The notes beneath the pieces are model-generated. The model saw only the letters and a program-made list of their open reading frames with translations, did not search any database and was not told where the DNA came from. A program made the translations under genes and the position numbers. A stretch of 64,000 nucleotides of DNA, from NCBI GenBank assembly GCA_023818695.1, contig JAMWCF010000001.1, positions 3,538 through 67,537 of the forward strand. The letters run 5' to 3'. This document shows, in pieces, positions 1 to 64,000 of the stretch. How positions within the stretch are numbered: the first letter of the stretch is position 1; each line of letters begins with the position of its first letter. Source of the DNA: Candidatus Omnitrophota bacterium. Its GTDB lineage: Bacteria > Omnitrophota > Gorgyraeia > 1-14-0-20-64-10.

Positions 1-18
1 CCTGGTTTAAATCCTCCG

Positions 19-36
19 CTTTACAGATTACTTACA
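19..36 (+). promoter_or_regulatory. Putative Pho box: direct repeats TTTACA(20-25)/CTTACA(31-36) at 11-bp spacing, upstream of the small ORF and porin
   Basis: Sequence ctTTACAgattaCTTACAgc; resembles PhoB/PhoP-type TT(A/C/T)ACA direct repeats one helical turn apart; same motif upstream of pstS. Confidence 0.4.
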
Positions 37-122
37 GCTCCATCATCATTCCCTCACCCCCCATCCGTATCCTTTTCATTAAACAGATAAATCAGACTGA
101 AGTCTAACGAGGAGGGTTAGGC

Positions 123-332
123 ATGCGTGAAATGGATAAGCTGACCCAGATCATTCGAAGCCAATCAAAGGCCCTGCAGGCGCTGCTGGTCTACATGGAG
201 AGCCAAGGAAATTGGACGAAAGAGGATGTGAGTTTCTGCCGGCATACCCTGCGGCGAGTGGCGAGGGAATTGATCAGCGCCAGCCGGGGCCGTTTAGGCG
301 AGCTTGAGATCCCTTTCCTGATTCACGGTTAG
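123..332 (+). CDS. Small hypothetical protein (69 aa), probably co-transcribed with the downstream porin
   Basis: ORF with GGAGGG Shine-Dalgarno 6 nt upstream of ATG; normal codon usage; no recognisable family. Confidence 0.4.
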   Translation: MREMDKLTQIIRSQSKALQALLVYMESQGNWTKEDVSFCRHTLRRVARELISASRGRLGELEIPFLIHG

Positions 333-360
333 ACAAAGCAACCTAAGGAGGCAATAAAAC

Positions 361-1665
361 ATGCACGAGAGGATGAAACAGATATTTGCTTTTCTTTTGG
401 CCGGCTTGTTTACGCTGAGCCCCGCTTCCGCGTGGGCCGGCGAGAACGAGATGATGGACGCCCTCATTCACAAGCTGGTTGAAAAGGGGGTGTTGACCCG
501 CGAAGAAGGGTGGGAGATCAAGAAAGAGGTTGCGGAGGAAGCGGCCGGCATGGCGAAAGGGCGCGAGTCCGAAGCCAAGGACGCCGCCTCCAAGATGGCC
601 GGCGGCAGCTGGCTGAAGACCGTCAAGTGGAAGGGGGACCTTCGCCTCCGGCATGAGACCCAGAAGAGGGCGGGGACGGATCGCCTCCGGGAGCGGTTCC
701 GGCTGCGTTTCGGGTTCACCGCCAAGCCGATCGAACCGTTGGAGATCGGCGTGAGACTCGCCACAGGGACGAGCGGCGATCCTGTTTCCACCAATCAGAG
801 TTTCGACACCTCATTTGACAAGAAAGCGATCTTCGTTGACCAGGCGTACGCCACCTACAAGGCTCTCGAGTGGTTAAGCGTCACGGGCGGCAAGATGGAG
901 AATCCCTACTGGCTTTTGCCGGAGGGCCTCGTCTGGGACAGCGATGTGACTCCCGAAGGGGCGGTGGTGCAGCTCAAGAGTCCGACTCCGCTGCCCATCC
1001 TGGATGAGTTCGTGAAGGTGACCCCGTTTGCCAGCGCCGGAGGGTACGTGATCGATGAGATCTCCGGCGATGAAGGGGACCCAGGCCTGTTCGGGTACCA
1101 GGGCGGCGCGACGGTGGAAGGGCTGCCTTTCGACGCGAAGTGGACAACGGCGATCGCCTACTATGACTATACCGGCATCGACGGCAGAAGGACGAGCGAC
1201 ATCACCAATGCCACCGCCGGCAACTCCACGAGCGGTTCGGCGGCGATCCCGATCTTCGGGAACGACTACGACCTGGTGAACGTTTCCAGCGAGTTGAAAA
1301 TCCCGCTTCCGTTCGAATGCGTCCCTCAAATGGTGTTGATGGGGGACTTCGTCCATAACCCCACCGCCCAGGACCATCAGAGCGGCCATATGGTCGGCGT
1401 GAACCTCGGGAAAGTGACCGACAAGCTCGGTAGCTGGGAGGCCTTCTACCACTGGAAGTATCTGGAGCCGGACGCCGTCTTCGGGGCGCTCACCGACTCC
1501 GACTTCGGCGGAGGCGGGACCAACCACCGGGGGCACATCATGGGGGCCAGGATGGGGCTGAACAAGTATGCCGCCGTCTCCGTGAAGTATTTCCGGACGG
1601 AGGAGGTCCGCGGAACCAACGCCCACGTCGATACGCTCCAAGCCGACCTGCAGTTGAAGTATTAA
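361..1665 (+). CDS. Outer-membrane porin with N-terminal signal peptide and coiled-coil segment; possibly a phosphate-selective OprO/OprP-like porin given its pst/Pho-box context
   Basis: Signal peptide MKQIFAFLLAGLFTLSPASAWA; AAGGAGG RBS; beta-rich C-terminal region ending LQLKY; lies directly upstream of pstSCAB-phoU with a Pho box upstream. Confidence 0.55.
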   Translation: MHERMKQIFAFLLAGLFTLSPASAWAGENEMMDALIHKLVEKGVLTREEGWEIKKEVAEEAAGMAKGRESEAKDAASKMAGGSWLKTVKWKGDLRLRHETQKRAGTDRLRERFRLRFGFTAKPIEPLEIGVRLATGTSGDPVSTNQSFDTSFDKKAIFVDQAYATYKALEWLSVTGGKMENPYWLLPEGLVWDSDVTPEGAVVQLKSPTPLPILDEFVKVTPFASAGGYVIDEISGDEGDPGLFGYQGGATVEGLPFDAKWTTAIAYYDYTGIDGRRTSDITNATAGNSTSGSAAIPIFGNDYDLVNVSSELKIPLPFECVPQMVLMGDFVHNPTAQDHQSGHMVGVNLGKVTDKLGSWEAFYHWKYLEPDAVFGALTDSDFGGGGTNHRGHIMGARMGLNKYAAVSVKYFRTEEVRGTNAHVDTLQADLQLKY

Positions 1666-1678
1666 GGGGAGAGATCAG

Positions 1679-1700
1679 CTTACATAATCCTTACAATCGC
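1679..1700 (+). promoter_or_regulatory. Putative Pho box (CTTACAtaatcCTTACAatcgc) upstream of pstS
   Basis: Two CTTACA hexamers exactly 11 bp apart, 60-80 bp upstream of the pstS start; compare E. coli CTGTCATAAATCTGTCAC and B. subtilis TT(A/T/C)ACA repeats. Confidence 0.45.
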
Positions 1701-1763
1701 CAGACAGAACGCTGATTTGTAGACGGTAACTTTGTATATGAAAACAGGAGAAAAAGAGCAGAG

Positions 1764-2774
1764 ATGAAAACGACGCGATGGCTCATAGCGGCGGTCATGA
1801 GCGCCGGACTGGCCCTGCCGGCCCCGGCTCAAGCGGCCGGCCTCAAGGGGAAGATCATGATCGACGGTTCCAGCACCGTTTACCCGATCACGGAGGCGGT
1901 GGCGGAGGAGTTTCAGGAGCAGAACCCGGGCGTTCGGATCACGGTCGGGATTTCCGGTACCGGAGGGGGATTCAAGAAGTTCGGTCGAGGGGAGACCGAT
2001 ATCTCGAATGCCTCCAGGCCAATCAAGTCCTCCGAAGCGGAAGCGGCGAAGAAGTCAGGCGTCGAATATATCGAACTGCCGGTCGCTTTCGACGGTCTGG
2101 CGGTGATGGTTCACCCCAGCAACACCTGGTGCGATTCGATGACGGTGGCGGAGCTCAAAAAGCTTTGGGAACCGGCGGCGCAGGGGAAGATCACCCGCTG
2201 GAATCAGATCCGGGCCGGCTGGCCGGATGAGGAGATCCATCTCTTCGGCGCGGGGGTTGATTCTGGCACCTTCGACTACTTCACCGAGGCGATCGTCGGC
2301 AAGGCCCAGTCGAGCCGGGGGGATTTCACCTCCAGCGAAGATGACAACGTTCTGGTGCAGGGGATCTCGAGCGACCGGCTTGCGCTGGGATTTTTCGGGC
2401 TCGCCTACTACGACCACAACAAGGAGAAGCTGAAGCTGGTGGCGATTGACGATGAGAATTCATCGAACGGCAGCGGCCCGATCCTGCCGACCAGGGAAAC
2501 GGTCGAAGGGGGGACTTACCAGCCGCTGGCGAGGCCGATCTTCATTTATGTCAACAAGAAGTCGGCGGAGCGGCCGGAGGTGAGCGCCTTCGTTCGGTTT
2601 TACCTGGAGAACGCCCCCACGCTGGTCCCGGAGGTCGGTTACATCTCCCTGCCCGGGGAGGTTTACCGGCTGGCCGCTAACCGCTTTGAGGTGAAGAAAA
2701 GCGGGTCTGTTTTCGCCGGCGGCGGTCCGAAGGTGGGAGTGACGCTGGCGAATCTCCTGGAACAAAGCCGTTAG
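1764..2774 (+). CDS. pstS: Phosphate ABC transporter substrate-binding protein PstS
   Basis: Signal peptide followed by [11 protein letters not shown]...ISGTGGG motifs typical of PstS; AGGAG RBS. Confidence 0.9.
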
Positions 2775-2778
2775 TCCC

Positions 2779-3762
2779 ATGCAGTTAACCGAAACCCTCC
2801 CTCTTGGAAGAACGCAAGAAGGAGGGTTTGGTTTCTCGAAAAGCAAGGTGATGCCGAGTTTTCCCGTTTCTTCAAGACGAAACAGGCAGAAAGTCCGGGA
2901 AGAGGCGATCCGCGTGACGCTGGCTTCCTGCGGGTTTCTCTCGGTGCTGACGACCCTCGGGATCGTCGGCGTCCTCCTTTTTGAGACACTGGCCTTCTTC
3001 AGGGAGGTGTCCATCTTTAAATTCCTGACCGACACCCAGTGGACTCCCCTGTTTGCCGACAAACATTTCGGCATCTGGCCGCTGGTGGCGGGGACCTTCC
3101 TGACCGCCGCGGCGGCCATCGGGGTGGCCATGCCGGTGGGGATGTTGAGCGCCATCTATTTAAGTGAGTACGCTACCGACCGGTTCAGGAAGGTCGTGAA
3201 GCCGATTCTGGAGATCTTAGCCGGCATCCCGACGGTTGTTTACGGTTATTTCGCTCTCCTGTTCGTCACGCCCCTTCTTCAGAGACTGATCCCCGGGTTG
3301 TCCGGTTTCAACGCCTTGAGCCCCGGCATCGTGATGGGGATCATGATCATCCCGATGGTCTGCTCTTTGAGCGAGGATGCCATGTATGCGGTCCCCCAGA
3401 GTTTGCGGGAGGGGGCCTATGCCCTGGGTTCCTCCCGTCTGCAGGTCGCCTTGAAGGTGGTGGTGCCGGCCGCTTTTTCCGGCATCACCGCCTCCTTCCT
3501 GCTGGCGGTTTCCAGGGCGATCGGAGAGACGATGATCGTGGCGATCGCGGCGGGGCAGCAGCCGCGCTTGACCCTCAACCCGACCGTCCCGGTGGAGACG
3601 ATGACCGCCTACATTGTCCAGGTCAGTCTGGGAGACACGCCGACCGGCACGATCGAGTACAAGACGATTTTCGCGGTCGGCATGGCGTTGTTCCTCTGCA
3701 CGCTGACACTGAACCTTGTCAGCCAGTTCCTGCGGGAACGGTGTCAGGAACAGTACGAATGA
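2779..3762 (+). CDS. pstC: Phosphate ABC transporter permease PstC (start may instead be the ATG at 2851)
   Basis: Multi-TM permease with an EAA-like ABC permease loop; sits between pstS and pstA. Confidence 0.85.
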
Positions 3763-4643
3763 AACTGGAAGGGATGCATCTTCAGAGAATGCTCCGCGGC
3801 CAGAAAAGGTCGGAGCGGGTTTTCAAGATTGTTGCGGGTGGAGCGTTGCTTTTCGCGCTTGTCGCTTTGGCCATCCTGATTATCGACGTCTTCCTCGATG
3901 GCTTCCGCCGGCTGGACTGGCAGTTCCTGACCTCTTTTCCGTCCCGAAAGCCAGAGAGGGCAGGGGTTCTTTCCGCGCTGGTCGGCACGGTCTACATGAT
4001 GGGTTTGACCGCCCTCCTTGCTTTCCCGATCGGCGTCGGGGCGGCGATTTACCTGGAGGAGTATGCCCGTAAGAAAAACTGGTTCTCCCGGCTGATTGAG
4101 GTGAACATAGCGAACCTGGCCGGTGTCCCGTCTATCTTGTACGGTCTGCTGGGACTTGAGTTGTTTGTCCGGATGATGGGGTTGGGACGGTCGGTCCTGG
4201 CGGGGGCGCTCACGATGGCTCTCCTGGTCCTGCCGATCGTCATCATTGCCTCCAGGGAGGCGATCCGGGTCGTTTCTCCCGCCATCAAGGAAGGGTCTTT
4301 CGCGCTGGGGGCAAGCCGGTGGCAGACCATCTGGTACCAGGTCCTGCCGATCGCTTTCCCAGGGATACTGACCGGTTCGATCCTGGCTTTTTCCAGGGTG
4401 ATCGGGGAGGCGGCCCCCATGATCACGATCGGAGCTTTGGCCTTCATCGCTTTCCTTCCGGACAGTCCCTTGTCGCCGTTTACCGTCCTTCCGATCCAGA
4501 TTTTTAACTGGGTCTCCCGCCCGCAGAAAGGGTTCTTCACCTGCGCGGCGGCGGGAATCCTGATTCTGCTGGCTGTGTTGCTGATGATGAACGCGGCGGC
4601 CGTCTTTTTGAGGCAGCGATACCAGAAGAGGTTGTACCTATGA
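3759..4643 (+). CDS. pstA: Phosphate ABC transporter permease PstA
   Basis: ATG at 3759 overlaps the pstC stop (ATGA); six-TM permease; the track ORF 3741 starts 18 nt upstream on GTG. Confidence 0.85.
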
Positions 4644-5425
4644 GTCCGGTTGTGGAGCTTAAGGAAGAACAGCCGATCGCTTTCGGCATCCAGGATCTGA
4701 ATGCCTGGTATGGGTCTTTCCAGGCCCTCAAGAATATCAGCATGTCGATTCCGGAGAAGAGGATCACCGCCATCATTGGGCCCTCCGGCTGCGGAAAGAG
4801 CACTCTGATCAGGTGCCTGAACAGGATCAATGATTTGATCCCGGATTTTCGCCTGGAGGGGCAGATCTATTTCAAAGGGAAGGAGATCAACGACCCGTCG
4901 GTGGACCCGATCGAGGTTCGCCTGCGCATCGGCATGGTTTTCCAGAAGCCGAACCCGTTCCCGAAATCGATCTATGATAATATCGCCTATGGGCCCCGGT
5001 TGATCGGCGTCAAGAACGGCAGCCGCTTGGACGGCATCGTCGAAGAGAGTCTGAAGAAGGCGGCCATCTGGAACGAGGTGAAGGATAGTCTGCGCAAGAG
5101 TGCTCTGGCCCTCTCCGGTGGCCAGCAACAGCGATTGTGCATCGCCAGAACTCTGGCCGTTGACCCGGAAGTGCTCCTGCTGGATGAACCGTGCTCCGCG
5201 CTGGACCCGATCGCCACCGGCAAGATCGAGGAGTTGATTTACCGGCTCAAGGAGGAGTACACGGTGGCGATCGTTACGCATAATATGCAGCAGGCCGCTC
5301 GGGTCTCGAATTACACCGGTTTTCTGCTGATGGGGGAGCTGGTGGAGTTCGGACCGACGGAAAAGATTTTCACGAACCCGGCCGATTCTCGGACGGAAGA
5401 GTACATCACGGGACGGTTCGGCTGA
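4640..5425 (+). CDS. pstB: Phosphate import ATP-binding protein PstB
   Basis: Walker [13 protein letters not shown] signature LSGGQQQRL, Walker B LLLDEP; ATGA overlap with pstA. Confidence 0.92.
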
Positions 5426-6117
5426 TGGAAACCGAGGATGGAGGGGGAATTTCCATGTTGAGGCATTTTGACGCGGAGCTGCAGGAGCTCAAGGGACAGA
5501 CTTTGACGATGGCCGGCATGGCCGAGCAGGCGGTCGGCCGGGCGATGAGCGCCCTCGTCGAGAGGGACGCCCCCCTGGCGGAAAAGGTGATCGAGGAGGA
5601 CGCGGCTGTCAACCGGCTGGAGGTCGACATCGAGGAAAAGTGCCTCTCCCTTCTGGCCCGCTACCAGCCGGAGGCGAAGGATCTGCGGACGATTGCGATG
5701 ATCTTCAAGATCGTCAACGACTTGGAAAGGGTTGGCGACCAGGGGGTCAACATCGCCGAGCGGACGCTGGATCTGCTGAAGTACCCTCTGCTGAAGCCGC
5801 TGATTGATCTGCCCCGGATGGCGGTCCTCGCCCAAAGGATGCTCAAGGATTCCCTGGATGCTTTCGTCAACGCCAATCCGGAGCTGGCGAGGGAAGTCTG
5901 CCGCCGGGATTCGGAGGTGGACCATCTCAACGACCAGGTCTATCACGAACTGCTTGTCTACATGACGCAGGATCCAAAGACGATCACCCGCGCGCTCGAC
6001 CTGATTTTGATCGGCCGGTCGCTGGAGCGGGTCGCGGATCACGCCACCAACATCGCCGAAGACGTTTATTACCTCGTCAAAGGGACCACCATCAAACACC
6101 GGCTCGCCGGCGTCTGA
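5425..6117 (+). CDS. phoU: Phosphate signalling complex protein PhoU (alternative start 5455)
   Basis: Two PhoU repeats (FDAELQELK... and ...RVADHATNIAE); TGATG overlap with pstB. Confidence 0.88.
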   Translation: METEDGGGISMLRHFDAELQELKGQTLTMAGMAEQAVGRAMSALVERDAPLAEKVIEEDAAVNRLEVDIEEKCLSLLARYQPEAKDLRTIAMIFKIVNDLERVGDQGVNIAERTLDLLKYPLLKPLIDLPRMAVLAQRMLKDSLDAFVNANPELAREVCRRDSEVDHLNDQVYHELLVYMTQDPKTITRALDLILIGRSLERVADHATNIAEDVYYLVKGTTIKHRLAGV

Positions 6118-6199
6118 CGCGCGGGTGTCCGGCCGGTTTCCTTCCCGTTTGGGGCCCGGCCCCCTCTTGGTGTATCATGGATTTCAGAGGAGAATGCCG

Positions 6200-6556
6200 A
6201 TGAGAACAATCCCCATTCTTTTTTCTGCCGTTGTGTTCTGCCAGATCATCCAGGCGCCCTCCGTTCACGGAATGGGCAAGGAACCCGAGGCGGCGCCCGC
6301 CCAGTTTTCCGCGCGGGGCCGGACCGTCGAGGTTGTCCCGGAGGGAAACTCCGAGTGGGTGGTGACCCTTCAGACCGGCGGGCACGAATCCCTGTCGCTG
6401 CGCTGTTCGGCACAGTTGACGACTGTCATGCAGGGAGGAATCCACCTGCATCCCTCCGAGCTTCGTAAGGGGGATTGGCTGCAGGTGGAAGGGGAGTTGC
6501 TCGGCGGCAAGCGGATTGCCAGGAGGATCTGGATTGAGCTCCCTCCCGCTGAATAA
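6200..6556 (+). CDS. Small secreted hypothetical protein (signal peptide MRTIPILFSAVVFCQIIQAPSVHG)
   Basis: AGAGGAGA RBS 6 nt upstream of ATG 6200; cleavable signal peptide; no recognisable domain; 3' end overlaps the next gene. Confidence 0.4.
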   Translation: MRTIPILFSAVVFCQIIQAPSVHGMGKEPEAAPAQFSARGRTVEVVPEGNSEWVVTLQTGGHESLSLRCSAQLTTVMQGGIHLHPSELRKGDWLQVEGELLGGKRIARRIWIELPPAE

Positions 6557-7745
6557 AGCGGCGGTTCTTCTGGCGCTCGGGTTGGCGGCGGGGATTTTTT
6601 TGCCATCGGTGGGAGATGCCGGGCCGGCGTCCGACCCGCCGTTGGGATTGTGGATCACCTGCCTGGATCCCGAAAGCCCTTTGAATAACCCGGGCCAGGT
6701 TGAGAAACTGGTTTCTTTCGCCGAGCAGGGAAAATTCAAGATCCTCTTCGTCCAGGTTTACCGGGCGGACAAGGCCTGGTTTCTCTCGGAGACAGCGGAT
6801 TCCTCTCCGTACCTGGAGGCCAGGGAAAAAGCCGGCGGGATCGATCCCCTGCAGGAGCTGATCGATCGGGCCCATGGGAAAGGGATCGAGGTCCACGCTT
6901 GGATCAACACCCTGACCCTCTCCAGGAATTTTCAATCCGCCTTCCTGAAGGAATCCGGCGATGAGATTCTAACGAAGGACCAGTACGGCAACAGCGCTGT
7001 CAAGAACGAGGAGGCCTTGGAGGCGCCGTACCGGTATTACGAGCAGGAAAACCAGCTGTTTTTGGAGCCGGGTGATCCCAGGGTAAAGGAGCGGGTCCTG
7101 CGCGTCGTGGCGGAGCTGATCCGCGCCTATCCGACGCTGGACGGGATTCACTTCGACTACATCCGTTACCCGGCGGCGCCCCCGTTTATTCCGGGCTCCC
7201 GCTTCAACGCCGTCGGACTGTCCTACGGCTACGGGGAGCGCAATGTCGAGCGTTTCCGCCAAGCGCACGGCTTCGATCCACACGATGTTCGGGGACAGGC
7301 GGACAAGGCACTGCTGTGGGACCGGTGGAAAAGGGAGCAAATCACCGAGCTGTTGAGGGAGTGCTCCCGGCAGATCAAGGCGTCGGACCCCTCCAAGCAG
7401 GTTTCCTGCGCGGTGGTCCCATCGTTCGACCGGGCCTATCATGCGGCCGGGCAGGATTGGGGAAAATGGCTTGAGGAGAATATCATCGATTTCGCCGTTT
7501 TGATGAACTACTCCGTGGATCACAGAGCCGTGTGGCTGGGTTCCAGGGCCGCCGTCGGGATCGCCGGGGATCCCCGGCGGATCGCCATCGGCTTGGGCGC
7601 TTATCTTCTGGAGAAGGACCCCACGGCCTTCCAAGAACAGATTGACGCCAGCCGCCGTTTGGGTCCCCGAGCGGTTGTCCTCTTCGATTATTCGGCCGCC
7701 TCCCGACTTTCCACTGCGAAATCGGTTTCGATGGATGAGGAGTAA
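6534..7745 (+). CDS. Putative glycoside-hydrolase-like TIM-barrel lipoprotein/secreted protein (YddW / family-10-like)
   Basis: TTG start with AGGAGGA RBS; signal peptide; FKILFVQVYRADKAWF...GIEVHAWINT resembles the YddW/GHL10 family (recalled from memory, not searched). Confidence 0.5.
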   Translation: MSSLPLNKAAVLLALGLAAGIFLPSVGDAGPASDPPLGLWITCLDPESPLNNPGQVEKLVSFAEQGKFKILFVQVYRADKAWFLSETADSSPYLEAREKAGGIDPLQELIDRAHGKGIEVHAWINTLTLSRNFQSAFLKESGDEILTKDQYGNSAVKNEEALEAPYRYYEQENQLFLEPGDPRVKERVLRVVAELIRAYPTLDGIHFDYIRYPAAPPFIPGSRFNAVGLSYGYGERNVERFRQAHGFDPHDVRGQADKALLWDRWKREQITELLRECSRQIKASDPSKQVSCAVVPSFDRAYHAAGQDWGKWLEENIIDFAVLMNYSVDHRAVWLGSRAAVGIAGDPRRIAIGLGAYLLEKDPTAFQEQIDASRRLGPRAVVLFDYSAASRLSTAKSVSMDEE

Positions 7746-9012
7746 ACGTCTGTCCATTCTGTTTCTTCCTCTTTTTATCGGCGCGGGCGCCGTCTTCTTT
7801 CTCTTTTTCACGACGCCGGGCGCCATCTGGCTGACCCGGGGGATCCTTTATCTGGCGTTCGATTCCAGCGCCGTGACTTTTGGAAGCCTGAAAGGGTCCA
7901 TCGGGACCGGCGTTTCCGTGCGGGATATCCAGGTGAGCCGCCTGACTGGATTGCCCGCGGGCTCCGTTCTAAAGGTGCAGGAATTGATCGTCTCCGGCAA
8001 TCCGCTCCATCTGGAGCATATGAAGGCGGAAGTGCGCAATGGCCGCCTTCACCTGCCGGAATCGGACCATCCGGTTTTCTTCGCGGGACGGTATGAAGAT
8101 TTCATCTTCAACATCAACCTTTTCTCAAAAAGCGTCGGAGTCAGGGATACCCTGGAGCTTTTTTCCAAGGAAGGGAACTTCAGCCGGGTAGCCGGTGTGG
8201 TGAGCGACCTGGACGGCTACATCAAGGGTTCCTGGCGCAGGCCTGAAGTCAGCGGGACGCTGAAGATCGAGAACTTTTCCTACAAGGAGTTTTTGCTGGA
8301 AGACTGCCCGGTCTCTTTCCGGCTTCAGATAGAAGGGGTCAAGACGAACCCCGCAGGAACTGGGGAGGTGGTCTTTCAAAGCGGCCGGATCCGCTCCAAG
8401 AGAGCCGTTGTCTCCCTGGAGGAGAGCCGGATGTTGTTTTCAGGCAACCTGAAGGAACCGGACCTCCGTTTCAGCGGCGTGTCCAGAATTGAGGATATCA
8501 AGATCAATATTCAGCTGCTGGGAACGTTGAAAAAGCCGGAACTGCGGTTGAGCTCCGATCCGCCGCTGGCGCAGGAGTCCCTTCTGCTGATGCTGGTGAC
8601 GGGCAAAAAGTGGGGAGGTGTCGACTCGGCAGTCTCTTCGGGGCAGGTCCCTTTGAATCTGGCCAGGGACTTCGTGGACTATTTTATCTTCTCCAACATG
8701 GGGGAACATCTTTCCAAGAAACTCGGGATGGAGGGGGTTTCCCTCACCTACAACACGCAGACGAATGAAATGGGGGTAACGAAATCGGTTGCCGACAAGA
8801 TGGAGTTGCGCTACGGGGTCGAGCGTCCCCGCGCCGGAGAGCAGCCCAAAACAACCGAAACGCACAAGGTTGGAGCGGAAATCAAAATTACGGATAAAAT
8901 CTCTGTAGAGGCCCAAGGGCAAGTCCGCCAGCCTACGGAAGAAGAGGAAAGCCAGCAGGAAACCGCGCAGAAAGACGGAAAGGTTCTCCTGAAGTACAAG
9001 CAGAAGTTTTGA
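7735..9012 (+). CDS. Mini TamB-like protein (N-terminal TM anchor plus DUF490-like C-terminus)
   Basis: ATG overlaps the upstream stop; N-terminal TM LSILFLPLFIGAGAVFFLFF; C-terminal PELRLSSDPPLAQESLLLMLVTGK matches the TamB DUF490 motif (E. coli ...SEPxxSQxxILSLLLTG). Confidence 0.45.
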   Translation: MRSKRLSILFLPLFIGAGAVFFLFFTTPGAIWLTRGILYLAFDSSAVTFGSLKGSIGTGVSVRDIQVSRLTGLPAGSVLKVQELIVSGNPLHLEHMKAEVRNGRLHLPESDHPVFFAGRYEDFIFNINLFSKSVGVRDTLELFSKEGNFSRVAGVVSDLDGYIKGSWRRPEVSGTLKIENFSYKEFLLEDCPVSFRLQIEGVKTNPAGTGEVVFQSGRIRSKRAVVSLEESRMLFSGNLKEPDLRFSGVSRIEDIKINIQLLGTLKKPELRLSSDPPLAQESLLLMLVTGKKWGGVDSAVSSGQVPLNLARDFVDYFIFSNMGEHLSKKLGMEGVSLTYNTQTNEMGVTKSVADKMELRYGVERPRAGEQPKTTETHKVGAEIKITDKISVEAQGQVRQPTEEEESQQETAQKDGKVLLKYKQKF

Positions 9013-9013
9013 A

Positions 9014-9562
9014 ATGCTGAAGCGACTGATTGTCATCGTTCTGGTTTTAGCGTTCGCCCTTTTGCTGGCGGTTTCCTTCGCCTTCCGCTCCTACCGGATC
9101 TTCACCTCGGAGGAGATGGTTGCCATCATCCAGTGCGAACCGCCCCGGGAGGGCTCTGGTTTCGATTTCCAGTTGAAACTGACTCCGGTTGTCGGCGGCA
9201 TGGAGAGGGCACCCACCGTTCATCCGATGCACGGTGAACAATGGATGATCGGCGGGGAGTATCTCAAATGGCATCCCTGGCTGAACCTGCTGGGTTTGAA
9301 AAACCGTCATAAGCTGACTTGGCTTTCCAGCCGCTACGTCGCCGCGGAGGCCGAACTGAAAAAGAGCCGTTCCGTGTATGAGCTCAACGGCGGGACAGGC
9401 CGGGCCTGGCTTCTGCTCTACCGGATCCAATCCGTCCTTCCTTTCGTGGAAGCGGTCTACGGAAACGCCGCCTACACGATGGCCTATTCCGGCGGGACAT
9501 GGGGAGTCTATGCGACCCCTTCCGGATACCTTGTCCGCCGGATCCGGCCTCCTCAACGTTAA
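9014..9562 (+). CDS. Membrane-anchored hypothetical protein (182 aa)
   Basis: N-terminal TM helix LIVIVLVLAFALLLAVSFAF; immediately follows the TamB-like gene; no known domain. Confidence 0.4.
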   Translation: MLKRLIVIVLVLAFALLLAVSFAFRSYRIFTSEEMVAIIQCEPPREGSGFDFQLKLTPVVGGMERAPTVHPMHGEQWMIGGEYLKWHPWLNLLGLKNRHKLTWLSSRYVAAEAELKKSRSVYELNGGTGRAWLLLYRIQSVLPFVEAVYGNAAYTMAYSGGTWGVYATPSGYLVRRIRPPQR

Positions 9563-9606
9563 CGGACAGAACAAGTTACAAGCCATTCCGTTTTGGGATG
9601 GACGCG

Positions 9607-9615
9607 TGCTATAAT
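9607..9615 (+). promoter_or_regulatory. Extended -10 promoter (TGcTATAAT) for purB; predicts a near-leaderless transcript
   Basis: TGnTATAAT at 9607-9615, only 12 nt before the purB ATG, with no Shine-Dalgarno between them. Confidence 0.3.
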
Positions 9616-9627
9616 AAATTTTCTCTA

Positions 9628-10923
9628 ATGATACCCCGCTACACCCCACCCGACATTGGCCGGATTTGGACGGAGGAGTATCGCTTCCAAAAGATGCTGG
9701 AGGTCGAGCTCCTGGCGTGCGAAGCTCTATCCCGGCTGGGCATCGTGCCGGCCGCCGCCGTTCGGCGGATTCGGCGCAAGGCCAAACTGGACGTTCAGCG
9801 GATCGGAAAGAGGGAAGGAAGGACCCGCCATGATGTGGTGGCTTTCCTGGAGGAGCTGGCGCACCATGTGGGACCGGATGCCCAGTACCTTCATCTGGGA
9901 TTGACCTCCAGCGATGCCCTGGATACCGCCACCGGCGTTCAGCTGAAAGAGTCGGTCGCCATCCTCCTGCGCGATCTGGAGAAACTGCGGCGCGCTGTCC
10001 GGCGGAAGGCGATTCGCTACAAGCAGACCGTCTGCATGGGTCGCACGCACGGCGTTCACGCGGAGCCGACCACCTGGGGGTTGAAGCTGGCCGTCTCCTA
10101 TGCCGAGTTGACCCGGGCCCTGCGGCTTCTTTCCGACGCGGGCAAACAGGTGTCGGTGGGAAAAATTTCAGGCGCCGTCGGAACATACGCCCATCTGAAC
10201 CCCGCCGTCGAAAAATACATCTGCCGGAAGCTGGGCTTGACCCCCGCGCCGATCTCCACCCAGGTGGTGCCCCGGGACGGCTATGCCGTTTTCCTCTGCG
10301 CTGTGGCGGCGGTCGGCGGCATGCTGGAGCGGTTCGCCACCGAGATACGGCACCTGCAGAGGACGGAGGTCCTGGAGGCGGAAGAGCCGTTCGGGCAGGG
10401 GCAGACCGGCTCCTCCGCGATGCCGCATAAGCGCAACCCGGTCGCCTGCGAGCGGGTGAGCGGGCTGGCTCGCCTTCTGCGGGGCTACGGCGTGGCGTCG
10501 CTGGAGAACATCGCCCTGTGGCATGAGAGGGACATTACCCACTCCTCGGTGGAGCGGGTGATCCTGCCGGATGCCGTGATTGTTCTGGATTACATGCTGC
10601 TGGAAATGACCCGGGTGGTGCAGGGAATGAAAGTCTATCCGCAGAGGATGCGTTCGAACGTCGGCCTGACCCGCGGGCTGATTTTCTCGGAATCGGTGCT
10701 GCTGGCTTTGATGAAGAAAGGATTGACACGGGTGGAGGCGTACAAGATCGTCCAGCGCAACGCCTTGGCCGCCTGGAAGGGGGGGGCCGATTTCCAGACC
10801 CGTCTGCGGGCGGACCGGGACGTCTCGACACGATTGAGTCGGAGGGAGCTGGAGGGCTGTTTTGATTTGAAGCGGCACACAAAGCATGTGAATTTCATTT
10901 TCAGACGGGTAGGGCTTTCCTGA
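9628..10923 (+). CDS. purB: Adenylosuccinate lyase PurB
   Basis: MIPRYTPPDIGRIWTEEYRFQKMLEVE...GLTSSD fumarate-lyase motifs; the track ORF extends upstream but the first plausible start is M at 9628. Confidence 0.92.
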   Translation: MIPRYTPPDIGRIWTEEYRFQKMLEVELLACEALSRLGIVPAAAVRRIRRKAKLDVQRIGKREGRTRHDVVAFLEELAHHVGPDAQYLHLGLTSSDALDTATGVQLKESVAILLRDLEKLRRAVRRKAIRYKQTVCMGRTHGVHAEPTTWGLKLAVSYAELTRALRLLSDAGKQVSVGKISGAVGTYAHLNPAVEKYICRKLGLTPAPISTQVVPRDGYAVFLCAVAAVGGMLERFATEIRHLQRTEVLEAEEPFGQGQTGSSAMPHKRNPVACERVSGLARLLRGYGVASLENIALWHERDITHSSVERVILPDAVIVLDYMLLEMTRVVQGMKVYPQRMRSNVGLTRGLIFSESVLLALMKKGLTRVEAYKIVQRNALAAWKGGADFQTRLRADRDVSTRLSRRELEGCFDLKRHTKHVNFIFRRVGLS

Positions 10924-13883
10924 TGGGTTCCGACCGGCCCAGAACCACAACCGGTACCTGCTGGCGGTTCGTCGTCCGCCAGAAAGAGGAGTTCCCGGAG
11001 CCGTCGGGAAGGGGGCTCAAGGGGGATATCCAGGACCTGGGGATCACCGCCGTCGAGGAGGTCCGGGCGGCCTCCGTTTACTACTGCGCCGGCTCTTTGA
11101 GCCCCGGGGATCTTCAGCGGATCGCCCGTTCCCTTCTGGTCGACCCGATCACACAGGAGGCGGAGATTCAGGAGCTTTCTCTGGAAAAAGAAGGGGCCGC
11201 CGTTTCCTCGGAAGAGATCTTTCGTGTTGAGGACGGAACTGTCACGGTCGAGGTCGGCTACCGTCCGGGCGTCAGGGATCCTGTGGAGGAGTCGTTCAAG
11301 AGGGGGGCGCTGGAGCTGGGCATCCGCGGCCTGCAGAGAGTGCATACCGCTGTTGAATACGCCTTGAAGGGCCGGCTCGACGCCGGGACGGTCGACCGGA
11401 TCTGCGAGAAGCTCCTGGTCAACCCCACCATCCAGCAGGTGGTGACGCCGGAACATATCCGGCTGCTGTTCCAGGGGGTCGCGCCGACGCCGATCCCGAT
11501 TGAATCGGTCCCCATTCTGCAGGCCAATGACACCGTGCTGCAGCGGATCGGCATGGATTACCAGCTGTCCTTGAACCTGGAGGAGATGCGGGCCATCCAG
11601 GCCTATTACCGGCAGGAAAAAAGGGAACCGACTCTCATCGAGCTGGAGACGCTGGCGCAGACCTGGTCCGAGCACTGCAAGCACAAGACCCTGCGGGGGC
11701 CGATCGTCTACACTGAAGAGACCCCTTCCGGTCCCCGCAAGAGGACGATCCCCTCTCTCCTGAAGGAGACGATCGTCAAAGCGACCGAAGAGCTGGCTAG
11801 GCCCTGGTGCGTTTCCGTTTTCGAGGACAACTCCGGCGTGATCCGGTTCGATGAGGAGTATCACGTCTGCTTCAAGGTGGAGACCCACAACCATCCCTCC
11901 GCTTTGGAGCCGTTCGGCGGCGCCGCCACCGGCATCGGCGGGGTGATCCGGGATATCCTGGGGACCGGCCTGGGGGCGAAACCCGTCGCCTCCACCGACG
12001 TTTTCTGTTTCGCGCCGCCGGACACCCCCCCGGAGAAGGTGCCTCCCGGTATGCTTCATCCGCGCCGGATCATCAAAGGGGTGGTGGCCGGCGTCAAGGA
12101 TTACGGAAACAAGATGGGGATCCCGACGGTCAACGGTTCGGTCCTTTTCGATGAGCGCTTTGTGGGAAACCCGCTTGTCTATTGCGGCAACGTCGGCCTT
12201 CTGCCGAAGGACAAAGCGGTCAAGGAGGTTCGGCCCGGCATGGCGGTGGTCGCCGTGGGCGGGCGGACCGGGCGGGACGGCATCCATGGCGCCACCTTCT
12301 CATCGATCCCCTTGAGCCAGGAGTCGGAGGTCATCTCCTCCACTGCCGTCCAGATCGGAGACCCGATCACCGAAAAAAGGTTGGCCGACGCGCTGCTGGA
12401 GGCGAGGGACGAAGGTCTTTATGCCGCCGTGACCGATTGCGGGGCAGGCGGTTTCTCCAGCGCGGTGGGGGAAATGGGGGCCGGCTGCGGCGTCCGGATC
12501 TACCTGGAGAAGGTCCCCCTGAAGTATGAGGGTCTGACGCCGGCGGAGATCTGGATCTCGGAATCGCAGGAGCGGATGGTGCTGGCGGTCCCGCAGGCGA
12601 ATCTGGAGCGGCTCATCGCGCTCTTCGGCCGCCATGGGGTGGAGGCGGCGGCGATCGGCGAATTCACGCAGACCGGCCGGCTTGAGCTTTACCACAAGAC
12701 GGAGATGGTTGGCCAGCTGGATATGAAATTTCTGCATGAGGGGGTCCCACAGGTTGTCCGCCCGGCCCGCTGGACGCCGCCGTCTCTTCAAGAGCCGGTG
12801 ATCCCCGCCGCGGCGGAGCTGACCGGGGACCTACTGACCCTGTTGGGCCGGTGGGAGACCTGCAGCAAAGAATGGATCATCCGGCGCTACGACCATGAGG
12901 TGCAGGGGGGGTCGGTTTTAAAGCCGCTGACCGGCGTCCGCCACCAGGGACCTTCGGACGCGGCGGTCCTGCGTCCCCGCCTGGACTCGAAGAAAGGGAT
13001 CATCCTCTCCAACGGCATCAATTTCCGGTACGGGGATATCGACCCCTATTGGATGGCGGTCCTGGCGGTGGAGGAGGCGCTCCGGCAGGTGGCGGCGGTC
13101 GGCGGTTCGCTGGACCAGGCGGCGATTCTGGACAATTTCTGCTGGGGGGACCCGACCCGGGTGGAGGTGCTGGGGTCCCTGGTGCGGGCCGCGTTCGGCT
13201 GTTACGACGCGGCGGCGGCCTTCGGGACGCCGTTCATTTCCGGCAAGGATTCTCTCCACAACGAATACCGGTTCCAGGAGAAGACGATCCAGATCCCGGG
13301 AACCCTGTTGATCTCCGCCATCGCCGTCATCCCGGATGCCGGCGCCGTCGTTTCGATGGATGCCAAGAAAGCCGGCAGCGCCCTGTACCTGACAGGCGTC
13401 ACGAAAGCGGAATTGGGAGGTTCCTCTTATTACCATTCCAAAGGGTTTCTGGGATCATCGGTTCCCCGTGTCGATCTTCAGAAGGCGCCGGCGATCCTGC
13501 GACTCGTCTCCAGATCGATCCGGGAAGGAATGGCGATTGCCGCCCACGATCTTTCCGAAGGAGGGCTCGGCGTGGCGGCGGCGGAGATGGCTTTCGCCGG
13601 AGGAATCGGGATGAGCATCGATCTGCGGGAGGTCGTGCGTCAGGAGGGGATGAGGGATGACCAGATCCTTTTTTCAGAGTCTCCCACCCGTTTCCTGCTG
13701 GAAGTTCCGGCGGAGAAAGAGGAGGCATTCCGGACGTTGTGGAAAGGGCATCCCTGCGCCCGGATCGGCCGCATGGAAGGGATCCCGGTTTTTCGTGTCA
13801 CTGGATTATCAGGCCGGCAGGTCGTGCAGGCCCCTCTGGGGACTTTGCAGGAGGCCTGGCAGCGCCCGTTCCAGGGGTGGTGA
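10923..13883 (+). CDS. purL: Phosphoribosylformylglycinamidine synthase PurL with fused N-terminal PurS-like domain(s) (PurS-PurL fusion, 986 aa)
   Basis: N-terminal ~240 aa contain PurS-like segments (VEVGYRPGVRDPVEES...GIRGLQRVHTAVEYALKG) followed by a small-type PurL AIR-synthase-like core; TGATG overlap with purB. Confidence 0.9.
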   Translation: MGSDRPRTTTGTCWRFVVRQKEEFPEPSGRGLKGDIQDLGITAVEEVRAASVYYCAGSLSPGDLQRIARSLLVDPITQEAEIQELSLEKEGAAVSSEEIFRVEDGTVTVEVGYRPGVRDPVEESFKRGALELGIRGLQRVHTAVEYALKGRLDAGTVDRICEKLLVNPTIQQVVTPEHIRLLFQGVAPTPIPIESVPILQANDTVLQRIGMDYQLSLNLEEMRAIQAYYRQEKREPTLIELETLAQTWSEHCKHKTLRGPIVYTEETPSGPRKRTIPSLLKETIVKATEELARPWCVSVFEDNSGVIRFDEEYHVCFKVETHNHPSALEPFGGAATGIGGVIRDILGTGLGAKPVASTDVFCFAPPDTPPEKVPPGMLHPRRIIKGVVAGVKDYGNKMGIPTVNGSVLFDERFVGNPLVYCGNVGLLPKDKAVKEVRPGMAVVAVGGRTGRDGIHGATFSSIPLSQESEVISSTAVQIGDPITEKRLADALLEARDEGLYAAVTDCGAGGFSSAVGEMGAGCGVRIYLEKVPLKYEGLTPAEIWISESQERMVLAVPQANLERLIALFGRHGVEAAAIGEFTQTGRLELYHKTEMVGQLDMKFLHEGVPQVVRPARWTPPSLQEPVIPAAAELTGDLLTLLGRWETCSKEWIIRRYDHEVQGGSVLKPLTGVRHQGPSDAAVLRPRLDSKKGIILSNGINFRYGDIDPYWMAVLAVEEALRQVAAVGGSLDQAAILDNFCWGDPTRVEVLGSLVRAAFGCYDAAAAFGTPFISGKDSLHNEYRFQEKTIQIPGTLLISAIAVIPDAGAVVSMDAKKAGSALYLTGVTKAELGGSSYYHSKGFLGSSVPRVDLQKAPAILRLVSRSIREGMAIAAHDLSEGGLGVAAAEMAFAGGIGMSIDLREVVRQEGMRDDQILFSESPTRFLLEVPAEKEEAFRTLWKGHPCARIGRMEGIPVFRVTGLSGRQVVQAPLGTLQEAWQRPFQGW

Positions 13884-13886
13884 GAT

Positions 13887-14675
13887 ATGGCCGCCGCCGT
13901 GAAGGTTGCCGTTTTGAAGGGGCCCGGGACGAACTGCGATCAGGAGACTGCCTTCGCCTTTGAGCAGGCCGGGGCGCGGCCCGATTTTGTCTGGATCGAG
14001 CAGTTGAAAGAGAACCCGGCGGTTCTCTCCGGCTACCAGATCCTGGCTATCCCGGGGGGGTTCACCTACGGCGACGACCTGGGGGCGGGCCGCCTGATGG
14101 CGAATGAATTGACCGGCCGGCTGAAAGATGCGCTGGTTGACTTCCTAAAGCAGCAGAAACTGGTGATCGGGATCTGCAACGGGTTCCAAGTGCTCGTCAA
14201 AGCCGGGATCCTGCCGGGCGGCGCCGTGGGGTCGCCGCAGGAGGCGACGCTCACCTTCAATGATTCCGGGAAGTTTGAGGACAGGTGGGTTTATCTGCGC
14301 CAGGAGTTCAACGTCTGCGTCTGGACGCAGGGGATGGAGGAGCTGCTGGAGCTGCCGGTTGCGCACGGAGAAGGGAAGTTCGTCGTGAAAGACCAGACCG
14401 TTCTGGAGCAGCTGCTCGGTTACGGGCAGATCGCTTTCCATTACTGTGATCCGCAGGGCAATGAAGCGGGCTATCCCTGGAACCCCAACGGCTCGGTGGG
14501 GGCGATCGCCGGCATCTGCGACCCCTCCGGCAGGATTTTCGGGCTCATGCCTCATCCGGAACGGCACATGTTCGCTTTGCAGCATCCCCGATGGCAGCGG
14601 GAGGGACTGGCCGGTCCGGGACAGGGTCTGCGGATCTTCAGGAACGGCGTCGAATGGGTTCAGAAACGAGGATAA
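13887..14675 (+). CDS. purQ: Phosphoribosylformylglycinamidine synthase glutaminase subunit PurQ
   Basis: Class-I glutamine amidotransferase with catalytic Cys in GICNGFQ; sits between purL and purF. Confidence 0.9.
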   Translation: MAAAVKVAVLKGPGTNCDQETAFAFEQAGARPDFVWIEQLKENPAVLSGYQILAIPGGFTYGDDLGAGRLMANELTGRLKDALVDFLKQQKLVIGICNGFQVLVKAGILPGGAVGSPQEATLTFNDSGKFEDRWVYLRQEFNVCVWTQGMEELLELPVAHGEGKFVVKDQTVLEQLLGYGQIAFHYCDPQGNEAGYPWNPNGSVGAIAGICDPSGRIFGLMPHPERHMFALQHPRWQREGLAGPGQGLRIFRNGVEWVQKRG

Positions 14676-14678
14676 GCC

Positions 14679-16118
14679 ATGGGTGAGGATCTGAAGGAGC
14701 ACTGCGGGCTGTTCGGGATCTACAACCATCCCGAGGCCGCCCGTCTGACCTACATGGGGCTTTTCTCCCTTCAGCACAGGGGAGAGGAATCGGCCGGCAT
14801 CGTTTCCTCCGATGGCCGGACGCTGTATAAGCATGTGGGGATGGGCCTGGTCGAGGAGGTCTTCTCCGAAGAGGACCTGAACCTTCTGAAGGGCCGTTCG
14901 GCCATTGGGCACACCCGCTATTCCACGACCGGCTCCAGCTTGTTGAGGAACGCCCAGCCGCTGCAGGTCGATTTTTCCAGGGGATCCCTGGCGATCGCGC
15001 ACAACGGCAACCTGATCAACGCCCTTTTCCTGCGGGACGAGCTGGAGGCCCACGGCTCCATCTTCCAGACGACGATCGATTCGGAGGTGATCCTTCACCT
15101 GCTGGCCGATCCGCGCTACGCCCATTTCGAAGAGGCACTGACCGACAGTCTGCTCAAACTCAAAGGGGCCTTTTCGCTCATCCTCTTGAGAGAAGATGAG
15201 TTGATCGGCGTCCGGGACCCCAACGGCTTTCGCCCGCTGTGCCTGGGCAGGTTGGGGGACTCGGCGATCCTGGCCTCGGAAACCTGCGCCCTGGACCTGC
15301 TGGGGGCCGAGTTCGTGAGGGAGGTGGAGCCGGGGGAGGTGGTGATCATCAACCGGGACGGCATCCGCAGCGTAAGACCTTTCCCGCCCACCCAGCACTC
15401 CCACTGCATCTTCGAGCATGTCTACTTCGCGCGCCCCGATTCTTATGTTTTCGGGGAGTCGGTCCACCAGGTCCGCCAGCAGCTCGGCCGCCGGTTGGCC
15501 AAGGAGCATCCCGCCGACGCCGATGTCGTAATTGCCATCCCGGACTCGGGGAACTCCGCGGCGCTGGGCTACTCCCTGGAGTCAGGGATCCCCTTCGAGG
15601 TCGGCATGACCCGCAACCACTACGTGGGGCGTACCTTCATCCAGCCCAGCCAGCAGACCAGGGATTTCCAGGTCCGGATGAAGTTCAACCCGGTCAAGGC
15701 CACGCTGGCCGGCAAGAGGGTGGTAGTGATCGACGATTCGATCGTTCGGGGAACCACCTGCAAGGTTCGCTTGAAATCGATCCGGGCGGCCGGCGCCAAG
15801 GAGATCCACATGAGGGTCTCGTGCCCTCCGATCATGCACCCCTGCTTTTACGGCATCGATTTTCCGACGAAAAAGGAGCTGATCGCCTGCAGCCATTCCG
15901 TCGAGGAGATCCGAAAATTCCTGGAGGTGGATTCGCTCGGTTTCATTTCGCTGGAAGGGTTGTTGAGCGCCGTGAAACAAAGAAGCAGCTACTGCACGGC
16001 CTGTTATTCCGGCAAGTACCCGCTTCCTTTCGGGAAAGAGGCCAGCAAATATATCCTGGAACGGAAATTCGCGGGTGAGGCCAGACCCGCGTCGGCCGGC
16101 GAGCGGGACCCGAAATGA
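14679..16118 (+). CDS. purF: Amidophosphoribosyltransferase PurF
   Basis: N-terminal nucleophile CGLFGI after Met; PRTase motif VVIDDSIVRGTT; [4Fe-4S] cysteines at the C-terminus. Confidence 0.92.
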   Translation: MGEDLKEHCGLFGIYNHPEAARLTYMGLFSLQHRGEESAGIVSSDGRTLYKHVGMGLVEEVFSEEDLNLLKGRSAIGHTRYSTTGSSLLRNAQPLQVDFSRGSLAIAHNGNLINALFLRDELEAHGSIFQTTIDSEVILHLLADPRYAHFEEALTDSLLKLKGAFSLILLREDELIGVRDPNGFRPLCLGRLGDSAILASETCALDLLGAEFVREVEPGEVVIINRDGIRSVRPFPPTQHSHCIFEHVYFARPDSYVFGESVHQVRQQLGRRLAKEHPADADVVIAIPDSGNSAALGYSLESGIPFEVGMTRNHYVGRTFIQPSQQTRDFQVRMKFNPVKATLAGKRVVVIDDSIVRGTTCKVRLKSIRAAGAKEIHMRVSCPPIMHPCFYGIDFPTKKELIACSHSVEEIRKFLEVDSLGFISLEGLLSAVKQRSSYCTACYSGKYPLPFGKEASKYILERKFAGEARPASAGERDPK

Positions 16119-17119
16119 AGACTTACAAACAGGCGGGCGTCGATGTCGGCGGGGCCGACCGCTTTATCCGGGTCATCGGCTTGATGGCGAAGCGGACCGG
16201 CCGCCACGGCGTGATCCAGGGGATCGGCTCCTTCGGCGGTCTTTTTCATCTGAATTCAGGGGCCGGGCATGACTCGGTTCTGGTGGCCTCCGCCGACGGG
16301 GTCGGCACAAAACTGTGTTTGGCTCGACTGGCCGGCTCTTACGGCTCCCTGGGGATCGATCTGGTGGCTATGAACGTCAACGACATTCTCTGCACAGGCG
16401 CCAGGCCCCTCTTTTTCCTGGACTACATAGCTGCCGGCAAACTCAAGCCGCGGGTTCTCATGCAGGTGATTCAGGGGATCGTCGAGGGCTGCCGTCAGGC
16501 CGGCTGCGTCCTTCTGGGGGGAGAAACCGCGCAGATGCCCCTGCTGTACAAGCCGGACGATTTCGACCTGGCCGGATTCGCGGTCGGCGTCGTCCAGCGG
16601 GGAGCGATCATTCAGGGGAAGGGAATCCGCCCCGGCGATCTGCTGGTGGGGCTCGCTTCCAGCGGGGTGCATTCCAACGGTTTTTCGCTGGTCCAGAAGG
16701 TTTTGTCGGCGAAAACGCTGAAGGCGAATGCGGTCGAGCTTTTAAAGCCGACCCGTATTTACGTCCGGCCGGTCCTGGACCTGATCCGGCGGGTGCCGGT
16801 CAAGGGGATCGCCCATATCACGGGCGGTTCGTTTGAAGGGAAACTGCCGAGAATTTTACCGGAAGGGTGCTCGGCGGTTTTAAAGCGCGGCAATTGGAAA
16901 GTTCCCCCTGTTTTCGGTCTGATCCGGGCCGGGGGGGTCTCTTCCGGGGAGATGTACCGGACGTTCAACATGGGGATCGGGATGATCCTGGTCCTTTCAC
17001 CCTCCCGCGCGGCGCAGGCCCGCCGGGTGCTGGACCGCCACCGCCTTGCCAACTGGGTGGTGGGCGAAGTTGTTGCGGGGCGGGGGAAAAGGGTTTTCAT
17101 CGAGGAGGGACGGGGTTGA
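16115..17119 (+). CDS. purM: Phosphoribosylformylglycinamidine cyclo-ligase PurM
   Basis: MKTYKQAGVDV... AIR synthase family; overlaps the purF stop. Confidence 0.92.
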   Translation: MKTYKQAGVDVGGADRFIRVIGLMAKRTGRHGVIQGIGSFGGLFHLNSGAGHDSVLVASADGVGTKLCLARLAGSYGSLGIDLVAMNVNDILCTGARPLFFLDYIAAGKLKPRVLMQVIQGIVEGCRQAGCVLLGGETAQMPLLYKPDDFDLAGFAVGVVQRGAIIQGKGIRPGDLLVGLASSGVHSNGFSLVQKVLSAKTLKANAVELLKPTRIYVRPVLDLIRRVPVKGIAHITGGSFEGKLPRILPEGCSAVLKRGNWKVPPVFGLIRAGGVSSGEMYRTFNMGIGMILVLSPSRAAQARRVLDRHRLANWVVGEVVAGRGKRVFIEEGRG

Positions 17120-18402
17120 GAATTCTTGTCGTGGGTTCCGGCGGCCGGGAACACGCCCTTATCTGGAAGTTGTCCAAGAGCCCGCAGGTCAAAAAGATCT
17201 TTGTGGCGCCCGGCAACGGCGGAATGAAGGACCTGGCGGAGTATCTGCCGCTGTCGGCCGATAAAACCGTCGAGCTGGCCGACTTCGCCCTTTCTTCCAG
17301 GATCGATCTGACGGTGGTCGGCCCGGAATTGCCGCTTGTCTCGGGCATCGTCGATTATTTCCAGTCCCGGGGGCTGAAGATTTTCGGTCCCTCCAAAGCG
17401 GCCGCCCGGCTGGAAGGGTCCAAGGCTTTCGCCAAATCGGTGATGGAGAAGTACGGCGTTCCCACGGCCCGGTGCCAGCTCTTTCAATCGCTTGAAGATG
17501 CCTCGGTTTATATTGAGAGGCATCCCGCCCCCCTTGTCATCAAGGCGGACGGGCTGGCTTCGGGCAAAGGGGTGATCGTCGCCCAGACGAAGGAGGAGGC
17601 GATCCGGGCGGCGACCTCCATCTTGAAAGACCGGATCTTCGGGGACTCGGGCAGGCAGATCCTCATCGAGGAATGCCTGACCGGCCAGGAGCTCTCGGTT
17701 CTGGCGTGCGTCGATGGGAAGAACTTTGTTCTCCTGGACTCCTCCCAGGACCACAAGAGGGCTTACGATGGAGACGTCGGTCCGAACACCGGCGGCATGG
17801 GGGCCTATTCACCCGTTCCGATGGTGGACGACCGGATGATGAAACAGATTGCCAAGACGATCTTTGAACCGGTCGTGCGCGGCATGGCGCTGGAAGGGTC
17901 CCCCTTCAAGGGGATCCTCTACGCCGGCCTCATGCTGACTCCGCAAGGTCCCAAGGTTTTGGAGTTCAATGTCCGGTTCGGCGATCCGGAAGCCCAGGCG
18001 ATTCTCCCGCGGCTGAAGTCCGATTTCCTCGAGTTAATTCTCGCGTCGTTGGAGGGGTGGTTGGACAAATACCAGGTTCAGTGGGATGAGCGCAGCTGCG
18101 CCTGCGTGGTCCTGGCTTCCAAGGGATATCCCGGCTCCTACGATATCGGCAGGGTGATATCCGGTCTTGACAAGGCCGCCGACCTGCCCGACACGATCGT
18201 TTTTCACGCCGGGACGGAGAGCGATAAGGGGCGGCTTCTGACGAAGGGAGGCCGGGTCTTGAACGTCGTTGGCATGGGGCATACGCTGGAGGCGGCGCTG
18301 GAGAAGGCCTACCACGGCGTGGACCTGATCGATTTCGAGGGCAAACAGTACCGGCGCGATATCGGTTCTCACGCTTTGAAATCGAAAATGAGCGTTCGCT
18401 GA
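17116..18402 (+). CDS. purD: Phosphoribosylamine-glycine ligase PurD (TTG start overlapping the purM stop)
   Basis: RILVVGSGGREHALIWKL N-terminus and ATP-grasp fold; the track ORF 16867 is an upstream in-frame read-through. Confidence 0.9.
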   Translation: MRILVVGSGGREHALIWKLSKSPQVKKIFVAPGNGGMKDLAEYLPLSADKTVELADFALSSRIDLTVVGPELPLVSGIVDYFQSRGLKIFGPSKAAARLEGSKAFAKSVMEKYGVPTARCQLFQSLEDASVYIERHPAPLVIKADGLASGKGVIVAQTKEEAIRAATSILKDRIFGDSGRQILIEECLTGQELSVLACVDGKNFVLLDSSQDHKRAYDGDVGPNTGGMGAYSPVPMVDDRMMKQIAKTIFEPVVRGMALEGSPFKGILYAGLMLTPQGPKVLEFNVRFGDPEAQAILPRLKSDFLELILASLEGWLDKYQVQWDERSCACVVLASKGYPGSYDIGRVISGLDKAADLPDTIVFHAGTESDKGRLLTKGGRVLNVVGMGHTLEAALEKAYHGVDLIDFEGKQYRRDIGSHALKSKMSVR

Positions 18403-18424
18403 TGCGGAAAAAGAAAGGAGTCAT

Positions 18425-18946
18425 TTGATGGCCAGGAAAGAACAGAAGCCGGTTGTGGGAATTCTCATGGGGTCCGATTCGGACCTTTCTACCATGCAGG
18501 AGGCGCGGTCCGTTCTGCAGGAAGCGGGTGTTCCGTGCGAAATCAGGGTTCTCTCGGCTCACAGGGCCCCCGAAGACACCGCTTCCTACGCTAAATCCGC
18601 GGCCGGCCGCGGAATCAAGGTGATCATCGCCGGCGCCGGAGGGGCCGCCCATTTGGCGGGAGTGCTGGCTTCCCATACCACCTTGCCCGTGATCGGCGTT
18701 CCGCTGGACGCCACCCTGTTCAAGGGGGTGGATTCTTATCTAAGCACTCTCCAGATGCCGCCGGGGATTCCCGTGGCGACCGTTTCCATCGGCAAGTGGG
18801 GCGCCCGCAACGCCGGCATCCTGGCCATGGAAATCTTAGCTCTCGGCGATAAGAAGCTGTCGGTCTTCCTGAAAGAGTTTAAGTCGAAACTCCGGCAGGG
18901 TGTTCTGGAAAAGGACAGAAAGCTGCAGGAGGCCTGCTGCGGTTGA
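18425..18946 (+). CDS. purE: N5-carboxyaminoimidazole ribonucleotide mutase PurE
   Basis: VGILMGSDSDL...VIIAGAGGAAHL PurE signature. Confidence 0.9.
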   Translation: MMARKEQKPVVGILMGSDSDLSTMQEARSVLQEAGVPCEIRVLSAHRAPEDTASYAKSAAGRGIKVIIAGAGGAAHLAGVLASHTTLPVIGVPLDATLFKGVDSYLSTLQMPPGIPVATVSIGKWGARNAGILAMEILALGDKKLSVFLKEFKSKLRQGVLEKDRKLQEACCG

Positions 18947-19572
18947 GGACGAAAATCATCAAGGTTGACGCGAACAACCCGGATCCGAAAGTGATCCGGG
19001 AAGCGGCCGATACCCTGCGCCGGGGCGGACTGGTCGCTTTTCCGACGGAGACGGTCTACGGGCTGGGGGCCAGTCTGCAGGACCCGCAGGCGATCCAGGA
19101 GCTGTATCGGGTCAAACAGCGGCCCTTCGAGAAGAAGGTTACCGTTCACATCTGGGATCTTCGGCAGGTGGAAGAGCAGGGGTGCCGAATGAATGAGATG
19201 GCCGCGGAACTGGCCGGCCGGTTTTGGCCGGGGCCGTTGACGGTGGTGTTGAAGCGCCGGGACGGCTCCACCCTGGGGTTCCGGATGCCGGACCACCCGG
19301 TGGCGTTGGCTTTGCTGAAAGAGGCCGACGTGCCGGTGGTAGCCCCCTCCGCGAACCTCTCCGGCTCCCCGGCCCCCCGAAGCGCGCCGGAGGTCCTCCG
19401 GGACCTGTCGGACGAGATCGACCTCCTGTTGGACGCCGGGCCGGCCCCCGTGGGGATCGAGTCAACCGTCCTGGACCTTTCGGGGCCGGTGCCTGTTTTG
19501 TTAAGAGCCGGCGCTTTGTCCTCCGACGTCAGCCGGTATCTTGAGAGGATTGGGGCGAGATCCCCCGGATGA
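18943..19572 (+). CDS. tsaC: L-threonylcarbamoyladenylate synthase (YrdC/Sua5/YwlC family)
   Basis: LVAFPTETVYGLGA YrdC-domain signature; overlaps the purE stop. Confidence 0.85.
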   Translation: MRTKIIKVDANNPDPKVIREAADTLRRGGLVAFPTETVYGLGASLQDPQAIQELYRVKQRPFEKKVTVHIWDLRQVEEQGCRMNEMAAELAGRFWPGPLTVVLKRRDGSTLGFRMPDHPVALALLKEADVPVVAPSANLSGSPAPRSAPEVLRDLSDEIDLLLDAGPAPVGIESTVLDLSGPVPVLLRAGALSSDVSRYLERIGARSPG

Positions 19573-20078
19573 AGAAAATCCTTTTTGTATGCACCGGCAA
19601 CAGCTGCCGTTCGGTGATGGCCGAGGGGCTCCTGAAGGATTACTTGAGCAAGAAAGGCAGAACGGATGTCCACGTTCTTTCCGCCGGTGTCAGCGCTTTC
19701 GGGGGGGCCGGTCCGACCCCCGAGACGGTGGAGGTGATGAGGGCGGAGCATATCGATGTTTCCAACCACATCAGCCAGCCGGTCACGCCGCAGCTGGTCA
19801 AAAACGCCGATATCGTTTTCTGCATGGAGCAGTTCCAGAGGGACATCCTGCTGACCCAGATCCCGGAGTCGGCAGGGAAGGTCCACCTGCTCAAGACCTT
19901 CCTGAACAAGCAGAGATTGGCCGATCCGAACATCGCCGACCCGATCGGAAGACCCAAGGAAGTTTACGAATCCTGTCTGATGACGATCAAGGAGGCGGTG
20001 GACCGGGTCGGCCGCTGGATCGTCGGTGAGTCCGGGACCCCGCAGCGGGGGGATGAGAAATGGGAAACGGAAGGGTGA
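19569..20078 (+). CDS. Low-molecular-weight protein tyrosine/arginine phosphatase (YwlE-like)
   Basis: P-loop FVCTGNSCRSVMAE (CX5R) at the N-terminus. Confidence 0.8.
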   Translation: MKKILFVCTGNSCRSVMAEGLLKDYLSKKGRTDVHVLSAGVSAFGGAGPTPETVEVMRAEHIDVSNHISQPVTPQLVKNADIVFCMEQFQRDILLTQIPESAGKVHLLKTFLNKQRLADPNIADPIGRPKEVYESCLMTIKEAVDRVGRWIVGESGTPQRGDEKWETEG

Positions 20079-20086
20079 AGGCCGGC

Positions 20087-20548
20087 ATGAGGAAGGTTTC
20101 CATCGGGGCGGATCACGGCGGTTTCGGGCTGAAGTCGGTTCTGATCCGCCGCTTGAAGAAGGAAGGGTATTACGGCGTGGACCGGGGCACTTTTTCGCGA
20201 CAGCCGTGTGATTACCCTGTTTTCGCCGCCCGGGTGGCGAAAGATGTCTCCTCCGGGATGGTCGGGCAGGGGATCCTCCTGTGCAAGAGCGGAGGGGGAA
20301 TGGCCATCGCAGCCAATAAATTCCCCGGCGTCCGGGCCGTCGTCTGCCAGACGGCCGCTTCCGCCAGGCATGCCCGGGAGCACAACGACGCCAACATCCT
20401 GGTTCTCGGAGCGAGCGGTCTTTCTTCGGAGAGAGCCGTTGCGATATTGAGGGAATGGCTGAAAACCCCCTTTGCGGGGGGCCGCCATGCGAGGCGGATC
20501 CGTCAGATCAGCCGGATCGAACACGACACCATGAAAAAACGGAAGTGA
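20087..20548 (+). CDS. rpiB: Ribose-5-phosphate isomerase B
   Basis: [13 protein letters not shown]...[14 protein letters not shown] RpiB/LacAB motifs; the track ORF begins 27 nt upstream. Confidence 0.88.
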
Positions 20549-20552
20549 GACC

Positions 20553-21848
20553 ATGCTTGAAAATCTGAAAAGTGCGGATCCTGAAATTTACAGGGCGATC
20601 TGTCTGGAGACGATCCGCCAGCAGGAAAACCTTGAGCTGATCGCCAGCGAGAACGTCGTCTCCCTGCCTGTTCTGGAAGCGGTCGGGTCGGTCATGACAA
20701 ACAAGTACGCGGAGGGGTACCCGGCGGCCCGGTGGTATGACGGCTGTCAGTTTGTGGACCAGGCGGAGGCCCTGGCGATCGAACGGGCAAAGGCTCTCTT
20801 CGGGGCGGAGCATGTGAATGCCCAGCCTCATTCCGGTTCGCAGGCCAACACGGCTGTTTACCTGGCCGTCCTCAACCCCGGGGACACCATCCTGGCCATG
20901 AATTTAAGCCACGGAGGGCATCTGACCCACGGACATCCCAAGAACATCTCCGGCCGGCTGTTCAACATCGTTCCCTATGGCGTCTCCCAGAAAGATTACC
21001 GGATCGACTACGATCAGGTGATGGAACTGGCCAGGCGGCACAAGCCGAAGATGATCGTCGCTGGCTATTCCGCTTACCCGCGGGAGCTTGACTTCAAGAA
21101 ATTCCGGCAGATTGCCGACGCGGTGGGGGCTTACCTGATGGTTGACATGGCCCATTTCGCCGGGTTGGTGGCCGCGAAGATTCATCCCTCCCCGGTTCCT
21201 TACTCCGAGTTTGTTACCACCACGACCCACAAAACACTGCGCGGCCCCCGCGGGGGGTTGATCCTCTGCCGCAGTGAGTTTGCCAAGAAGATCAACGCGC
21301 AGATTTTTCCGGGCATTCAAGGGGGACCGCTCATGCACGTCATTGCGGGCAAAGCGGTTGCCTTGAAGGAGGCGATGACCCCGGAGTTCAAACAGTACCA
21401 GCAGCAGGTCGTCAAGAACTCTCAAGCGCTGGCAAGCGGCCTGCTGGAAAAGGGGTGGAGGGTCTTGACCGGCGGGACCGACAACCACCTCGTTCTAGTC
21501 GATCTGACGACCAAAGAGGTCACCGGCAAGGATGCCGCCACGGTTCTGGATTCGGTCCGGATCACGGTCAACAAGAACGCGATCCCCTTCGACCCGAACC
21601 CGCCGGCGGTGGCCGGCGGCATCCGGTTGGGAACTCCGGCTGTCACAAGCCGCGGGATGAAAGAGGCGGAGTTCAAAACCATTGCCGGGTTGATCGACAA
21701 AACATTGAGCGCCTCCTCTGAAGAGGGGGTGCTGGAGCAGGTCCGTCGGGACGTCCAGCGTTTGACCGACCGGTTTCCGCTTTATCCGGAGTTGAGGCGA
21801 ACCATGCCTTCGGCCGATGAACTGCTGGCCGCAGGACGAATAGTATAA
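20553..21848 (+). CDS. glyA: Serine hydroxymethyltransferase
   Basis: Full-length SHMT with the PLP-lysine motif [14 protein letters not shown]. Confidence 0.95.
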
Positions 21849-21851
21849 GGA

Positions 21852-22310
21852 ATGCGCTGTCCTTACTGCGGTTCCATAGAGGATAAGGTCATCGATTCCC
21901 GGGAGTCCCCGGACGGGTCGGAGATCCGCCGGCGGCGGGAATGCCTGAAGTGCGCCAGACGCAGCACCACTTACGAACGGCTGGAGGAGTCCCCCCTGCT
22001 GGTCGTCAAAAGGGACGGCAGGCGGGAACCTTATGAAAAGCGCAAGGTTCTCAACGGCGTCGTCAAGGCCTGCGAGAAGCGGCCGATCTCCATGGAAGCG
22101 ATCGAGACGCTGGTCGACGAAGTGGACAGGGAAATCCGCCAGGAGTTTGAGAAGGAGGTTTCCTCCACGGAGGTCGGGGAGCGGGTTATGGGAAAGCTCC
22201 AGAAGCTGGACGATGTGGCTTACGTCCGGTTCGCTTCCGTCTACCGCTCTTTCAAAGATCTTAACCAGTTCATGCGCGAGCTGCGCGACCTGTTGAACAG
22301 CAAGAAGTAG
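21852..22310 (+). CDS. nrdR: Transcriptional repressor NrdR
   Basis: MRCPYCGS...C-x2-C zinc ribbon followed by an ATP-cone. Confidence 0.9.
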   Translation: MRCPYCGSIEDKVIDSRESPDGSEIRRRRECLKCARRSTTYERLEESPLLVVKRDGRREPYEKRKVLNGVVKACEKRPISMEAIETLVDEVDREIRQEFEKEVSSTEVGERVMGKLQKLDDVAYVRFASVYRSFKDLNQFMRELRDLLNSKK

Positions 22311-22851
22311 TTTTGATCATCCGCTTCACCAGTTCCATCGGCAGCCCCACCACGTTCGTATAGGACCCCCGGATCCTGACCACCACGGGATCCATCTTTT
22401 CCTGCACCGCGTAAGCTCCCGCCTTGTCCGGATGTTTTTTGGCATATCGGCTGATCTGAAGGGTGGACAGGGGCCGCATGGTCACCCGGCTGACGGCATG
22501 CCCCACTTTTCTTTTTCCGGATGCGGCGTTCACCAGCGCCACGGCGGTGATGACCCGGTGGGTTGTCCCCTGGAGCTTTTTCAATATCCGACGCGCCTCT
22601 CCGACACTGGCCGGCTTCCCGTAAATCTTTCTGCCGAGCACAACGACCGTGTCGGCCCCCAGTACCCAGCCCTTTCCGGTCTTTCCGGCCACCGCCAGCG
22701 CTTTCGCGAAAGCCAGCTTCTTCGCGTAGGAAACCGGATCTTCTCCGGCTTTGGGCGGCGGTTCCGGGATCCGGCTGGCGACAGCGCGGAACCGGATGCC
22801 GTGCTCCCGCAGAAGACGTTTTCTTCTCGGAGAAGCGGATGCCAGGATCAA
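22270..22851 (-). CDS. maf: Maf-like nucleoside triphosphate pyrophosphatase
   Basis: MILASASPRRKRLL...LGADTVV Maf signature; its 3' end overlaps the 3' end of nrdR by ~41 bp. Confidence 0.85.
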   Translation of the reverse strand: MILASASPRRKRLLREHGIRFRAVASRIPEPPPKAGEDPVSYAKKLAFAKALAVAGKTGKGWVLGADTVVVLGRKIYGKPASVGEARRILKKLQGTTHRVITAVALVNAASGKRKVGHAVSRVTMRPLSTLQISRYAKKHPDKAGAYAVQEKMDPVVVRIRGSYTNVVGLPMELVKRMIKTTSCCSTGRAARA

Positions 22852-22853
22852 GT

Positions 22854-23894
22854 TTATTGGTTTTCCTGCTGACCGGCCGGCGCCGTTTCAGGCGGCGCTG
22901 TTTCGGGGGCGGAGCTGTCCGGCAGAAGTTTCTGAAGGTTGGCCCGTTTGAGCAATTCCGAATACCAACTGAAGTAGTTGGCGATCCTCTTCTGGTCCGT
23001 CAGCTCCTGCTTGAGTCGTCCTTCCACCGCCGCCAGCTCGTCCGGCTGCGGATCCCGCGCTGCTTCCACGCGGGCGACGAACCATCCGGTCGGGGTCGTC
23101 CAGGGGCCGCCGCTCTCGCCGGGGGCCAGATCAAACAGGGAGAGGAACCCCTCATTGGTCGTTCCGAACTCCTTGGGGGGAGTCGACTTCTTGAGGAAAT
23201 CCGTTTTGATCACCTGAAGGTTGCTTTCCTGTGCGATCTGTTCAAGGGTCTGCCCCGGCTGCCTCAACCGTTCAGCGGCCGCCTGGGCCGCGGGTTCATC
23301 GTTGAACAGGATGAAGCTGATCTGGATCGCCTTCTCCGACTGCCGGAATGCCTCCAAGAGCTCCGGCTGCGTGACCTCCGCCTGGATGGCCCACTCCGTG
23401 AGTTTCAGAATCATCAGGGTCTGACGGATCTCTTCCTCAAAAGTCCGGGGAGTGGTCCCCAGGGTGTACTGGACGATGGCTTGGTATGCCCCCTGGTCAA
23501 AAAAGCCGTTCCGCTGAAAAAGGGGCCAGCGCTGGAGTTCCTGGATGACCTCCTGGTCGGTGACCTGAATCTTGCGCCTTTTGGCCTCCTCCAGAAGGGT
23601 TAGCCGCTGCCATGCGAGCCGTTCCATTTCCTGGGGCGGTACTTTCTCCCTGAATTTGTCTCCATGATTCAGAAGCGCTTGGCGCGCCACCGCATTGAGG
23701 GCCTGCTGATACTCGGTCAGAGAGACCTTTTTGCCAAAGAGGATCCCCGCTGTCTCCCCCCGGGTGCTCTGCAGGGAAACGGCCGTCCCGATCAGCCAGA
23801 GCACCATAACGCCGACGGTGATGCCGGCGACTGTTCCGATGTGGTTTCTGACCCAGTTCATCATGAGGAAAAGACTCCTGTTTAAAGGCCTCAT
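22854..23894 (-). CDS. Membrane-anchored periplasmic chaperone / peptidyl-prolyl isomerase, PpiD/SurA-like
   Basis: N-terminal TM (MMNWVRNHIGTVAGITVGVMVLWLIG), SurA-N-like helical domain, parvulin-like C-terminal motif GESGGPWTTPTGWFVARVE; GGAGG RBS on the minus strand. Confidence 0.55.
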   Translation of the reverse strand: MRPLNRSLFLMMNWVRNHIGTVAGITVGVMVLWLIGTAVSLQSTRGETAGILFGKKVSLTEYQQALNAVARQALLNHGDKFREKVPPQEMERLAWQRLTLLEEAKRRKIQVTDQEVIQELQRWPLFQRNGFFDQGAYQAIVQYTLGTTPRTFEEEIRQTLMILKLTEWAIQAEVTQPELLEAFRQSEKAIQISFILFNDEPAAQAAAERLRQPGQTLEQIAQESNLQVIKTDFLKKSTPPKEFGTTNEGFLSLFDLAPGESGGPWTTPTGWFVARVEAARDPQPDELAAVEGRLKQELTDQKRIANYFSWYSELLKRANLQKLLPDSSAPETAPPETAPAGQQENQ

Positions 23895-24108
23895 TCTACT
23901 ATAGTGGAGGATCGGTCACAACAGCCGGCGGTGCCGGGGCCCCCGCGAGGGGTTGGCCCGCGCGCGGACGCTCATGAGGCCGCGGCGGGACATCCTGAAG
24001 CGGGGCTCCTGATACCGCCTAAGCTTGATATATTAATCAATATATTAATTTAGAAATTGAAGGTTCATATTCTTCTCTTTTGATATCCTTTATTTATAAA
24101 GAGTTCCA

Positions 24109-24137
24109 TTGACGAAGAGACCGCAGCGTCTTATAAT
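24109..24137 (+). promoter_or_regulatory. Consensus sigma-70/SigA-type promoter for hisG: TTGACG-N17-TATAAT
   Basis: -35 TTGACG (24109-24114), 17-nt spacer, -10 TATAAT (24132-24137); AT-rich UP-like region upstream containing ATATATTAAT direct repeats. Confidence 0.5.
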
Positions 24138-24224
24138 CCCTTTCCTGCGGTTTTACTTTTCTATCCTAATGGGTTGAGTCTCCCTAAACATGGGGGATGC
24201 GAACAAGAGCGGAGGTTCCAAAGC

Positions 24225-25097
24225 GTGAGGCTTAAGTTAGGTTTACCTAAGGGAAGTCTGCAGCAATCCACGGTTGATTTGTTCCGGCATGCCGGATTTC
24301 AATTAAATTTCTCGGAACGGTCCTATTTCCCGACAATCGATGATGAGGAGATGGAGTTGGTTTTCCTCCGGGCCCAGGAGATGTCCAGGTACGTGGAGGC
24401 GGGCGCCATTGACGCCGGCATCACCGGAAATGACTGGATTTTGGAGAACGGTTCCGACATCGTCAAAGTGACGGAGTTAACCTATTCGAAGCAGAGTCTG
24501 GAGCCGGTCCGGTGGGTTTTGGCGGTGCCGGTCGATTCCAAGGTGACCCGCCCGAAAGATTTGGAGGGCAAGCGGATTGCCACCGAACTGGTGAATATGA
24601 CCAAGTCGTACCTCAAGACCCATCGGGTCAACGCTCATGTGGAGTTTTCCTGGGGAGCCACGGAGGCGAAGGTGGGGACGAACCTTGTCGACGCCATCGT
24701 GGAACTGACGGAAACGGGCGCCTCCTTGAGGGCCAACAAGCTGCGGATCGTCGACACCATCTGCTCTTCTTCCACGCAGATGATCGCCAACAAGGCGGCC
24801 TGGAAGGATCCCTGGAAGAGGAAAAAGCTGGAATCGGTTTCGACGCTGCTCAAGGGCGCGATCGCCGCCCGATCCAAAGTCGGGCTGAAGCTGAACGTTT
24901 CCAAGAAGAACTTAAAGGCCGTGCTGAACATCCTGCCGGCCATTAAGAAGCCCACCATTTCTCAGTTGAGCTCCACCGGCTGGTTTGCCGTGGAGACGGT
25001 TCTGGATGAGAAGGTGGTCCGGTCCCTTCTGCCCGATTTGAAGAAAGCCGGCGGTGAGGGGATCATCGAATACAGTTTGAATAAGGTCATTTATTAA
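24225..25097 (+). CDS. hisG: ATP phosphoribosyltransferase, long form (HisG)
   Basis: GTG start with GGAGG 9 nt upstream; [12 protein letters not shown]...[12 protein letters not shown] with a C-terminal regulatory domain; the track ORF starts further upstream at TTG 24174. Confidence 0.85.
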
Positions 25098-25122
25098 CGG
25101 TTCCTCTTCAAGGGGAGCGTGG

Positions 25123-25212
25123 ATGTCGAACTTAAGGAAAAAACGCCGAAAGAAGATGGCTAAGCACAAGAGAAAGAAGCGTCTTCGGCGCGACAGGCAC
25201 AAGAAGAAATAA
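25123..25212 (+). CDS. Micro-ORF encoding a 29-aa highly basic peptide, 30S ribosomal protein bS22-like (AURKAIP1/COX24-like)
   Basis: AAGGGGAG RBS; MSNLRKKRRKKMAKHKRKKRLRRDRHKKK aligns with mycobacterial bS22 (…[25 protein letters not shown]…); below the ORF-track length cutoff. Confidence 0.5.
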   Translation: MSNLRKKRRKKMAKHKRKKRLRRDRHKKK

Positions 25213-25251
25213 TCGCGCCGGACGGTTATAACCGGCGTCGATACAGGAGGA

Positions 25252-26886
25252 ATGATGAACCCGCGGGGAGTGGGAAGGGGAGTTCTTTTGTCCGTTGTGA
25301 TGGCCCTCCTCGCGGCCGGTTGCAAGCATGCCGAGCGGATCAAGCTGGCCATGGATCTGCGGCAGGCGGCCGCCAGCTCGTCGAACGATTATTTTTTTCC
25401 CCGCCGGACGGAGGAACGTCTCTCCCAGTCCGCCTCTTTGGCCGCGTACTTGGCCGGCCTGCTCGCCGAGGGACAGAACGACCTTCAAACTGCCGAACAG
25501 AAATATGGCAAGGTCCTGGAAAAGGACCCCAGCTCCCAGCAGGTGCTCCTGCGCCTTGGGATCATCTACATGCGGCGCAACCAGCTGATGAACGCCAGCC
25601 GCTGTTTCGAATTGGCCGCCGCGCGCAATGAGGCCGATCCCCGTCCCCGCTTTCTGTTGGGCATTCTCTACACGAACCAGGGCCGTTTGGGCGAGGCGGC
25701 CGGTCAGTACAGCCAGATCCTCGTTGAAGACCCCGGGAATTTAGCGGCCTTGAGCCAGTTGGCCGACCTGTATGTTTTTCAGGAGAAGCTCCAGGAAGGG
25801 CTGGCCGTTTACCAGAAGTTTCTGGAGCAGAGGCCCGATTCCGCGGTCGCCCATTTCAATGTGGCGGTTCTGTACGCCAAGGTCAAACAGTGGAAAGAGG
25901 CCTCGTGGCATTTCCGCAAAGCGATCGAGCTGGATCCCGCCAATCTGGAAGCCCGTCTGGGGCTGGCTGTGAGTCTCGAGCAGGAAGGGGATTACGGCGG
26001 GGCCCAGGAGCAGTTTGAAAAAGCGCTGGCGATGGAGCCGGCCAATGTCCGCCTCATCCGCTACCTGGCCCATTTGTCCTACCGGCTGGGGGAGTTGGAG
26101 AAAGCGGCGGAATGGTTGGGCCGCTACTTGGGATACAACCCGCGGGATTCCGAAGCCTACCTGGAACTGGGATACCTGCGGATCGAACAGGGGCGCCTGG
26201 AGGAGGGGATACAGTTCATCAAGCTGGCGCTGGAGATCGGCAGTTTCGAAGAGCCCCCCCTGGACCTCTGGATCCGGCTGGGAGCCGCCTACCAGTCGGC
26301 GGGGGCTTATGCCGAGGCGGAGGCCTCTTTCCAGCAGGCGGTGAAGCTGGCACCGGAAACCACCGTCACTCATTTTTATCTGGGGGCTTTTTATCAATGG
26401 AGGCAGAGGTATCCGGAAGCGGAGGAGGCGTTCCGCAAGGCCTATCAGATCGACCCGGAGGATCCCCAGATTCTCAACGCGCTGGCTTATCTTTACGCCG
26501 TCTGGGAGGTTCGGTTGGAGGAGGCGCAGGAGCTGATTCAGAAGGCGTTGAGCCAGGATCCCGGCAACGGCGGTTTTATCGACACCCTGGCGTGGGTTTG
26601 GTTTAAAATGGGAAAGGCGAAAGAAGCGGTTCCGCTGTTGGAGGAGGCGGTCACCCGGCGCGCGGATCCGGAGATATATGAACACCTGGGTCAGGTATAC
26701 TTACATCTAGGGGAAGGGGAGAAGGCCAGGGAGGCGTGGCAGAAAGGATTGGAGTTGAATCCCCAGGATCCCAAAATACGAAAAAAACTAGAGTTGAATA
26801 TAAAATTAATTAACAATCGGCATCCGAAGCGAAAAGAGAGCAGGTTGGATGCGTCTTCCCTCATAAGAGAAAGGTTATTTACATGA
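25252..26886 (+). CDS. TPR-repeat lipoprotein (544 aa)
   Basis: AGGAGGA RBS; lipobox LLAAGC; more than 10 tetratricopeptide repeats; 4-nt overlap (ATGA) with the downstream FtsH-like gene. Confidence 0.7.
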   Translation: MMNPRGVGRGVLLSVVMALLAAGCKHAERIKLAMDLRQAAASSSNDYFFPRRTEERLSQSASLAAYLAGLLAEGQNDLQTAEQKYGKVLEKDPSSQQVLLRLGIIYMRRNQLMNASRCFELAAARNEADPRPRFLLGILYTNQGRLGEAAGQYSQILVEDPGNLAALSQLADLYVFQEKLQEGLAVYQKFLEQRPDSAVAHFNVAVLYAKVKQWKEASWHFRKAIELDPANLEARLGLAVSLEQEGDYGGAQEQFEKALAMEPANVRLIRYLAHLSYRLGELEKAAEWLGRYLGYNPRDSEAYLELGYLRIEQGRLEEGIQFIKLALEIGSFEEPPLDLWIRLGAAYQSAGAYAEAEASFQQAVKLAPETTVTHFYLGAFYQWRQRYPEAEEAFRKAYQIDPEDPQILNALAYLYAVWEVRLEEAQELIQKALSQDPGNGGFIDTLAWVWFKMGKAKEAVPLLEEAVTRRADPEIYEHLGQVYLHLGEGEKAREAWQKGLELNPQDPKIRKKLELNIKLINNRHPKRKESRLDASSLIRERLFT

Positions 26887-28538
26887 TTTACTGGTTGCGC
26901 AAGGTCAAGATTTTCTTCTCGGATCACTGGATCGCCTTTACAGTGGGGATTTTCGTCGCCATCTGTTTTGCGCTGACCTACTACGGGATGTCCAAGCTGG
27001 AGTCCTTTTACGTCAACATGACGATAGCGACCCTGCCTTTGCACATCCTGACATGGATTCTGGGTTCTGTCATTTCGGCCTTCATCTACGTTTCTCTTCT
27101 TTTCGGCATGTTTTCGAAGAGGGGTTCGCAGGGGAAGAAGGTCAAAGCGGACGAGGTGAACGTCCACTTCAGCGATGTCATCGGGATCGATGAGGCGAAA
27201 GAGGAGGCATGGGAGGTCGTCCAGCTTCTAAAGGATCACGCCCGCTTGAAGAGGGTGGGGGGGAAGATCATCCGGGGGATTCTGATGCAGGGGCCTCCGG
27301 GGTGCGGGAAGACCTATCTGGCCAAGGCGATCGCCACGGAGGCGGGGGTACCCTTCCTTTCGCTGGCCGCTTCCGATTTTGTGGAGATCTTCGTCGGTGT
27401 CGGGGCCAGTCGGGTCCGCAAGCTGTTCAAGGATGCCCGACGGAAGGCCTACAGCAACGGGGCCTGTATCGTCTTTATCGATGAGTTGGATGCGGTGGGC
27501 CGGACTCGGTCCTTCAGCTGGATGGGAGGGCAGGAAACCAATTCCACCTTGAACTCCATTCTGGTTGAGATGGACGGGTTGCAGGGAAGACGGGAAAATG
27601 TAATCGTCATCGGGGCCACCAACGCTGCGGAGGAGGCTTTGGATCCGGCGCTGCTTCGTCCCGGCCGATTTGACCGGAAGATTTATGTGGACCGTCCCAA
27701 CCTGGTCGGCCGCGAAAAAATCCTGGAGTATTACATGGGAAAGATCCAGGCGGAGGCCGGGATCGATATCCCCCGCCTTGCTCGCAGGACCGTCGGGAAG
27801 ACCCCCGCGGAGCTGGAGAACCTTGTGAAGGAAGCGGCCTTGATCGCGACCCGCAACAAGCGGGAGAAGGTGACATACGATGATCTTTCCGAGGCCCTGG
27901 AGCGGATCGAGCTGGGGATCAAGCACCGCAAGAGCATGTCCGAGCATGAAAGAAAAATGACGGCCTACCACGAAGCCGGCCATCTGCTGGTCCTTTATTT
28001 TCTGCATCCGACCGACGATGTCTTCAAGGCCTCCATCATCGCCCGGCGGGGGACGCTGGGGGTGGTTTACCACGCTCCCCGCGAGGAACTGCACTCCCAC
28101 GATAAGAACAAACTGATGGCCGACATCAAGGTGTCGCTGGCGGGCTACTGCGCGGAGAAAATCGTTTACGGCGTCACCACCACGGGGGTGTCGGGCGATT
28201 TCCAGAACGCCATGGCCAAGGCGCACACGATGGTTTGGCGGCTGGGGATGGGTTCGAAATACTTGGGGGACTGGGGGATGCTCACGAACAACGGCAGCAG
28301 CCAGACCCTCTCCGAAAACGTCCGGGCCGAACTGAACGCCGAAACCAACGCCATCTTTCAGGAGTGCCTGAAAGAGGTTGAGCAGCTTTTGACCCGGGAG
28401 AGGAAGATCCTGGACCGGTTTGCCGATGAGCTGGTGAAGCGCGAGGAGTTGGAATACGACGACATCGAGGCAATTTTTGCCGAATACGGCAAGAGCCAAA
28501 AGCGCGAGGGAAATCAGCCCAAGCCGGCTTCCACGTAA
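26883..28538 (+). CDS. Atypical FtsH-family AAA+ ATPase / M41 zinc metalloprotease with minimal periplasmic loop
   Basis: Two N-terminal TMs ~20 aa apart, with no ~70-aa periplasmic domain; Walker A GPPGCGKT, Walker B IVFIDELD, SRH region; HEAGH zinc motif; C-terminal domain shorter than canonical FtsH. Confidence 0.75.
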   Translation: MIYWLRKVKIFFSDHWIAFTVGIFVAICFALTYYGMSKLESFYVNMTIATLPLHILTWILGSVISAFIYVSLLFGMFSKRGSQGKKVKADEVNVHFSDVIGIDEAKEEAWEVVQLLKDHARLKRVGGKIIRGILMQGPPGCGKTYLAKAIATEAGVPFLSLAASDFVEIFVGVGASRVRKLFKDARRKAYSNGACIVFIDELDAVGRTRSFSWMGGQETNSTLNSILVEMDGLQGRRENVIVIGATNAAEEALDPALLRPGRFDRKIYVDRPNLVGREKILEYYMGKIQAEAGIDIPRLARRTVGKTPAELENLVKEAALIATRNKREKVTYDDLSEALERIELGIKHRKSMSEHERKMTAYHEAGHLLVLYFLHPTDDVFKASIIARRGTLGVVYHAPREELHSHDKNKLMADIKVSLAGYCAEKIVYGVTTTGVSGDFQNAMAKAHTMVWRLGMGSKYLGDWGMLTNNGSSQTLSENVRAELNAETNAIFQECLKEVEQLLTRERKILDRFADELVKREELEYDDIEAIFAEYGKSQKREGNQPKPAST

Positions 28539-28551
28539 AAGGTGCTTTTGG

Positions 28552-29847
28552 ATGCGACGTTCTTTTCTCCTGTCCGTGACGCTGCTCTCCTGTACGCTCC
28601 TGACCTCCTGCGGCCCCTCTTATCCAAAGGAGCGGGTGGCGCAGTCGGTCGTTGACCTGTGCAAACGGGAATACAACCTGGACGTCATGTGCCAGGTACA
28701 GCAAACGACCATCGGCGTTCAGATTGTCATTCCCGGAATCATCGCCGAGTTGATGAAGCAGTCCGCCGGCTCCGGACCGGAGCTGCCCCCTCCGCTGGTG
28801 ATGGAAGGGGAATACCGGGATAACGATTTCAATTTTCAGTTCCAGGCCAAAGGGACCTTTGTCCGGGCTGGAAAGGAAAAGGAACGGGAAGAGAGCCGCC
28901 CCTCCCGGGACAGGGAGGAGTCGAAAGAGCTCAAAGCGCTCAACAACGTCTCGATGGTGATCAACCGGGTGGCCCTTTCGACCGATGCCAAACTGGAGTT
29001 CTATCTCCTGGTCGTGCGGGACCCCCTTTCGCACCTGGACCTGATTTTTTCAGGCCACCTCGGCGATTTGAAGCAGGTCCAATACTGGGCGATTTCGCGA
29101 GGGGAACTGCAGAAGCGAAGTAGGGTTTCCATGCGTCCGCCGCCGGAAGAGGTGGCCGCGCAGACGGTGGCTGATTTCTTGAACGACCTGTCGCAGGAGA
29201 CGCTCCTGCAGCTTTTGGAGCGCTACGCCGCTTTTTCCACCCGGTTCGGAGAGCTGCTGCCCAAGATCCTGCAGATGGCGGTGGAGTTCCAGGGGGCCCA
29301 GCGGCTGCTTCTGACGGAGAAATGGCCGGTCCGCCAGATCAGTCCGGACGAGGTTTTGGTTTACGTCACCCTCGAACCTGTGCGCAAGCCGGGAGCGATT
29401 CTGTTCACCGTTCAGATCAGGGAAGGCAGGGGGTATCTGGCCGGCCTGGACCGGTTGGAGAGCGGCCAGGTTCCCTATCCCTATACGGCGTTCGGCCCTC
29501 CGGAAAAATGGCATGAGGCCTTTTTCCTTGAGCCGATCGATCTGGCTCAATTCCTTTCCGATCAGATTGCTAAGCGGGTCCTGTCGGAATTCCGCCCGTA
29601 CAGCGAGCTGGTCACGAAAGAAGGGGGCGGCGCGTCAGGCAGGCCGGCGCCGAAACCGGCGACGGAAGCGGATGTCGTCCGCACCCTGATGGAAACCTCC
29701 GCTTACGTGCTCAACAGCTACCGGTTTCAGGAATTCGATGCTGTCAGCGTGACGGACGTCATGCAGGGAACCCGGTGGCAGGTTTCATCAAAGGAGCTGC
29801 CGCTTTACCGGCGGTCGAACGCTCCGGACCTGCAACCCATTCCATGA
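28552..29847 (+). CDS. Hypothetical lipoprotein (431 aa)
   Basis: Signal peptide with lipobox LLTSC; no recognisable domain; 13 nt downstream of the FtsH-like gene. Confidence 0.5.
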   Translation: MRRSFLLSVTLLSCTLLTSCGPSYPKERVAQSVVDLCKREYNLDVMCQVQQTTIGVQIVIPGIIAELMKQSAGSGPELPPPLVMEGEYRDNDFNFQFQAKGTFVRAGKEKEREESRPSRDREESKELKALNNVSMVINRVALSTDAKLEFYLLVVRDPLSHLDLIFSGHLGDLKQVQYWAISRGELQKRSRVSMRPPPEEVAAQTVADFLNDLSQETLLQLLERYAAFSTRFGELLPKILQMAVEFQGAQRLLLTEKWPVRQISPDEVLVYVTLEPVRKPGAILFTVQIREGRGYLAGLDRLESGQVPYPYTAFGPPEKWHEAFFLEPIDLAQFLSDQIAKRVLSEFRPYSELVTKEGGGASGRPAPKPATEADVVRTLMETSAYVLNSYRFQEFDAVSVTDVMQGTRWQVSSKELPLYRRSNAPDLQPIP

Positions 29848-29874
29848 TGCCGTTTTTGCGCGCCTGATCCCGCG

Positions 29875-30765
29875 ATGACCCGTTTGACCCTCCCTTCCTA
29901 CGCGAAAGTGAACCTTTATCTGGATATTGTCGGCAGATACCCGGACGGCTATCACCAGCTTGTCACCCTTTTCGAGCGGATCGATCTGTCGGATGAGCTG
30001 ACGATGGAGACAGTCCGGGGAGATCGGGTGGATTTTTTCTGCGACCATCCGGATGTACCGACGGATACCTCCAATCTGGTGGTGCGGGCTGTGGAAAAGT
30101 ACCGCCAGGCGTCGGGATGGGACGCCGGATTGCGCATCACGCTGAAAAAACGGATCCCGGTCGGTGCCGGACTGGGCGGGGGGTCCTCCAATGCCGCGTC
30201 GGCTTTGAAAGGGGCCAACATCCTGGCCGGCAACCTGTTGCCGGAGGGGGAATTGTCCGGGATCGCCGGTCGGCTTGGAGCGGATGTCTCCTTCTTTTGG
30301 TCGCACCGCGCATGGGCATTGGGGACCGGCAAGGGGGACAGGATTGAGCCGGTGTCGATTTCGGCCCGCTTATGGCATCTCCTTGTCTATCCTTCAGTTC
30401 TGATTCCCACAAGGCAGGTTTACGAGGCCTTCAGCGTCTCCGATGGTCTGGCGCGGAGCTTGACAGCCAGCAAACCCGATGTTAAACTGCTCGTCGACGC
30501 CTTGAGAGACAATCAACAAGTGCCCAAAATCCGCAGATTTCTCTTCAATGCGCTGGAGCCCACCGTGGAGGCCCTGTATCCGGCCCTCCAGCATGTGAAG
30601 CAGACCATCCAGACAAAGGCAGAGCTTTCGAACCCCCTGATATCGGGATCCGGTTCGACCGTCATGGCTTTGTGCGGCTCTCGGGAGGAATCGGAAAAGG
30701 CGGCGTGGGCCATACGGCAAGCGGAGCCGGGGTGGGGGGTGTTTGTCGCCTCGACGAGGTCCTGA
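29875..30765 (+). CDS. ispE: 4-diphosphocytidyl-2-C-methyl-D-erythritol kinase IspE
   Basis: GHMP kinase motif PVGAGLGGGSSNAAS; N-terminal KVNLYLDI. Confidence 0.88.
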   Translation: MTRLTLPSYAKVNLYLDIVGRYPDGYHQLVTLFERIDLSDELTMETVRGDRVDFFCDHPDVPTDTSNLVVRAVEKYRQASGWDAGLRITLKKRIPVGAGLGGGSSNAASALKGANILAGNLLPEGELSGIAGRLGADVSFFWSHRAWALGTGKGDRIEPVSISARLWHLLVYPSVLIPTRQVYEAFSVSDGLARSLTASKPDVKLLVDALRDNQQVPKIRRFLFNALEPTVEALYPALQHVKQTIQTKAELSNPLISGSGSTVMALCGSREESEKAAWAIRQAEPGWGVFVASTRS

Positions 30766-30766
30766 C

Positions 30767-31165
30767 GTGGAAATCACCGACGTGAGGATTTTTCTTCAGC
30801 CCCGGGGAGACAACAAGCTCAAGGCATATGTGACGATCACGTTCGAAAATTCATTTGTTGTCAGAAATGTGAAGGTCATCGAAGGGACAAAAGGGCTTTT
30901 TGTGGCGATGCCCTCGGAACGGGTGAAGGAACCATGTCCGAAGTGCGGTTTCCGCAATGTGGTCCGCAGCAAGTTCTGCAATCAGTGCGGGGCCGGGTTG
31001 ACGCATCCTGGGCAGCATGAGGAACGGACGGGCGAGACGCCTGAAGAACGCCAGGCGGAGCATCGGGACATCGCCCATCCCATCACGATGGAATGCCGGG
31101 AATATATTCAAAAAAAGGTCCTCGACGCGTACGAGGCGGCCCGCAGCCAGTCACCAGAACAGTAG
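30767..31165 (+). CDS. spoVG: SpoVG-family protein with an inserted C4 zinc ribbon
   Basis: GTG start overlapping the ispE stop; EITDVRIFL...NVKVIEGTKGLFVAMPSERV and ...HRDIAHPIT match SpoVG, interrupted by CPKCGFRNVVRSKFCNQCG (CxxC-x11-CxxC). Confidence 0.8.
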   Translation: MEITDVRIFLQPRGDNKLKAYVTITFENSFVVRNVKVIEGTKGLFVAMPSERVKEPCPKCGFRNVVRSKFCNQCGAGLTHPGQHEERTGETPEERQAEHRDIAHPITMECREYIQKKVLDAYEAARSQSPEQ

Positions 31166-31213
31166 GTTCGGATTTCCTCGGCGGTGTTTCCGCATCCATT
31201 TGTCGCTCACCTG

Positions 31214-31284
31214 TGCCCTGTCGTCCAATGGTAGGACTCCAGATTTTGGGTCTGGTTATCCTGGTTCGAGTCCAGGCGGGGCAA
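31214..31284 (+). tRNA. tRNA-Gln (anticodon UUG)
   Basis: Manual cloverleaf: acceptor TGCCCTG/CGGGGCA, D-arm GTCC-AATGGTA-GGAC, anticodon arm CCAGA-TTTTGGG-TCTGG (anticodon TTG), T-arm CCTGG-TTCGAGT-CCAGG; no encoded CCA. Confidence 0.7.
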
Positions 31285-31325
31285 CGAACTCGAACGAGGA
31301 TTTGGGGGAATAATAAGGAGTTGAG

Positions 31326-32579
31326 ATGACGTCGATGCGAGAAAGATGTTCATTTTGCGGCAGGGGCAGGGAGCGGATCCATAAACTCTTCAGCGGTCCC
31401 AGCGGGGTTTATATCTGTGATCTGTGCGTTAAGCTCTGCCACCAGATCCTGTCGAAGGAAGAGGATCTGACGAAAGTTCCCAAGAGGCCGCCGAGCATCA
31501 AGGATCTGCCGCCGCCGAGTGACATCAAACGTCAGCTGGACCAGCATATCATCGGCCAGGAGCGGGCCAAACGGCAGGTGTCGGTGGCCGTCTATAACCA
31601 TTACAAGCGGATTTGGGCGGCCCCCATGGTCAACGATGTAGAGCTGGAAAAATCCAACATCCTGTTCATCGGCCCGACCGGTTCAGGGAAGACCCTCATG
31701 GCCCGGACTTTGGCGAAGATTCTGGATGTGCCGTTCGCCCTGTGCGACGCCACGCCGTTGACGGAAGCCGGCTATGTGGGAGAGGACGTGGAGAATGTTT
31801 TGCTGCGGCTCCTGCAGAACTGCAATTTCGACATCAAGAGGGCGCAGACCGGCATCGTTTATATCGATGAGATCGACAAGATCGGCAAGACGCAGGACAA
31901 CGTCTCCATCACTCGGGATGTTTCCGGAGAGGGTGTCCAGCAGGCCCTGCTGAAGATCGTCGAAGGGACCGTCGCCAATGTTCCCCCGCAGGGCGGACGC
32001 AAACACCCCCAGGCGGAATACCTCCAGGTCGACACCTCCAACATCCTTTTCATCTGCGGCGGCACCTTCGTTGGCTTGGATAAGATCATCAGCCGGCGGA
32101 TCGGCAGAAAGGTGATCGGTTTCGACGGCGATTCGGACAATGCAGCGGACCGTATGGATGTGGGGGATTTGCTGGCGAAGGTGGAGCCCAGCGACCTCAT
32201 CCGGTACGGGATGATTCCCGAGTTCGTCGGGCGTTTTCCGATGGTCGCTTCGTTCAGGCCGCTGGGAGAGGAAGAGCTGATGGACGTGATGCTCAAGCCG
32301 AGAAACGCCATCATCCGGCAGTACATGAAGTTTTTCGAGCTGGAGAACGTGAAGCTCACCGTTCAGCCGGATGCGCTTCTGGCGATCGCGAGGGAGGCTC
32401 TGGCCAAGGAGACAGGGGCCAGGGCGATCCGGGCGATTTTGGAGGAGATCATGCTGGAAGTGATGTTCGACCTTCCCGGGCAGAAGGACGTGGCGGAATG
32501 CATTGTCACCGCGGAGTGCGTGACGCAGCGGTCGGCCCCGCTTTTGGTTTACCGCGACGGCAAGAGAGCGGTCGCCTAG
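31326..32579 (+). CDS. clpX: ATP-dependent Clp protease ATP-binding subunit ClpX
   Basis: N-terminal C4 zinc finger CSFCG...CDLC; Walker A GPTGSGKT; no adjacent clpP. Confidence 0.93.
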
Positions 32580-33803
32580 ATGTCCAGGAGGGCCTCGAGA
32601 AATCTGGCGGCTGTCGTTTTGGCGGCGGGAGACGGAACCCGCATGCTTTCCCGAATCCCCAAGGTCATCCACGCCCTTTACGGCAAGCCCCTGATCCATC
32701 ATGTGCTGGATGCTATCCGCAAGGCGGGCGTCCAGCAGATCGTTGTGGTGGTCGGCTACCGTTCCGACCTCGTGAGAAAGCAGTTGAGCGCCGGCGTCCA
32801 GACGGTGGTGCAGAAGCAGCTGAAAGGGACCGCCCACGCGGTGATGCAGGCAATGCCCCGGCTGAAAAATTTCCAGGGGGACATCATTGTTCTGTACGGC
32901 GATACGCCGCTCTTGACCGCCCAGACTGTGCAGGGACTGATCCAGACGCACCGCCGTCAGAAAGCGGTCTGCACCCTTTTGACCGCCCAGCTCAAAGATC
33001 CGGCGGGATACGGCAGGATCGTCCGGGACCAAACCGGCCGGATCGTTCGGATCGTCGAGGACGCCGATGCTTCGCAGGCCGAGAAAACGATCGAGGAGAT
33101 CAACGTCGGCGCTTATTGTTTCAACGCCAAGGCTCTGCGCCGGACATTAAAGCAGGTCAAGCCGGCTCCAAACGGGGAATATTATCTGACGGATACCGTC
33201 TCGCACTTGGTGAAGTCCGGGGCCGAACTGGCTTCCGCTTCGACCCGTTCGGTCGGGGAGTTTATGGGCATCAACACCCGCGCGGATCTGGCGAGGGTCC
33301 AGACGATCATGCGCAGCCGGATCCTTGAAAAGTTCATGTTGAGGGGGGTGACGATCGTCGACCCCTACACCACCTACATTGACGGTTCCGCCACGATCGG
33401 TCAGGACACGGTGGTCTATCCCCACACCGTCATAGAAAAAGGGGTGCGTATCGGGAGAGGATGCCATCTGGGCCCCTTCTGCCGGGTGGGATCCAATTCG
33501 ACCCTAGCCGACGGCGTTTTTGTGGGGAACTTCGTGGAGCTCTCGAACTGCGCGGTCGGCAGGAACAGCAAGATCTTCCAGCATAGTTTCATTTCCAACA
33601 CGTCGATCGGGCGGGATGTGCAGATCGGGGCCGGAACGGTGACCGTTTCGCCCAACGGCATGTGGGAAGGGCTTCGGAATAGAAGGAGAATCCGGATCGG
33701 GGACAGGGCGCATATCCAGGGAGGGTCCCTTTTTCTGGGGCCCGCGTTTATTAAACCCGGCGAGGTGGTAAAGGCCGGTTCGGCGGTAAGGAGCGGTTCA
33801 TGA
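32580..33803 (+). CDS. glmU: Bifunctional GlcNAc-1-phosphate uridyltransferase / glucosamine-1-phosphate acetyltransferase GlmU
   Basis: N-terminal LAAGDGTRM nucleotidyltransferase motif; C-terminal left-handed beta-helix hexapeptide repeats. Confidence 0.85.
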   Translation: MSRRASRNLAAVVLAAGDGTRMLSRIPKVIHALYGKPLIHHVLDAIRKAGVQQIVVVVGYRSDLVRKQLSAGVQTVVQKQLKGTAHAVMQAMPRLKNFQGDIIVLYGDTPLLTAQTVQGLIQTHRRQKAVCTLLTAQLKDPAGYGRIVRDQTGRIVRIVEDADASQAEKTIEEINVGAYCFNAKALRRTLKQVKPAPNGEYYLTDTVSHLVKSGAELASASTRSVGEFMGINTRADLARVQTIMRSRILEKFMLRGVTIVDPYTTYIDGSATIGQDTVVYPHTVIEKGVRIGRGCHLGPFCRVGSNSTLADGVFVGNFVELSNCAVGRNSKIFQHSFISNTSIGRDVQIGAGTVTVSPNGMWEGLRNRRRIRIGDRAHIQGGSLFLGPAFIKPGEVVKAGSAVRSGS

Positions 33804-34843
33804 GCGATAAGAAAGAGTCCCCTGTTCTGATCACCGGGAACGCCCACCCGCAGTTCGCCAAGCGGGTTGCGCAGGGTTTGGGGGTCTCCCTTTCCGACGC
33901 CCTGGTGGGGCGCTTTAGCGAAGGTGAGATTCGGGTCAAGGTCAACCACAACGTCCGCGGAAGGGATGTTTTCGTGATTCAGCCAACCTGTCCGCCGGTC
34001 AACGATCATCTGATGGAGTTGTTGATCATCATCGACGCCCTGAAAAGGGCCTCGGCCAGAAGGATCACCGCGGTGCTGCCCTATTACGGCTACGCGCGCC
34101 AAGACAGGAAGGACCAGCCCCGCGTTCCGATCACCGCCAAGCTGGTGGCGAACCTGATCACCGTTTCCGGCGCCGACAGGGTTTTGACGATGGATCTTCA
34201 CGCGGGACAGATTCAGGGGTTCTTTGATATCCCTCTGGACCACCTCTTTGCCGTGAACGCTTTCGTGGATTATTTCACATCCGAGCGGCTGATTCCCAAC
34301 CTGGTCGTGGTCTCGCCGGACGTGGGGGGGATCAAAATGGCGCGGGCTTACGCGAAACGGCTCAAGGCCGATCTCGCGATGGTGGACAAGCGCCGGATCA
34401 ACTCGGAAGAAACGGAAGCCCTGGATATCATGGGGGAGGTCAAGGGGAAAAACGTCCTGATCGTCGACGACCTGGTTTCGACGGCCGGCTCTCTGGTACA
34501 GGCCGTCAGGGCCTTGAAGGAGGCCGGTGCCCTCGACATTTACGCCGCCATCAGCCACCCAGTCCTTTCCGGGCCGGCTCCACAGCGGCTGGCGGCCTCT
34601 TCCCTGAAGGAGCTGGTGGTCACCGATTCGATTCCTATTCCAAAAGAGCGGCTTTTAGATAAAATTAAGGTTCTTTCCGTCGCCCCCATGTTCGCGGAAG
34701 CGATCCGACGGATCCACTGCGAGGAATCGATCAGCGGGCTCTTTCATGAGCATTGGGAAGAAGGCGGGAAGAAAGAGGAAAAAGGGCCTCCGAAGCGCTC
34801 TTCGCCGGGAAAAGGGGCGAAGCAGCAGCCGGTGAGGCATTAA
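33800..34843 (+). CDS. prs: Ribose-phosphate pyrophosphokinase (PRPP synthase) with ~30-aa K/E-rich C-terminal tail
   Basis: PYYGYARQDRK and DLHAGQIQGFF motifs; PRPP-binding loop VDDLVSTAGS. Confidence 0.92.
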   Translation: MSDKKESPVLITGNAHPQFAKRVAQGLGVSLSDALVGRFSEGEIRVKVNHNVRGRDVFVIQPTCPPVNDHLMELLIIIDALKRASARRITAVLPYYGYARQDRKDQPRVPITAKLVANLITVSGADRVLTMDLHAGQIQGFFDIPLDHLFAVNAFVDYFTSERLIPNLVVVSPDVGGIKMARAYAKRLKADLAMVDKRRINSEETEALDIMGEVKGKNVLIVDDLVSTAGSLVQAVRALKEAGALDIYAAISHPVLSGPAPQRLAASSLKELVVTDSIPIPKERLLDKIKVLSVAPMFAEAIRRIHCEESISGLFHEHWEEGGKKEEKGPPKRSSPGKGAKQQPVRH

Positions 34844-34870
34844 CACAGAAAGAGTGAAGCGGGTAAAGCC

Positions 34871-35617
34871 ATGGCACAGCAAACGGAAAAGATAACTCTC
34901 AACGCGGACGTCCGTAAAAAGGTCGGGACCAGCGGTTCGAGGGATTTGCGCCGGGAAGGGAAGATCCCCGGGATTCTTTACGGCGAAGGCGGCGTGTTGG
35001 TCCCGATAGGCGTCCAGAGGAAGGATCTGCAGCAGGTTCTGCACACCAAGGCGGGCGAGAACGTTCTCATATCATTGAAGATCAAGGGCGATACCAAGGC
35101 CCCGGAGAGCGTTGTTCTCATTAAGGAGCTTCAGCACCATCCGGTGACGCACGATATTTTGCACGTCGATTTTTACCGGGTTTCACTGACCAAGAAGATC
35201 CATGTCACCGTGCCGCTCTCCTTCAAGGGAGAGGCGCCCGGCGTCAAGGTGGGAGGGGGCGTTTTGGAACACCTGCGTTGGGAAGTGGAAGTGGAGTGCC
35301 TGCCGACGGACATTCCGAACGAAATTCCGGTCGATATCTCCGGTCTGGAGCTTAACAAGCACATCGAAGCGAAGGATATGCTGGTTCCAGCCGGCGTCAA
35401 ACTTATGTTGGAGCCGGAAACCCCAATCATCGGCTGCGTTCTGCCGAAGCTGGAAGAGGTTTCTGCGGCGGTGGAGGGAGAACCGGCGGAGCCGGAAGTG
35501 ATCACGGAGAAGAAGCCGGAAGAGGGAGTGGAACAGCCGCCTGCCGGGGAGAAGGGCAAGGAAGAGAAGGCGGTTTCCAAGAAGGAAGAGAAACCGGCTA
35601 AAGAGGAAAAGAAGTAG
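34871..35617 (+). CDS. rplY: 50S ribosomal protein L25 / general stress protein Ctc (long form with acidic C-terminal extension)
   Basis: L25 N-domain (TLNADVRKKVGTSGSRDLRREGKIPGILYG) plus a Ctc-type C-terminal domain. Confidence 0.85.
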   Translation: MAQQTEKITLNADVRKKVGTSGSRDLRREGKIPGILYGEGGVLVPIGVQRKDLQQVLHTKAGENVLISLKIKGDTKAPESVVLIKELQHHPVTHDILHVDFYRVSLTKKIHVTVPLSFKGEAPGVKVGGGVLEHLRWEVEVECLPTDIPNEIPVDISGLELNKHIEAKDMLVPAGVKLMLEPETPIIGCVLPKLEEVSAAVEGEPAEPEVITEKKPEEGVEQPPAGEKGKEEKAVSKKEEKPAKEEKK

Positions 35618-35625
35618 CCTTCCGA

Positions 35626-36207
35626 GTGAAGCTGATTGTTGGATTGGGCAATCCGGGCGCCCGTTACGAGGAAACCAGACACAACATCGGTTTTACCATC
35701 GTGAGCCGGCTTTCCAAGCGGTGGGCCATCCCCCTGAAAAAAGAGCTGTGCCGGGCAAAGGTCGGGCGGGGAACAGTCGGCTCGGACGATGTGGCGCTGG
35801 CGCTTCCGCAGACCATGATGAACGCCTCCGGTGATTCGGTGGAGCCCTTGCGCCGGCATTGGAATATTTCGCTGGCGGACATCCTGGTTGTGTATGATGA
35901 TAAAGACCTGCCCCTTGGTGTCGTCCGGTTGCGTCCGAAAGGATCGGACGGAGGGCACAAAGGGCTGGCATCCGTCATCCGCGCCGTCGGAACCGAGGAG
36001 ATTCCACGGCTGCGGGTTGGGATCGGTTCCCCGGATTCGCAGGATACCGTTGATCATGTTCTGACGCCCTTTCATCCATCCGAGAAAAAGGCGATGGAAA
36101 AAATCGCGGAACGGGTCGAGGAGGCCTGCGAAATGTGGCTGTCCCAGGGAATGACGGCGGCCATGAACCTTTTTAACAAGAAAGAACCGGATAATCAGGG
36201 GCGGTAG
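35626..36207 (+). CDS. pth: Peptidyl-tRNA hydrolase
   Basis: GTG start; KLIVGLGNPGARYEETRHNIGF Pth signature. Confidence 0.88.
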   Translation: MKLIVGLGNPGARYEETRHNIGFTIVSRLSKRWAIPLKKELCRAKVGRGTVGSDDVALALPQTMMNASGDSVEPLRRHWNISLADILVVYDDKDLPLGVVRLRPKGSDGGHKGLASVIRAVGTEEIPRLRVGIGSPDSQDTVDHVLTPFHPSEKKAMEKIAERVEEACEMWLSQGMTAAMNLFNKKEPDNQGR

Positions 36208-36229
36208 CGTTGTTTGTTAAGGAGAACTG

Positions 36230-36634
36230 GTGGCGATGAGGAAATATGAACTGTTGTTTATTTTGAAGCCGACGTTGCAGGACGATCAGACGGCCGCTTT
36301 CCAGGGCCAGGTATCGAGCGCTGTGAGTCGGGCGAAGGGACGGATTCTGGAAGGGGCCGTTTTGGGCAAGAGGAAGTTGAGTTATCCCATCGCCAATGCG
36401 GGGGAGGGGATTTACCTTTTGGTCAAGTGCGAACTGGAGGCCGATCAGATCGCTGGTTTGGAGAAATCTTTAAAAGTGATGGATGGAGTCCTTCGCCTTT
36501 TGGTCACCCGCGACACCGGGATCGCGACGCCGCCCCCTTTGAGTGAGGAGGTGTCCACCCCAAAGGCGGAGGGGAGCGAATTTGAACAGGAGGCCGCAAC
36601 TCGTCGCGTCGAAGGGACAGCCTCGCAGACTTAG
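36230..36634 (+). CDS. rpsF: 30S ribosomal protein S6
   Basis: MRKYELLFILKP... S6 family with an acidic C-terminal tail. Confidence 0.88.
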   Translation: MAMRKYELLFILKPTLQDDQTAAFQGQVSSAVSRAKGRILEGAVLGKRKLSYPIANAGEGIYLLVKCELEADQIAGLEKSLKVMDGVLRLLVTRDTGIATPPPLSEEVSTPKAEGSEFEQEAATRRVEGTASQT

Positions 36635-36651
36635 GTTTTCGGGAGGATGAG

Positions 36652-37131
36652 ATGGCGAATCTGAACAAAGTGTTTTTGATCGGCAATTTAACGCGGGATC
36701 CCGAATTGCGGTACATTCCCAGCGGCACAGCCGTGGCGACCTTTACTTTGGCGACGGGCCGCGTTTACACGATGGCATCGGGTGAAAAACGGGAAGAGAC
36801 CTGCTTCGTCCGCTGTGTCGCGTGGGCCAGACAGGCGGAGCTGTGCGGCGAGTATTTGTCCAAGGGGTCCCCTGTTTTTGTGGAGGGGCGCCTCCAGAGC
36901 CGGTCGTGGGAGTCGCCGGATGGTCAGAAGAGATCCACGATCGAAGTCGTCATTCAGAATATTCAGTTTTTGGGAAGGGGTCCGGCAAAGGGAGCCGCCG
37001 GAGAAGCGGTATCCACGGAAGAGCCGGTCGGAGCGGGCCGGGAGGCCGTATCCCCGGCGGGAGAACCAGCCGGGATTTCAGAGATCTCGGAAGCGCCCCC
37101 GGAGGGGGATGAGGGAGAGGTGCCTTTCTAA
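36652..37131 (+). CDS. ssb: Single-stranded DNA-binding protein
   Basis: OB-fold N-domain ([17 protein letters not shown]) and acidic C-terminal tip ending EVPF. Confidence 0.9.
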
Positions 37132-37400
37132 TGGGAAAAGTGATGGAACGACGCCGTCATCCGACGGACGAGGCATTGGAGAAAAAAAAGCCGTTCCGGA
37201 AGAAGGTCTGCAAATTCTGTCTGGACCGGGTCGAGAGGGTCGATTATCGCGACGCCCTTCGCCTGGCTAAATTTACTTCCGAGCGGGGGAAGATTCTTCC
37301 CCGCCGCGTTTCCGGCACCTGTGCTCATCACCAGCGCCAGTTGTCGAAGGCCATCAAGCGGGCCAGGGTCATCGCCCTGTCTCCGTTCAGCGCCACCTGA
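37131..37400 (+). CDS. rpsR: 30S ribosomal protein S18
   Basis: [15 protein letters not shown]...[19 protein letters not shown]18 signature; in the rpsF-ssb-rpsR arrangement. Confidence 0.9.
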
Positions 37401-37458
37401 TCTTTTCGTTCCGGCCGGAGAGGCCGGTTCCGACACCTCATCATAAGGAGATCATCCG

Positions 37459-37905
37459 GTGGATCTCATATTGCTCAAGGACGTCGCAACGCTCGGGAAG
37501 ACGGGACAGAAGGTTTCCGTGAAAGACGGGTACGCCAGGAATTTCCTGATTCCAAACGGCTTGGCTGTTCCGGCGACCGGCTCCCAGCAGAAGCAGGTCG
37601 CTTCCCTCCTGGCTGCCCGGGAGAAGAAAGCGGTTGGTCTGCTGGAAAAAGCGAAAAAAACGGCCAAACAGATAGAGAACGCGCCGTGCGCCATCTCCGT
37701 GTCGGTGGGGCAGCAGGGGAAGATGCACGGGGCGGTGACCGCCGCCGACATCGCCGCAGTCTTGAAAGAGAAAGGTTTCTCCGTGGACAAGCATCAGATC
37801 CTCTTGGATGCTCCCCTGTCCACCATCGGGACGTATGCCGTTTCCGTGAAACTGCACCAGGATGTGACGGCGGTCCTCCGGCTGGATTTAGTCGCGAAGT
37901 CGTAA
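37459..37905 (+). CDS. rplI: 50S ribosomal protein L9
   Basis: MDLILLKDVATLGKTGQKVSVKDGYARNFLIP L9 N-domain. Confidence 0.9.
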   Translation: MDLILLKDVATLGKTGQKVSVKDGYARNFLIPNGLAVPATGSQQKQVASLLAAREKKAVGLLEKAKKTAKQIENAPCAISVSVGQQGKMHGAVTAADIAAVLKEKGFSVDKHQILLDAPLSTIGTYAVSVKLHQDVTAVLRLDLVAKS

Positions 37906-37906
37906 C

Positions 37907-39250
37907 ATGCCGACCCTCGAACAGATAACGGAAAAGGTTCCCCCGCAAAACGTCGAAGCGGAGATGGCCGTCCTTGGTTCGATGCTCATCGACGAAAACG
38001 CCGTGCCCCCCGCGGTGGAGCTCCTGAACCCATCCTCGTTCTATAAGGAATCCCACAGGAAAATTTTTGAGGCCATGACAAGCCTCTTTTCCCAGCAGAA
38101 GGCCGTCGACCTAGTCACGGTTACGGAGACTTTAAAGGCCGACGGCCTCCTGGAAAGCGTCGGAGGTGCCCACTACCTGGCTTCCCTGACGACGGTCGTT
38201 CCGACCACGGCGAATGTTCAGCATTACATCAAAATCGTTCGGGAAAAGGCGGTTCTGCGGGCGCTGATCTCCACCGGCACGCAGATCGTCAGCGAATGCT
38301 ACGAGAACCAGGATGACGTGGAGATTTTAGTCGACAAAGCCGAACAGCTCTTGTTTGATCTGGCGACGCGCAGCGATAGTTCTGACGCCACTTTGGTCAA
38401 GGAGCTGCTGCATGACTCCATGGAGACGCTTGAACGGCTTTCCCAGCGCAAGGATCTGGTCACGGGAGTTCCGACCGGCTTCCATGATCTGGATGTCCAA
38501 ACGGCGGGACTGCAGCCGGGCGATCTGATCATTGTCGCCGGCCGGCCGTCGATGGGGAAGTCGGCTTTGGTGACCTGCATAGCGGAGCATGTGGGGGTTA
38601 TCGAGAGGATCCCGGTCATCATCTTCAGTCTGGAGATGTCGAAAGAGCAGCTGGTTCATCGGCTGCTGTGTTCGCACAGCCGCGTGGACGTGCATAAAGC
38701 CAGAACCGGTTTCCTCGCGCAGGCCGACTGGCGGAATTTGAGCAGTGCCGCAGGGAAGCTGTCGGAGGCTCCTATCCTGATCGACGACACTCCCGCTATG
38801 TCCGTTCTGGAGCTCCGGGCGAAAGCCAGGAGATTAAAGGCCAAGCATCGGATCGGCCTGATCATCGTCGATTACCTGCAGATGATGCGGGGACCCGGCC
38901 GTTTTGAGAACCGCCAGCAGGAGATCTCGGAGATCTCCAGGTCGCTCAAGGCGCTGGCGAAGGAACTGCATCTTCCGGTGATCGCGGTCAGCCAGCTCTC
39001 CAGGGCCCCGGAACAGCGGGAAGACCGCCGTCCCCAGCTTTCGGACCTGCGGGAGTCCGGGGCGATTGAACAGGATGCCGATCTGGTTCTCCTGCTCTAC
39101 CGGGAGGAGGTTTACCGGCCCTCCGAAGACAACAAGGGGATGGCCGAGCTGATTATCGCCAAGCAGAGGAATGGTCCCATCGGCACGGTTCCAATGGCTT
39201 TCATGAAGGAATCGACCCGGTTCGAGAATCTCTCCCTCCGCCACACCTAA
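37907..39250 (+). CDS. dnaB: Replicative DNA helicase (DnaB family)
   Basis: N-terminal domain NVEAEMAVLGSML; Walker A GRPSMGKSA; RecA-like fold. Confidence 0.93.
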   Translation: MPTLEQITEKVPPQNVEAEMAVLGSMLIDENAVPPAVELLNPSSFYKESHRKIFEAMTSLFSQQKAVDLVTVTETLKADGLLESVGGAHYLASLTTVVPTTANVQHYIKIVREKAVLRALISTGTQIVSECYENQDDVEILVDKAEQLLFDLATRSDSSDATLVKELLHDSMETLERLSQRKDLVTGVPTGFHDLDVQTAGLQPGDLIIVAGRPSMGKSALVTCIAEHVGVIERIPVIIFSLEMSKEQLVHRLLCSHSRVDVHKARTGFLAQADWRNLSSAAGKLSEAPILIDDTPAMSVLELRAKARRLKAKHRIGLIIVDYLQMMRGPGRFENRQQEISEISRSLKALAKELHLPVIAVSQLSRAPEQREDRRPQLSDLRESGAIEQDADLVLLLYREEVYRPSEDNKGMAELIIAKQRNGPIGTVPMAFMKESTRFENLSLRHT

Positions 39251-39309
39251 CCTCATGCTGTAGAAGAGGTTGTCTTTCCATTCCGGCTGTGTTAAAGTAC
39301 CCCACATAG

Positions 39310-41631
39310 ATGCGATACGGCATGTTCCTTCGTCCCAATCTGCGCCATTCTTTCTTGCGGGCCGCACTCTGTCTCGTCCTCTCCGTCCTTCTCGCTGTCC
39401 CGGTTTGGTGCGAGGAAGGGGAATTCAAGGTGACGGCCGTGGAGGTGGAAGGCAACACCATTGTGTCTTCCGGAACGATTCTTTCGAAGATCAAAACACG
39501 GCCCGGAGACACCATCCGCCAGGCAGAGGTGGATGAGGATATCAAACGTCTTTATGCCACCGGGTTCTTTATTGATGTTTCCGCCGAGACGCGTTCCTAC
39601 CAGGACGGGCAGTTGATCCGCTTCCGGGTGAAGGAGCGGCCGCTGGTTTCCAGCATCGTGATCACGGGCAACCGCCATTTTAGGGAGAATAAGATCCGGG
39701 AGGAACTGGGGACGAAGGAGCAGGAGTTGTTGGACCGCAGGCAGTTGAAGGAGGACCTGGACAAGATCCGCCAGCTCTACCGAACGAAGGGGTTCTACCT
39801 GGCGGACATCAGCTCGGATGTCAAGATAGACGAGGCGACCAACAGGGCCACCGTTTTCATCACCGTAACGGAAGGGAAGAAAATCCGCGTCAGGAGGATT
39901 CGGTTCAGCGGCAACGAACATATCTCCAGCAAGCGTTTGCGCAAGGCGATGTCCACGAAGCAGGGATGGTGGTTCACGGCCGGCTATTACCGTCCCGAAG
40001 TCCTGGAGGATGACGAAGAGCGGCTGAAGGCACTTTACCGGTCGGAGGGCTACAGCGACGTTCGGGTGGATTCCTCCGTGCAGTTTGACGAAAAGAGAAG
40101 ATGGCTGACGGTCTCGATCATCGTTGAAGAGGGCCCCCTTTACCTCGTCGGCAACGTCCTCTTCCGCGGGGTTTCCCAGCTGCCGGAGGGGGAGCTGGCG
40201 GAGAAGCTCAAACTCCGGGCGGAGGAGCCGTTCAGCCAGGACCGTTTGGCGGAAGACGTGGCGATGGTTCAATCGGCCTATTTTGCAAAGGGATTCATGG
40301 CCGCTTCCGTGGATCCGACGACTGCCTTGAACCCTGCGACGAACCGGGTGGATGTGACCCTGCAGGTGGAGGAAGGAGCGATTTATTACGTGGGGGAGGT
40401 CTTGATCCGCGGGAACACCAAAACGCGGGATACGGTAATTCGAAGGGAATTGCTGGTTTCCCCCGGAGAGCGCTTTGACGGGGACCGCTTGAGGCGTTCC
40501 AAGGAGCGGCTTTACAACCTGGGATATTTCGAGGAGGTGACGCTGGAAACGGTGCCGTCTGAGGAACCGCAGATGCGGGACTTGGTGGTCTCCGTCAAAG
40601 AGAGCAAGACAGGCGAGTTTTCGTTTGGCGGCGGGTTCAGCTCGGTTGACAGCTTCATCGGTTTTGCGGAGATCACCCAGCGCAACTTTGATCTCTTCAA
40701 CTGGCCGACCTTTACAGGGGGCGGGCAGGAGCTCAAGTTCAGCGTTTTACTCGGGACGACCCGGAAGGATTTCGAGCTTTCGTTCACGGAACCGTGGGTG
40801 TTCGACTACCCCTATCTGTTCGGTTTCGACCTTTTCCAGACAAGCCGGATTGAGGCGGAAGGGTACAGCTTTGATTTGAGGCGGCGCGGCGGCGACCTGC
40901 GGCTCGGCAAACGGCTCGGAGATTTCGACAAGCTGGCGTTCCTCTACCGCTTGGAGCGCGTGGAGGTTTCCAATGTGGCCGACACGGCGTCGGCGCCCCT
41001 TTTGGCCGAGGTGGGGACCAACACGATTTCCGCCATCCGACTGGCTTATACCCGGGATATCCGGGACAATGTTTTCAACCCGACAAGCGGCTATCTTTTC
41101 TCCACAAACGCGGAGGTCGCGGGTTCGGTCTTGGGCGGCGACAAGGATTTCTGGAGGTGGACGGGGACGGCCTCTTATGATGTGGAGCCGTTTATCGACA
41201 ACCAGGTCCTGGAACTGCGCGCCAATCTGGGGATCGTCAACGAGTACGGTGATTCCGATGCTGTCCCGATCTTTGAGCGGTTTTTCGCTGGAGGGGCGGA
41301 CAGCATCCGGGGTTACCAGGAGCGCCGGGTGGGTCCGAAGGATGTCGTGACAAACGATCCGGTCGGCGGCGAGGCGCTGGCCGTCTTCAATGCGGAGTAC
41401 ACGGTCCCGTTCGCTGATTTTCTGAAGGGCGCGATCTTCTACGATGTCGGCAACGTATGGGCGGATATGGAGGATTTCGGGTCGGAGGGTTTTAAGTCGG
41501 GGGCGGGAGCGGGTGTTCGGGTAAAAACTCCTTTCGGGCCTGTCAAACTTGATTACGGGTTTCCGATCAATCCGGACAAGGGCGAGCGAAAGACAGGCCG
41601 GGTGCATTTTTCCGCGAGCAGAAGCTTCTAA
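39310..41631 (+). CDS. bamA: Outer membrane protein assembly factor BamA (Omp85)
   Basis: Signal peptide, multiple POTRA repeats, C-terminal beta-barrel ending ...VHFSASRSF. Confidence 0.88.
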   Translation: MRYGMFLRPNLRHSFLRAALCLVLSVLLAVPVWCEEGEFKVTAVEVEGNTIVSSGTILSKIKTRPGDTIRQAEVDEDIKRLYATGFFIDVSAETRSYQDGQLIRFRVKERPLVSSIVITGNRHFRENKIREELGTKEQELLDRRQLKEDLDKIRQLYRTKGFYLADISSDVKIDEATNRATVFITVTEGKKIRVRRIRFSGNEHISSKRLRKAMSTKQGWWFTAGYYRPEVLEDDEERLKALYRSEGYSDVRVDSSVQFDEKRRWLTVSIIVEEGPLYLVGNVLFRGVSQLPEGELAEKLKLRAEEPFSQDRLAEDVAMVQSAYFAKGFMAASVDPTTALNPATNRVDVTLQVEEGAIYYVGEVLIRGNTKTRDTVIRRELLVSPGERFDGDRLRRSKERLYNLGYFEEVTLETVPSEEPQMRDLVVSVKESKTGEFSFGGGFSSVDSFIGFAEITQRNFDLFNWPTFTGGGQELKFSVLLGTTRKDFELSFTEPWVFDYPYLFGFDLFQTSRIEAEGYSFDLRRRGGDLRLGKRLGDFDKLAFLYRLERVEVSNVADTASAPLLAEVGTNTISAIRLAYTRDIRDNVFNPTSGYLFSTNAEVAGSVLGGDKDFWRWTGTASYDVEPFIDNQVLELRANLGIVNEYGDSDAVPIFERFFAGGADSIRGYQERRVGPKDVVTNDPVGGEALAVFNAEYTVPFADFLKGAIFYDVGNVWADMEDFGSEGFKSGAGAGVRVKTPFGPVKLDYGFPINPDKGERKTGRVHFSASRSF

Positions 41632-41657
41632 ACAACCTCTCTATTTCAGGTGCGGCG

Positions 41658-42197
41658 ATGAAAACAAACAAAACTTATCTCGCGTTTCTCCTCTTTTTTC
41701 TGGTCTTTTCGGCCGGGGTTCCGTTGTTGGCGGCGGAAGGGGGAGGTTCGGTCGGCAAGGTGGGCATTGTGCGCTTGAGCAAGGTTTTCGACGAATATGA
41801 GCAGACGAAAAGCTCTGAAAGCGCTCTGGAGGACATCTCCAACGCGAAACAGAGCGAGAGGGAGCGGATGGTCATCGAGATCCGGAACATGAGGGATGAG
41901 CTGCTCCTGCTCAATCAGCAGGGCCGGGCCGAGAAACAGAAGGAGATCGAGGAGAAGATGAAAAGTCTGGCTTTGTTCGAGCGCCAGGCCAAAGAGGAGC
42001 TTCAGAAGAAAAGAGAGGAATCCCTCCGCCTGATTTTTGAGCAGATTGAAGGGGTTGTCACCGAATATGCCCGGCAGAACGGTTTCCAGATGATTCTGTC
42101 GGACCGGGCTGTTTTGTACGGCGAGGATTACCTGGACGTGACGGAAGACGTGATCCGGGTCTTGAACAGCCGTCCGACGGCGACGGCAAAACGGTAA
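41658..42197 (+). CDS. skp: OmpH/Skp periplasmic chaperone
   Basis: Signal peptide plus long coiled-coil OmpH-like region; conserved position between bamA and lpxD. Confidence 0.8.
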
Positions 42198-42208
42198 CAG
42201 ATTTCTCT

Positions 42209-43303
42209 ATGGTGCTCAAAAAGGGCAGAAAAGCAGGCGCGACGAGGGCCGTTTCAGCCCGGCGTTTGAAGGAGTTGGCAAGGCTGGTTTCCGGCGAGGT
42301 TGTCGGCGACGGCAACACCCTGATCACCGGGATCTGTGGGATCAAAGAAGCCCGTGCCGGAGACATCACCTTCATTGCCAACTCCAAGTACCAGCATCTG
42401 CTGCAAACGACGCAGGCCTCGGCGGTCATCACCTCCCGCGATGTGCAGACCGCCCCGAAGCCGATCATCCGGACCGACAATCCGTCCCTGGCTTTTTCAA
42501 AGCTTGTTTCTCACTTCGTTCCCTCGGTCCAGAAGCATCCTTCCGGGGTCAGCCCGAGGGCTTTCATCGGCAAGGGGGTCCGTGTGGGCAAGGGGGCGGC
42601 GGTTGGCCCGTTTGCCGTCGTGGAAGAAGGGGCCAGCATTGGGGACAGGACGGTTGTGTACGCCGGCGCCTACATCGGAAGGGACGCCTCTGTCGGCAAC
42701 GACTGCCTGATTTATCCCCACGTCACCATCCGTGAGAGGGTGGAGATAGGCCACCGGGTCATCGTCCATTCCGGTAGCGTCATCGGCTCCGACGGGTTCG
42801 GGTTCGCCACGGTGCAGGGGGTCCACCATAAAATCCCGCAGATCGGCACAGTCATCGTGGAGGACGATGTGGAGATCGGAGCCAACGTGACCATCGACCG
42901 GGCCCGCTTCGGCAAGACCCTCATCGGCAGGGGGACAAAGATTGACAACCTGGTCCAGATTGCCCACAACGTGATCGTGGGACCCAACAGCATCCTGGTT
43001 TCCCAGTCGGGCATTTCCGGGTCGACCGTTCTGGGCAGCAACGTTGTCTTGGCCGGACAGGCCGGTTTGGTGGGCCATATCACCATCGGCGACAACGTGA
43101 TGGTGGGAGGGCAGTCCGGTGTCACGAAATCGGTTCCTCCTAACACCCACGTGTGGGGGATTCCCGCCAAGCCTTTGGCGAAGGCCAAGCGGATCAACGC
43201 GGTGGTGCAGCGCTTACCCGAACTTCATAAGACGGTTGAAATGTTGGAGCAGCGGATAGAAGAACTGGAAAGGGAACGTGGAAGAAAGTCAGTCCCCCCC
43301 TAA
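42209..43303 (+). CDS. lpxD: UDP-3-O-acylglucosamine N-acyltransferase LpxD
   Basis: N-terminal LpxD domain ([20 protein letters not shown]) followed by left-handed beta-helix repeats. Confidence 0.88.
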
Positions 43304-44627
43304 ACAGCAGACCATCAAGCGTCCGGTCCGGATCGAGGGGGTGGGCCTTCATACCGGGTGTTCGGTCAGGGCCGAGTTCAGGCCGGCTCCGCCGGATTCG
43401 GGGATCCTCTTCCAGAGGACCGATCTGGCCGGAACAGGGCCGATCCGGGCTTCCGTGTCCGCGATCCTGGACGCGAGTCGGCGTCTGCGCCGCACATCCA
43501 TCGGGAACTCCGCCGTGGAGGTCCATACAATCGAGCACCTGATGGCCAGCTGCGTCGGCCTCGGGATCGACAACCTGCTGGTGGAACTCAATAACGAGGA
43601 AGTCCCAGGACTGGACGGTTCCGCCTATCCGTTCCTGGAGATCTTCAAGCAGGCGGGCCTCCAGGAGCAGAACGCGGCCAAGAAGATGATCCAGATCCGG
43701 GAGCCGGTCTGGGTGGAGGATGAGGCGGCCGTTGTGGCGGTTTTCCCCAGTGAGACGTTCCGCGTTTCGTATACCTTGAGCTACCCCGTTCCCGGCCTGA
43801 CGGCCCAGTTCTTCTCGGCCAGCGTCACGCCGCAGCTTTTTGAAACCGACCTAGCTCCCTCCAGAACCTTTTGCCTGGCCCAGGAGGTGGAGGCATTGAG
43901 GAAGATTGGTCTTGGCAAGGGGGCCAATTATGAAAATACCGTTGTGGTCGACAACACCGGCCGGGTCGTCAACAACCACCTGCGGTATCCGGATGAATTC
44001 GTGCGTCATAAGGTGATTGATCTGATCGGCGACATGTATCTTCTGGGCAGGCCCCTGCAGGGACATGTGCTGGCTTTCCGGTCGGGCCATGCCTTGAACT
44101 TGAAGCTGATCCATAAGATCCAGCAGACGCTGGATCGGGGTCGGGAGAGCGGCATCAAGGCCCAGTACATCGAGCCGGAGGCCTCCTCGCTTGACATCCT
44201 TGCGATCGAGAGAATTCTGCCTCACCGCTACCCCTTCCTGCTGGTGGACAAGGTGACGGAGATTGTTCCGGACAAACGGGCCTCCGGCGTCAAGAATGTC
44301 ACCATCAACGAGCAGTTTTTCACAGGCCATTTCCCGAAGCGTCCTGTCATGCCAGGCGTTCTCATCATCGAGGCGCTGGCGCAGCTTTCCGGCCTGCTCC
44401 TCCTGAATAAACCGGAGAATCTCGGCAAGTACGCCTATTTCATTGCGATGGACAATGTTCGGTTCCGGCGGACCGTCTTGCCGGGAGATACCCTTCATCT
44501 GGAGACGGAGGTCCTCAAGCTCCGGACGAAAACCGGACAGATGAGGACCCGGGCCCTCGTCGATGGAAAGGTCGCCGCCGAGGCGGATCTGATGTTTGCC
44601 CTTTTAGAGGGGGATGAGAAGCTGTAG
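43278..44627 (+). CDS. lpxC: Bifunctional UDP-3-O-acyl-GlcNAc deacetylase / 3-hydroxyacyl-ACP dehydratase (LpxC-FabZ fusion)
   Basis: GTG start; N-terminal LpxC ([16 protein letters not shown]...HALN) fused to C-terminal FabZ hot-dog domain ([13 protein letters not shown]...FTGHFP). Confidence 0.88.
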
Positions 44628-44639
44628 GCAGAAGGGAAA

Positions 44640-45443
44640 ATGGCCAAATTAGGGCTCATTGCCGGCAACAGGGCATTCCCCATCCATGTCGCCAGGGCGG
44701 CGAAGGGGCAGGGGTACGAGGTGGTGGCGATCGGCTTGAAGGAGGAGACGGTCTCCTCCCTGGAGTCGGAGGTTCAGCGGATGTATTGGCTGACCCTGGA
44801 CAAAATTGGTCAGGTTCCGGAAATTCTGAAAGAAGAAGGAATCAAGGAGCTGATCCTGGCCGGGCAGATCAAGCCGGAGAGATTGCTCCAAGGGGACGGC
44901 CGTTTTGAGGGACCGGCGCAGCAGCTGTTGAGGATGATGCCGGACCGTTCCGGGGCCTCCGCGATGAAGCTGGCCGTCCACTATCTGGAATCCCAGGGGT
45001 TCCGCGTCCTGGATTCCAGTCATTTCCTGAAGGAATGGATCCCCTCTGCCGGCCTCTTGACGCGCAGGACGCCGACCGATGAGGAGCAGGCGGACGTTGC
45101 CTACGGGATCCCTCTGGCCAGGGATTTGAACCGCTTGGGGATCGGCCAGACGCTGGTGATCCGGCGCAAGGCGGTCGTGGCCGTTGAGGGGATGGAGGGG
45201 ACGGACGCCGCCGTCCGCAGGGCCGGCCAGGTGGCGGGTACCGGCTGCGTGGTCGTCAAGGCATGCGGACCGCAGCACGACATGCGGTTCGACATCCCGG
45301 TGGTCGGTTCAGAAACGTTGAAAGCCATGAAAGAGGCAGGCGCCTCCTGCATCGGCGTGGAGGCTAAGCGGACCCTCCTGTTTGAGAAGCCGCAGCTGAT
45401 CCGGTTCGCGGACGAGACCGGCCTTTCCATCATCGCTGTTTAG
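44640..45443 (+). CDS. lpxI: Putative UDP-2,3-diacylglucosamine hydrolase LpxI (DUF1009 family)
   Basis: N-terminal LGLIAGNRAFP motif and ~270-aa size fit the LpxI family as recalled; lies in the lipid A cluster. Confidence 0.6.
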   Translation: MAKLGLIAGNRAFPIHVARAAKGQGYEVVAIGLKEETVSSLESEVQRMYWLTLDKIGQVPEILKEEGIKELILAGQIKPERLLQGDGRFEGPAQQLLRMMPDRSGASAMKLAVHYLESQGFRVLDSSHFLKEWIPSAGLLTRRTPTDEEQADVAYGIPLARDLNRLGIGQTLVIRRKAVVAVEGMEGTDAAVRRAGQVAGTGCVVVKACGPQHDMRFDIPVVGSETLKAMKEAGASCIGVEAKRTLLFEKPQLIRFADETGLSIIAV

Positions 45444-45446
45444 TCC

Positions 45447-47150
45447 ATGAATCTCCGAATCGCTCTTGCGCAGATCAACGTGACGGTCGGCGACTTCCCC
45501 GGCAATGAGGCGAAGATAACGGAATCCTTTGCCGAGGCCCGGAGGAAAGGAGCCGATCTGGTTGTCTTTCCGGAGCTGGCTGTCACCGGCTATCCGCCCG
45601 AAGACCTCCTTTTCAAAAAGGCGTTCGTTCGGGCCGGTCTCCGGGCCGCAGACCGGCTGGTGAAGCGGTGCGACAAGGGCGTCGGTTTCATCGGTTTCGT
45701 TGATGAGGACGCGGGCGGCCGGATCTACAACGCGGCGGCAGTCTGTTTCAAAGGGACATGGGTCGGCCGGCACCGGAAGATGGAGCTGCCCAATTACGGG
45801 GTTTTCGATGAAAAGAGATATTTCACGCCGGGGTCGGCCCCTTTCCTGGCGGATTGCGTTGTCGACCCGAAACATGCCGTCCGGATCGGTGTTTCCGTCT
45901 GCGAAGACATCTGGGTGGACGGGGGGCCGACCCGCATTCAAGCGCAAAAAAGGTGCCGCATTCTGGTCAACCTGTCCGCCTCTCCCTACCATACCGGCAA
46001 GCGGCTGTCGAGAGAGCGGATGCTGATCCGCAGAGCGCGGGAGTGCACATGCTGGATTGTATACCTGAATCTCGTCGGGGGACAGGACGAGCTGGTTTTT
46101 GACGGCGGGTCGATGGTGGTCAACCCGTCAGGGAAGGTTGTCTTCCGCGCCCCCCAATTTGAGGAAGGGGTTTTCCTGACCGAGATTTCAGTTTCGCCGA
46201 CGGCGGTCCCACCTTCCCGGGAGATCCCGCAGTTGAAGCTTGGCCGGCGGCGCGGCGCCGGCCGCGCGGTGTTGAATCGCTCCGCCAAAGTCTTGGAGCC
46301 GGATGAGGAGATCTTCAAGGCGCTGGTCCTGGGGTTGAAGGATTACGTCCATAAGAATGGTTTTTCCCATGTCGTCGTGGGTTTGAGCGGCGGCATCGAT
46401 TCGGCCGTGACGGCTGCCATTGCCGTGGCCGCCCTGGGGAACCACTCGGTGACAGGGGTCTCCATGCCGTCCCGGTACTCCTCGGCGGAAACGAAGCAGG
46501 ACGCCCATGCTGTGGCCGCGTCGCTGGGGATCCAGTTCCTGGAGATCCCCATCGAAGGGATGTTGCAGGCCTCCCTGCGGAGTCTGGAGCCGGTCTTCAT
46601 GGGGCTTGAACCGAACGTCACGGAGGAGAACATCCAGGCGCGCCTGCGGGGGATGCTCCTGATGGCGCTGTCCAACAAATTCGGCTGGCTTGTACTGGCC
46701 ACAGGGAATAAATCGGAGATCTCCACCGGCTACTGCACCCTTTACGGGGACATGGTGGGCGGTTTCGCCGTCATCAAGGATGTTCCGAAGACCTGGGTTT
46801 ACCGGGTCGGCCGTTTCGCCAACAGGCATTTCGGCCGAGCCGTCATCCCGGAGTCGACGTTCAAAAGAGTCCCCACGGCCGAACTGAAGCCCGGCCAGAA
46901 AGATCAGGATATTCTGCCGCCGTACAGCCGTCTGGATTCGGTGATCCGCGCTTACGTGGAGGAGAACAAGCCGATCCAGGAAATCCGGCGGACATCGGGG
47001 TTGTCGAAGAAGGCCCTGGAGTCGGTGATTCAGATGATCGATCGGTCTGAGTACAAGCGTCGGCAAGCCCCTCTGGGGATCAAGATCACCCCGAGGGCTT
47101 ACGGCCGGGATAGAAGGATGCCTTTGACCAGTCAATTCAGGGAGTTCTGA
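45447..47150 (+). CDS. nadE: Glutamine-dependent NAD+ synthetase
   Basis: N-terminal CN-hydrolase domain plus C-terminal NAD synthetase domain with SGGIDS PP-loop. Confidence 0.9.
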   Translation: MNLRIALAQINVTVGDFPGNEAKITESFAEARRKGADLVVFPELAVTGYPPEDLLFKKAFVRAGLRAADRLVKRCDKGVGFIGFVDEDAGGRIYNAAAVCFKGTWVGRHRKMELPNYGVFDEKRYFTPGSAPFLADCVVDPKHAVRIGVSVCEDIWVDGGPTRIQAQKRCRILVNLSASPYHTGKRLSRERMLIRRARECTCWIVYLNLVGGQDELVFDGGSMVVNPSGKVVFRAPQFEEGVFLTEISVSPTAVPPSREIPQLKLGRRRGAGRAVLNRSAKVLEPDEEIFKALVLGLKDYVHKNGFSHVVVGLSGGIDSAVTAAIAVAALGNHSVTGVSMPSRYSSAETKQDAHAVAASLGIQFLEIPIEGMLQASLRSLEPVFMGLEPNVTEENIQARLRGMLLMALSNKFGWLVLATGNKSEISTGYCTLYGDMVGGFAVIKDVPKTWVYRVGRFANRHFGRAVIPESTFKRVPTAELKPGQKDQDILPPYSRLDSVIRAYVEENKPIQEIRRTSGLSKKALESVIQMIDRSEYKRRQAPLGIKITPRAYGRDRRMPLTSQFREF

Positions 47151-47827
47151 TGGAGTCGCTGCTTTTGATCGAATCGAACGGATCCTCCTTAAAGCAGGTG
47201 AAGTCCCAGTTCGTTCGCTCCGGGTTCCGTGTCGTTGTCTGCGATGCGGCCGGCCTGGAGCGTTTGGACGCGGGTAAGGAGAGGTTCCTTCTGATCGTGG
47301 CGGATGGCACCGATTCCTCCCGCCTGGCGGGAACCGTCGCGCAGGTCCGGTCCAAGCCCTTCCTGAAGGAGATTGGCCTGGTTCTACTGATCAAAGAATC
47401 ACAAATGAAGGAGCTGGGGCAGCTGACAGGGGTGGAGGATTTCCTGATCCTTCCGTGCGACCCGTCCATGGTGGAGTCGAGGGTTCGGTTTGTTCTCAAG
47501 CGGATGAACCGCTCCGCACCGGGTGAAGAGGGAATCCAGGTCGGCAAGCTGAAACTGGACATCGACCGTTACGAGGTGACACTGGACGGGGAGCCGCTGG
47601 AGCTGACCTACAAGGAATTCGAGCTCTTGAAATTTCTGGCGACCCACCCCGGCAAGGTTTTCAGCAGAGACCAGCTCTTAAACCAGGTTTGGGGCTATGA
47701 TTTCATCGGAGGGACCCGGACCGTGGATGTTCACATCCGCCGATTGAGGGCCAAGCTCGGTCCGAAATACGCTTCCTTAATAGATACCGTCCGGAACGTT
47801 GGCTACAAGTTCCTCGAAAATCTTTAA
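47150..47827 (+). CDS. Orphan OmpR-family response regulator with degenerate receiver domain (atypical, probably phosphorylation-independent)
   Basis: C-terminal winged helix LTYKEFELLKFLATHPGKVFSRDQLLNQVWGYDFIGGTRTVDVHIRRLRAKL; receiver lacks the N-terminal acidic DD pair (LLLIESNGSS) and the conserved Lys (DFLILPCDP); start overlaps the nadE stop; no histidine kinase nearby. Confidence 0.8.
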   Translation: MESLLLIESNGSSLKQVKSQFVRSGFRVVVCDAAGLERLDAGKERFLLIVADGTDSSRLAGTVAQVRSKPFLKEIGLVLLIKESQMKELGQLTGVEDFLILPCDPSMVESRVRFVLKRMNRSAPGEEGIQVGKLKLDIDRYEVTLDGEPLELTYKEFELLKFLATHPGKVFSRDQLLNQVWGYDFIGGTRTVDVHIRRLRAKLGPKYASLIDTVRNVGYKFLENL

Positions 47828-47829
47828 CC

Positions 47830-47893
47830 GTTTACACGGATTTAACATTTCTGATATTTTCGCGTAACCTTCCTCCTTAAACTGCACCAAAAC
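47830..47893 (+). promoter_or_regulatory. Array of helically phased (T/A)AAC direct repeats upstream of the porin-amt-glnK operon; contains GGATTTAACAT shared with the glnA upstream region
   Basis: gTTTACacggaTTTAACat...cGTAACc...TAAAC...AAAAC with hexamer ends at 47835/47846/47868/47882/47893 (mostly 11-bp multiples); adjacent TGCACCAaaacGGTTCA resembles an NtrC dyad. Confidence 0.35.
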
Positions 47894-47959
47894 GGTTCAA
47901 GCTTCTTTTCTTTGAGCACAGAACAGCAGGATTTCAAATTTAAGGAGGGCAGCTCCCCG

Positions 47960-49228
47960 ATGATCTTTGTGGTTCGAAGGTTCGTTTTTATGTCTTTGGC
48001 GACGGCGGTTGGTTTTTTCGCCTTTCCCGTGAGCCCGTCTGTGGCTGACGAAACAGCCGATCTCATGCAGGAGATCAAAGAGTTGAAGTCCCGCCTGGCA
48101 TCTCTGGAGAGCCGGTTGGCCAAGCAGGAGGCCAAGCCGTCTTCCGCTGCGGCCCTGAGCGCCGTGTCCGATTCGGACGTTCCGTCCTGGGTCAGGAAGG
48201 TTGATATCAGTGGTTTCGTGGATGTGTCCTATGTTTACAACTTCGATGAGCCAAAAACCACTGGTGCCAACGGTCTGCGTGTTTTTGACACCGAGCCAAA
48301 CGGTTTCCAGCCCAATGCCTTCGAGTTGGTCGTCCAGAAGCCGGTTTCCACCGACTCGCCAGTCGGCTTCCGGGCCGATCTGGATGTCGGCGAGGATGCC
48401 GAGATCGTGGGGTCGGTGACAACCGGTTTGGGGTCGACAACCGATGAAATCGATCTTCAGCAGGCCTATGTGGAGGCGCTGGTGCCTGTCGGCAGCGGGT
48501 TGAACGTGAAGGCGGGGAAATTTGTGACGCTCCACGGGGCGGAGGTCATCGAATCGAAGGACAACTGGAATTTTTCGAGGTCCTATCTCTTCGGCTACGC
48601 TATTCCCTTTACGCACACGGGTGTCCGGTTGAGCTACCCGCTTACGTCGTGGTTGACCACGACGGCCGGCGTGAGCAATGGCTGGGATGTAGTGGATGAC
48701 AACAACACCGGCAAGACGCTTGAATGGATGCTGGCGGCAACGCCGACCGCGAAAACCTCCCTCTGCGCTACTGTCATGTATGGCCCGGAGCAGACCAATG
48801 ATAACCATGACGACCGGTTTCTGCTGGATGTCGTTCTCGGCTACAACCCCTGTGAGAGATTGTCATTGAAGCTGAACTATGACTATGGGCAGGAGCATGA
48901 CGCGACAATTGAAGACCTGGAGGACGCCAGCTGGCACGGGGTGGCCGGCTACGCCCGGTACCAATTCAACGACTGGTACGCCCTGGCCCTGCGCAGCGAG
49001 TATTTCGTCGATTACGACGGCATCCGGACCGGGGTTCGCGCCGCCAACGGGGTGGGAGACGTTGGTTTGTGGGAATTAACCGTCACAAACGAATTCAAGC
49101 TGTATAAAGATCTCATCACCCGGCTGGAGTACCGTCACGATCACGCCACCAACTCGGTTTTCGCTTCCGGCGGCGGTACCGACAACACGCAAGATACGAT
49201 CAGTCTGGAAGCGATCTATCCGTTCTGA
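47960..49228 (+). CDS. Outer-membrane porin with N-terminal coiled-coil, upstream of amt
   Basis: AAGGAGGG RBS; signal peptide MIFVVRRFVFMSLATAVGFFAFPVSPSVA; coiled-coil; beta-rich body ending ...LEAIYPF (C-terminal Phe). Confidence 0.55.
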   Translation: MIFVVRRFVFMSLATAVGFFAFPVSPSVADETADLMQEIKELKSRLASLESRLAKQEAKPSSAAALSAVSDSDVPSWVRKVDISGFVDVSYVYNFDEPKTTGANGLRVFDTEPNGFQPNAFELVVQKPVSTDSPVGFRADLDVGEDAEIVGSVTTGLGSTTDEIDLQQAYVEALVPVGSGLNVKAGKFVTLHGAEVIESKDNWNFSRSYLFGYAIPFTHTGVRLSYPLTSWLTTTAGVSNGWDVVDDNNTGKTLEWMLAATPTAKTSLCATVMYGPEQTNDNHDDRFLLDVVLGYNPCERLSLKLNYDYGQEHDATIEDLEDASWHGVAGYARYQFNDWYALALRSEYFVDYDGIRTGVRAANGVGDVGLWELTVTNEFKLYKDLITRLEYRHDHATNSVFASGGGTDNTQDTISLEAIYPF

Positions 49229-49290
49229 ATTTTTGATTCGAAGGGTAACAGCGATAGAATGAGTCACATGACGAAGGGAGGATTTTTGAA

Positions 49291-50664
49291 ATGGAATGGA
49301 AAGTAGCGGCAGACACCCTCTGGGTGTTGATAACGGCGATGCTGGTCTTCTGGATGAATGCCGGCTTCGCGACGGTGGAAGCCGGTTTTCAGGCGCAGAA
49401 GAACTGCGTCAATATCTTGTCCAAGAACTTCGTTGTTTTTGCTATTGCGTCGATCGCTTATTGGTGGGTTGGTTTCGGCCTGCAGTTCGGGGATGGCAAC
49501 GGCTGGGTCGGGATGCAGGGGTTGTTTTCTCTTCGCGGAGCCGATAATTCGCCGGCGACCGGGGATGCTTATAAGGGTGTCTACAGCTCCTTGAGCTGGA
49601 CCGGCGTTCCTCTGCTGGCGAAATTCTTTTTCCAGCTGGTTTTCTGCGGGACGGCGGCGACCATCGTTTCAGGAGCGGTCGGAGGCAGGATCAAGTATTT
49701 TTCGTTCCTTGTTTTCTCCTTCTTCCTCTGCGCGCTGGTTTATCCGATCGTCGGACACTGGATCTGGGGCGGAGGATGGCTGGCGAAGGCCGGTTTCTGG
49801 GATTTCGCCGGCTCAACGGTTGTTCACTCGGTCGGCGGCTGGGGTGCCCTCGCGGGGGCTCTTCTGCTAGGGCCCCGCTTCGGCAAATACAGCCCCACCG
49901 GTTCCATCATGCCGACGCCGGGCCATAATCTGTCGCTGGCCACGATAGGAACCTTCATCCTGTGGCTTGGCTGGTTCGGGTTCAATCCTGGATCAACCAT
50001 GGCGGCGGATCCGAGCGCCATCGCCCGGATCTGCGTGACGACCAACTCCGCCGCGATTGCCGGGATCCTGGGAGCCACTTTGACCTCCTGGATCACGCTG
50101 GGCAAGCCGGACCTGGGCATGACCTTGAACGGCTGTCTGGCCGGGCTGGTCGGCATCACGGCGCCGTGCGCCTTTGTCAGCGTGGAGAGTTCGCTGATCA
50201 TTGGCTTCATCGCGGGTGTTCTGGTCGTGCTGGCTGTCCCGATCTTTGACCGGCTGCGGATCGACGACCCGGTCGGCGCCACCTCGGTCCACCTCGTCAA
50301 TGGGATCTGGGGGACCCTGGCGGTCGGTCTTTTCGCGCAGGATTCGATCATGCCGAATACCACCGGAAACGGCCTGTTTTTCGGGGGAGGCACCAAGCTC
50401 CTGGCCGCCCAGGCGACCGGTGTTTTCGCCGTTGGGGTGTTCACGTTCGTGACCTGCGCGATCGTGTGGGCTCTGATCAAGGTGACGATGGGAATCCGAG
50501 TCGCTCTCCATGAGGAGATCTCCGGTCTGGATGTCGGCGAGCACGGCAACTCGGCCTATCCGGAGTTCGTGATCCGCAAGCCCTCTTATTCCTATGCGAG
50601 CATCGTGGCCCGTCCCGCGGAATACAGCGAGACGCCGGTTTCTGTGAATGGAGGCAAGAAATGA
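49291..50664 (+). CDS. amt: Ammonium transporter (Amt family)
   Basis: 11-TM Amt/MEP protein with signature stretches such as GAVGGRIKYFSF and FGFNPGS. Confidence 0.92.
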   Translation: MEWKVAADTLWVLITAMLVFWMNAGFATVEAGFQAQKNCVNILSKNFVVFAIASIAYWWVGFGLQFGDGNGWVGMQGLFSLRGADNSPATGDAYKGVYSSLSWTGVPLLAKFFFQLVFCGTAATIVSGAVGGRIKYFSFLVFSFFLCALVYPIVGHWIWGGGWLAKAGFWDFAGSTVVHSVGGWGALAGALLLGPRFGKYSPTGSIMPTPGHNLSLATIGTFILWLGWFGFNPGSTMAADPSAIARICVTTNSAAIAGILGATLTSWITLGKPDLGMTLNGCLAGLVGITAPCAFVSVESSLIIGFIAGVLVVLAVPIFDRLRIDDPVGATSVHLVNGIWGTLAVGLFAQDSIMPNTTGNGLFFGGGTKLLAAQATGVFAVGVFTFVTCAIVWALIKVTMGIRVALHEEISGLDVGEHGNSAYPEFVIRKPSYSYASIVARPAEYSETPVSVNGGKK

Positions 50665-50999
50665 AGAAGATTGAAGCGATCATCCGCCCGGAGAAGGTCG
50701 ATGAGGTGCGCCGGGCTCTGGAAAAAGTCGGATTTCCCGGTCTTCACATCGGCGAAGTGGAGGGGCACGGGAAGCAGAAGGGAGTCGTCCAGCAGTGGCG
50801 CGGCGAGCAGTACCGGGTGGAACTGCTTTCCAAGGTGAAGCTGGAGATTGTGGCCAACGACAAGGACGCCTCGAAGATCGTCCAGGCCATCCAGGACGCC
50901 GCCAAAACCGGCGGCGTGGGGGACGGGAAGATTTTCATCTCGCCGGTCGAAGAGGTGATCCGGATCCGGACCGGGGAGAGGGGGGATTCCGCCCTTTAA
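50661..50999 (+). CDS. glnK: Nitrogen regulatory protein P-II (GlnK type, linked to amt)
   Basis: MKKIEAIIRPEKVDEVRRAL...T-loop RGEQYRVELL with the conserved Tyr; overlaps the amt stop. Confidence 0.9.
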   Translation: MKKIEAIIRPEKVDEVRRALEKVGFPGLHIGEVEGHGKQKGVVQQWRGEQYRVELLSKVKLEIVANDKDASKIVQAIQDAAKTGGVGDGKIFISPVEEVIRIRTGERGDSAL

Positions 51000-51024
51000 A
51001 AAGGGGCGCCCGGCTGGGCAGGGC

Positions 51025-51063
51025 CTTAACCGGGATTTAACATCCCCGTAATATTGTTGTAAC
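51025..51063 (+). promoter_or_regulatory. Four consecutive 11-bp-phased direct repeats (CTTAAC / TTTAAC / CGTAAT / TGTAAC) upstream of glnA
   Basis: Hexamer ends at 51030, 51041, 51052 and 51063; includes GGATTTAACAT, identical to the 11-mer upstream of the porin-amt operon. Confidence 0.4.
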
Positions 51064-51253
51064 GGCCGGAAATTAAGCTAGAATAGTCAATATTCCGGGC
51101 TGGGGAACCCCACCCCTCCTGTTTCTGCACGGTTGGACACAGTTCTTCCAAAGGGCCGTTTTTCCCTTGTAGAGAAATCGGGCCGAGTGTCTTGATTCGA
51201 ATCAGTTTTTGAGGTGGATTTTGAAAAAGCGAAAGAAGGAGAAACGAAAAGCC

Positions 51254-52795
51254 ATGGCACGAGGGACCACAGCAGCTAAAACACGGGGCAAGGCGTCATT
51301 GAATGGGCGGGGGAGCCAGTCCGAAAAGACGTTCCCCATCGCGGCCGTTGCCAACGAGCCGCCGAAAGCGGATGAAGCGGCTGTCCGCCGGTTATGGAAG
51401 ATTATTAAGGAGAATAACATCCAGGTCGTGGACCTGAAGTTCAACGACCTGCCCGGGCTGTGGCAGCATTTTTCCATCCCGGTCTCCGAGTTGAGCGAGA
51501 ACCCCAGAGAGGGGATCTGGGTCGACGGGATTGGGTTCGACGGGTCGTCGATCCGCGGTTTCCAGAAGATCCAGGAATCGGACATGAACCTGTATGCCGA
51601 CCCGAGCACGGCGATCCTGGACCCGGTTTGCGAGGCGCCGACCTTGAGCATGATCTGCGACATCTATGATCCGTTGACGAAGAAGCCCTACACCCGGGAC
51701 CCCCGCTACATCGCCAGGAAGGCCGAAGCGTACCTGAAGAAAACCGGCATCGCCGACATCAGCTACTGGGGTCCGGAACCGGAATTCTTCATCTTCGATG
51801 ACATCCGGTTCGATTCGACGGAAAACTCCAGCTACTACTTCGTCGATTCCATCGAAGGAGAGTGGAACTCCGGCCGGGACGAGAAGCCAAACCTCGGCTA
51901 CAAGCCCCGCTTCAAGGAAGGGTACTTCCCGGTGCCGCCTCACGATGTCTTTCAGGACATCCGCAGCGAGATCATGAAGAAGGCCCGGGAGGCCGGCGTC
52001 CCCGTGGAGAAGCATCACCATGAGGTGGCCACGGCCGGTCAGGCGGAGATCGACATGCGCTACGGCACCCTCACCCAGATGGCGGACTGGCTGATGACGC
52101 TCAAATACGTCGTCAAGAACGTCGCCCGCAAGCACGGCAAGGTGGCCACCTACATGCCCAAGCCGCTCTTCGGCGACAACGGATCCGGCATGCACACCCA
52201 CCAGAGTCTCGCGAAAGAGGGGACCAACCTGTTCTACGACAAGAACGGCTACGCCCTGATCAGCCAGACCTGCAAGTGGTACATCGGCGGGCTGCTTAAG
52301 CATGCCCCGGCAATCCTGGCCTTCGCGGCTCCCGGCACCAACTCTTACAAGCGGTTGGTCCCCGGCTACGAGGCGCCTGTGAACTTGGCCTACTCGGCCC
52401 GGAACCGGTCGGCGATCTGCCGCATCCCGGTTTACACGCCGCACCCGAAAAGCAAGAGGGTGGAGTTCCGCGCCCCCGACCCCTCCTGCAACCCGTACAT
52501 CACGTTCGCGGCGCTGCTTATGGCGGGGCTGGATGGCATCCAGAACCGGATCGATCCGGGACAGCCGGTGGATGAGAACATCTACGAGATGCCGGCGGAC
52601 AAGGCGCCCAAGCAGGTGCCCGGTTCGCTGGAGGAGGCGCTTGACGCCCTCGAGAGGGACCACGCGTTCCTGCTCAAGGGAGACGTCTTCACCAAGGACG
52701 TCATCGAGGTGTGGCTGGAGTACAAGCGGCAGGAGATTGACAAAGTCCGGCTCCGACCGCATCCGTACGAGTTCTACCTGTACTTCGACGCCTAA
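51254..52795 (+). CDS. glnA: Glutamine synthetase type I-beta (E. coli-like, with adenylylation-region Tyr) carrying a ~40-aa basic N-terminal extension
   Basis: Near-collinear with E. coli GlnA (…[16 protein letters not shown]…[14 protein letters not shown]…NIYEMPAD…); first in-frame ATG is 51254, ~40 codons upstream of the position aligning with E. coli Met1. Confidence 0.88.
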
Positions 52796-52829
52796 GAGTC
52801 AAGGTTCCTTGTCAAAGTGATTCAAGCGA

Positions 52830-52865
52830 CGCCCGGGCCGCCACGCGCGCCCGGGCGTTTGCTTG
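52830..52865 (+). terminator. Rho-independent terminator after glnA (CGCCCGGGC-loop-GCCCGGGCG followed by TTTGCTTG)
   Basis: 9-bp GC-rich inverted repeat at 52830-52838 and 52849-52857, then a T-rich tract. Confidence 0.5.
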
Positions 52866-52879
52866 TCGAGTGAGAGCCA

Positions 52880-54217
52880 ATGCCCGCTATTGAGCTGAAA
52901 GACAAAGAATACGTCCTGAAATCGGCCCGCGACCTCGGGGTCAAGTTCATCCGGTTGTGGTTCACCGACATCCTCGGGTTCCTGAAGAACGTGGCGATCA
53001 CCATCGAGGAACTGGAGGAGGCCCTGGAGGAAGGGGTCGGTTTCGACGGTTCCTCCATCGAGGGGTTCACCCGGTCCGAGGAGTCCGACATGGTGGCTTT
53101 GCCGGATCCGAACACCTTCGCGGTTTTGCCCTGGAGGCCGAAAGCCAACGCCGTTGCCCGAATGTTCTGCGACATCGTGCGCCCTGGCGGGGAACCGTTT
53201 GAAGGGGATCCCCGCTACGTTTTGAAGCAGAATCTGAAGAAGGCGGCCGAGTTGGGCTACACCTTTTACGTCGGGCCGGAGCTGGAGCATTTCTATTTCA
53301 AGTCGGCCGAGGAGCCGATCCCCTTGGATGCCGGCGGCTATTTCGACCTGACCCCGCTGGATCTGGCTTCCAACCTGCGGCGTGAAACGATCCTGGCGCT
53401 GGAGGAGCTGGGGATCGGCGTCGAGTTCAGCCACCATGAGGTGGCCCCCTCCCAGCATGAGATCGATTTCCGGTACGCCGACGCCCTGACGATGGCGGAC
53501 AACGTGATGACCTACCGGCTCGTCACCAAGGAGATCGCCCTGGAGCACGGGGTCTACGCCACTTTCATGCCGAAGCCGATGGCCGGGCAGAACGGTTCCG
53601 GCATGCATGTGAACATCTCCCTCTTTAAAGGGGAGAGGAACGCCTTCTTCGATCCGAACGATCCGGCCCATCTGTCCGGAGTGGCTAAGAGCTTTCTTGC
53701 CGGGATCCTCAAGCATGTCAGGGAGTTCACCGTGGTCACCAACCAGTGGGTGAATTCCTACAAGCGGCTGACCCCCGGTTATGAGGCGCCGGCTTATGTC
53801 ACCTGGGCTTTAACGAACCGGGCCGATCTGGTGCGTGTCCCCAGGGCTAAACCAGGTAAAGAAGAGGCCTGCCGAATTGAACTGCGGTCTCCTGACCCGG
53901 CTTGCAACCCGTACCTGGCTTTCAGCGCCATCTTGGCGGCCGGACTGGATGGTATCCGGAAGAAAGAATCTCTTCCGCCTGAAGCGCAAACTAACGTGGC
54001 CTCCCTCTCCCCCGCGGAGAGGTCCCAAAAGGGGATCCAGGCCCTTCCCAGAGATCTGGGAGAGGCGATTGAAGCGGCCAGCGGCTCGGCGCTTCTGAAA
54101 TCGGCGTTGGGCGACCACATCTACAGTTCCTTCCTGCGCAACAAGCAGATGGAATGGGAAAAATACTGCTCTGCCGTCACCGATTTTGACCTGAAGACCT
54201 ACTTACCGTTGCTGTAA
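52880..54217 (+). CDS. glnA: Glutamine synthetase type I-alpha (B. subtilis-like, 445 aa)
   Basis: MPAIELKDKEYVLKSARDLGVKFIRLWFTDILG... short GSI-alpha architecture lacking the 25-aa insertion. Confidence 0.9.
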   Translation: MPAIELKDKEYVLKSARDLGVKFIRLWFTDILGFLKNVAITIEELEEALEEGVGFDGSSIEGFTRSEESDMVALPDPNTFAVLPWRPKANAVARMFCDIVRPGGEPFEGDPRYVLKQNLKKAAELGYTFYVGPELEHFYFKSAEEPIPLDAGGYFDLTPLDLASNLRRETILALEELGIGVEFSHHEVAPSQHEIDFRYADALTMADNVMTYRLVTKEIALEHGVYATFMPKPMAGQNGSGMHVNISLFKGERNAFFDPNDPAHLSGVAKSFLAGILKHVREFTVVTNQWVNSYKRLTPGYEAPAYVTWALTNRADLVRVPRAKPGKEEACRIELRSPDPACNPYLAFSAILAAGLDGIRKKESLPPEAQTNVASLSPAERSQKGIQALPRDLGEAIEAASGSALLKSALGDHIYSSFLRNKQMEWEKYCSAVTDFDLKTYLPLL

Positions 54218-54500
54218 TAAATAGTAAAAGCTTATCGAACGCATATTCTCCTTCTCCCGATTTCGATGGTCTTTGGTAATGCACCCCTGTCGGCAAGCCG
54301 GTTCAAACGCAGATCGATCCGGTGCAGGAGGCGTCCGCCATCCTGGCCAAAAATCTCAATAATGTATCTCCTGCGAATGCAGCGCCTTCCATAGTAGTTA
54401 ATAGGAATTAAATCTAATATAAGGCCTTGCCAAATCAGGTTTAGTTAAGGTAAACTTGACCTCACCATTGAGGAAACACCATTTCCTGCCGGTTCTTACG

Positions 54501-57416
54501 ATGAGATCTATAACAGTTTTCAAGAGAAGCATTGCCTTTTTCGCGGCGATCTCGCTGGGATTGCCAGGGACCTCCTTTGCCTTGAGGCCGGTCAGCCCTG
54601 TGGAGTCAGGCGTCCAGGATCAGCTGGTCCTCTCCCTGTCTGCTGGCCTGGAGGAAGAGAAGGATTTGGGCCTGCGCAGGCGGGTCGATGTCGGCGGACA
54701 GGTGGTGGTCTGGAGCTTCAACCAGGAACAGCCCCCTCAGATCGTCCGGATTCGGTTGGCGGAAGTCAAAGGAATGAAGAGAGGTGCCATCGAGTTCCAG
54801 GGGCCTCCGACAGTCTTGATCTTCCGTCAAAAGCTGTGGGACCAGATTACGCGCGAGGTCACAGAGAGGGGCGGTTTCAATTCCGGCGGCGGCAGGGGCC
54901 ATCTGCAAACATTCGTCAAGGAGGTGGAGGAGGGGAAATGGCTCAAGTTGAATTTCAAGGCGGAAAAGGATTATCGGAGCAAGGGCACTTACCCGCCCGG
55001 TGAACGGGGGGAGGGGGTCATCCTGTACGATCTGACCTCCAACCGGGAGATTGCGCGGGTCTTCCTCCGGGCCGTCGCGTCGAACAGTTCAGCCGAACTT
55101 CGGCTCGTCGCCCCGAAGGACGTTAAGCTGGATGATGAAGCGACTTATCTCTCCAAACTGGCCGACCTGGCGGCGCGGCCGATCCCGTACGATGAGGCGA
55201 TCCTTATCGATGACAGCGCTCTCGTCCCCGTCCGCCTGTTCGCCGATACCTCCGGCGGCGCGCCGAACAGCTTTGTGCCCGTCCCGTCCCAAGGGGTTTT
55301 CATCCCCTCTACTTACCTGGAAGAGTGGAGGGGGCGGGGTTTCTTCATCCTTAACCGCCAGGGGAATGGGCAGCGTTTCCTGCACGTCGTGCTTGGTAAT
55401 AAAGCCCATTTCCCGAACGTCAACACGGTTTTCATGCAGGCGGGAGCCGATCCTGTCGCGGCTCGGTTGAGTTTGTCCAGGTCAAGCCGGACCGAAGACG
55501 GATTCACTGTGGAGGTGACGCCGCAGGGAGTGACAATCCGGCCCGGATCAGGACAGCAGATACTGGTTGAAAGGTCATTCATTCCCTTTGAGATGAACCT
55601 GCGGTCCCTTTTCGAAGATGCCGGGGTCGCTCTGGAAATGCAGCGATGGAGCACGTTGAGCAATCTTCTGACCCGCGTCTCCCGCCTGCAAAAGCCGGAA
55701 CGTGCCCGGCAGACGACCTTCGTCCGAAGGCAGTTGGATACGCTGGAGATCATGCGGATGCAGATGCTGTTGAGCCGCCGCTTGCCTTCCGTCTGGATCG
55801 TCGGCAATCCCTTGTCCAGATCGGCTGAAAACGATTACTGGGCCGCGCTGGCGGCCGGATCTCGGCTTTTGAACCAGCAGCCGCCGCCTCACCAGGAAAC
55901 GGTCCGGATGGTCAGAACGATGATCGCGCAGGCGGTTTTGACATTAAGCGCGGCCGGCTCCCTGGCGCAGCGCACGCGGATTGATCAGATCATGACCAAC
56001 CCGGACGTTCCCCGGGGCCATGTCTACGCCCTGTTCCGGGAAAGATGGCTTGCCCGCGTCCTCCGGGAGCAGGAAAGGGGTCGGCTTGAGCTGCCGAATG
56101 AGTTTTATACCCGCGCCCTGGCCTATGCCCTCATGCAGGTCATGAGCCCCGCGGATCAGTTTTTGAGCCCAGCCGACCGCCTGGACGCGCCGGATGCCCT
56201 GCTGACCTTTTTGCAGGGAGGGGTACCGGCCGATCACCTCGAATCGGCGCGCCAGCGCCACATGGTTCGGAGAATCGTGACAAAGGAGTTGTGGAATGTG
56301 GAGCAGAGCAGGCCGGGACAGATGCCAGAGGATATGATGGAAGAGGTGCTGATGCCTTACGACATCACGATTTTGGAGGCAGCCGCCATCGCCGCACGCG
56401 TTTTGTCTCGTGTGGCGGAGGAGATGGGACACGCTGGAGACGCGGCGAAATTCCGGCAGCTCTCCGAGGAGATTCAGGAACAGCTGCGGGGGCGGGTTTC
56501 CGGCAGGATGCCGCGCCGGCTGGATATGGTGAACGTGGTCCGGGGACCGGTCCAGATTCTTGCGGACAACCTGAGAGAAGAGCAGGAGGTCATCGAAACG
56601 CTGCACGGCCACATGAAGCGTTTACTGGAGGAAGTCACGGAGGAACCGCGCCTCGATCCGGGCTGGGTCCGGTTCTACAACGAGGCGACAGGCAGCAACT
56701 ACTGGATTGAGCTGGGGCCGCCGGATGAATGGCAGGAGCGTTTCGGCCAGGAGGGGGATCTCATGGAGTCGGCCCTCTGGGCGATTTCCGCCGGTGCGGC
56801 AGGCCGGTCCTTCCGGGTGCAGGTCCGGACTTACAGGGAGCGGCATCACAGCAGGTGGGTTCAGGTCCTTGTGCCGGAGGTGACCTATGGTCCCCCCCTG
56901 CCTGATCAGCCCGAGCGCCTGGTGATGCCTTCCGCCGGTCTGGAGGGGACTCTTCCTTTTCGAGCGGTGGACGCGGAGGAATTCGCCCGGAACCTGCCGT
57001 CCCGCTACAGGGATTCCATCCCCGGCGTTTTCAGCAGGGTCTGGGTCGTTCCATTGCCAGCCCGCGTGAATGTTTATTCCCAGGAACCGCTTCTACAGGG
57101 CCTGGAGCGGGATTTCATCGGCAAGCTGCCGGCGGATTTGGCGGCGGCCGTTCGGCTCGTACGGGTCCCTCTGGCGCCGACGGAGTCGTACGAAAAACCC
57201 GGCGTGATTGTAGAAGACGCGGGTCTGGATCTCTCGGTTGATAATCCCCTGAATCTTCCGGTTCTGAAGCTGTGGCTGGCCGACCTGGCCCGCATCAATC
57301 CGGCAGCCGTCATTATGCTGGCCCTGGGTGGCTATCAGGATCCGAATGTGCAGCTTCTGGGGTTGATGACCTACCAGGACGCGCAAGGGCAGACCTTCCT
57401 CGCCATCTTCGCGTAA
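54501..57416 (+). CDS. Large secreted hypothetical protein (~970 aa), no recognisable domain
   Basis: Signal peptide MRSITVFKRSIAFFAAISLGLPGTSFA; beta-rich N-terminal third, helix-rich Arg/Leu/Glu-rich remainder; the track ORF begins at TTG 54456. Confidence 0.55.
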   Translation: MRSITVFKRSIAFFAAISLGLPGTSFALRPVSPVESGVQDQLVLSLSAGLEEEKDLGLRRRVDVGGQVVVWSFNQEQPPQIVRIRLAEVKGMKRGAIEFQGPPTVLIFRQKLWDQITREVTERGGFNSGGGRGHLQTFVKEVEEGKWLKLNFKAEKDYRSKGTYPPGERGEGVILYDLTSNREIARVFLRAVASNSSAELRLVAPKDVKLDDEATYLSKLADLAARPIPYDEAILIDDSALVPVRLFADTSGGAPNSFVPVPSQGVFIPSTYLEEWRGRGFFILNRQGNGQRFLHVVLGNKAHFPNVNTVFMQAGADPVAARLSLSRSSRTEDGFTVEVTPQGVTIRPGSGQQILVERSFIPFEMNLRSLFEDAGVALEMQRWSTLSNLLTRVSRLQKPERARQTTFVRRQLDTLEIMRMQMLLSRRLPSVWIVGNPLSRSAENDYWAALAAGSRLLNQQPPPHQETVRMVRTMIAQAVLTLSAAGSLAQRTRIDQIMTNPDVPRGHVYALFRERWLARVLREQERGRLELPNEFYTRALAYALMQVMSPADQFLSPADRLDAPDALLTFLQGGVPADHLESARQRHMVRRIVTKELWNVEQSRPGQMPEDMMEEVLMPYDITILEAAAIAARVLSRVAEEMGHAGDAAKFRQLSEEIQEQLRGRVSGRMPRRLDMVNVVRGPVQILADNLREEQEVIETLHGHMKRLLEEVTEEPRLDPGWVRFYNEATGSNYWIELGPPDEWQERFGQEGDLMESALWAISAGAAGRSFRVQVRTYRERHHSRWVQVLVPEVTYGPPLPDQPERLVMPSAGLEGTLPFRAVDAEEFARNLPSRYRDSIPGVFSRVWVVPLPARVNVYSQEPLLQGLERDFIGKLPADLAAAVRLVRVPLAPTESYEKPGVIVEDAGLDLSVDNPLNLPVLKLWLADLARINPAAVIMLALGGYQDPNVQLLGLMTYQDAQGQTFLAIFA

Positions 57417-57429
57417 AACCCGGTGCAGA

Positions 57430-58602
57430 TCAGCCGGCCTTTCTCAATTCCTCCAGGATTGTCTGCGCGGCTCTCCGGCTGGCGCCCGTCTCACCGAGGG
57501 AGTGTTTGATTTTCCGGAAATCCTCGACCATCTTGTTTCGCCAGGAGGCCTCTTTCCATAGCTGGATTGCCGTGGCGGCGATCAGAGCGGGGGAGGCGCT
57601 GTGCTGGATGAATTCCGGGACGATCTTTTTGTCGGTGATCCGCCCGTTTTCATCGGCTGATGCCACCACGTTGACCAGTCCGATCACCGGGATCTTGATG
57701 AGCAGACGTGAAAGGAAATAGGTCGGCCACGAGGTCTTGTAGGCGATCAGCATCGGCCTTTCCAGCAGGGCGCATTCCAGCGTGGCCGTCCCCGAGGCGA
57801 CCAGCACAAAATCGCAACTGTGGATGCAACTGTAATCCCAGCGTTCGACGACTTTCGGCTTCAGGGCGGATCGGGTCATCGCCTGCCTGTAGATCTCCCA
57901 GTCCAGATGCGGCGCTTTGATGAGGAGGAACTGGGTCGTGGAAGGCAGCTCTTTCTGCATCCGCTCGCCGGCGGCGAGAAAAATCGGGAGGATCCGACGG
58001 ACCTCCCCTTCGCGGGACCCCGGCAGCAGGCCGACGACTGGCATACGGTCTTCCAGCCCCAGCTGTTGCAGGGACTCTGCCCTGGAAAGGGCCGGCTTGA
58101 CATGTTCGACCAGCGGATGTCCGACGAAAGTTACGGGAACGCCGGCCTGTTCGTAGATCTTTTGCTCGAAGGGGAAGACCACCAGCATCCGGCTGACCAG
58201 GGATTTGATTTTGTGGATCCGGCCCGGATCCCAGGCCCAGATCTGTGGGCTGATGAAATAAACCACCGGGATCCCGCGGGTTTTCGCTTCACGAGCGAAC
58301 CGGAGGTTGAAGCCGGGGTAGTCGATCAGAACCACCACGTCCGGCCGCCTCTCATCCAGCGTTGCGGCCGCTTTCCGGAACATGGCCTGGAAGGTTCCGA
58401 GATGGCGCAGGACCTCCACGATGCCGATCACCGCCAGCTCCGTCGGGTCGACGAGGATTTCCACGCCGGCCTGTTTCATGCCGCTTCCGCCGAAACCGAA
58501 AAGCTGCAGGTCCGGTTCCAGGGCGAAGAGTTCGGCAGCCAGGTGTGCGCCGTGGAGATCGCCGGAGGATTCGCCGGCGATTAGCATGATTTTTTTTGTC
58601 AT
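57430..58602 (-). CDS. lpxB: Lipid-A-disaccharide synthase LpxB
   Basis: MTKKIMLIAGESSGDLHGAHLAAEL...GT-B fold; the track ORF (655 aa) is extended upstream in frame, and the true start ATG is at 58602. Confidence 0.88.
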   Translation of the reverse strand: MTKKIMLIAGESSGDLHGAHLAAELFALEPDLQLFGFGGSGMKQAGVEILVDPTELAVIGIVEVLRHLGTFQAMFRKAAATLDERRPDVVVLIDYPGFNLRFAREAKTRGIPVVYFISPQIWAWDPGRIHKIKSLVSRMLVVFPFEQKIYEQAGVPVTFVGHPLVEHVKPALSRAESLQQLGLEDRMPVVGLLPGSREGEVRRILPIFLAAGERMQKELPSTTQFLLIKAPHLDWEIYRQAMTRSALKPKVVERWDYSCIHSCDFVLVASGTATLECALLERPMLIAYKTSWPTYFLSRLLIKIPVIGLVNVVASADENGRITDKKIVPEFIQHSASPALIAATAIQLWKEASWRNKMVEDFRKIKHSLGETGASRRAAQTILEELRKAG

Positions 58603-59543
58603 GGGTGGTTTTGGTGAACGAGGCGGGTGATCTGCAGGGCCAAGTCCAGCGCGTCCCGGGCCTCCTGGCCGGAGACTGGCGGCGGCCGCTTGTGTTGGAT
58701 CGCCTCCAGGAAGGCGGCCAGCTCCGCTTTCAGCGGTTCTTCCGGGGCGATCCGGAGCCGTTCGTGGGTGATGCGCCCTATCCGGCCCTTTTTTGTGCCG
58801 GGCAGATGCCGGAAGATCTCCACCCGCTGCTTCAAAAGATCCATGGAAACGTAGGTGTCGGCTTGGAAGATGCGGAACTTTCGCATCGCCTTGTTGGAGA
58901 TCCGGCTGGCGGTGAGGTTGGCCACGGCGCCGTTCTGGAAGGCGATTCTGGCGTTGGCGATATCTTCGGAGGAAGTCAGGACCCGCACCCCGACGGCATC
59001 CACCCGTTTCACGGGACTTTTGACCAGCCCCAGCAGGATATCGATGTCGTGGATCATCAGGTCCAGGACGACCCCAACCTCCGTGCCACGGGGCTGGAAA
59101 GCGGCCAGTCGATGAGTCTCGATGAAGCGGGGATTGCTCAAGGAATCCCGGACCCGCCGAAAGGCGGCGTTGAACCGCTCCACATGCCCGACCTGCAGGA
59201 TGGCCCCTGTTTTTGCGGAGATCCCCAGGAGCTGATCCGCCTGTTCGACGGTGTTGGTGATCGGTTTCTCCACCAGGGTGTGGATTCCCTTGGCGAGGAA
59301 GGCCTGTGCGATACGGAAGTGCTCCTGGGTCGGAACGGCGACGGAGACGGCGTCGACCTGGCCGATCAGTTCCTGGAAGTCCTTTACCGCCTTGCAATGG
59401 TATTGGCGGGCGAGGGTCTTCGCCTGTTCCGGGCGCAGGTCGCAGACCGCAACCAATTGTGCTGATTCAAGTTGTGAGTATATTCTGGCATGGATCGAGC
59501 CCAGATGCCCGACGCCGACTACGGCAACTTTGATAGGTTCCAT
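58599..59543 (-). CDS. Gfo/Idh/MocA-family NAD(P)-dependent oxidoreductase, translationally coupled to lpxB
   Basis: Rossmann motif VAVVGVGHLGSIHA; EKP motif LVEKPIT; 4-nt overlap with the lpxB start. Confidence 0.8.
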   Translation of the reverse strand: MEPIKVAVVGVGHLGSIHARIYSQLESAQLVAVCDLRPEQAKTLARQYHCKAVKDFQELIGQVDAVSVAVPTQEHFRIAQAFLAKGIHTLVEKPITNTVEQADQLLGISAKTGAILQVGHVERFNAAFRRVRDSLSNPRFIETHRLAAFQPRGTEVGVVLDLMIHDIDILLGLVKSPVKRVDAVGVRVLTSSEDIANARIAFQNGAVANLTASRISNKAMRKFRIFQADTYVSMDLLKQRVEIFRHLPGTKKGRIGRITHERLRIAPEEPLKAELAAFLEAIQHKRPPPVSGQEARDALDLALQITRLVHQNHP

Positions 59544-59599
59544 CGTCCTAAGTCCTTGATTGTGATGGGGTAGTATAGCATGGTAGAATCGTTGTTTCG

Positions 59600-61387
59600 A
59601 TGAAGAATTACCTCAAGCTCTTGCCGTTCCTGAAGCCCCATTCCGGGCTGATTGCCGCCGCCTTCGTTTTCATGCTGGCAACCAGTCTCTTCGAAGGGGT
59701 CTCTCTGGGGATGATCGTGCCGCTGATCGACATGGTTTTGCTCAACAAGTCGGTTGACCTGCCGGAGTGGGCCCCCTCCTTTCTGACCTCCGGCGTCGCA
59801 TTTCTGGATGGGATGAACCCTTTGAGCAAGCTCAACGCGATCGTCGGCGTTTCCATCGTCCTTTTCGTGCTGAAGAACCTGTGCATCTTCTTTCAGAAGT
59901 ATCTGATGAACGACGTGGCGATGAAGTTCCTGCGGGACACCCGCAACGCCCTTTACCGACACTATGAAACACTCTCCCTCGATTTCTTCGGCGGAGAGAA
60001 GACGGGCGACATGGTCTCCCGCATGACCAGCGACGTCTCGGTCCTCCACAACACGCTCGTCGAGGGGATCACGGACCTGGTTTACAACTCCACCCGGGCC
60101 CTCGTGTTCATGCTGATGGCGGTCCTGATCGACGTCCGGTTGGCGCTGGTGGTCCTGCTGCTTTTGCCGGCGATCGGCTACCCGGTTGTCCGGATCGGCA
60201 AGGCTCTGCGCAAGCTCGGTGTGCTGGCCCAGCAGAGGATGGCCGATATCAACAGCCATCTGATAGAGACCTTCCAGGGAATCCGGATCATCAAGGCGTT
60301 CACCGCCGAGGAGACGGCAGCCGCCCGTTTCGGGAAGGTCAACCAGGAGTATTACAAGGCCAACATCAAGACGGTGAAGAGACGGGAGGCGTTGGGGGCG
60401 ATCACGGAGATCATCGGCGTCGCCGCGGGACTTTTTGTGCTGGAAGTCGGAGGGCGAGCGGTTTTGAGCGGCCAGCTGTCGCCCGGCGTCTTCGTGCTGT
60501 TCATCGGCTCTCTGATGTCCCTGCTGCCGCCGGTCAAGAAATTAAGCCGCCTGCATTCCATCCACCAGCACGCGGTGGTCGCGGCCAAACGGATCGTCTC
60601 CATTCTTGATGTAAAATCGACGGTCGCCGAATCTCCCGCGGCCGTCGATCTGCCCCGTTTTCAAAAAGAGATCCGGTTTGAGGACGTTTGGTTCAAATAC
60701 CAGGACCAGTACATCCTGCAGGGGATCAACCTGTCCATCCCCGCAGGACGGGTTCTGGGGATCGTCGGCTCCAGCGGGGCCGGGAAGACAACCCTCCTGA
60801 ACCTGATTCCCCGGTTTTACGATCCGGTCAAGGGGCGGATCCTGATCGATGGGCAGGATATCAGGCAGGCGACCCTGCGCTCGCTCCGTTCGCAGATCGG
60901 GCTGGTGACGCAGGACCCGTTCCTTTTCAACGACACGGTCAGGGCGAACATCTCTTTCGGGTTTCCGGCGGCCGATGAGCAGGCGATCGTCGCGGCGGCC
61001 AAAGCCGCCAACGCCGACTCCTTCATCCGGAATCTGCCCAACGGATATGACACGGTTGTGGGGGACCTGGGAAACCGCCTATCGGGCGGGGAGCGCCAGC
61101 GGATCGCCATCGCCAGGGCCATTTTGAAGGATCCGCCGATTCTGATCCTGGATGAAGCCACCTCCCAGCTGGATTCCGAGTCAGAATTGCTGGTGCAGGA
61201 GGCGCTGGACCGGCTGATGAAGGGCCGGACGGTTTTCGTGATCTCCCACCGGTTTTCGGCCATCCGCGGGGCCGATCAGATCATCGTTCTGGAAGGGGGC
61301 AGGGTGGTGGAGAGCGGCCGACACGAGGATCTCCTGAAGGATTCCGCTATCTATAAGCGGCTGTATGAATTGCAGGTTGCGCAGTAA
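59600..61387 (+). CDS. msbA: ABC transporter ATP-binding/permease, MsbA-like lipid A flippase
   Basis: Six-TM domain plus NBD with Walker A GSSGAGKTT, signature LSGGERQRIAIARA, Walker B ILILDEATS. Confidence 0.85.
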   Translation: MKNYLKLLPFLKPHSGLIAAAFVFMLATSLFEGVSLGMIVPLIDMVLLNKSVDLPEWAPSFLTSGVAFLDGMNPLSKLNAIVGVSIVLFVLKNLCIFFQKYLMNDVAMKFLRDTRNALYRHYETLSLDFFGGEKTGDMVSRMTSDVSVLHNTLVEGITDLVYNSTRALVFMLMAVLIDVRLALVVLLLLPAIGYPVVRIGKALRKLGVLAQQRMADINSHLIETFQGIRIIKAFTAEETAAARFGKVNQEYYKANIKTVKRREALGAITEIIGVAAGLFVLEVGGRAVLSGQLSPGVFVLFIGSLMSLLPPVKKLSRLHSIHQHAVVAAKRIVSILDVKSTVAESPAAVDLPRFQKEIRFEDVWFKYQDQYILQGINLSIPAGRVLGIVGSSGAGKTTLLNLIPRFYDPVKGRILIDGQDIRQATLRSLRSQIGLVTQDPFLFNDTVRANISFGFPAADEQAIVAAAKAANADSFIRNLPNGYDTVVGDLGNRLSGGERQRIAIARAILKDPPILILDEATSQLDSESELLVQEALDRLMKGRTVFVISHRFSAIRGADQIIVLEGGRVVESGRHEDLLKDSAIYKRLYELQVAQ

Positions 61388-61406
61388 ATTTTTTCTGGTA
61401 AAATAA

Positions 61407-62387
61407 TTGTTTACTATGGTGGAGCCACTGATGAAAGAGTTGATTGAAGCAGGCGTCCATTTCGGACACCAAACGAGCCGCTGGAATCCCAAGATGAAGC
61501 GATTCATCTTCGGCGAGAAGAGCGGCGTTTATATCGTCGACTTGGAAAAGACCGTCAAGGGCCTCACGGAGGCGAGGGAGTTTTTGCGCTCCGTGGCCCA
61601 GCAGGGCGGCTCGATCCTTTTCGTTGGCACCAAGCGGCAGGCGCAGGCCATCGTGGCGGAGGAGGCGGTCCGCTGCGGCCAGTTCTACGTGAACCTGCGA
61701 TGGCTGGGCGGGCTGTTGACCAATTTCCAGACGATCCAGAAATCGATCCAGCGTTTAAAGCTTATTCGGGAGGGGCGTAAATCAGGTGCCTTGGAGCAGA
61801 TGACCAAAAAGGAAGCCGCTCGGCAGATGACGGAACTCGCCAAGCTGGAAAAAACCCTTTCAGGCATTCTGGAGATGAACCAGCTGCCGAAAGCGATTTA
61901 CGTCATTGACGCTAAGAGGGAAGAGACGGCCGTGAAGGAGGCGGTCCGGCTCGGCATCCCGGTGGTCGGGCTGGTGGACACCAACAGCGATCCGGACCCG
62001 ATCGAGTATGTGATCCCCGGCAACGACGATTCGATCCGTTCCATCCGCTTGATCACCTCCCGGCTGGCCGATGCTATCCAGGAAGGCCGCCAGATCTATC
62101 TGGCCAATCAAGCGGAAGAACAGGCCAGGCGGGCGAAGGAGGAGGCGGAGAAAGTTGCTTTGGAAGAGAAGGAGGCGGCCGCCGCCTTGCAGCGCCAGCA
62201 GGCAACCGCGGGTGATCCCGCCGCCGAGGGAGCTGTTCCCGTTTCGTTGGTGGATGAAGTGGAACAGATCATGCCGAAAGAGGCCATCAAGGTGGAAGAG
62301 GAAGGGATCACCAAGAGGCGCAAGGTTGTGAAGGCCAAAGAGGAAACGAAGGGGGAAGCAGCCAAGGAGGCCGGGGAAGAGCCATGA
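61407..62387 (+). CDS. rpsB: 30S ribosomal protein S2 with ~80-aa K/E/A-rich C-terminal extension
   Basis: [27 protein letters not shown]2 signature; 326 aa against the usual ~250. Confidence 0.9.
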
Positions 62388-62962
62388 CGGCCGTGAGCGC
62401 CGATCAGATCAAGACGCTGCGGGAGCAGACAGGGGCCGGCTACATGGAGTGCAAGAAGGCCCTGACCGAAGCCAAGGGGAGCATGGAAGGAGCTGTTCGG
62501 ATCCTCCGCGCCAAGGGGGCGGCGATCGCCACGGAAAAAGCGGGTCGGGAAGCGCGCCAGGGGGTGATCGGCAGCTACGTCCACGCCGGCCGGATCGGCG
62601 TTCTGGTGGAGGTTAACTGCGAGACCGATTTCGTGGCCCGGAACGACCAATTCAAGCGGTTTGTCAACGAGATCTGCCTGCAGGTGGCCTCCATGAACCC
62701 GGCGTATGTCAGCCGGGAGGAGGTGCCCGCGGAGGAGTTGACGGCCGCCGGCCTCAACGGCGAAGAGGCCAGGAAGGCCTACGCGGAGAAGTTTTACAAA
62801 GAGCAGGTCCTCTTGGACCAGCCCTATGTGCGGGACCCCAGCAAGACCGTTCAGGGGCTTTTGCACGAGACCGTCAACAGCATTCGGGAAAACATTGTGA
62901 TACGCCGGTTTGTCCGTATCGTTTTAGGAGAGTCACTGGATTCAAAGCGTCATCCCAGCTGA
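62384..62962 (+). CDS. tsf: Elongation factor Ts (short form)
   Basis: [25 protein letters not shown]-like N-terminus; ATGA overlap with rpsB. Confidence 0.88.
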
Positions 62963-62966
62963 AAAG

Positions 62967-63701
62967 ATGGCTAAAACAGCCCATCGCCCCGTCTACAAGC
63001 GCATCGTCCTGAAGCTAAGCGGGGAAGCCCTTCAATCCTCCGGAAATGACCAGAGCATCGATTCACAGCTGACCCACCGGATTGCCGCCCAGATCAAAGA
63101 AATCCAAAAATTAGGAATTCAGATCGGCGTGGTGATCGGGGGGGGCAACATCATCCGGGGGACCGGCGTCACCGCGAGGACGCAGGGGATCGACCGGACG
63201 ACGGCCGACTACATGGGGATGCTGGCGACGGTCATCAACTCACTGGCTTTACAGGACGCTCTGGAGAAACAGGGGTGCTTTACCCGCGTGCAGACGGCCA
63301 TTCACATGGAGGAGCTTGCGGAGCCGTACATCCGCCGCCGCGCCATCCGCCATCTGGAAAAGGGCAGGGTCGTCATCTTCGCGGGCGGGACCGGCAACCC
63401 TTATTTCTCGACGGATACGGCGGCCGCTCTGCGGGCGATCGAAATCGACGCGGAGGCGGTCTTAAAAGCGACCAAGGTTGACGGTGTCTATTCAGCCGAT
63501 CCGAACCGCGATAAGAAAGCGGTCAAGTTCAAGAGCTTGAAGTACATCGATGTCCTCAACAAGGGACTGCAGGTGATGGATGCGACGGCGGTCAGTCTGT
63601 GCATGGATCACCGGCTGCCGATCATCGTGTTTAACCTGACTCGTCCGGACAACATCAAAAGGGTTGTCATGGGAGAGTCCATAGGGACGGTGGTGAAATA
63701 A
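62967..63701 (+). CDS. pyrH: UMP kinase
   Basis: [12 protein letters not shown]...[11 protein letters not shown] amino-acid-kinase family signature. Confidence 0.92.
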
Positions 63702-63703
63702 AA

Positions 63704-64000
63704 TGCCAGAATCCAAACCAGCTGTAACGAATATCCAGTCTGTTTTGCGTGATTCGGAAGCCAAGATGCAGAAGGCCATCGAGGCCGTCACGAAGGAGTT
63801 TGCCTCCATCCGGACCGGCCGCGCGGCGCCGTCTCTCGTGGAGGGGATTCGCGTGGAGTATTACGGGGCTCCCACGCCGCTGAAACAGTTGGCCGCGATC
63901 AACACGCCGGACCCCAAGCTCCTGACGATCCAGCCGTGGGATCTCAACGCCTTGCCCGAAATAGAGAAAGCCCTCATGAAATCGGATCTGGGGCTTTCCC
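63704..64000 (+). CDS. frr: Ribosome recycling factor (3'-truncated by the window end)
   Basis: Translation MPESKPAVTNIQSVLRDSEAKMQKAIEAVTKEFASIRTGRAAPSLVEGIRVEYYG... matches Frr; conserved rpsB-tsf-pyrH-frr order. Confidence 0.9.

Follow-up and report, generated by a model that had tools for sequence, protein, structure and literature searches.

Of the AAA+ proteases, FtsH alone is membrane-bound and present in nearly all bacteria, and the regulators HflK and HflC are believed to act on it through its periplasmic domain. The DNA analysed here, a 64-kb stretch from a Candidatus Omnitrophota MAG (the window), encodes an FtsH-like protease that lacks this domain and lies between two lipoprotein genes. 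The locus raises the question of whether the protease is a specialised paralogue served by a dedicated TPR adaptor, as a sequence-only reading of the stretch had proposed, or the ordinary FtsH of its phylum, and of what a linked lipoprotein might do on its periplasmic face.

Three ORFs on the + strand encode a TPR lipoprotein (25252-26886), the FtsH-like protease (26883-28538) and a second lipoprotein (28552-29847). The tight junctions described in the sequence-only reading were verified: the stop codon of the TPR gene overlaps the ftsH start in the ATGA at 26883-26886, and the ftsH stop is followed by a 13-nt gap (28539-28551) and the lipoprotein ATG at 28552. A Shine-Dalgarno-like AAAGGTG, read from the sequence, lies at 28538-28544 (+), 7 nt upstream of this ATG. 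The same reading took the three genes for a self-contained operon, but they are part of a longer co-directional packed string (hisG, a small basic ORF, the TPR gene, ftsH, the lipoprotein gene, ispE, spoVG and so on). No terminator-like site is seen between the genes of the hisG-to-spoVG string, and its only strong promoter-like site lies in the region upstream of hisG. The small basic ORF between hisG and the TPR gene has no NCBIfam match. The fused LpxC-FabZ mentioned in the earlier reading is real; it is encoded at 43278-44627, 13 kb downstream, and the organism also carries LPS genes.

The 551-aa protein belongs to the FtsH family. The Pfam search finds AAA (E 9.6e-39), AAA_lid_3 and Peptidase_M41 (PF01434, E 8e-40, profile positions 2-191 of 191), and the solved FtsH cores match at E about 1e-100. 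Against TIGR01241 the protein scores 501.9 bits, under the cutoff of 600 because its N-terminal part is missing, with profile positions 106-598 of 598 aligned. Since the alignments reach the ends of both TIGR01241 and the solved cores, the C-terminus, contrary to the earlier supposition, is not truncated; only the variable tail found in some species is absent. All of the catalytic motifs are intact. The motif positions give Walker A (GPPGCGKT, residues 137-144, 27291-27314), Walker B (IDELD, residues 199-203, 27477-27491) and, together with the alignment to solved FtsH, the second region of homology with its arginine fingers (TNAAEEALDPALLRPGRFDR, residues 246-265, 27618-27677). The pore-loop FVGVG (residues 170-174, 27390-27404), whose aromatic residue is the substrate grip of FtsH, and the zinc-binding HEAGH (residues 363-367, 27969-27983) align with the same motifs of solved FtsH. 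Two candidates for the third zinc ligand are retained, the E in AEKIVYG (28152-28172) and the D in SGDF (28191-28202); all of these features are on the + strand. The protein thus has in common with canonical FtsH (E. coli, T. maritima, Thermus, Aquifex; TIGR01241, MEROPS M41) two N-terminal TM helices, both Walker motifs, the FVGVG pore-loop, the SRH arginines, HEAGH and the acidic third-ligand candidates, and canonical representatives of other phyla are 42-47% identical to it. It is predicted to be a proteolytic FtsH homologue and, by family likeness, would work as an ATP-dependent homohexamer.

The difference from canonical FtsH lies at the N-terminus. Hydropathy places TM helix 1 at residues ~16-35 (26928-26987, +) and TM helix 2 at residues ~53-77 (27039-27113, +), with peaks at residues 17-35 and ~46-73, and the basic residues read from the sequence flank the hairpin on its N-terminal side and after TM2, so that both termini face inwards (N-in/C-in). 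The two helices are ~17 residues apart by hydropathy, compared with 80-100 in canonical representatives, and the Pfam search gives no match to FtsH_ext (PF06480), the ~75-residue periplasmic domain. The description of an AAA+/M41 protease without a periplasmic domain therefore stands. In place of the domain is a short periplasmic loop (residues 36-52, 26988-27038, +; MSKLESFYVNMTIATLP) with the motif LESFYRN..LA..P. Across 36 sequences its mean entropy is 0.99 bits, compared with 1.91 bits in the poorly conserved TM1 and 1.74 bits in TM2, and S41, A49 and P52 are invariant in the FtsH alignment. Such conservation makes the loop a putative docking site for the lipoprotein. The mitochondrial i-AAA protease Yme1 is also an FtsH-family protein without the canonical inter-TM domain (match at E 1.5e-80), but it has one TM helix and is oriented the other way, so that the catalytic domains lie in the intermembrane space, whereas the Omnitrophota protein retains the bacterial two-TM, N-in/C-in layout.

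We then considered whether this short form is an addition to a canonical FtsH or takes its place. Relatives of ~545 aa with 54-82% identity are present in 45 GTDB species genomes, with a single copy of this form per genome. All clusters with ≥60% identity, over 120 in number, are from Omnitrophota and about 545 aa long. The conservation of this FtsH tracks that of ClpX. A second, canonical FtsH was searched for in the window, which belongs to a 697-kb contig, and within ±10 kb of the 45 loci (E ≤ 1e-20), and none was found in either. The named nearest canonical representatives come from Chloroflexota, Actinomycetota and Anaplasmataceae, not from Omnitrophota. In the binary Pfam table of Seymour et al., in which one genome was readable, GCA_023819605.1 (genome 58, ~93% complete) has PF01434 and lacks PF06480, itself an insensitive model. 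Judged from these sequence data, the ~545-aa form looks like the housekeeping FtsH of the phylum rather than a specialised paralogue, and we infer that the 551-aa protein is the only FtsH of its genome. The sequence-only reading had itself allowed that a sole FtsH would simply be a divergent housekeeping ftsH, and it is to this outcome that the data point. Other FtsH-derived architectures and tandem-duplicated FtsH variants also occur in Omnitrophota.

The paralogue proposal also gave the TPR protein a role. In it, a specialised FtsH works beside a canonical one, with a LapB-like TPR adaptor and the lipoprotein as third subunit, and controls LpxC-FabZ. The upstream gene (25252-26886, +) does encode a 544-aa lipoprotein made almost entirely of TPRs, as first described, with the lipobox LAAGC (Cys24) and TPR family matches over residues ~53-510. 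It falls, however, under every NCBIfam equivalog cutoff, including those of LapB, NlpI, PilW and PrsT, and the LapB models give 64.3 bits (cutoff 363), 47.4 bits (474) and 45.4 bits (430). LapB (YciM) sits in the membrane through an N-terminal TM helix, with its TPRs on the cytoplasmic side and a rubredoxin at the C-terminus. In the TPR protein the lipoprotein signal peptide means that the TPRs are exported, and its sequence holds two cysteines (Cys24 and one in SRCFE) with no CxxC motif or C-terminal rubredoxin. The likeness to the LapB-FtsH pair, a TPR gene beside ftsH in an LPS-making organism, thus fails on topology, since an exported lipoprotein has no access to LpxC in the cytoplasm, or to FtsH from the cytoplasmic side. 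NlpI-Prc, an exported TPR lipoprotein with a protease, is the topologically closer analogy, but the NlpI model gives 58.5 bits (cutoff 250) and the partner protease here has cytoplasmic active sites.

Nor is the arrangement of the three genes phylum-wide. Of about 33 informative loci, 13 have the TPR gene immediately upstream of ftsH and 3 have it at a distance of one gene, while at least 17 lack it beside ftsH. The three-gene synteny expected by the sequence-only reading is therefore not borne out, and the TPR gene is an optional periplasmic accessory, or a mere neighbour, in some lineages. What speaks for a dedicated paralogue system is the tight spacing in the window (ATGA overlap and 13-nt gap), TPR-ftsH distances of ≤30 nt in 13 loci (the distant L013 among them), the LPS genes with the LpxC-FabZ fusion 13 kb downstream, and the further FtsH-derived architectures in the phylum. 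Set against the exported TPR protein with its LapB scores far under the cutoffs, the loci without an adjacent TPR gene, a phylum-wide protease that the scan finds once per genome and that shows housekeeping-like conservation, and a ~93% complete relative without FtsH_ext, these observations leave that proposal highly improbable.

The downstream gene (28552-29847, +) encodes a 431-aa protein with the lipobox LLTSC (Cys20); we used the pattern [LVI][ASTG][GAS]C as the lipobox criterion for this protein and for LAAGC of the TPR protein. Cys20 is invariant in 39 family members, the lipobox is present in the listed orthologues, and the lipidated cysteine begins a conserved CGPSYPKE (family consensus C-x-x-(S/T)-Y-P-x-E). 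In agreement with its first description as a lipoprotein of no known domain, the protein has no Pfam or NCBIfam match. Its AlphaFold2 model (pLDDT 92.2) has four alpha+beta modules and no significant match among PDB structures. NTF2-like and cystatin-like alpha+beta folds were considered as candidate relatives, and NTF2-like or lipid-binding-like folds match weakly (E 0.03-0.2). The family varies in length from about 270 to 550 aa, and its middle modules are dispensable. In our searches it is confined to Omnitrophota/PVC MAGs, and a profile search with distant members finds no relatives outside these MAGs and none that is annotated. The family is previously undescribed. The idea that the lipoprotein is a detached FtsH periplasmic domain was rejected at the sequence level, as hhalign of the family against the periplasmic regions of 14 canonical FtsH representatives gives a probability of 0.3%.

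The linkage of the protease to this lipoprotein, by contrast with that of the TPR gene, holds across the phylum. In all 36 informative loci, that is, those with enough sequence around ftsH, the next gene downstream of ftsH encodes a member of the lipoprotein family. Most start-to-stop distances fall between -4 and +80 nt, and the overlap in many genomes suggests translational coupling. The flanks of the pair vary among loci (UvrA, enolase, rpe, transketolase, purN, recO, hrcA-grpE-dnaJ), and in three loci (L025, L030 and L031) opposite-strand genes bracket the pair on both sides, which makes it a two-gene unit there. The tandem-duplicated FtsH variants are also followed by a member of the family. 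Omnitrophota FtsH thus departs from canonical FtsH not only in falling under the equivalog cutoff (501.9 against 600) but also in always being paired with a lipoprotein gene.

Such pairing might still have nothing to do with proteolysis. The lipoprotein could be an envelope factor, for example in lipid, peptidoglycan or outer-membrane biogenesis, and have only a promoter in common with ftsH, the two products being in constant demand. The absence of any sequence or fold link to known FtsH partners and the weak NTF2-like or lipid-binding-like matches (E 0.03-0.2) fit this explanation. In the window's clade, moreover, collinearity extends over the entire neighbourhood, which consists of housekeeping genes without relation to one another, so that the adjacency of the pair is weak evidence there. 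Across the phylum, however, the pair stays adjacent in 36/36 loci while every other neighbour changes, and operon hitch-hiking rarely outlasts phylum-level rearrangement. The family is also kept next to duplicated FtsH variants, and the strong constraint on the periplasmic loop of FtsH would otherwise lack an explanation. We consider an unrelated envelope protein unlikely, and the lipoprotein probably works together with FtsH, as far as gene order and loop conservation can indicate.

The explanation that we favour, and hold to be somewhat likelier right than wrong, is that the locus encodes the housekeeping FtsH of Omnitrophota together with a lipoprotein that serves as its periplasmic partner in trans, the two genes forming the module. 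The protease consists of the two-TM N-in/C-in hairpin and, after it, an entire AAA+ unfoldase with an M41 zinc protease, and should pull substrates from the membrane or cytoplasm and degrade them like canonical FtsH. In canonical FtsH the periplasmic domain, together with HflK/C, organises and regulates the hexamer. Here the strongly conserved 17-residue loop takes the place of the ~75-residue domain, and the lipoprotein, co-transcribed with ftsH, would bind the loop and the TM hairpin from the periplasmic side, supplying the periplasmic module in trans and organising, gating or regulating the hexamer. For a lipoprotein destined for the outer membrane rather than the inner one, it would be difficult on steric grounds to touch a loop of 17 residues.

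HflK and HflC have SPFH domains and TM anchors and assemble into a 24-mer cage, which binds the FtsH periplasmic domain. The proposed likeness to this system is a periplasm-facing, membrane-anchored partner that would modulate FtsH. In E. coli it is the FtsH periplasmic domain that binds HflK (review PMC12067869), a domain that Omnitrophota FtsH does not offer. The candidate partner also differs from HflK/C in being a lipoprotein of four alpha+beta modules without SPFH signal: the Pfam search gives no SPFH/Band 7 match (PF01145), and no SPFH structure is among the listed Foldseek matches. A PF01145 (SPFH) protein is encoded separately in a related genome.

Rather than a structural module, the lipoprotein could be a regulator or sensor on the substrate side, which reports the periplasmic or outer-membrane state to FtsH or acts as an HflK/C-like negative gate, and is perhaps itself degraded by FtsH. 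The synteny and loop conservation suit a sensor as well as they suit a partner in trans, and the modular length variation (about 270 to 550 aa) would fit a variable sensor on a constant docking part. The sequence data give the same expectation for both; the lack of an SPFH domain and the separately encoded PF01145 protein count against the sensor reading, which we regard as distinctly improbable. A bolder form of the partner model, which we offer tentatively and hold to be less likely than not, is a split holoenzyme across Omnitrophota. FtsH would have lost its periplasmic domain, and a lipid-anchored protein of new fold would sit on the loop as a crown of the hexamer, coupling the periplasmic or outer-membrane state to cytoplasmic proteolysis. 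The TPR lipoprotein would join in some lineages, and LpxC-FabZ-type envelope-biogenesis enzymes would be possible targets.

A phylum whose FtsH lacks the periplasmic domain, yet keeps a conserved loop and a linked lipoprotein, is a natural experiment on what FtsH needs its periplasmic side for. Should the lipoprotein be a partner in trans, it would define a class of accessory proteins new to FtsH and give a function to an orphan family seen in Omnitrophota; if this reading is wrong, the locus holds a housekeeping gene that has diverged, beside a neighbour that is conserved, and nothing more. Our literature search found no paper connecting FtsH with Omnitrophota, and the Omnitrophota genome papers examined do not mention FtsH. 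The identification also corrects database practice. The NCBI pipeline names these proteins 'AAA family ATPase' because they fall under the FtsH cutoff, and Omnitrophota genomes can consequently seem to be without FtsH.

The three open reading frames described in the sequence-only reading are all present in the ORF listing: a TPR lipoprotein gene (25252-26886, + strand, 544 aa), ftsH (26883-28538, + strand, 551 aa), whose ATG overlaps the TGA of the TPR gene as ATGA, and a lipoprotein gene (+ strand, 431 aa) that follows the ftsH stop after 13 nt. The longest open frame of the lipoprotein gene extends upstream as far as a TTG (28477), but the ATG at 28552 is the likely start, with a Shine-Dalgarno-like AAAGGTG 7 nt before it, and the 431-aa form is the NCBI annotation as well (protein P0121). 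Instead of forming a delimited three-gene operon, as had been proposed, the genes sit within a long co-directional run in the order hisG, a 29-codon basic ORF, the TPR gene, ftsH, the lipoprotein gene, ispE, spoVG, tRNA-Gln, clpX, glmU, prs and ribosomal protein genes. The sole strong promoter-like site of this run precedes hisG, and the genes are not separated by any terminator-like site. The 29-codon ORF (MSNLRKKRRKKMAKHKRKKRLRRDRHKKK; 25124-25213, + strand), which separates hisG from the TPR gene, is kept in two loci of relatives (L001 and L032) and has no match in an NCBIfam scan; it looks similar to bS22, a small basic ribosomal protein. The 697-kb source contig carries NC910_* locus tags, and proteins identical or nearly identical to those of the window come from Candidatus Omnitrophica/Omnitrophota MAGs.

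Pfam and NCBIfam scans of the 551-aa protein identify AAA, AAA_lid_3 and Peptidase_M41. Motif positions and alignment to solved FtsH show that the catalytic elements are complete, comprising Walker A (GPPGCGKT), the pore loop (FVGVG), Walker B (IDELD), the SRH with arginine fingers, and HEAGH with acidic residues in AEKIVYG and SGDF. The protein matches solved FtsH cores at E of about 1e-100 and shares 42-47% identity with canonical FtsH representatives of other phyla, which is the normal range for orthologues between phyla. On these sequence features, it is predicted with high confidence to be an active FtsH protease. The C-terminus had been described as truncated, but the alignment reaches position 598 of 598 of TIGR01241 and the ends of solved FtsH cores. 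The TIGR01241 score (501.9) misses the NCBIfam FtsH cutoff of 600 bits for one reason only, the lack of a match to the first 105 positions of the profile, and these proteins are named 'AAA family ATPase' by NCBI because the cutoff is missed. Hydropathy places TM1 at residues ~16-35 and TM2 at ~53-77, with 17 residues between them compared to 80-100 in canonical FtsH representatives, which bears out the earlier description of an FtsH-family protease without a periplasmic domain. The FtsH periplasmic region has ~75 residues and contacts HflK (review, PMC12067869). Basic residues precede TM1 and come after TM2 in the 551-aa protein, and by the positive-inside rule its topology would be the usual N-in/C-in. 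FtsH itself is well known, and family members without an inter-TM domain, such as Yme1, are already known.

A 5.8-billion-protein search for relatives returned >120 clusters at 60-82% identity to the window FtsH, nearly all with lengths of 536-569 aa, and the named ones are all Omnitrophota; forms with a short loop that are more diverged, with identities as low as 39%, belong to Omnitrophota too (P0223 cluster). With each GTDB species represented by a single genome, a scan detected 45 ftsH loci in 45 different genomes, one apiece, at 54-82% identity. FtsH identity parallels that of ClpX in the same locus (82 vs 85% in L001, and 58 vs 64% in L024), indicating that ftsH evolves like an essential housekeeping gene. 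The sequence-only reading had treated the protein as a paralogue beside a canonical FtsH, and no second FtsH was found in the 64-kb window or within ±10 kb of ftsH in the 45 loci (E ≤ 1e-20). Seymour et al. 2023 (PMC10066038) tabulate Pfam presence per genome in their source data, and for genome 58 (GCA_023819605.1, order B26-G9, ~93% complete, <1% contamination) PF01434, PF17862 and K03798 are present. PF06480 (FtsH_ext) is absent from this genome, whose Pfam list passes from PF06470 straight to PF06508; the result covers one genome of a binary table, and the PF06480 model is insensitive. It is likely that the window FtsH is the main and probably only FtsH of its genome. Several of the relatives, which are GTDB representative MAGs (L001, L005-L007, L009, L020, L021, L029, L032, L035, L039 and L042) are titled 'uncultured Planctomycetia bacterium' in their public records despite an Omnitrophota-type locus, probably reflecting submitter taxonomy at odds with gene content.

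The 431-aa protein has a lipobox (LLTSC, Cys20) and no match in Pfam and NCBIfam scans, consistent with its description as a lipoprotein without known domains. Its relatives form about 55 clusters, all from Omnitrophota/PVC MAGs, all 'hypothetical' and none with a Pfam domain, and a profile including distant members found no relative outside the phylum. Searching with the family HMM, we found that in 36/36 loci with a long enough contig the gene immediately after ftsH, in the same orientation, encodes a member; nine further loci end at contig edges, and three of these contain partial matches. Typically the two genes share an ATGA-type 4-nt overlap or stand 0-80 nt apart. We regard it as unlikely that the lipoprotein is a functionally unrelated envelope protein co-expressed with the protease, as the pairing persists where no other neighbour is conserved. 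The genes upstream of the pair vary (uvrA with a small exported ORF, enolase, rpe, transketolase and others), as do those downstream (ispE, purN, recO, hrcA-grpE-dnaJ), and in L025, L030 and L031 opposite-strand genes on both sides make the pair a stand-alone two-gene unit. Two FtsH variants with internal duplications (P0006 and P0062) occupy this type of locus too, and a short member of the lipoprotein family comes after each of them. The persistence of the pairing across all 36 loci, changed flanks and FtsH variants shows that ftsH and the lipoprotein gene make up a conserved two-gene unit, and their products are very probably functionally coupled. In one lineage, hrcA-grpE-dnaJ directly follows the pair (L044:13272-16044), so that the protease adjoins a heat-shock chaperone operon.

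The TPR gene is not part of this unit. In 13 loci (the window's clade and the distant L013) it immediately precedes ftsH at a spacing of ≤30 nt, in L021, L024 and L026 one gene intervenes, and in at least 17 loci it is absent beside ftsH; thus the ftsH-lipoprotein part of the proposed three-gene synteny holds and the TPR part does not. Its adjacency to ftsH in the window's clade says little because the entire 12-gene neighbourhood is collinear there. As first described, the 544-aa protein is a lipoprotein (signal peptide with LAAGC, Cys24) with TPR repeats over nearly its full length in Pfam/NCBIfam; it is generic, falling under all curated NCBIfam cutoffs (PrsT, MamA, PilW, LapB, NlpI and BepA, among others). 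A specialised FtsH paralogue served by a LapB-like TPR adaptor would fit the ATGA overlap of the two genes, but it is very improbable: the TPRs and rubredoxin of LapB are cytoplasmic, whereas the window protein is exported, lacks CxxC and scores below the LapB cutoff, so the analogy fails on topology. NlpI-Prc, on the periplasmic side, is closer in kind, and the TPR protein, if it takes part at all, acts on that side. In the uvrA-ftsH clade, a 112-150-aa ORF with an N-terminal hydrophobic segment lies between uvrA and ftsH (L010:9482-9844, L012:3940-4323, L017:9445-9897, L018:8994-9380, L036:6279-6665 and L044:9507-9845); a D-(Q/R)-D-P-I-K-E-T motif is conserved in several of the copies, and Pfam and NCBIfam scans gave no match for the one in L044. 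It may be another periplasmic accessory in the place of the TPR gene.

Among 36 aligned FtsH sequences, the mean column entropy of the 17-residue loop is 0.99 bits, compared to 1.15 for M41, 1.91 for TM1, 1.74 for TM2 and 1.81 for the cytoplasmic linker. The constraint on the loop, which has the family motif G-x-x-x-L-E-S-(F/Y)-Y-R-N-x-x-L-A-x-x-P, is therefore comparable to that on the M41 domain and far above that on TM1, TM2 and the linker. A short exposed loop so constrained would need a binding partner or a structural role, and the lipoprotein is the obvious candidate partner because it is co-encoded and its conserved N-terminus would anchor it at the membrane surface. The lipoprotein family ranges from about 270 to 550 aa through loss or expansion of middle modules; its constant parts are the lipidated Cys, the x-(S/T)-Y-P-x-E motif after it, and modules one and two. 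A confident AlphaFold2 model from 53 sequences (pLDDT 92.2, pTM 0.86) shows four modules, each consisting of an antiparallel sheet with a helix packed against it. Foldseek searches of the PDB with the whole model gave weak NTF2-like, VirB8-like and ARC6-IMS matches (E 0.03-0.2), and its most conserved N-terminal half gave no match. Identity of the lipoprotein with the canonical FtsH periplasmic region was ruled out at the sequence level by a negative profile comparison.

We tentatively propose direct contact between the loop and the lipoprotein, with the odds close to even but slightly against. In this model, unfolding and degradation of substrates by FtsH hexamers would proceed in the cytoplasm in the ordinary way. 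Facing the periplasm, the conserved loop would be the docking site for a lipoprotein, with one copy for each protomer or one for each hexamer, and the lipoprotein would take over the organising and regulatory role played elsewhere by the periplasmic domain and HflK/C. A variant of this model, in which the lipoprotein is a sensor or negative gate, would draw on the same pairing and loop conservation; we consider it quite improbable compared with the docking role. In the literature, we found no record of phylum-wide periplasmic-domain loss in Omnitrophota FtsH, of a conserved FtsH mini-loop in Omnitrophota, or of obligate FtsH pairing with an orphan lipoprotein family lacking a significant PDB match (Foldseek). 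The partnership is a clear, testable hypothesis rather than a startling one.

The LpxC-FabZ fusion invoked in the sequence-only reading is real (43278-44627) and belongs to an outer-membrane/LPS gene cluster (39310-45443, + strand) with bamA (39310-41631), lpxD and lpxI. Together with tamB (7642-9012) and an msbA-like ABC transporter gene (59600-61387), these genes indicate that the organism is diderm and synthesizes lipid A via LpxI. Tandem glutamine synthetase genes (51209-52795 and 52880-54217, + strand) follow shortly after an ammonium transporter gene (49291-50664), and a 986-aa ORF (54456-57416, + strand) without a match in Pfam and NCBIfam scans lies between the second of them and lpxB. 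In the 655-aa lpxB ORF (57430-59397, - strand), the LpxB domain is limited to residues ~270-649 and the first ~265 residues are unmatched; either they extend the protein at its N-terminus or the ORF call, which starts at a TTG, runs too far upstream.

Internally duplicated FtsH variants, from Omnitrophota and related metagenomic sources, include P0006/P0007 (L049:469-3288; P0006 is AAA-M41-AAA-M41), P0062 (L050:235-2727; TM-AAA-AAA-M41) and P0176-P0184, the extreme being up to four AAA modules ahead of one M41 (1367 aa). Such covalent fusion of FtsH protomers would break six-fold symmetry.

Follow-up and report, generated by a model that had tools for sequence, protein, structure and literature searches.

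Which protein governs ammonium uptake and assimilation in Omnitrophota, a candidate phylum without isolates (PMC10066038), and does it depend on a partner kinase? This question is raised by a regulator gene that lies between nadE and a set of nitrogen-assimilation genes in a metagenome-assembled genome of this phylum. All features in Table 1 stem from one 64-kb stretch of that genome, here called the window. Judged from its sequence, the encoded protein is a member of the GlnR family outside the Actinobacteria, the family itself being already known. We consider it likely that this regulator would act independently of a kinase, with four protomers bound at each of two promoters, and would thereby activate ammonium uptake and assimilation.

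Table 1. Position of the regulator gene, its domains, neighbouring genes and predicted promoter elements in the window.
Feature	Position	Strand	Evidence or remark
nadE, glutamine-dependent NAD+ synthetase (CN_hydrolase + NAD_synthase)	45447..47150	+	Pfam
GlnR-family atypical OmpR-type regulator gene, 225 aa	47150..47827	+	ORF list, Pfam, PDB search, AlphaFold2/Foldseek
Degenerate receiver domain, residues 1-122	47150..47515	+	D52 kept; acidic pair, Thr and Lys lost
Winged-helix DNA-binding domain, residues 129-225	47534..47824	+	66-70% identical to actinobacterial GlnR
Four-site array TTTAC-n6-TTAAC-n6-GATAT-n6-GTAAC	47831..47868	+	Predicted site for four regulator protomers, porin-amt-glnK promoter; 44.6 bits
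-10-like hexamer TAAACT	47878..47883	+	Starting 10 nt beyond site 4; most homologous promoters have a TAnnnT hexamer at this distance
BBP2-type outer-membrane porin	47960..49228	+	Pfam; likely start ATG 47960 after AAGGAGG; listed ORF start is TTG 47912
Amt ammonium transporter	49291..50664	+	Pfam
GlnK, PII protein	50661..50999	+	Pfam
Four-site array TTAAC-n6-TTAAC-n6-GTAAT-n6-GTAAC	51026..51063	+	Predicted binding site, glnA promoter; 43.7 bits
Two overlapping -10 candidates, TAAGCT (51074-51079) and TAGAAT (51079-51084)	51074..51084	+	TAAGCT at common offset; TAGAAT pairs with TTGTAA (51057-51062)
Glutamine synthetase 1	51254..52795	+	Pfam; likely start ATG 51254; listed ORF start is TTG 51209
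Glutamine synthetase 2	52880..54217	+	Pfam; 85 bp 3' of glutamine synthetase 1; no array of its own

The regulator gene and its surroundings

The start codon of the regulator gene and the stop codon of nadE share one base (TGATG), and this overlap bears out the translational coupling to nadE that an earlier note on this DNA had claimed. The two genes close a housekeeping series with the order bamA-skp-lpxD-lpxC/fabZ-lpxI-nadE, and the regulator would be produced from the end of this operon by way of its coupling to nadE. The association is conserved: nadE adjoins the regulator gene in 16 of the 17 Omnitrophota-type loci examined, and in the compared loci the synteny of the regulator with lpx-nadE is tighter than that with the nitrogen cluster, the nitrogen genes being absent nearby in several relatives (L002, L003, L081, and L088). 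In the window, Pfam identifies the genes that follow as those of a BBP2 porin, Amt, a PII protein, and two glutamine synthetases, so that the regulator does lie directly upstream of porin-amt-glnK-glnA-glnA, as had been described. The second glutamine synthetase gene is probably co-transcribed with the first.

None of the other regulators known from nitrogen control (NtrBC with sigma-54, NtcA, AmtR, and the MerR-type GlnR/TnrA) is encoded beside the nitrogen cluster in the window, nor is there a second OmpR-type DNA-binding domain in these 64 kb. A search with Rfam at gathering thresholds returned only one tRNA (31214-31284), and no riboswitch or other known RNA was found in the glnA leader of approximately 170 nt or elsewhere.

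The absence of a histidine kinase from the 64 kb, likewise part of the earlier description, agrees with all screens of the window. A regular-expression screen for the H-box gave nothing in any selected ORF, Pfam found neither HisKA nor HATPase_c in the 20 ORFs that were not identifiable by eye (most of them of at least 250 aa), and the other genes were identified by inspection of their N-termini (pstA, pstB, phoU, clpX, glmU, prs, and others). Locally, the regulator is an orphan that has nadE and the porin gene as neighbours and no cognate kinase gene. A kinase gene is also missing from the gene tables of L081-L088, and none is adjacent to the regulator gene in roughly 20 loci examined.

Receiver and DNA-binding domain

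The active-site positions of the receiver were assigned by alignment to two canonical receivers, those of B. subtilis PhoP and of RstA. According to this alignment the acidic pair DD is replaced by E8-S9 and the Lys position is occupied by L101 inside the sequence DFLILP, and the earlier reading of these two sites ("ESN" for DD, and DFLILPCDP for DYLxKP) was thus correct. Beyond that reading, the Thr is also lost, its position falling on L80/I81, and the phospho-acceptor Asp is retained as D52; of the residues D-D-D-T-K, this Asp is the only one left. The degeneration is shared by the relatives. No K occurs at the Lys position, and no S or T at the Thr position, in any of 66 close homologs; 53 of them have G in place of the first acidic residue, and at position 52 there are 52 with D, 13 with E (approximately 20%), and one with A. 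The complete D-D-D-T-K set occurs in only 1 of 114 full-length cluster representatives (at least 138 bits). When the N-terminal domain was searched alone, Response_reg of Pfam gave no match even at E<=10. The AlphaFold2 model (pLDDT 89.3) consists of a regular (beta-alpha)5 receiver fold and a winged helix.

As the chemistry of receiver phosphorylation appears to be lost, we therefore propose that the regulator works without a partner kinase, and it would probably be a constitutive dimer that forms via the alpha4-beta5-alpha5 face. A canonical phospho-dependent response regulator was rejected on the evidence of the active-site residues, both in the protein itself and in its homologs. That a conventional phospho-dependent protein is nevertheless served by a kinase encoded elsewhere in the genome is highly improbable: the retained D52 and the normal receiver fold would suit it, and the kinase search covered 64 kb of the genome, but the family as a whole lacks Lys, Thr/Ser, and the acidic pair that binds Mg2+, Glu takes the place of D52 in the proportion of homologs given above, and the adjacent genes at the other loci include no kinase.

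The winged-helix domain had been called intact, and its match to Trans_reg_C (residues 147-221, E=5e-29), which is the only Pfam match of the regulator, leaves this description standing. The best NCBIfam model by score is that of PhoB (TIGR02154), whose cutoff of 296.2 bits is far above the 118.9 bits obtained, and the second-best is that of NblR (NF045914), with a full-length alignment and 112.7 bits at a cutoff of 300. The recognition helix is also close to that of PhoB, and helix identity alone therefore leaves the specificity unfixed. A sequence search of the PDB was led by the GlnR structures 8HIG (153 bits), 8HIH (151 bits), and 8HML (135 bits; PMC10235972), followed by RegX3 (97 bits), MtrA (92 bits), and the DNA-binding domain of PhoB (about 80 bits). 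Foldseek with the AlphaFold2 model likewise had GlnR as its best match (8HIH, E=4.8e-17). The DNA-binding domain superposes on 8HML and 8HIG at 1.2-1.5 A with an identity of 64-70%, compared to 48% for that of PhoB. Orthology with PhoB was rejected on account of the subthreshold NCBIfam score, this lower identity, and the lack of an array of the kind described below at the pstSCAB-phoU operon of the window.

The DNA-contact residues of GlnR have been listed in S. erythraea numbering (PMC10235972). In our own mapping, made through the alignment of the PDB search, 14 of 14 are kept in the regulator (T149, K151, R169, W177, T187, V190, H191, R193, R194, R196, T209, R211, N212, and Y215). After the Omnitrophota relatives, the nearest proteins are all from Actinomycetota, with 43-46% identity over the full length. 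These relatives are the loci kept from a scan of 185,579 species genomes, which leans to GlnR-like sequences because it was seeded with peptide patterns of the conserved DNA-binding domain; closeness to GlnR was judged by bit-score gaps. The idea of a GlnR-like, phosphorylation-independent regulator is thus supported, and the lead of GlnR by approximately 55 bits in the PDB search, its top rank in Foldseek, the actinomycetotal neighbours, and the four-site arrays at amt-glnK and glnA point to homology beyond analogy.

For the N-terminal domain the evidence is mixed. Its identity to the GlnR receiver is only 23-33%, and the Pfam model GlnR_1st (PF21695) gives 14.8-15 bits with the regulator, which is under the gathering cutoff of 27. 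Among the N-terminal domains of the relatives, GlnR_1st is the commonest weak Pfam match (27/33, best E=8.5e-6; Response_reg, 5/33), and hhalign against actinobacterial GlnR receivers yielded a probability of 95.8% at 18% identity. With the single N-terminal sequence as the query, the PDB yielded receivers of PhoP and CheY at E values of about 1e-4, GlnR being absent from the matches; with a profile of the N-terminal domains, ordinary CheY, PleD, and PhoP receivers rank ahead of GlnR. The GlnR homodimer is stabilised by a charge network of Asp50, Arg52, and Thr9 (Lin et al., 2014, reviewed in PMC10704036). This network is not found in the regulator, where D52-G53-T54 corresponds to D-A-R of GlnR and the relatives have DAT, DVS, or DLE; S9 may be a stand-in for Thr9. 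We thus read the N-terminal domain as a divergent receiver; this mixed evidence does not establish that it is specifically akin to the receiver of GlnR.

Four-site arrays and promoter geometry

The two arrays in the window belong to a type with the consensus GTAAC-n6-TTAAC-n6-GTnAT-n6-GTAAC, that is, four 5-mers with a period of 11 bp. They were scored with a matrix that had been trained on 15 arrays, all from other loci; the next independent position of the window reached 8.2 bits, and the maximum in 100 shuffles was 18.6. A separate scan of both strands of the 64-kb window also found only these two arrays with a score of at least 14, and none in 30 shuffles. The repeat arrays previously described at 47830-47893 and 51025-51063 are accordingly real and far beyond chance at 47831-47868 and 51026-51063, whereas the stretch 47869-47893 is better read as a -10 region. 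The extra half-sites that the earlier note had placed at 47878-47893 (TAAAC and AAAAC) are not counted as binding sites here because their register is off by 14 bp and because they fall on a conserved -10-like hexamer.

The same arrays precede the porin/amt and glnA operons in about eight other Omnitrophota loci (L004, L006, L009, L010, and L083-L087), and none was found in loci without nitrogen genes. Approximately 0.9 Mb of loci from actinobacteria and other lineages contained one array match, which is located upstream of glnA beside another GlnR-like gene. Two further lineages likewise have an array upstream of a glnA that is close to a GlnR-like gene. The scans of the window detected no further arrays, for example at nadE, lpx, pur, or pst, and the target promoters visible in the window number two. 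The rank of "master" regulator that the earlier note had suggested goes beyond these two promoters. We infer that the regulator binds both arrays, and the location of these sites suggests that it would control amt-glnK and glnA in response to nitrogen.

Binding to direct repeats of 11-bp periodicity is a general trait of OmpR-family proteins, and the arrays might thus be genuine nitrogen-control elements that are bound by another member of this family, for instance a competitor resembling PhoP/MtrA or a paralog consisting of the DNA-binding domain only, while the regulator serves the lpx/nadE envelope-NAD operon. We regard this as quite improbable. It would fit the synteny of the regulator gene, which is tightest with lpx-nadE, and the Group-B loci do carry an extra winged-helix gene of the DNA-binding-domain-only type beside the arrays. 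That paralog, however, is absent here and has a different recognition helix, no other OmpR-type DNA-binding domain in the window could take its place, and the lpx-nadE genes of the window have neither an array nor a strong matrix match within or upstream of them. Moreover, the 5-mer consensus fits that bound by GlnR, the closest homolog, and the pairing of a GlnR-like gene with a nearby array-bearing glnA recurs in the two lineages mentioned above.

With the regulator as the predicted binder, the arrays have a defined place in the promoter. A TAnnnT hexamer follows 10-11 nt past site 4 at most array promoters (several glnA promoters have a GAnnCT-type hexamer instead), and the array therefore straddles the -35 region. 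If the -10 assignment is right, the sites would cover roughly -60 to -23 of the porin-amt-glnK and glnA-glnA promoters, and four protomers would be arranged head-to-tail on the four 5-bp sites, 11 bp apart, with site 3 over a poor -35 element and site 4 between -35 and -10. The sites straddle -35 likewise in the structure of M. tuberculosis GlnR with RNA polymerase, the geometry predicted here being the same, and for this GlnR the structure of the transcription activation complex (TAC) and transcription assays show that such a geometry gives activation. The GlnR residues that contact the beta-flap (Y160, H164, R167, V168, F169, and Q173) correspond in our mapping to F, H, K, V, F, and Q in the regulator. 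By analogy with the M. tuberculosis complex, the regulator would recruit or stabilise RNA polymerase, and the outcome would be activation, rather than repression, of ammonium uptake and assimilation.

The core promoter, as inferred here, is partly covered by the arrays, and on this ground alone repression is equally possible. The same protein on the same sites could cover the -35 region and the spacer and block RNA polymerase under nitrogen excess, like AmtR, or like GlnR at some promoters of actinobacteria; actinobacterial GlnR is reported as both activator and repressor, and in the glnA promoter of the window site 4 shares bases with TTGTAA-16-TAGAAT, a sigma-70 pair of reasonable quality. 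Taken together, we nevertheless find a repressor unlikely, because with TAnnnT as the -10 element the -35 element reads "ATnTnn", a poor match of the kind usual at promoters that depend on an activator, because the identical geometry activates in the GlnR-TAC structure and assays, and because the beta-flap contact residues are kept or conservatively changed.

Distribution and comparison with known systems

The literature treats GlnR as the actinobacterial nitrogen regulator (PMC10235972, PMC10704036). A literature search returned no paper mentioning both GlnR and Omnitroph*, and a multi-phylum query for OmpR-type GlnR outside Actinobacteria gave nothing relevant. GlnR-like relatives of the regulator also occur in Armatimonadota and other uncultured lineages, and Omnitrophota are therefore not the sole home of such proteins outside the actinobacteria. 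GlnR-like proteins amount to roughly 480 cluster representatives. On balance, we favour the view that nitrogen control by OmpR-type GlnR, with a conserved four-protomer promoter architecture, is widespread beyond actinobacteria and possibly ancient; both horizontal transfer and ancient descent are conceivable for the spread of the family. The unusual activation geometry of GlnR, with a protomer downstream of -35, would then seem to be conserved across phyla. In the window, the regulator, its predicted operator, and two predicted target operons are all contained in 7 kb, an arrangement that we deduce from DNA sequence alone. Annotation could give this family a more exact name than "response regulator transcription factor", and the array matrix might be used for the prediction of nitrogen regulons in Omnitrophota MAGs.

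The regulator gene is found repeatedly directly behind that of a glutamine-handling enzyme, which is nadE in Omnitrophota and glnA in L089 and L090. It is a bolder and unlikely notion that the enzyme partner, NadE or glutamine synthetase, acts as the glutamine sensor and adjusts the activity of the regulator by way of the degenerate receiver of the latter. Such an enzyme-as-sensor role would parallel the unrelated GlnR/TnrA of Bacillus, which are controlled by feedback-inhibited glutamine synthetase.

In other bacteria, amt-glnK and glnA are controlled by NtrBC with sigma-54, cyanobacterial NtcA, corynebacterial AmtR, or the MerR-type GlnR/TnrA of Bacillus, all of which belong to unrelated families and recognise other DNA motifs. 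Cyanobacterial NblR, HP1043 of H. pylori, and ChxR of Chlamydia have in common with the regulator an atypical receiver and independence of a kinase. The scores of NblR and HP1043 are much lower, however (HP1043, 2hqr, is among the PDB matches at E=1.9e-10), and no specific similarity of the DNA-binding domain or the sites was seen. The parallel that had been drawn to GlnR, HP1043, and ChxR thus divides: for GlnR it reflects real homology, whereas HP1043 and ChxR, like NblR, are mechanism analogues from a different family. PhoB and PhoP share with the regulator the winged-helix fold, a similar recognition helix, and direct repeats with 11-bp periodicity, but they differ in that the receiver of the regulator, having lost all of its active-site residues but the Asp, presumably cannot be phosphorylated.

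The best match in both sequence and structure is actinobacterial GlnR, as known from S. coelicolor, A. mediterranei, S. erythraea, and M. tuberculosis. Several differences set the regulator apart. Its host and the hosts of its closest relatives are Omnitrophota MAGs, whereas GlnR has been described from Actinobacteria, and an identical protein (P0001) comes from a "Candidatus Omnitrophica bacterium" MAG. Arg52 is replaced by Gly/Thr, the Pro that followed the lost Lys is still present (LP, compared to LLPTAGP in GlnR), and the C-terminal tail is missing. The gene closes an LPS/outer-membrane operon in translational coupling with nadE, the sites are GTAAC/TTAAC/GTnAT/GTAAC instead of the alternating gTnAc/GaAAC of GlnR, and the first predicted target gene encodes an outer-membrane porin. 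The likeness to GlnR nevertheless comprises the orphan state, a degenerate receiver in which the Asp survives without Lys and Thr, a predicted cis-element of four GTAAC-like 5-bp sites with 6-bp spacers around -35, and amt-glnK and glnA as predicted targets.

Relationship of the regulator to GlnR

As judged by homology, the OmpR-type regulator carries a winged-helix DNA-binding domain (DBD) of the GlnR family. A phmmer search against all PDB sequences ranked actinobacterial GlnR first (8hig, 7.6e-44, 153 bits; 8hih, 151 bits; 8hml, DBD only, 135 bits), followed by RegX3 (97 bits), MtrA (92 bits) and the DBDs of VicR/YycF/PhoB (about 80-84 bits). The 8HIH entry shows GlnR of M. tuberculosis within its transcription activation complex, and 8HML contains the DNA-bound DBD of S. 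erythraea GlnR (PMC10235972); 8HIG, according to its PDB annotation, is a further co-crystal of this S. erythraea DBD with DNA. Foldseek with the AlphaFold2 model also placed 8hih first (4.8e-17) and superposed the DBD on 8hml and 8hig at 1.2-1.5 A with 64-70% identity, compared with 48% for the PhoB DBD. With GlnR leading both searches, the likeness that an earlier note had drawn as an analogy becomes one of homology. The residues through which GlnR contacts DNA are T149, K151, R169, W177, T187, V190, H191, R193, R194, R196, T209, R211, N212 and Y215 (PMC10235972). When the phmmer alignment is mapped onto this numbering, the regulator keeps all of them, and its recognition helix differs from that of GlnR solely by V192 to I. 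The PhoB helix is similar as well, so the argument for GlnR is carried by the entire DBD rather than by the helix.

An identical protein (P0001) is encoded on a 697-kb contig of a 'Candidatus Omnitrophica bacterium' MAG, and more than 100 homologs share 45-69% identity, almost all with Trans_reg_C as sole annotation. Searching 1.84 billion cluster representatives gave 88,050 matching clusters at E<=1e-3 but no more than 480 at E<=1e-30. When one genome from each of 185,579 species was scanned, Omnitrophota MAGs ranked highest (two labelled Planctomycetes; 41-65% identity), followed by Actinomycetota only (Pseudonocardiaceae, Frankiales, Mycobacteriales; 43-46% full-length), a ranking biased towards GlnR-like sequences because the scan was seeded with peptide patterns of the conserved DBD. 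Identity to actinobacterial GlnR is 66-68% in the DBD and 23-33% in the receiver, and to a second Omnitrophota subgroup 64-70% and 27-30%; the regulator is thus about equally far from both, and the three resemble branches of a single family that lie at roughly equal distances. Among the papers of the library searched, none names both GlnR and Omnitroph*.

Receiver domain and search for a kinase

Pfam matched only the C-terminal winged helix (Trans_reg_C, E=5e-29); Response_reg was unmatched, even with the N-terminal 128 residues searched alone at E<=10. In the AlphaFold2 model, built with 66 homologs (pLDDT 89.3), a receiver of regular (beta-alpha)5 fold precedes the winged helix. When the regulator is aligned to PhoP of B. 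subtilis and to RstA with HMMER, and likewise in a MAFFT alignment, E8-S9 occupy the position of the acidic pair, L80/I81 that of the Thr and L101 that of the Lys; the phospho-acceptor D52 is kept. None of the 66 homologs has K at the Lys position or S or T at the Thr position, G occupies the first acidic position in 53 of them, and the D52 position holds D in 52 homologs, E in 13 and A in one. Among the best 150 cluster representatives, 114 are full-length, and just one of these has the complete D-D-D-T-K set. The loss of acidic pair and Lys described in the earlier note is therefore correct and, on these alignments, the degenerate receiver is a family trait; the domain is predicted to be incapable of normal aspartyl-phosphate chemistry.

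The same note had reported no histidine kinase in 64 kb, and the present searches agree. An H-box regular-expression screen was negative for every selected ORF of the window, and Pfam detected neither HisKA nor HATPase_c in the 20 ORFs unidentifiable by eye (most of at least 250 aa), which encode porin, TamB, purine and histidine enzymes, TPR, FtsH, LpxB and ABC transporter proteins. Other plus-strand genes, assigned by eye from N-terminal sequences, are pstA, pstB, phoU, clpX, glmU, prs, rplY and pth. The gene tables of eight related loci contain no kinase.

Among the N-domains of 33 relatives, GlnR_1st was the commonest Pfam match (27, best E=8.5e-6; Response_reg, 5), the regulator itself scoring 15 bits, below the cutoff of 27. 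By hhalign, the N-domains matched actinobacterial GlnR receivers with 95.8% probability at 18% identity, and their profile ranked the receivers of CheY, PleD and PhoP first in the PDB; a specific kinship with the GlnR receiver is not established. In GlnR, an Asp50-Arg52-Thr9 network has been described (PMC10704036). The regulator possesses the Asp, and Ser9 may stand in for Thr9, but Arg52 is replaced by Gly/Thr. On the alpha4-beta5-alpha5 face, through which the protein would dimerise, D97, E109, R111, R113 and R118 vary hardly or not at all.

Four-site arrays and promoter geometry

Both nitrogen-assimilation operons are directly preceded by highly significant, phylogenetically conserved coding-strand arrays. 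The two repeat fragments pointed out earlier each hold four 5-mers with an exact 11-bp period (see table), the sole arrays scoring at least 14 by the KTWAC score on either strand of the 64-kb window; none did so in 30 shuffles. In homologous loci from other genomes and contigs, coding-strand arrays precede the porin-amt operon (L004, L006, L009, L010, L083, L084, L085, L086/L087) and glnA (L004, L084, L085, L086), and loci without nitrogen genes (L001-L003, L005, L007, L008, L081, L082, L088) contain none. We built a position weight matrix from 15 arrays, all from loci other than the window (consensus GTAAC-nnnGAT-TTAAC-nTnnCn-GTnAT-nTnnnn-GTAAC); as these were picked with an ad hoc score, their common core pattern follows from the selection itself, the conserved flanking positions being independent of that score. 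The next independent window position scored 8.2 bits and the maximum of 100 shuffles 18.6 bits. In about 0.9 Mb of loci from actinobacteria and other lineages, a single match reached at least 14 bits (GAAAC-n6-TTAAT-n6-GAAAC-n6-TTAAT); it lies upstream of glnA in L090, some 5 kb away from a further GlnR-like gene.

Features of the window and of homologous loci
Feature	Locus	Position	Strand	Details
Regulator ORF	window	47150-47827	+	225 aa
Array 1	window	47831-47868	+	TTTAC-n6-TTAAC-n6-GATAT-n6-GTAAC; matrix score 44.6 bits
Array 2	window	51026-51063	+	TTAAC-n6-TTAAC-n6-GTAAT-n6-GTAAC; matrix score 43.7 bits
-10-like hexamer	window	47878-47883	+	TAAACT
-10-like hexamer	window	51074-51079	+	TAAGCT
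Second -10 candidate, glnA	window	51079-51084		TAGAAT, paired with TTGTAA
glnA leader	window	51085-51253		~170 nt; likely ATG 51254
Porin-pst-phoU region	window	361-6117
purS-purL fusion	window	10923-13883		986 aa
lpxC/fabZ fusion	window	43278-44627		449 aa
ORF without Pfam match	window	54456-57416		986 aa
Stand-alone winged-helix gene	L006	9880-10290
Stand-alone winged-helix gene	L009	7055-7414
Stand-alone winged-helix gene	L010	11583-11951
Array before stand-alone gene	L006	9627-9664
Array before stand-alone gene	L009	7018-7055
Array before stand-alone gene	L010	11568-11605
Defence-like insert	L083	10791-19811		~9 kb
Array before porin	L083	19935-19972
GlnR-like/glnA neighbourhood	L089	782-2984
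Array-like sequence	L089	536-573		upstream of glnA
GlnR-like/glnA neighbourhoods	L090	6624-8675; 13635-15240

A reading of the arrays as Pho boxes is disfavoured by the pstSCAB-phoU operon of the window, which has no array. There, a Porin_5 porin is followed by pstS-pstC-pstA-pstB-phoU (assigned by eye from N-terminal sequences, the porin excepted) with no phoB/phoR nearby; long minus-strand ORFs over this region lack Pfam matches and resemble antisense artefacts. A purS-purL fusion, which combines PurS, FGAR-AT linker and AIRS domains in a single ORF, precedes purQ (GATase_5) and a gene that is probably purF, judging from its N-terminal sequence only; these add to the glutamine-dependent enzymes of the window, and none has an array.

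At most array promoters a -10-like TAnnnT starts 10 or 11 nt past site 4 (in homologous promoters TAGACT, TAAGGT, TACGTT, TATCGT, TACGAT, TATCCT, TACCCT, TAAAAT, TACACT and TATACT); at several glnA promoters this place is taken by a GAnnCT-type hexamer. If the TAnnnT-type hexamer is the -10, site 4 lies at approximately -27 to -23, site 3 over the -35 position, where array promoters have no good hexamer, and site 1 at approximately -60 to -56. Owing to the second -10 candidate, the start site at the window glnA promoter is not fixed. Rfam at gathering thresholds detected no glutamine riboswitch or other known RNA in the leader following this predicted promoter. In the GlnR activation complex, whose scaffold spans -64 to +13 with a non-optimal -35, protomer I occupies the b2 site downstream of -35 and contacts the beta flap and sigma region 4 (PMC10235972), exactly the same unusual site arrangement as deduced here. 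The flap-contacting residues Y160, H164, R167, V168, F169 and Q173 (PMC10235972) correspond in the mapped phmmer alignment to F, H, K, V, F and Q. Four protomers would occupy each array and activate transcription in the manner of GlnR.

Genomic setting, distribution and comparison with known GlnR

The linkage to nadE and to a downstream nitrogen cluster, both claimed before, was confirmed: the start codon of the regulator and the stop codon of the glutamine-dependent NAD+ synthetase gene (Pfam CN_hydrolase and NAD_synthase) overlap by a single base (TGATG), and the genes downstream encode, according to Pfam, a BBP2 porin, the ammonium transporter Amt, a PII protein and two glutamine synthetases. 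Such overlaps (TGATG or ATGA) are frequent among Omnitrophota loci, and the order rpsR-rplI-dnaB-bamA-skp-lpxD-lpxC/fabZ-(lpxA)-lpxI-nadE-regulator is kept in both subgroups. The porin-amt-PII-glnA-glnA block immediately follows the regulator in the window, L084, L085 and L086, is separated from it by inserted genes in L004, L006, L009, L010 and L083, and was not found near it in L002, L003, L081 and L088. No array precedes the regulator gene in the window. Given the conserved lpx-nadE-regulator order and the variable placement of the nitrogen block, the regulator appears to be expressed with housekeeping genes and not from its own regulated promoter.

The L083 insert between regulator and porin comprises toxin-antitoxin/defence-like genes (NTP_transf_2 and HicB-like genes, AbiEii, S8 peptidases, an FG-GAP/dockerin protein), and the array remains with the porin. 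The single-ORF lpxC/fabZ fusion is kept in all related loci, LpxC and FabA-type dehydratase domains being seen in the homologous genes. The window ORF without Pfam match has a signal-peptide-like N-terminus; ORFs without Pfam match also lie between the second glnA and lpxB in L084 (975 aa) and L085 (589 aa). In the second subgroup, a stand-alone OmpR-type winged-helix gene of ~100 aa, not found in the window, lies between the GlnR-like gene and the porin and is preceded by an array. Its product has no receiver and a divergent recognition helix (LRMVDEHxRHLKGLL), and may belong to the regulon as a co-regulator or anti-activator.

In an Armatimonadota MAG (L089), a homolog (P0125; Pfam GlnR_1st and Trans_reg_C) directly follows glnA, as does the GlnR-like P0129 on an unassigned metagenomic contig (L090); GlnR-box-like arrays lie upstream of glnA in both. 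With relatives in Armatimonadota and other uncultured lineages, the family extends beyond the range that published work suggests. For actinobacterial GlnR, Ser/Thr phosphorylation and acetylation have been proposed (PMC10235972); in the present family, the regulator gene is consistently paired with that of glutamine-dependent NadE or, in L089/L090, with glnA, which invites the speculation that an enzyme partner may act as sensor.

By DBD homology and predicted function, the regulator is a GlnR. It departs from known GlnR in two tested features, since it lacks the Arg52 network and stays below the Pfam threshold for GlnR_1st. Its receiver is divergent, and what is new is the Omnitrophota lineage and the genomic coupling: no new principle, but a clean, testable extension of the well-studied GlnR system into an uncultivated phylum.

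Follow-up and report, generated by a model that had tools for sequence, protein, structure and literature searches.

Two phased four-site arrays upstream of porin-amt-glnK and glnA as probable operators of a GlnR-type nitrogen regulon in a Candidatus Omnitrophota bacterium

Two arrays of four direct repeats, one upstream of glnA and the other upstream of a porin-amt-glnK operon, were analyzed in the window, a stretch of 64,000 nucleotides from a Candidatus Omnitrophota bacterium. Judged by sequence, position and conservation, these two tetrads are probably the operators of a nitrogen regulon of the GlnR type. The literature consulted presents OmpR-type GlnR as the master regulator of nitrogen metabolism in Actinomycetes, and the system in the window is an extension of that known system rather than a new mechanism. 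Literature searches for an OmpR-type GlnR in Omnitrophica/Omnitrophota, Chloroflexi, Dehalococcoides, Armatimonadetes or otherwise outside the actinobacteria found none; their coverage was incomplete and an earlier description may exist.

The glnA-proximal tetrad occupies 51025-51063 on the forward strand and consists of the hexamers CTTAAC (51025-51030), TTTAAC (51036-51041), CGTAAT (51047-51052) and TGTAAC (51058-51063). An earlier note on this DNA had described four 11-bp-phased hexamers at this place. Its coordinates are exact: the four units all conform to xKTAAY and their ends are 11 bp apart with no deviation in phase. The same note had linked the array to the porin-amt upstream region through a shared 11-mer, and GGATTTAACAT indeed occurs in exactly two copies in the 64-kb window, at 47838-47848 and 51033-51043. 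The recurrence therefore stood, but the 11-mer alone is weak evidence for the link because at least two matches appeared in 10 of 100 shuffles when one mismatch was allowed. Overlooked by the note was a complete second tetrad at 47830-47868, also on the forward strand, made up of GTTTAC (47830-47835), TTTAAC (47841-47846), TGATAT (47852-47857) and CGTAAC (47863-47868). Its hexamer ends fall at 47835, 47846, 47857 and 47868, it aligns with the glnA tetrad without gaps, and it starts 3 nt after the stop codon of a regulator gene. Three further candidate sites in the window (54186-54240, 54385-54450 and 24124-24189) were dropped because they scored 8 bits or less with an independent matrix.

The phased repeats might in principle be a chance or structural feature of AT-rich intergenic DNA, such as curved DNA or an UP-like element, that has no dedicated regulator. 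Both tetrads do lie in locally AT-rich intergenic DNA, and the shared 11-mer is not significant by itself. Against this, four TAAY motifs at 11-bp phase occurred once in the window and not at all in 100 first-order Markov simulations. With a matrix of the glnA hexamers, the porin tetrad was the top independent match over both strands (128 kb) at 19.5 bits, compared with a simulation maximum of 18.5. The reverse test with the porin-tetrad matrix returned the glnA tetrad as its top match at 28.7 bits, the simulation maximum being 20.2. A 44-column matrix was then trained on 10 tetrads, all of them from other genomes and none from the window. It gave 42.8 bits for the porin tetrad and 40.7 bits for the glnA tetrad, while the next best score in the window was 8.1 bits and 100 simulated windows peaked at 12.7 bits. 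This matrix thus recognizes two tetrads in 64 kb and no others, upstream of porin-amt-glnK and of glnA. Over the 80 homologue loci listed (1.16 Mb, mostly with actinobacterial GlnR), the tetrad matrix reached 24 bits or more in a single locus, that of a Dehalococcoidales metagenome-assembled genome (MAG; L044), indicating a low false-positive rate. Scores of 40-43 bits from a matrix trained elsewhere, set against a simulation maximum of 12.7, speak strongly against a chance or structural origin, as do the position-specific conservation of the repeats across regulators of 48-69% identity and in another phylum, and their fixed distance to a predicted -10 element. We regard such an origin as exceedingly improbable and effectively refuted.

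Conservation was examined by tracing homologues of the regulator with 48-69% identity to ten contigs (L081-L090). The tetrad is kept in five related Omnitrophota loci and in the Dehalococcoidales MAG, where it lies upstream of amtB-glnK, and the regulator gene is usually adjacent. Orthologues of the glnA tetrad are present in L084, L085, L086 and L090, and those of the porin/amt tetrad in these four, in L083 and in L044. In L044 the homologous regulator gene is followed by GGTAAC/TTTAAC/TGTAAT/GGTAAC, then by 10 nt, TAAAAT and amtB-glnK. The GlnR-like gene of L044 is itself directly preceded by an ORF (39-359) with regulatory domains of NrpR, a family of nitrogen repressors of archaeal type. 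A second matrix, built from the eight units of the window only, scored 25 bits or more in the related loci solely upstream of the porin gene and of glnA, where every match had the sense orientation. No match of 17 bits or more was found with it in five related loci that lack porin/amt/glnA genes. Within this clade, the tetrads are associated exclusively with nitrogen genes.

A site-by-site comparison of 12 tetrads from 7 genomes showed KTWAC-like units separated by 6-nt spacers, all in the sense direction and all upstream of glnA or porin/amt. The consensus is (C)GTAAC at site 1, an invariant (G)ATTTAAC at site 2, (C)GTnAT at site 3 and KTAAC at site 4. Site 3 is the most degenerate, although its last position is T in 11 of the 12 tetrads, and A occupies pentamer position 4 in 48 of 48 units. 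The earlier note had read the 11-bp phasing as the geometry of tandem-binding winged-helix regulators, a view that this conservation of four direct repeats supports. Its further suggestion of a shared regulon operator agrees with the presence of just two tetrads in 64 kb, in front of porin-amt-glnK and glnA, and with the same arrangement in the relatives. A point against the GlnR-type reading is that no recognizable tetrad was found at an Armatimonadota homologue that adjoins glnA (L009). Two Acidimicrobiales loci, where glnA is directly upstream of glnR, have dyads only, of the GTGAAC/GTTAAC type. One shows GTTAAC-n5-GTGAAT, repeated twice, upstream of glnA (L067, 1138-1185) and the other a GTGAAC-n5-GTGAAC dyad in the same place (L080, 1455-1476); both are probably classical actinobacterial GlnR boxes.

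The genes around the tetrads are arranged in the order lpxC-fabZ, lpxI, nadE, regulator, first tetrad, BBP2 porin, amt, glnK, second tetrad, glnA, a glutamine synthetase (GS)-like gene and an ORF of 986 aa. Immediately upstream of the regulator gene, on the same strand, is nadE (45447-47150), encoding a glutamine-dependent NAD synthetase with Pfam CN_hydrolase and NAD_synthase domains. The start codon of the regulator gene overlaps the stop codon of nadE and the two are probably co-transcribed. This contact recurs in 10 of 10 related loci, where nadE either abuts the regulator gene or overlaps it and the pair closes a conserved bamA-ompH-lpxD-lpxC/fabZ-lpxI cluster. The lpx-nadE-regulator operon has no tetrad in front of it, and the regulator is therefore not apparently autoregulated here.

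The first predicted target operon (47912-50999, forward strand) comprises, by Pfam, the BBP2 porin gene (from 47912 or 47961 to 49228), amt (49291-50664) and glnK for a P-II protein (50661-50999). The second (51254-54217, forward strand) comprises, by Pfam and NCBIfam, a type I glutamine synthetase gene (ORF 51209-52795, with an ATG at 51254; TIGR00653, 652 bits) and the second GS-like gene (52880-54217). The synteny of both operons is kept in L084, L085, L086 and L090, where the whole porin-amt-glnK-glnA-glnA2 block directly follows the regulator gene; in L083 the block lies at a distance. In the type I enzyme, the beta-grasp domain is preceded by about 50 additional N-terminal residues, the Pfam match beginning at ORF residue 70, and the enzymes of the same four relatives are of similar length (496-516 aa). 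The 986-aa ORF downstream of both GS genes (54456-57416) has no Pfam or NCBIfam match; unannotated ORFs of 975 aa in L084 and 589 aa in L085 occupy the same place. An Rfam scan of 47000-55000 at E ≤ 1 returned nothing, which argues against a glutamine riboswitch or another known RNA in this region. An attenuator or riboswitch in the glnA leader was likewise dropped as a candidate, since 51090-51254 folds like its shuffles (z 0.48) and the leaders of the relatives cannot be aligned.

The regulator gene at 47150-47827 (forward strand) encodes a GlnR-type orphan response regulator of 225 aa, with a degenerate receiver and a winged-helix domain of the OmpR/PhoB type. The protein matches MCM8811477.1, which comes from a Candidatus Omnitrophota MAG, at 100% identity and has Trans_reg_C as its only Pfam match. 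In a phmmer search of the PDB, it matched the GlnR entries 8hig, 8hih and 8hml with 153, 151 and 135 bits (E 1e-44 to 1e-38), ahead of RegX3 with 97 bits (1e-26) and MtrA with 92 bits. A profile search of genome contigs identified actinobacterial GlnR as its best relatives outside the Omnitrophota among the matches listed. An AF2 model of the protein has a pLDDT of 87, and its top Foldseek matches are the GlnR chains 8hih_N and 8hih_P. These comparisons place the regulator closer to GlnR than to other OmpR-family regulators.

The residues that contact DNA in GlnR are known from the transcription activation complex of M. tuberculosis GlnR (8HIH) and from the DNA-binding domain of S. erythraea GlnR on GTAAC DNA (8HML) (PMC10235972). 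In S. erythraea numbering, bases are contacted by R186, V190, R193 and R194, and the phosphate backbone by 12 residues that include T149, K151, R169, W177, T187, H191, R196, T209, R211, N212 and Y215 (PMC10235972). All 4 base-contacting and all 12 phosphate-contacting residues are identical in the window regulator (numbering +4), whose DNA-binding domain is 64% identical overall to that of actinobacterial GlnR. They are also identical in the homologues from L044 (Dehalococcoidia), L009 (Armatimonadota) and L033, whereas canonical regulators differ from GlnR at R193.

The N-terminal domain does not have the conserved acidic pair (DD), the Thr/Ser or the Lys of phosphorylatable receivers, and none of the canonical receiver positions is invariant among 17 relatives. 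Its profile nevertheless aligned end-to-end with the GlnR receiver in hhalign (probability 95.9%, E 5.7e-9). In this alignment D52 corresponds to GlnR D50, while the partners of Asp50 are not kept, R52 aligning with T54 and T9 with E8. The Pfam family GlnR_1st scored 12.9 bits on the window regulator, below its threshold of 27; among the 17 relatives it was matched at E ≤ 1 by 11 (best E 1.3e-05), compared with 2 for Response_reg. This divergence of the receiver counts against a GlnR-type reading. No histidine kinase gene (HisKA/HATPase) was found beside the regulator gene in 10 of 10 loci, the neighbors being nadE upstream and porin or unrelated genes downstream.

We propose that four copies of this adjacent orphan, phosphorylation-independent regulator would bind each tetrad head-to-tail, one per 11-bp unit, with each recognition helix reading a (G/T)TAAC-like pentamer. 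At the porin-amt-glnK promoter, a predicted -10 element, TAAACT, lies at 47878-47883 on the forward strand, 9 nt after site 4. In the orthologous porin/amt promoters, 7 of 7 have a TAnnnT that follows site 4 at a distance of 9-10 nt. Among the metagenome matches listed (see below), the same spacing was seen in 8 of 8 porin, 6 of 7 amt and 9 of 10 mini winged-helix (mini-wHTH) promoters. This distance puts site 4 in the predicted spacer and site 3 over the -35 position, so that the array would take the place of a -35 element. When nitrogen is limiting, the four-protomer complex would most likely activate porin-amt-glnK. We infer the binding, its stoichiometry, the activation and the signal sensed, and the activation in particular because the predicted geometry of the array matches that seen in the structure of the GlnR transcription activation complex.

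At glnA, how the regulator acts and in which direction are less certain because the gap between the array and the best -10 candidate is 5-6 bp longer. This difference in register from the porin array is conserved (51064-51084 compared with 47869-47883, and in the relatives): among the Omnitrophota glnA regions, TA(G/T)nnn follows site 4 at a distance of 15 nt in 5 of 5. In the window, a consensus scan found a promoter-like pair at 51057-51084 on the forward strand (9/12 matches), in which TTGTAA (51057-51062) and TAGAAT (51079-51084) are separated by 16 nt. The assignment of this pair is uncertain because the hexamers are poor in relatives. It raises the alternative that the regulator binds the tetrads but mainly represses, at glnA if not elsewhere, by covering the -35 region. 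Site 4 of the glnA array, TGTAAC, does overlap the -35-like TTGTAA, the array is about 6 bp off the activation geometry of the porin promoters, and actinobacterial GlnR is known to repress some targets, such as gdhA. On the other hand, the -35 and -10 candidates at the glnA genes of the relatives are poor (TATGCG, TAGTGG and TATCCG), which suggests activator-dependent promoters. In addition, glnA is an activated target of GlnR in Actinobacteria, and the glnA of another lineage (L126) has the 10-nt activation spacing. Mainly repressive binding is unlikely in our estimate, and activation of nitrogen assimilation genes, with less certainty at glnA, is the reading we prefer.

The distribution of the motif beyond the clade was surveyed by scanning metagenome contigs for the pattern KTWAY-N4-ATTTAAC-N6-GWNAT-N6-KTAAC, from which a sample of at least 80 loci was drawn, with 84 matches on re-scan. 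Of the matches listed, 77 had 300 nt or more of downstream sequence and could be assessed. Porin/amt/glnK/glnA operons follow 30 of these 77, so nitrogen genes are strongly enriched among the matches listed; enrichment near such genes had been named in the earlier note as a check on the motif. The remaining assessable matches listed precede PstS or phosphate-porin genes (9/77), TonB-dependent barrels (7/77), a conserved 63-aa ORF (7/77), canonical response regulators (4/77), or other single classes (3/77: a histidine kinase, a Porin_4 porin and a cut mini-wHTH); 17/77 could not be classified. A GlnR-like gene lies directly upstream of 12 of the matches listed, namely 11 nitrogen loci and L111, an amt-type locus that ends with its contig, and upstream of 0 in all other classes. 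The earlier note had suggested the adjacent atypical response regulator as the putative binder. The sequence-level evidence points the same way, in the GlnR matches in the PDB, in the identical contact residues and in these 12 listed metagenome loci.

The scan also revealed several gene classes associated with the pattern. A mini winged-helix protein of 105-121 aa that consists of Trans_reg_C only is encoded in nine loci. It is about 40% identical to the DNA-binding domain of the window regulator, and the GlnR base-contact residues are not conserved in it. Its gene is immediately upstream of the BBP2 porin gene, followed by amt and glnK where the contig extends, and in two loci (L112 and L134) a GlnR-like gene is directly upstream of it. 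A tetrad precedes the mini winged-helix gene in 9 of 9 loci, and a second one precedes the porin gene in three of them (L096, L132 and L169). In the seven loci with the 63-aa ORF, the tetrad is followed by 10 nt, TAAGCT and the ORF, whose Cys-rich product (MSQRRRERDQNFLVQCSWCGSKIRDDKKEETNAVCLKCFY...) has no Pfam match and may be a small target of the tetrad-binding regulator. In seven further loci the tetrad is followed by genes for TonB-dependent OMP_b-brl_4 / CarboxypepD_reg proteins of 1000-1600 aa.

The motif alone does not name its regulator because other lineages carry this degenerate pattern in front of pstS and of phosphate-porin genes, and the motif class overlaps with the Pho boxes of those lineages. 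The tetrads could accordingly be Pho boxes, or dual N/P boxes, of a canonical phosphorylated regulator of the PhoB/SphR type encoded elsewhere, in which case phosphate status would control nitrogen uptake, either alone or in competition with the GlnR-like protein. The identical pattern before PstS-type, Porin_O_P and Response_reg + Trans_reg_C genes in other metagenome lineages fits such an arrangement, and of the 4 base-contact residues, canonical regulators at such sites retain 3. In cyanobacteria, Pho boxes take the form of CTTAACCT repeats with an 11-bp period (PMC1906773), and E. coli PhoB, too, has its last repeat some 10 bp ahead of the -10 element. PhoP and GlnR, moreover, compete at the actinobacterial (Streptomyces) amtB. 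Within this genome, however, the possibility is weakened because the window holds a complete Porin_5-pstS-pstC-pstA-pstB-phoU operon (361-6117) that has no tetrad and whose matrix scores are below background. The restriction of the tetrads to nitrogen genes within the clade argues in the same direction, as does the fact that GlnR-like genes flank 12 nitrogen-class but 0 phosphate-class matches among those listed. We consider control by a PhoB/SphR-type regulator very unlikely and retain the GlnR-type protein as the putative reader of both tetrads.

The pst operon is itself preceded by 11-bp-phased repeats of a CTTAC type (CTTTAC/ACTTAC/CATCAT at 19-46), and similar repeats lie just before pstS (GCTTAC/CCTTAC/CCAGAC at 1678-1706). 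They differ from the nitrogen tetrad and may represent the Pho box of this genome. Several long ORFs on the minus strand (4049-6739) were rejected as antisense artefacts of pstA-pstB-phoU.

If the two tetrads are GlnR-type operators, an uncultured diderm candidate phylum would share with the Actinobacteria the GlnR regulator, the logic of a four-site operator and the core targets glnA and amt-glnK. The tetrad would then be a ready predictive motif for nitrogen regulons in MAGs of Omnitrophota and Dehalococcoidia. The variant found here, with its ATTTAAC b1 site and divergent receiver, would also provide natural material for probing the assembly of GlnR tetramers without phosphorylation. A broader view, to which we give slightly better than even credence, is that four-protomer activation by GlnR underlies a widely distributed nitrogen regulon in Omnitrophota, Dehalococcoidia and further lineages, marked by a conserved tetrad that centers on ATTTAAC and is spaced 10 nt from the -10 element. 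This would be the first cis-regulatory code and the first nitrogen master regulator assigned to Omnitrophota. Additions made by individual lineages would then include the mini winged-helix paralogue with its own tetrad, the 63-aa Cys-rich target and an overlap of the operators with Pho boxes, a hint of N/P cross-talk in an ancestor.

The closest known system is that of actinobacterial GlnR. Its boxes at glnA and amtB consist of a1-b1-a2-b2 sites (gTnAc/GaAAc) with 6-nt spacers that are bound by four protomers head-to-tail. Of the four repeats the second varies least, and no other base can replace the A at pentamer position 4; a2 is dispensable and overlaps the -35 element, and b2 lies downstream of it. 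By sequence, the tetrads described here appear to reproduce these features. Upstream of glnA and of an amt-glnK operon, the coding strand carries four direct 5-bp sites spaced by 6 nt, with an invariant A at position 4. Conservation is highest in the second repeat and lowest in the third (a2), and the proximal site would fall between the -35 position and the predicted -10 element at the porin/amt promoters. The window regulator, like GlnR of S. coelicolor, M. tuberculosis, S. erythraea and A. mediterranei, is an orphan, and its atypical receiver appears to keep the equivalent of Asp50 (D52). There are also differences. The host is a Candidatus Omnitrophota bacterium, with relatives of the system in Dehalococcoidales rather than in Actinobacteria, and the b1 site is ATTTAAC (TTAAC) instead of GaAAC. 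The window regulator does not share Arg52 and Thr9 of the receiver network, and its match to GlnR_1st stays below threshold. The regulator gene is joined to an lpx-nadE operon, the first target gene encodes an outer-membrane porin, and the glnA array has a different register relative to the -10 element.

The Pho boxes of PhoB/SphR (CTGTCATA in E. coli and the cyanobacterial repeats given above) resemble the tetrads in being direct repeats of 11 bp read by tandem winged-helix proteins, with the last repeat roughly 10 bp before the -10 element in place of a -35 element, and the TTAAC core is close to the cyanobacterial box. PhoB, however, belongs to the canonical, phosphorylated regulators, has a partner kinase and acts on pst/pho targets, whereas the window regulator has neither phospho-acceptor chemistry nor a kinase and its predicted targets are nitrogen genes. 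GlnR/TnrA of Firmicutes shares the name and the physiological role in the control of glnA, but these proteins belong to the MerR family and have an unrelated fold. Their operator is the palindrome TGTNAN7TNACA, in contrast to the direct repeats that lie beside an OmpR-type regulator in the window.

Follow-up and report, generated by a model that had tools for sequence, protein, structure and literature searches.

What is the protein encoded between glnA and lpxB in the genome of a Candidatus Omnitrophota bacterium? It is a large protein, which we will call X, and its gene is flanked on one side by genes of lipid A synthesis. Proximity to these genes had led to the proposal that X is an envelope assembly factor. 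We have analysed the region in a window of 64,000 nucleotides, the whole stretch of contig JAMWCF010000001.1 under study. The features of gene X are the following:

54427..54456, + strand: promoter-like element TTGCCA, 18 nt, TAAACT (consensus scan; conserved in aligned loci)
54501..57416, + strand: gene X, 971 aa plus stop; NCBI MCM8811483.1 'hypothetical protein', Candidatus Omnitrophota MAG
54501..54581, + strand: putative signal peptide, residues 1–27 (read from sequence; in register in 15 family members)
54582..54677, + strand: acidic disordered pro-leader, residues 28–59 (leader alignment; AF2 pLDDT)
54678..55175, + strand: module A, residues 60–225 (module map); beta-rich, two weakly CsrA-like half-units
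55176..55580, + strand: module B, residues 226–360; mostly beta with one short helix, family-specific
55581..56510, + strand: module C, residues 361–670; helical, about 12 main helices, pLDDT mostly >90
56511..56900, + strand: module D, residues 671–800; alpha/beta, family-specific
56901..56951, + strand: disordered linker, residues 801–817, with the degenerate motif AGLEG at 812–816 (nt 56934–56948)
56952..57413, + strand: C-terminal domain (CTD), residues 818–971; alpha/beta, ends in ...TFLAIFA, always the last domain in its relatives, whose length is 88 to 2904 aa

The gene, its relatives and its chromosomal slot

Gene X is a single long ORF on the + strand with its stop at 57416. From ATG 54501 it codes for 971 aa, which is also the NCBI call; the 986 aa of the initial annotation correspond to the ORF read from TTG 54456. 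This TTG shares the last base of the conserved −10 box of the promoter-like element upstream of the gene, and because of this overlap we favour the ATG. The normal codon usage reported for the long ORF is apparent in its GC3 of 0.744 (0.72–0.87 in the neighbours) and in its coding log-likelihood, which is positive in its own frame only (0.19, compared with 0.24–0.38 for the neighbours). In the promoter-like element the core GGTA(A/T)ACTT is invariant in the four loci which could be aligned (the window, L001, L005 and L007). A TTGMMA −35 is present in all three loci whose alignment extends that far; that of L007 stops short. The upstream intergenic region, described as unusually AT-rich and 240 bp long, measures 283 bp and has 45% GC, which is ordinary for this window: most of its other intergenic regions have 39–45%. 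No RNA element of Rfam was matched in it. The coding signal is frame-specific, more than 20 relatives conserve the protein sequence, and the promoter-like element is itself conserved; we conclude that gene X is a real gene.

Protein X has no significant match in Pfam, NCBIfam, PHROGs, PADLOC or the PDB sequences, in agreement with the earlier failure to recognise a catalytic motif or domain family. A phage or defence origin has been discarded, since PHROGs, PADLOC and BFVD give no signal. The name ORFan is only adequate for word-based searches: a word-indexed protein search is nearly blind to the family, while an exhaustive HMMER search gives 22 relatives, 20 of them at E<=1e-10. All 22 come from uncultured bacteria, and among the sources which name an organism most are Omnitrophota. 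Pattern scans of genomes and metagenomes yielded only four loci. X is a member of an undescribed family, mostly from Omnitrophota where the organism is named, and its description as a large, lineage-specific protein stands.

The neighbours of gene X are glnA upstream and lpxB downstream, the latter convergent and 13 nt away. Beyond lpxB there is a GFO/MocA gene and then an MsbA-like ABC exporter, so that the position between glnA and the lpxB/msbA lipid A genes had been read correctly. This slot, with X convergent to lpxB, is held by a relative of X in 10 of the 11 loci with readable context (the window, L001, L003–L007 and L009–L011). It is found at the end of an amt-glnK-glnA-glnA cluster, and the compared genomes are collinear over the entire region, from glnA through lpxB and msbA to rpsB and tsf. 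X is co-directional with glnA in every locus which extends upstream of X, and the stop codons of X and lpxB overlap by 4 nt in four loci. The flanking genes are 53–85% identical between loci (the 53% value comes from one lpxB fragment of 58 aa), the modules of X only 30–57%. Family members range from about 600 to 2904 aa and their module content differs sharply: X is the fastest-evolving gene of the region and also the most variable in architecture. The neighbours are housekeeping genes only; no protease, transporter or receptor partner was found near X in the fetched loci.

Domain organisation of protein X

The N-terminus of X reads MRSITVFKRS-IAFFAAISLGL-PGTSFA, followed by LRP. By inspection it has the features of a Sec (type I) signal peptide: a charged n-region (+3), an h-region of 11 residues and small residues at −3 and −1, which are S and A in the c-region PGTSFA. 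This n-h-c layout is conserved in 15 aligned relatives and agrees with the clear signal peptide reported before. A pro-leader follows, which begins with a family-invariant LR and has AGLEE at residues 48–52 (nt 54642–54656). Residues 28–52 are LRPVSPVESGVQDQLVLSLSAGLEE, and X thus has the three elements of the family leader: signal peptide, LR and AGLEE. The leader usually contains two copies of the motif, the first of which is degenerate in X. In the AF2 model residues 21–59 have pLDDT <50. A search with the leader profile adds six fragments: five reach E 8.6e-6 or better, and P0029 is a weak match (E=7.7). A signal peptide, ALR and a pair of GLEE-type motifs are present in all six. The other exported proteins of the window have no leader of this type.

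A peculiarity of X is the total absence of Cys, of which about 9 are expected. In the whole family Cys amounts to 0.09%, compared with 0.94% in the neighbours, which is about a 10-fold depletion; many of the residual Cys are located within the signal peptide. The porin, PstS, BamA and Skp of the window are also Cys-poor, while its cytoplasmic Pur enzymes are not. The Sec-type signal in 15 aligned relatives and a Cys depletion similar to that of the exported proteins of the window indicate that X is probably exported. It is not a lipoprotein, as it has no Cys. A different topology is suggested by one relative, P0009, which has a transmembrane helix and then RINRQDR directly before the CTD: by the positive-inside rule this CTD would be cytoplasmic.

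X had been described as having no repeat or domain. The module map shows that it is built of five recurrent family modules. The description of the first third as beta-rich and the rest as helical is partly confirmed by the AF2 model: residues 60–360 are beta-rich and 361–670 helical, while 671–971 are mixed alpha/beta. The orders found in the family map are A-B-C-D-E, A-A-B-C-D..E, A-C-B, C-B..E and C-C; positional orthologs carry the modules of X in other orders and combinations. The relatives also have accessory domains (HATPase_c, HTH, FHA, WD40, HEAT and CsrA-like), which are usually cytoplasmic types. A PP2C-like module in P0002, P0008 and P0012, an impression obtained from reading the sequences, was unsupported by Pfam and by PDB profile search and has been discarded.

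Module A shows a weak similarity to CsrA/RsmA (PF02599). When its profile is compared with the PDB, the top 8 matches are CsrA-family proteins, at E 0.01–0.1. With hhalign the first half scores 55–63% and the second half 6–21%, in the same register. Module A of the ortholog P0002 matches Pfam CsrA at E=1.6e-5 with 25.2 bits, compared with a cutoff of 27. X itself has no match to PF02599 at E<=1, and neither of the two proteins reaches the gathering score. The alignment covers CsrA strands beta3–beta5 and the start of the helix, and the predicted order of strands and helix agrees. The Arg aligned with CsrA R44 is kept in the first half-units of four of the five module A copies; the second half-unit of X has Asp. 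Module A does not keep the basic residues which CsrA has in strand beta1. The matches point weakly to module A as CsrA-like, and the common register of its second half suggests a single-chain pseudo-dimer. CsrA itself is different: it is a cytoplasmic homodimer of 60 aa, an RNA-binding translational regulator, whereas module A is a segment of 166 aa in a probably exported protein.

Module B has no match in the PDB. Module C is the most widespread of the family, and the only hints about its fold are TPR-type scaffolds (Foldseek probability 0.75–0.85, E 0.014 or worse). A structure search of the X model with Foldseek, which had been proposed as a check, gave only non-significant or weak matches. 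In the alignments of module C and of the CTD there are no invariant polar residues of catalytic type.

The CTD gives a model with pLDDT 86 when predicted alone, an alpha/beta fold of 150 aa. It has no significant fold or sequence match in the PDB and resembles no known sorting or anchoring domain; Pfam and NCBIfam give no match either, even at permissive thresholds. As in its relatives, it follows a linker with the motif, in X the degenerate AGLEG. Its identity with the full-length CTDs of 10 relatives is 39–57%, and it falls to 29% and 35% for P0021 and the fragment P0023, which diverge most. The C-terminus of P0007 is a divergent copy of the CTD (hhalign 92%), while hhalign did not support such an origin for the alternative C-termini of P0010 and P0006. 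No outer-membrane beta-signal is present at the C-terminus, where the initial annotation had suggested to look for one: the chain ends with Ala, and its last strand is part of the alpha/beta CTD. An outer-membrane beta-barrel or autotransporter has also been discarded, since no barrel is predicted by AF2 and the protein, which ends in ...LAIFA, has no aromatic terminal residue.

The cargo proteins of the type IX secretion system (T9SS) of Bacteroidota resemble X in having a Sec signal, variable passengers and one conserved domain at the extreme C-terminus, common to otherwise unrelated proteins. The T9SS CTD is a beta-sandwich of about 70–100 aa, recognised by TIGRFAM (TIGR04183) and Pfam models. 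The CTD of X differs from it, as it is an alpha/beta domain of 150 aa without Pfam, NCBIfam or PDB match, and we have discarded a T9SS-type CTD for this reason. The X family also has an N-terminal pro-leader and an internal junction motif, both absent from T9SS cargo. No T9SS genes were seen in the window.

The AGLEE junction motif

The motif GLEE appears 59 times in the 23,311 aa of the family, where 1.4 are expected: it is about 40-fold enriched. In 43 of the 59 cases it is preceded by Ala. It is found mostly 4–15 residues before the start of a mapped module, in a few cases further off, and in the AF2 model of X it sits in linkers with low pLDDT. Since its codons vary synonymously, at gene-wide frequencies, selection acts on the peptide and not on the DNA; for the same reason a DNA-level repeat or recombination site is discarded. 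X is the only gene with the motif in the window, and the same holds for nearly all fetched loci. Single stray matches are found in L010 (lpxB and the ABC gene) and in L005 and L007 (overlapping ORFs).

X has the perfect AGLEE only once. Before the CTD, where residues 800–817 have pLDDT <50, it has AGLEG while its relatives have AGLEE; at the A–B junction, where orthologs have AGLEE, the motif is absent. From these two junctions it follows that processing at every junction cannot be essential. A GLEE-like motif also opens a helix within the folded CTD, so that GLEE may be in part a structural helix-start element.

Modular effector polyproteins such as the MARTX toxins, which are processed at the linkers between their domains, also have exchangeable modules in arrangements that differ between strains or genomes, and unstructured linkers with a short conserved site containing Leu. 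The MARTX toxins are exported by T1SS and have no Sec signal; they contain RTX repeats and, within the chain, a cysteine protease domain. X, with its putative cleavage at AGLEE, differs from them by the absence of Cys and of any Pfam match to RTX or peptidases and by its Sec-type signal.

A further comparison is found within the phylum. Omnitrophota have giant proteins ('Archaeovorins' and others) of more than 10,000 aa, mostly unannotated, exported or membrane-associated and multi-domain, which carry C39/S8 peptidase, dockerin and SecA-like domains; it has been proposed that these giants are cut into pieces and that host or prey cells are their targets (10.1101/2023.11.21.568195; 10.64898/2026.06.07.730766). 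The cleavage is proposed to be post-translational, at points which are unknown (preprint 10.1101/2023.11.21.568195). Members of the X family are also large, mostly unannotated, multi-domain and probably exported proteins of this phylum. They differ from the giants by their size of 600–2900 aa, their location in a housekeeping locus and the absence of C39/S8 peptidase, dockerin and SecA-like domains. The X locus, its leader and its motif are not mentioned in the two giant-protein preprints (10.1101/2023.11.21.568195; 10.64898/2026.06.07.730766).

Possible roles of X

X is a Cys-free protein of about 100 kDa with the order signal peptide, leader, A, B, C, D, AGLEG linker and CTD. We tentatively favour, while granting it somewhat less than an even chance, the interpretation of X as a fast-evolving exported modular cargo protein with constant handling ends and sites for recognition or processing in its linkers. 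The leader and the CTD would be the constant parts, used for export and then for sorting, retention or docking to a partner. The modules in the middle would be exchangeable cargo which binds rather than catalyses; we take it as non-enzymatic because X lacks Cys and because polar residues of catalytic type are nowhere invariant in module C or the CTD. AGLEE in exposed linkers would be a recognition site, most likely for a processing protease, and the products of cleavage would be the leader, an A–D fragment of about 85 kDa and a CTD of 17 kDa. The fast modular divergence would point to a role where the cell meets other cells or its environment. Such a role would fit the proposed host-dependent lifestyle of Omnitrophota better than lipid A or outer-membrane assembly. 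The usually cytoplasmic domain types of the relatives, the topology of P0009 and the motif inside the CTD count against the cargo interpretation, as do the lack of a protease or receptor partner in the fetched loci, a CTD fold unlike any known sorting or anchoring domain, and the single perfect AGLEE of X. A bolder version, which we consider unlikely, is that leader, AGLEE linkers and CTD form a previously unknown sorting-and-maturation code of Omnitrophota. A hypervariable polyprotein would be cut at AGLEE by a candidate dedicated protease or sorting machine into individual cargo proteins, among them CsrA-like, HTH, FHA and HATPase-type effectors, to be delivered or displayed to host or prey cells.

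Among the other explanations, the one which retains most weight, still on the unlikely side, is an exported structural or scaffold protein which is never processed. AGLEE would then have no part in signalling or cleavage: duplication and shuffling of the modules would have carried it along as a linker or helix-start element. The CTD would serve oligomerisation or the binding of a partner, in the periplasm or at the surface. The helix-start motifs of the folded CTD fit this idea, as do the two junctions of X where the motif is degenerate or lost while the ORF is kept, the lack of a protease partner in the fetched loci, and a large helical module C whose Foldseek hints are of TPR type (0.75–0.85; E 0.014 or worse). 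It does not account for the 40-fold enrichment and the synonymous turnover, which imply that a peptide of five residues is selected within fast-diverging, disordered linkers rich in Pro, Gly and Ser; nor for the two copies in the conserved leader right after the signal peptide, where there is no domain to cap. If X were instead a regulatory scaffold, cytoplasmic or tethered to the inner membrane, its N-terminus would be a hydrophobic anchor and its signalling-type modules would work inside the cell, possibly in nitrogen control. The accessory domains of the relatives are typical of intracellular signalling and nucleic acid binding, module A is weakly CsrA-like, the CTD of P0009 may be cytoplasmic, and X is co-directional with glnA downstream of the amt-glnK-glnA-glnA cluster. 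We find this improbable: the h-region has only about 11 residues, followed by Pro/Gly and a −3/−1 cleavage motif; the positive charge on the N-side would leave the body outside even without cleavage; Cys is depleted as in exported and unlike in cytoplasmic proteins; and X has its own promoter-like element, with no operon coupling to glnA.

The role first proposed from adjacency, a lineage-specific factor of envelope or lipid A assembly working with LpxB, a GnnA-like dehydrogenase and MsbA, is in our opinion very doubtful. X abuts lpxB in 10 loci of related genomes, with a stop overlap of 4 nt in four of them; it is probably extracytoplasmic, and lpxB scores above the NCBIfam equivalog cutoff. 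On the other hand the two genes are convergent and so not co-transcribed, and with its own conserved promoter-like element X shows no operon coupling to the lipid A genes. Since collinearity extends over the whole region, the adjacency of glnA, X and lpxB says little about function. Conservation would be expected of a core assembly factor, while X diverges far faster than lpxB or msbA and changes its architecture, with lengths between about 600 and 2904 aa and with WD40, HTH, FHA and HATPase_c as accessory domains. X has no similarity to the Lpt, Bam or Tam families, to LapB or to similar assembly factors in Pfam and NCBIfam searches, and neither a beta-barrel nor a beta-signal. Finally, a divergent glycoside hydrolase or phosphorylase, with B as beta-sandwich and C as (alpha/alpha)6 barrel as in GH15, GH63, GH65 and GH94, deserves hardly any credence. 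It was suggested by the order B-then-C, which mimics such enzymes, by a weak Pfam match to MGH1-like_GH (E=0.14 with the whole protein, 0.026 with module C alone), by GH94, GH15 and GH121 among the weak Foldseek matches and by a GH65 protein in the viral list of the BFVD search. The Pfam match is non-significant, and of the 14 sequences of module C only one has it; superpositions by Foldseek are poor (E 9e-3 or worse, probability <=0.23, TM about 0.08, rmsd about 25 Å). Relatives have C without B, or C-then-B, and module C has no invariant acidic catalytic pair; we have therefore discarded this identity.

Omnitrophota are uncultured, widespread and probably host-dependent bacteria, whose large unannotated exported proteins are thought to mediate cell contact. 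The X locus offers a compact and tractable example: a single slot, a constant export leader and CTD, and modules between them which are swapped across genomes, together with a junction motif of five residues which is under selection at the peptide level. The databases would gain five domain families, namely A, with its remote similarity to CsrA, B, C, D and the CTD. For a CsrA-like domain, export would be unusual in itself. Should the motif be no more than a structural linker, the finding would be reduced to a fast-evolving, lineage-specific exported protein. If it is a processing or sorting signal, it would mark the cut points in such multi-domain proteins and would provide a sequence tag for the whole set of substrates and for the enzyme which reads it. 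Should the sorting-and-maturation code be true, the motif would fill in the missing cleavage points of the large multi-domain proteins which Omnitrophota have.

The gene, its family and its chromosomal slot

Gene X, as we will call the gene at 54501–57416 on the + strand, is one long open reading frame with its stop at 57416. NCBI annotates its product as a 971-aa 'hypothetical protein' (MCM8811483.1) of a Candidatus Omnitrophota MAG. It is a real gene. Its GC3 is 0.744, and its coding signal is frame-specific and near that of its neighbours (log-likelihood 0.19 vs 0.24–0.38). The initial annotation had the right coordinates, but its length of 986 aa corresponds to an upstream TTG at 54456; the ATG at 54501 gives 971 aa. 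This alternative TTG overlaps the final base of the −10 hexamer in a promoter-like site, found by a scan and by alignment of loci:

54427–54456, + strand, promoter-like site TTGCCA-18-TAAACT

Transcription is predicted to start near 54463, about 7 nt past TAAACT. The core GGTA(A/T)ACTT is kept unchanged in each of the four aligned loci, and a −35 of the form TTGMMA is present in all three loci whose aligned stretch extends that far. The intergenic DNA upstream of X had been described as 240 bp, unusually rich in AT; it has 283 bp with 45% GC, a usual composition for the DNA between genes of the window, and no Rfam element was found in it.

Searches of Pfam, NCBIfam, PHROGs, PADLOC and PDB sequences gave no significant match to X, and a word-indexed protein search returned X alone. 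However, X is not the ORFan it was taken for: an exhaustive HMMER search, covering 1.84 billion cluster representatives, gave 22 relatives, of which 20 have E≤1e-10. All of them come from metagenomes or MAGs. The named source organisms are Candidatus Omnitrophota, with the exception of one MAG labelled Planctomycetia, in agreement with the lineage-specific character originally proposed. X belongs to a new, undescribed protein family.

X does lie between glnA and the lpxB/msbA genes, as had been stated. Upstream, a BBP2 porin gene is followed by amt, a P-II gene and a pair of type-I glnA genes. On the downstream side, lpxB, after a gap of 13 nt (57417–57429), and a GFO/MocA dehydrogenase are convergent with X, and behind them come an MsbA-like ABC exporter, rpsB, tsf and pyrH. 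The same slot (after glnA and/or convergent with lpxB-GFO, then msbA and rpsB) is occupied in the window and in the related loci L001, L003, L004, L005, L006, L007, L009, L010 and L011; these slot-sharing relatives are positional orthologs of X. The lengths of the occupants are about 600 (L004), 971, 1208, 1382, 1413, 1633, 1766 and up to 2904 aa. Flanking proteins share 53–85% identity with their counterparts in the window, the lowest value being that of a 58-aa lpxB fragment, whereas the shared modules of X reach only 30–57%. Together with the varied architectures, this shows X to be a fast-evolving, module-swapping gene in a conserved, collinear housekeeping region.

In four loci the stop codons of X and lpxB overlap by exactly 4 nt (L007 9355–9358, L009 5669–5672, L010 6580–6583, L011 7120–7123); there the convergent gene was confirmed as lpxB by similarity. 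The overlap with the convergent downstream gene in L006 is 28 nt. No terminator-like structure was found between X and lpxB in the window. Such overlap or closeness may leave room for transcriptional interference between both genes. In L005 an AAA_14/DUF4143 ATPase gene (6628–7863) is inserted between X and lpxB, which suggests that the slot tolerates insertions.

Other genes of the window

A nitrogen-assimilation cluster (47912–54217) lies directly upstream of X. It includes, besides the BBP2-type porin:

49291–50664, amt, ammonium transporter
50661–50999, P-II protein, 112 aa, overlapping the amt stop
51209/51329–52795, glnA1, type-I glutamine synthetase
52880–54217, second tandem type-I glnA

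Both glnA genes score above the GlnA equivalog cutoff, and the tandem pair is also found in the relatives L010 and L011. If TTG 51209 is the start of glnA1, its product has a Lys/Arg-rich N-terminal extension of 40 residues (51209–51328); the alignment with the GlnA model begins at about residue 60 of this reading frame.

On the other side of X, the GFO/MocA oxidoreductase (58599–59543, − strand) has UDP-N-acetylglucosamine 3-dehydrogenase as its best NCBIfam match, with 227 bits vs a cutoff of 450. A GnnA-like enzyme encoded next to lpxB would point to a lipid A built on GlcN3N. The lpxB and GFO/MocA pair is kept in all related loci which extend that far. The 'msbA' neighbour (59600–61387) best matches MsbA_lipidA, with 485 bits vs the equivalog cutoff of 602, and many other ABC exporter families score near it; judged from these scores, the MsbA assignment is plausible.

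Elsewhere there is a purine biosynthesis cluster (9499–18402) with purB-, purL-, purQ-, purF-, purM- and purD-like genes. Its purL-like reading frame (10923–13883) joins PurS to FGAR-AT in a protein of 986 aa, which happens to be the length of X when started at TTG. Envelope genes are found at 6516–9012 and 39310–42197: they encode a GHL10-family protein, a TamB-like protein and, named from their sequences alone, probable BamA (773 aa) and Skp/OmpH-like proteins. They indicate a diderm organism equipped for standard outer-membrane biogenesis, and none of these genes adjoins X.

Modules, leader and junction motif

X was divided with the help of an AlphaFold2 model, built from the family alignment, and by searching its segments iteratively against the family. 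The model has a mean pLDDT of 80, with values over 90 across most of 260–700 and 820–971.

Segments of the X protein (residues)
1–27, signal peptide, Sec-type, predicted cleavage SFA|LRP
28–59, leader, disordered and acidic
60–225, module A, beta-rich
226–360, module B, mostly beta with one short helix
361–670, module C, about 12 main helices
671–800, module D, alpha/beta
801–817, linker, disordered
818–971, C-terminal domain (CTD), alpha/beta

The modules are independent units, since relatives show them in differing combinations: A-A-B-C-D…CTD, A-C-B, C-B…CTD, C-C and CTD alone. The earlier statement that X has no recognisable repeat or domain needs qualifying, as X is made of modules which recur in its family. 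The CTD stands at the extreme C-terminus in all its carriers, whose lengths go from 88 to 2904 aa; P0007 has a divergent copy (hhalign 92%). The shortest slot occupant (L004 705–2528, about 600 aa, from glnA to lpxB) retains it at its end and may represent a minimal functional architecture.

Relatives also carry domains of usually cytoplasmic types. Accessory Pfam domains (WD40, HATPase_c, FHA, HEAT, HTH_20/TetR_N) are each found in one member only. A further module of about 300 aa is shared by P0002 (residues ~1040–1345), P0008 (1–300) and P0012 (90–400), with 61 invariant positions which include GHG, KAGRG and LTPD. By eye it gave the impression of a PP2C-like domain, but Pfam and a profile search of the PDB did not bear this out.

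The only exception to the slot is P0009 (L002 55–6474), the other family member of the MAG with L001, encoded upstream of three CBM9/CBM30/CBM11 proteins. It has about five 95-aa repeats (WRPT...YGQLVA..DP) and a long Gln/Ala-rich region resembling a coiled coil. A transmembrane helix followed by RINRQDR directly precedes its AGLED and CTD, a predicted topology which fits poorly with an extracytoplasmic CTD.

Aligned from the start, the leaders of 15 members have the same order: n-region, h-region, LP-x-P-x-(Y/F)-A and an invariant LR. Then comes P-M-x-x-E-G-A-G-L-E-E-L, with a second AGLEE 5–10 residues further on. A leader profile found six more fragments with this layout ahead of unrelated sequence, five at E≤8.6e-6 and one weak. 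The signal peptides of other exported proteins in the window (BamA, Skp-like, porins, PstS-like) are ordinary, and these proteins lack the family leader. X has no cysteine, vs about 9 expected; the family has 0.09%, vs 0.94% in neighbouring genes, and many of its few cysteines are within the signal peptide. Known exported proteins of the window are also poor in cysteine, whereas cytoplasmic enzymes are not. The Sec-type signal common to the 15 members and the avoidance of cysteine make export of X likely, as was initially proposed from the signal peptide.

The family has 59 copies of GLEE in 23,311 residues, vs 1.4 expected from composition, preceded by Ala in 43 of them. They usually lie 4–15 residues ahead of a mapped module start, a few further off. 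X has two copies, AGLEE at 48–52 and a degenerate AGLEG at 812–816, both within its two long low-confidence linkers. No motif of this type was found in other plausible genes of the 64-kb window, and in the fetched loci it is essentially restricted to the family gene, with few single stray matches. Its codons vary synonymously at gene-wide frequencies, so it is conserved as a peptide and not as a DNA site.

The tails of P0013 (636–779) and P0006 (1066–1208) carry unusually many copies of AG(L/M)E(E/K), four to five within the final 145 residues. Several come right after hydrophobic strand-like stretches (...SIFAGMEE, ...HLFAGLEE), a hint that the motif could also serve as a structural strand-to-helix element.

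Known folds and possible function

Foldseek searches of the PDB with the full model and a separate CTD model (pLDDT 86) gave nothing at E≤0.001. The whole chain weakly matched TPR-type solenoids and GH94-type enzymes, and the CTD generic three-layer alpha/beta domains; the TM-scores, normalised by query length, were at most 0.14 and 0.34, respectively. Profiles of B, C, D and CTD found no match among PDB sequences, and Pfam scans at permissive thresholds, run on every CTD and C sequence, gave no recurring family; an MGH1-like glycosidase was discarded, as it matched only 1 of 14 members. Module A is the only one with a lead to a known family. The top eight PDB matches of its profile are all CsrA-family (E 0.01–0.1), and in hhalign both its halves align with the same CsrA segment (55–63% and 6–21%). 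Pfam CsrA matches module A of the syntenic ortholog P0002 just below the cutoff (E=1.6e-5, 25.2 bits), and the secondary structure predicted for the module agrees with two CsrA-like units. A tandem CsrA-like fold is probable.

X had been proposed as an envelope-assembly factor tied to the lipid A genes. This we do not uphold: X runs towards lpxB and is preceded by a promoter-like element of its own, and the adjacency is uninformative because the whole region is collinear. Its extreme variability disfavours a core assembly role. The C-terminal OMP beta-signal which had been suggested as a check is absent from X, as are a barrel and homology to assembly factors.

We tentatively favour another reading, to which we give somewhat less than an even chance. 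Leader and CTD would be handling parts, for export and then sorting or docking; the middle modules would be binding cargo, a view which draws on the absence of conserved catalytic-type residues in module C and the CTD; and the AGLEE linkers would serve for recognition, with proteolytic maturation as the likeliest purpose. As analogies, T9SS cargo (signal, passenger, CTD) and MARTX-type polyproteins, whose modules are parted by linker cleavage sites, come closest. The features tested exclude X from both. Giant proteins of Omnitrophota have been proposed to be cut into pieces at unknown cleavage points (preprint 10.1101/2023.11.21.568195); neither this work nor a 2026 survey (10.64898/2026.06.07.730766) mentions the X locus or the AGLEE motif. 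Against cleavage, no protease partner was found in the fetched loci. The idea is also weakened because two junctions of X itself have a degenerate motif or none, and because a GLEE-like element begins a helix within the CTD. The family is a real and moderately interesting feature, with a recognisable modular exported cargo logic, constant ends and an unusual junction motif which can be tested.
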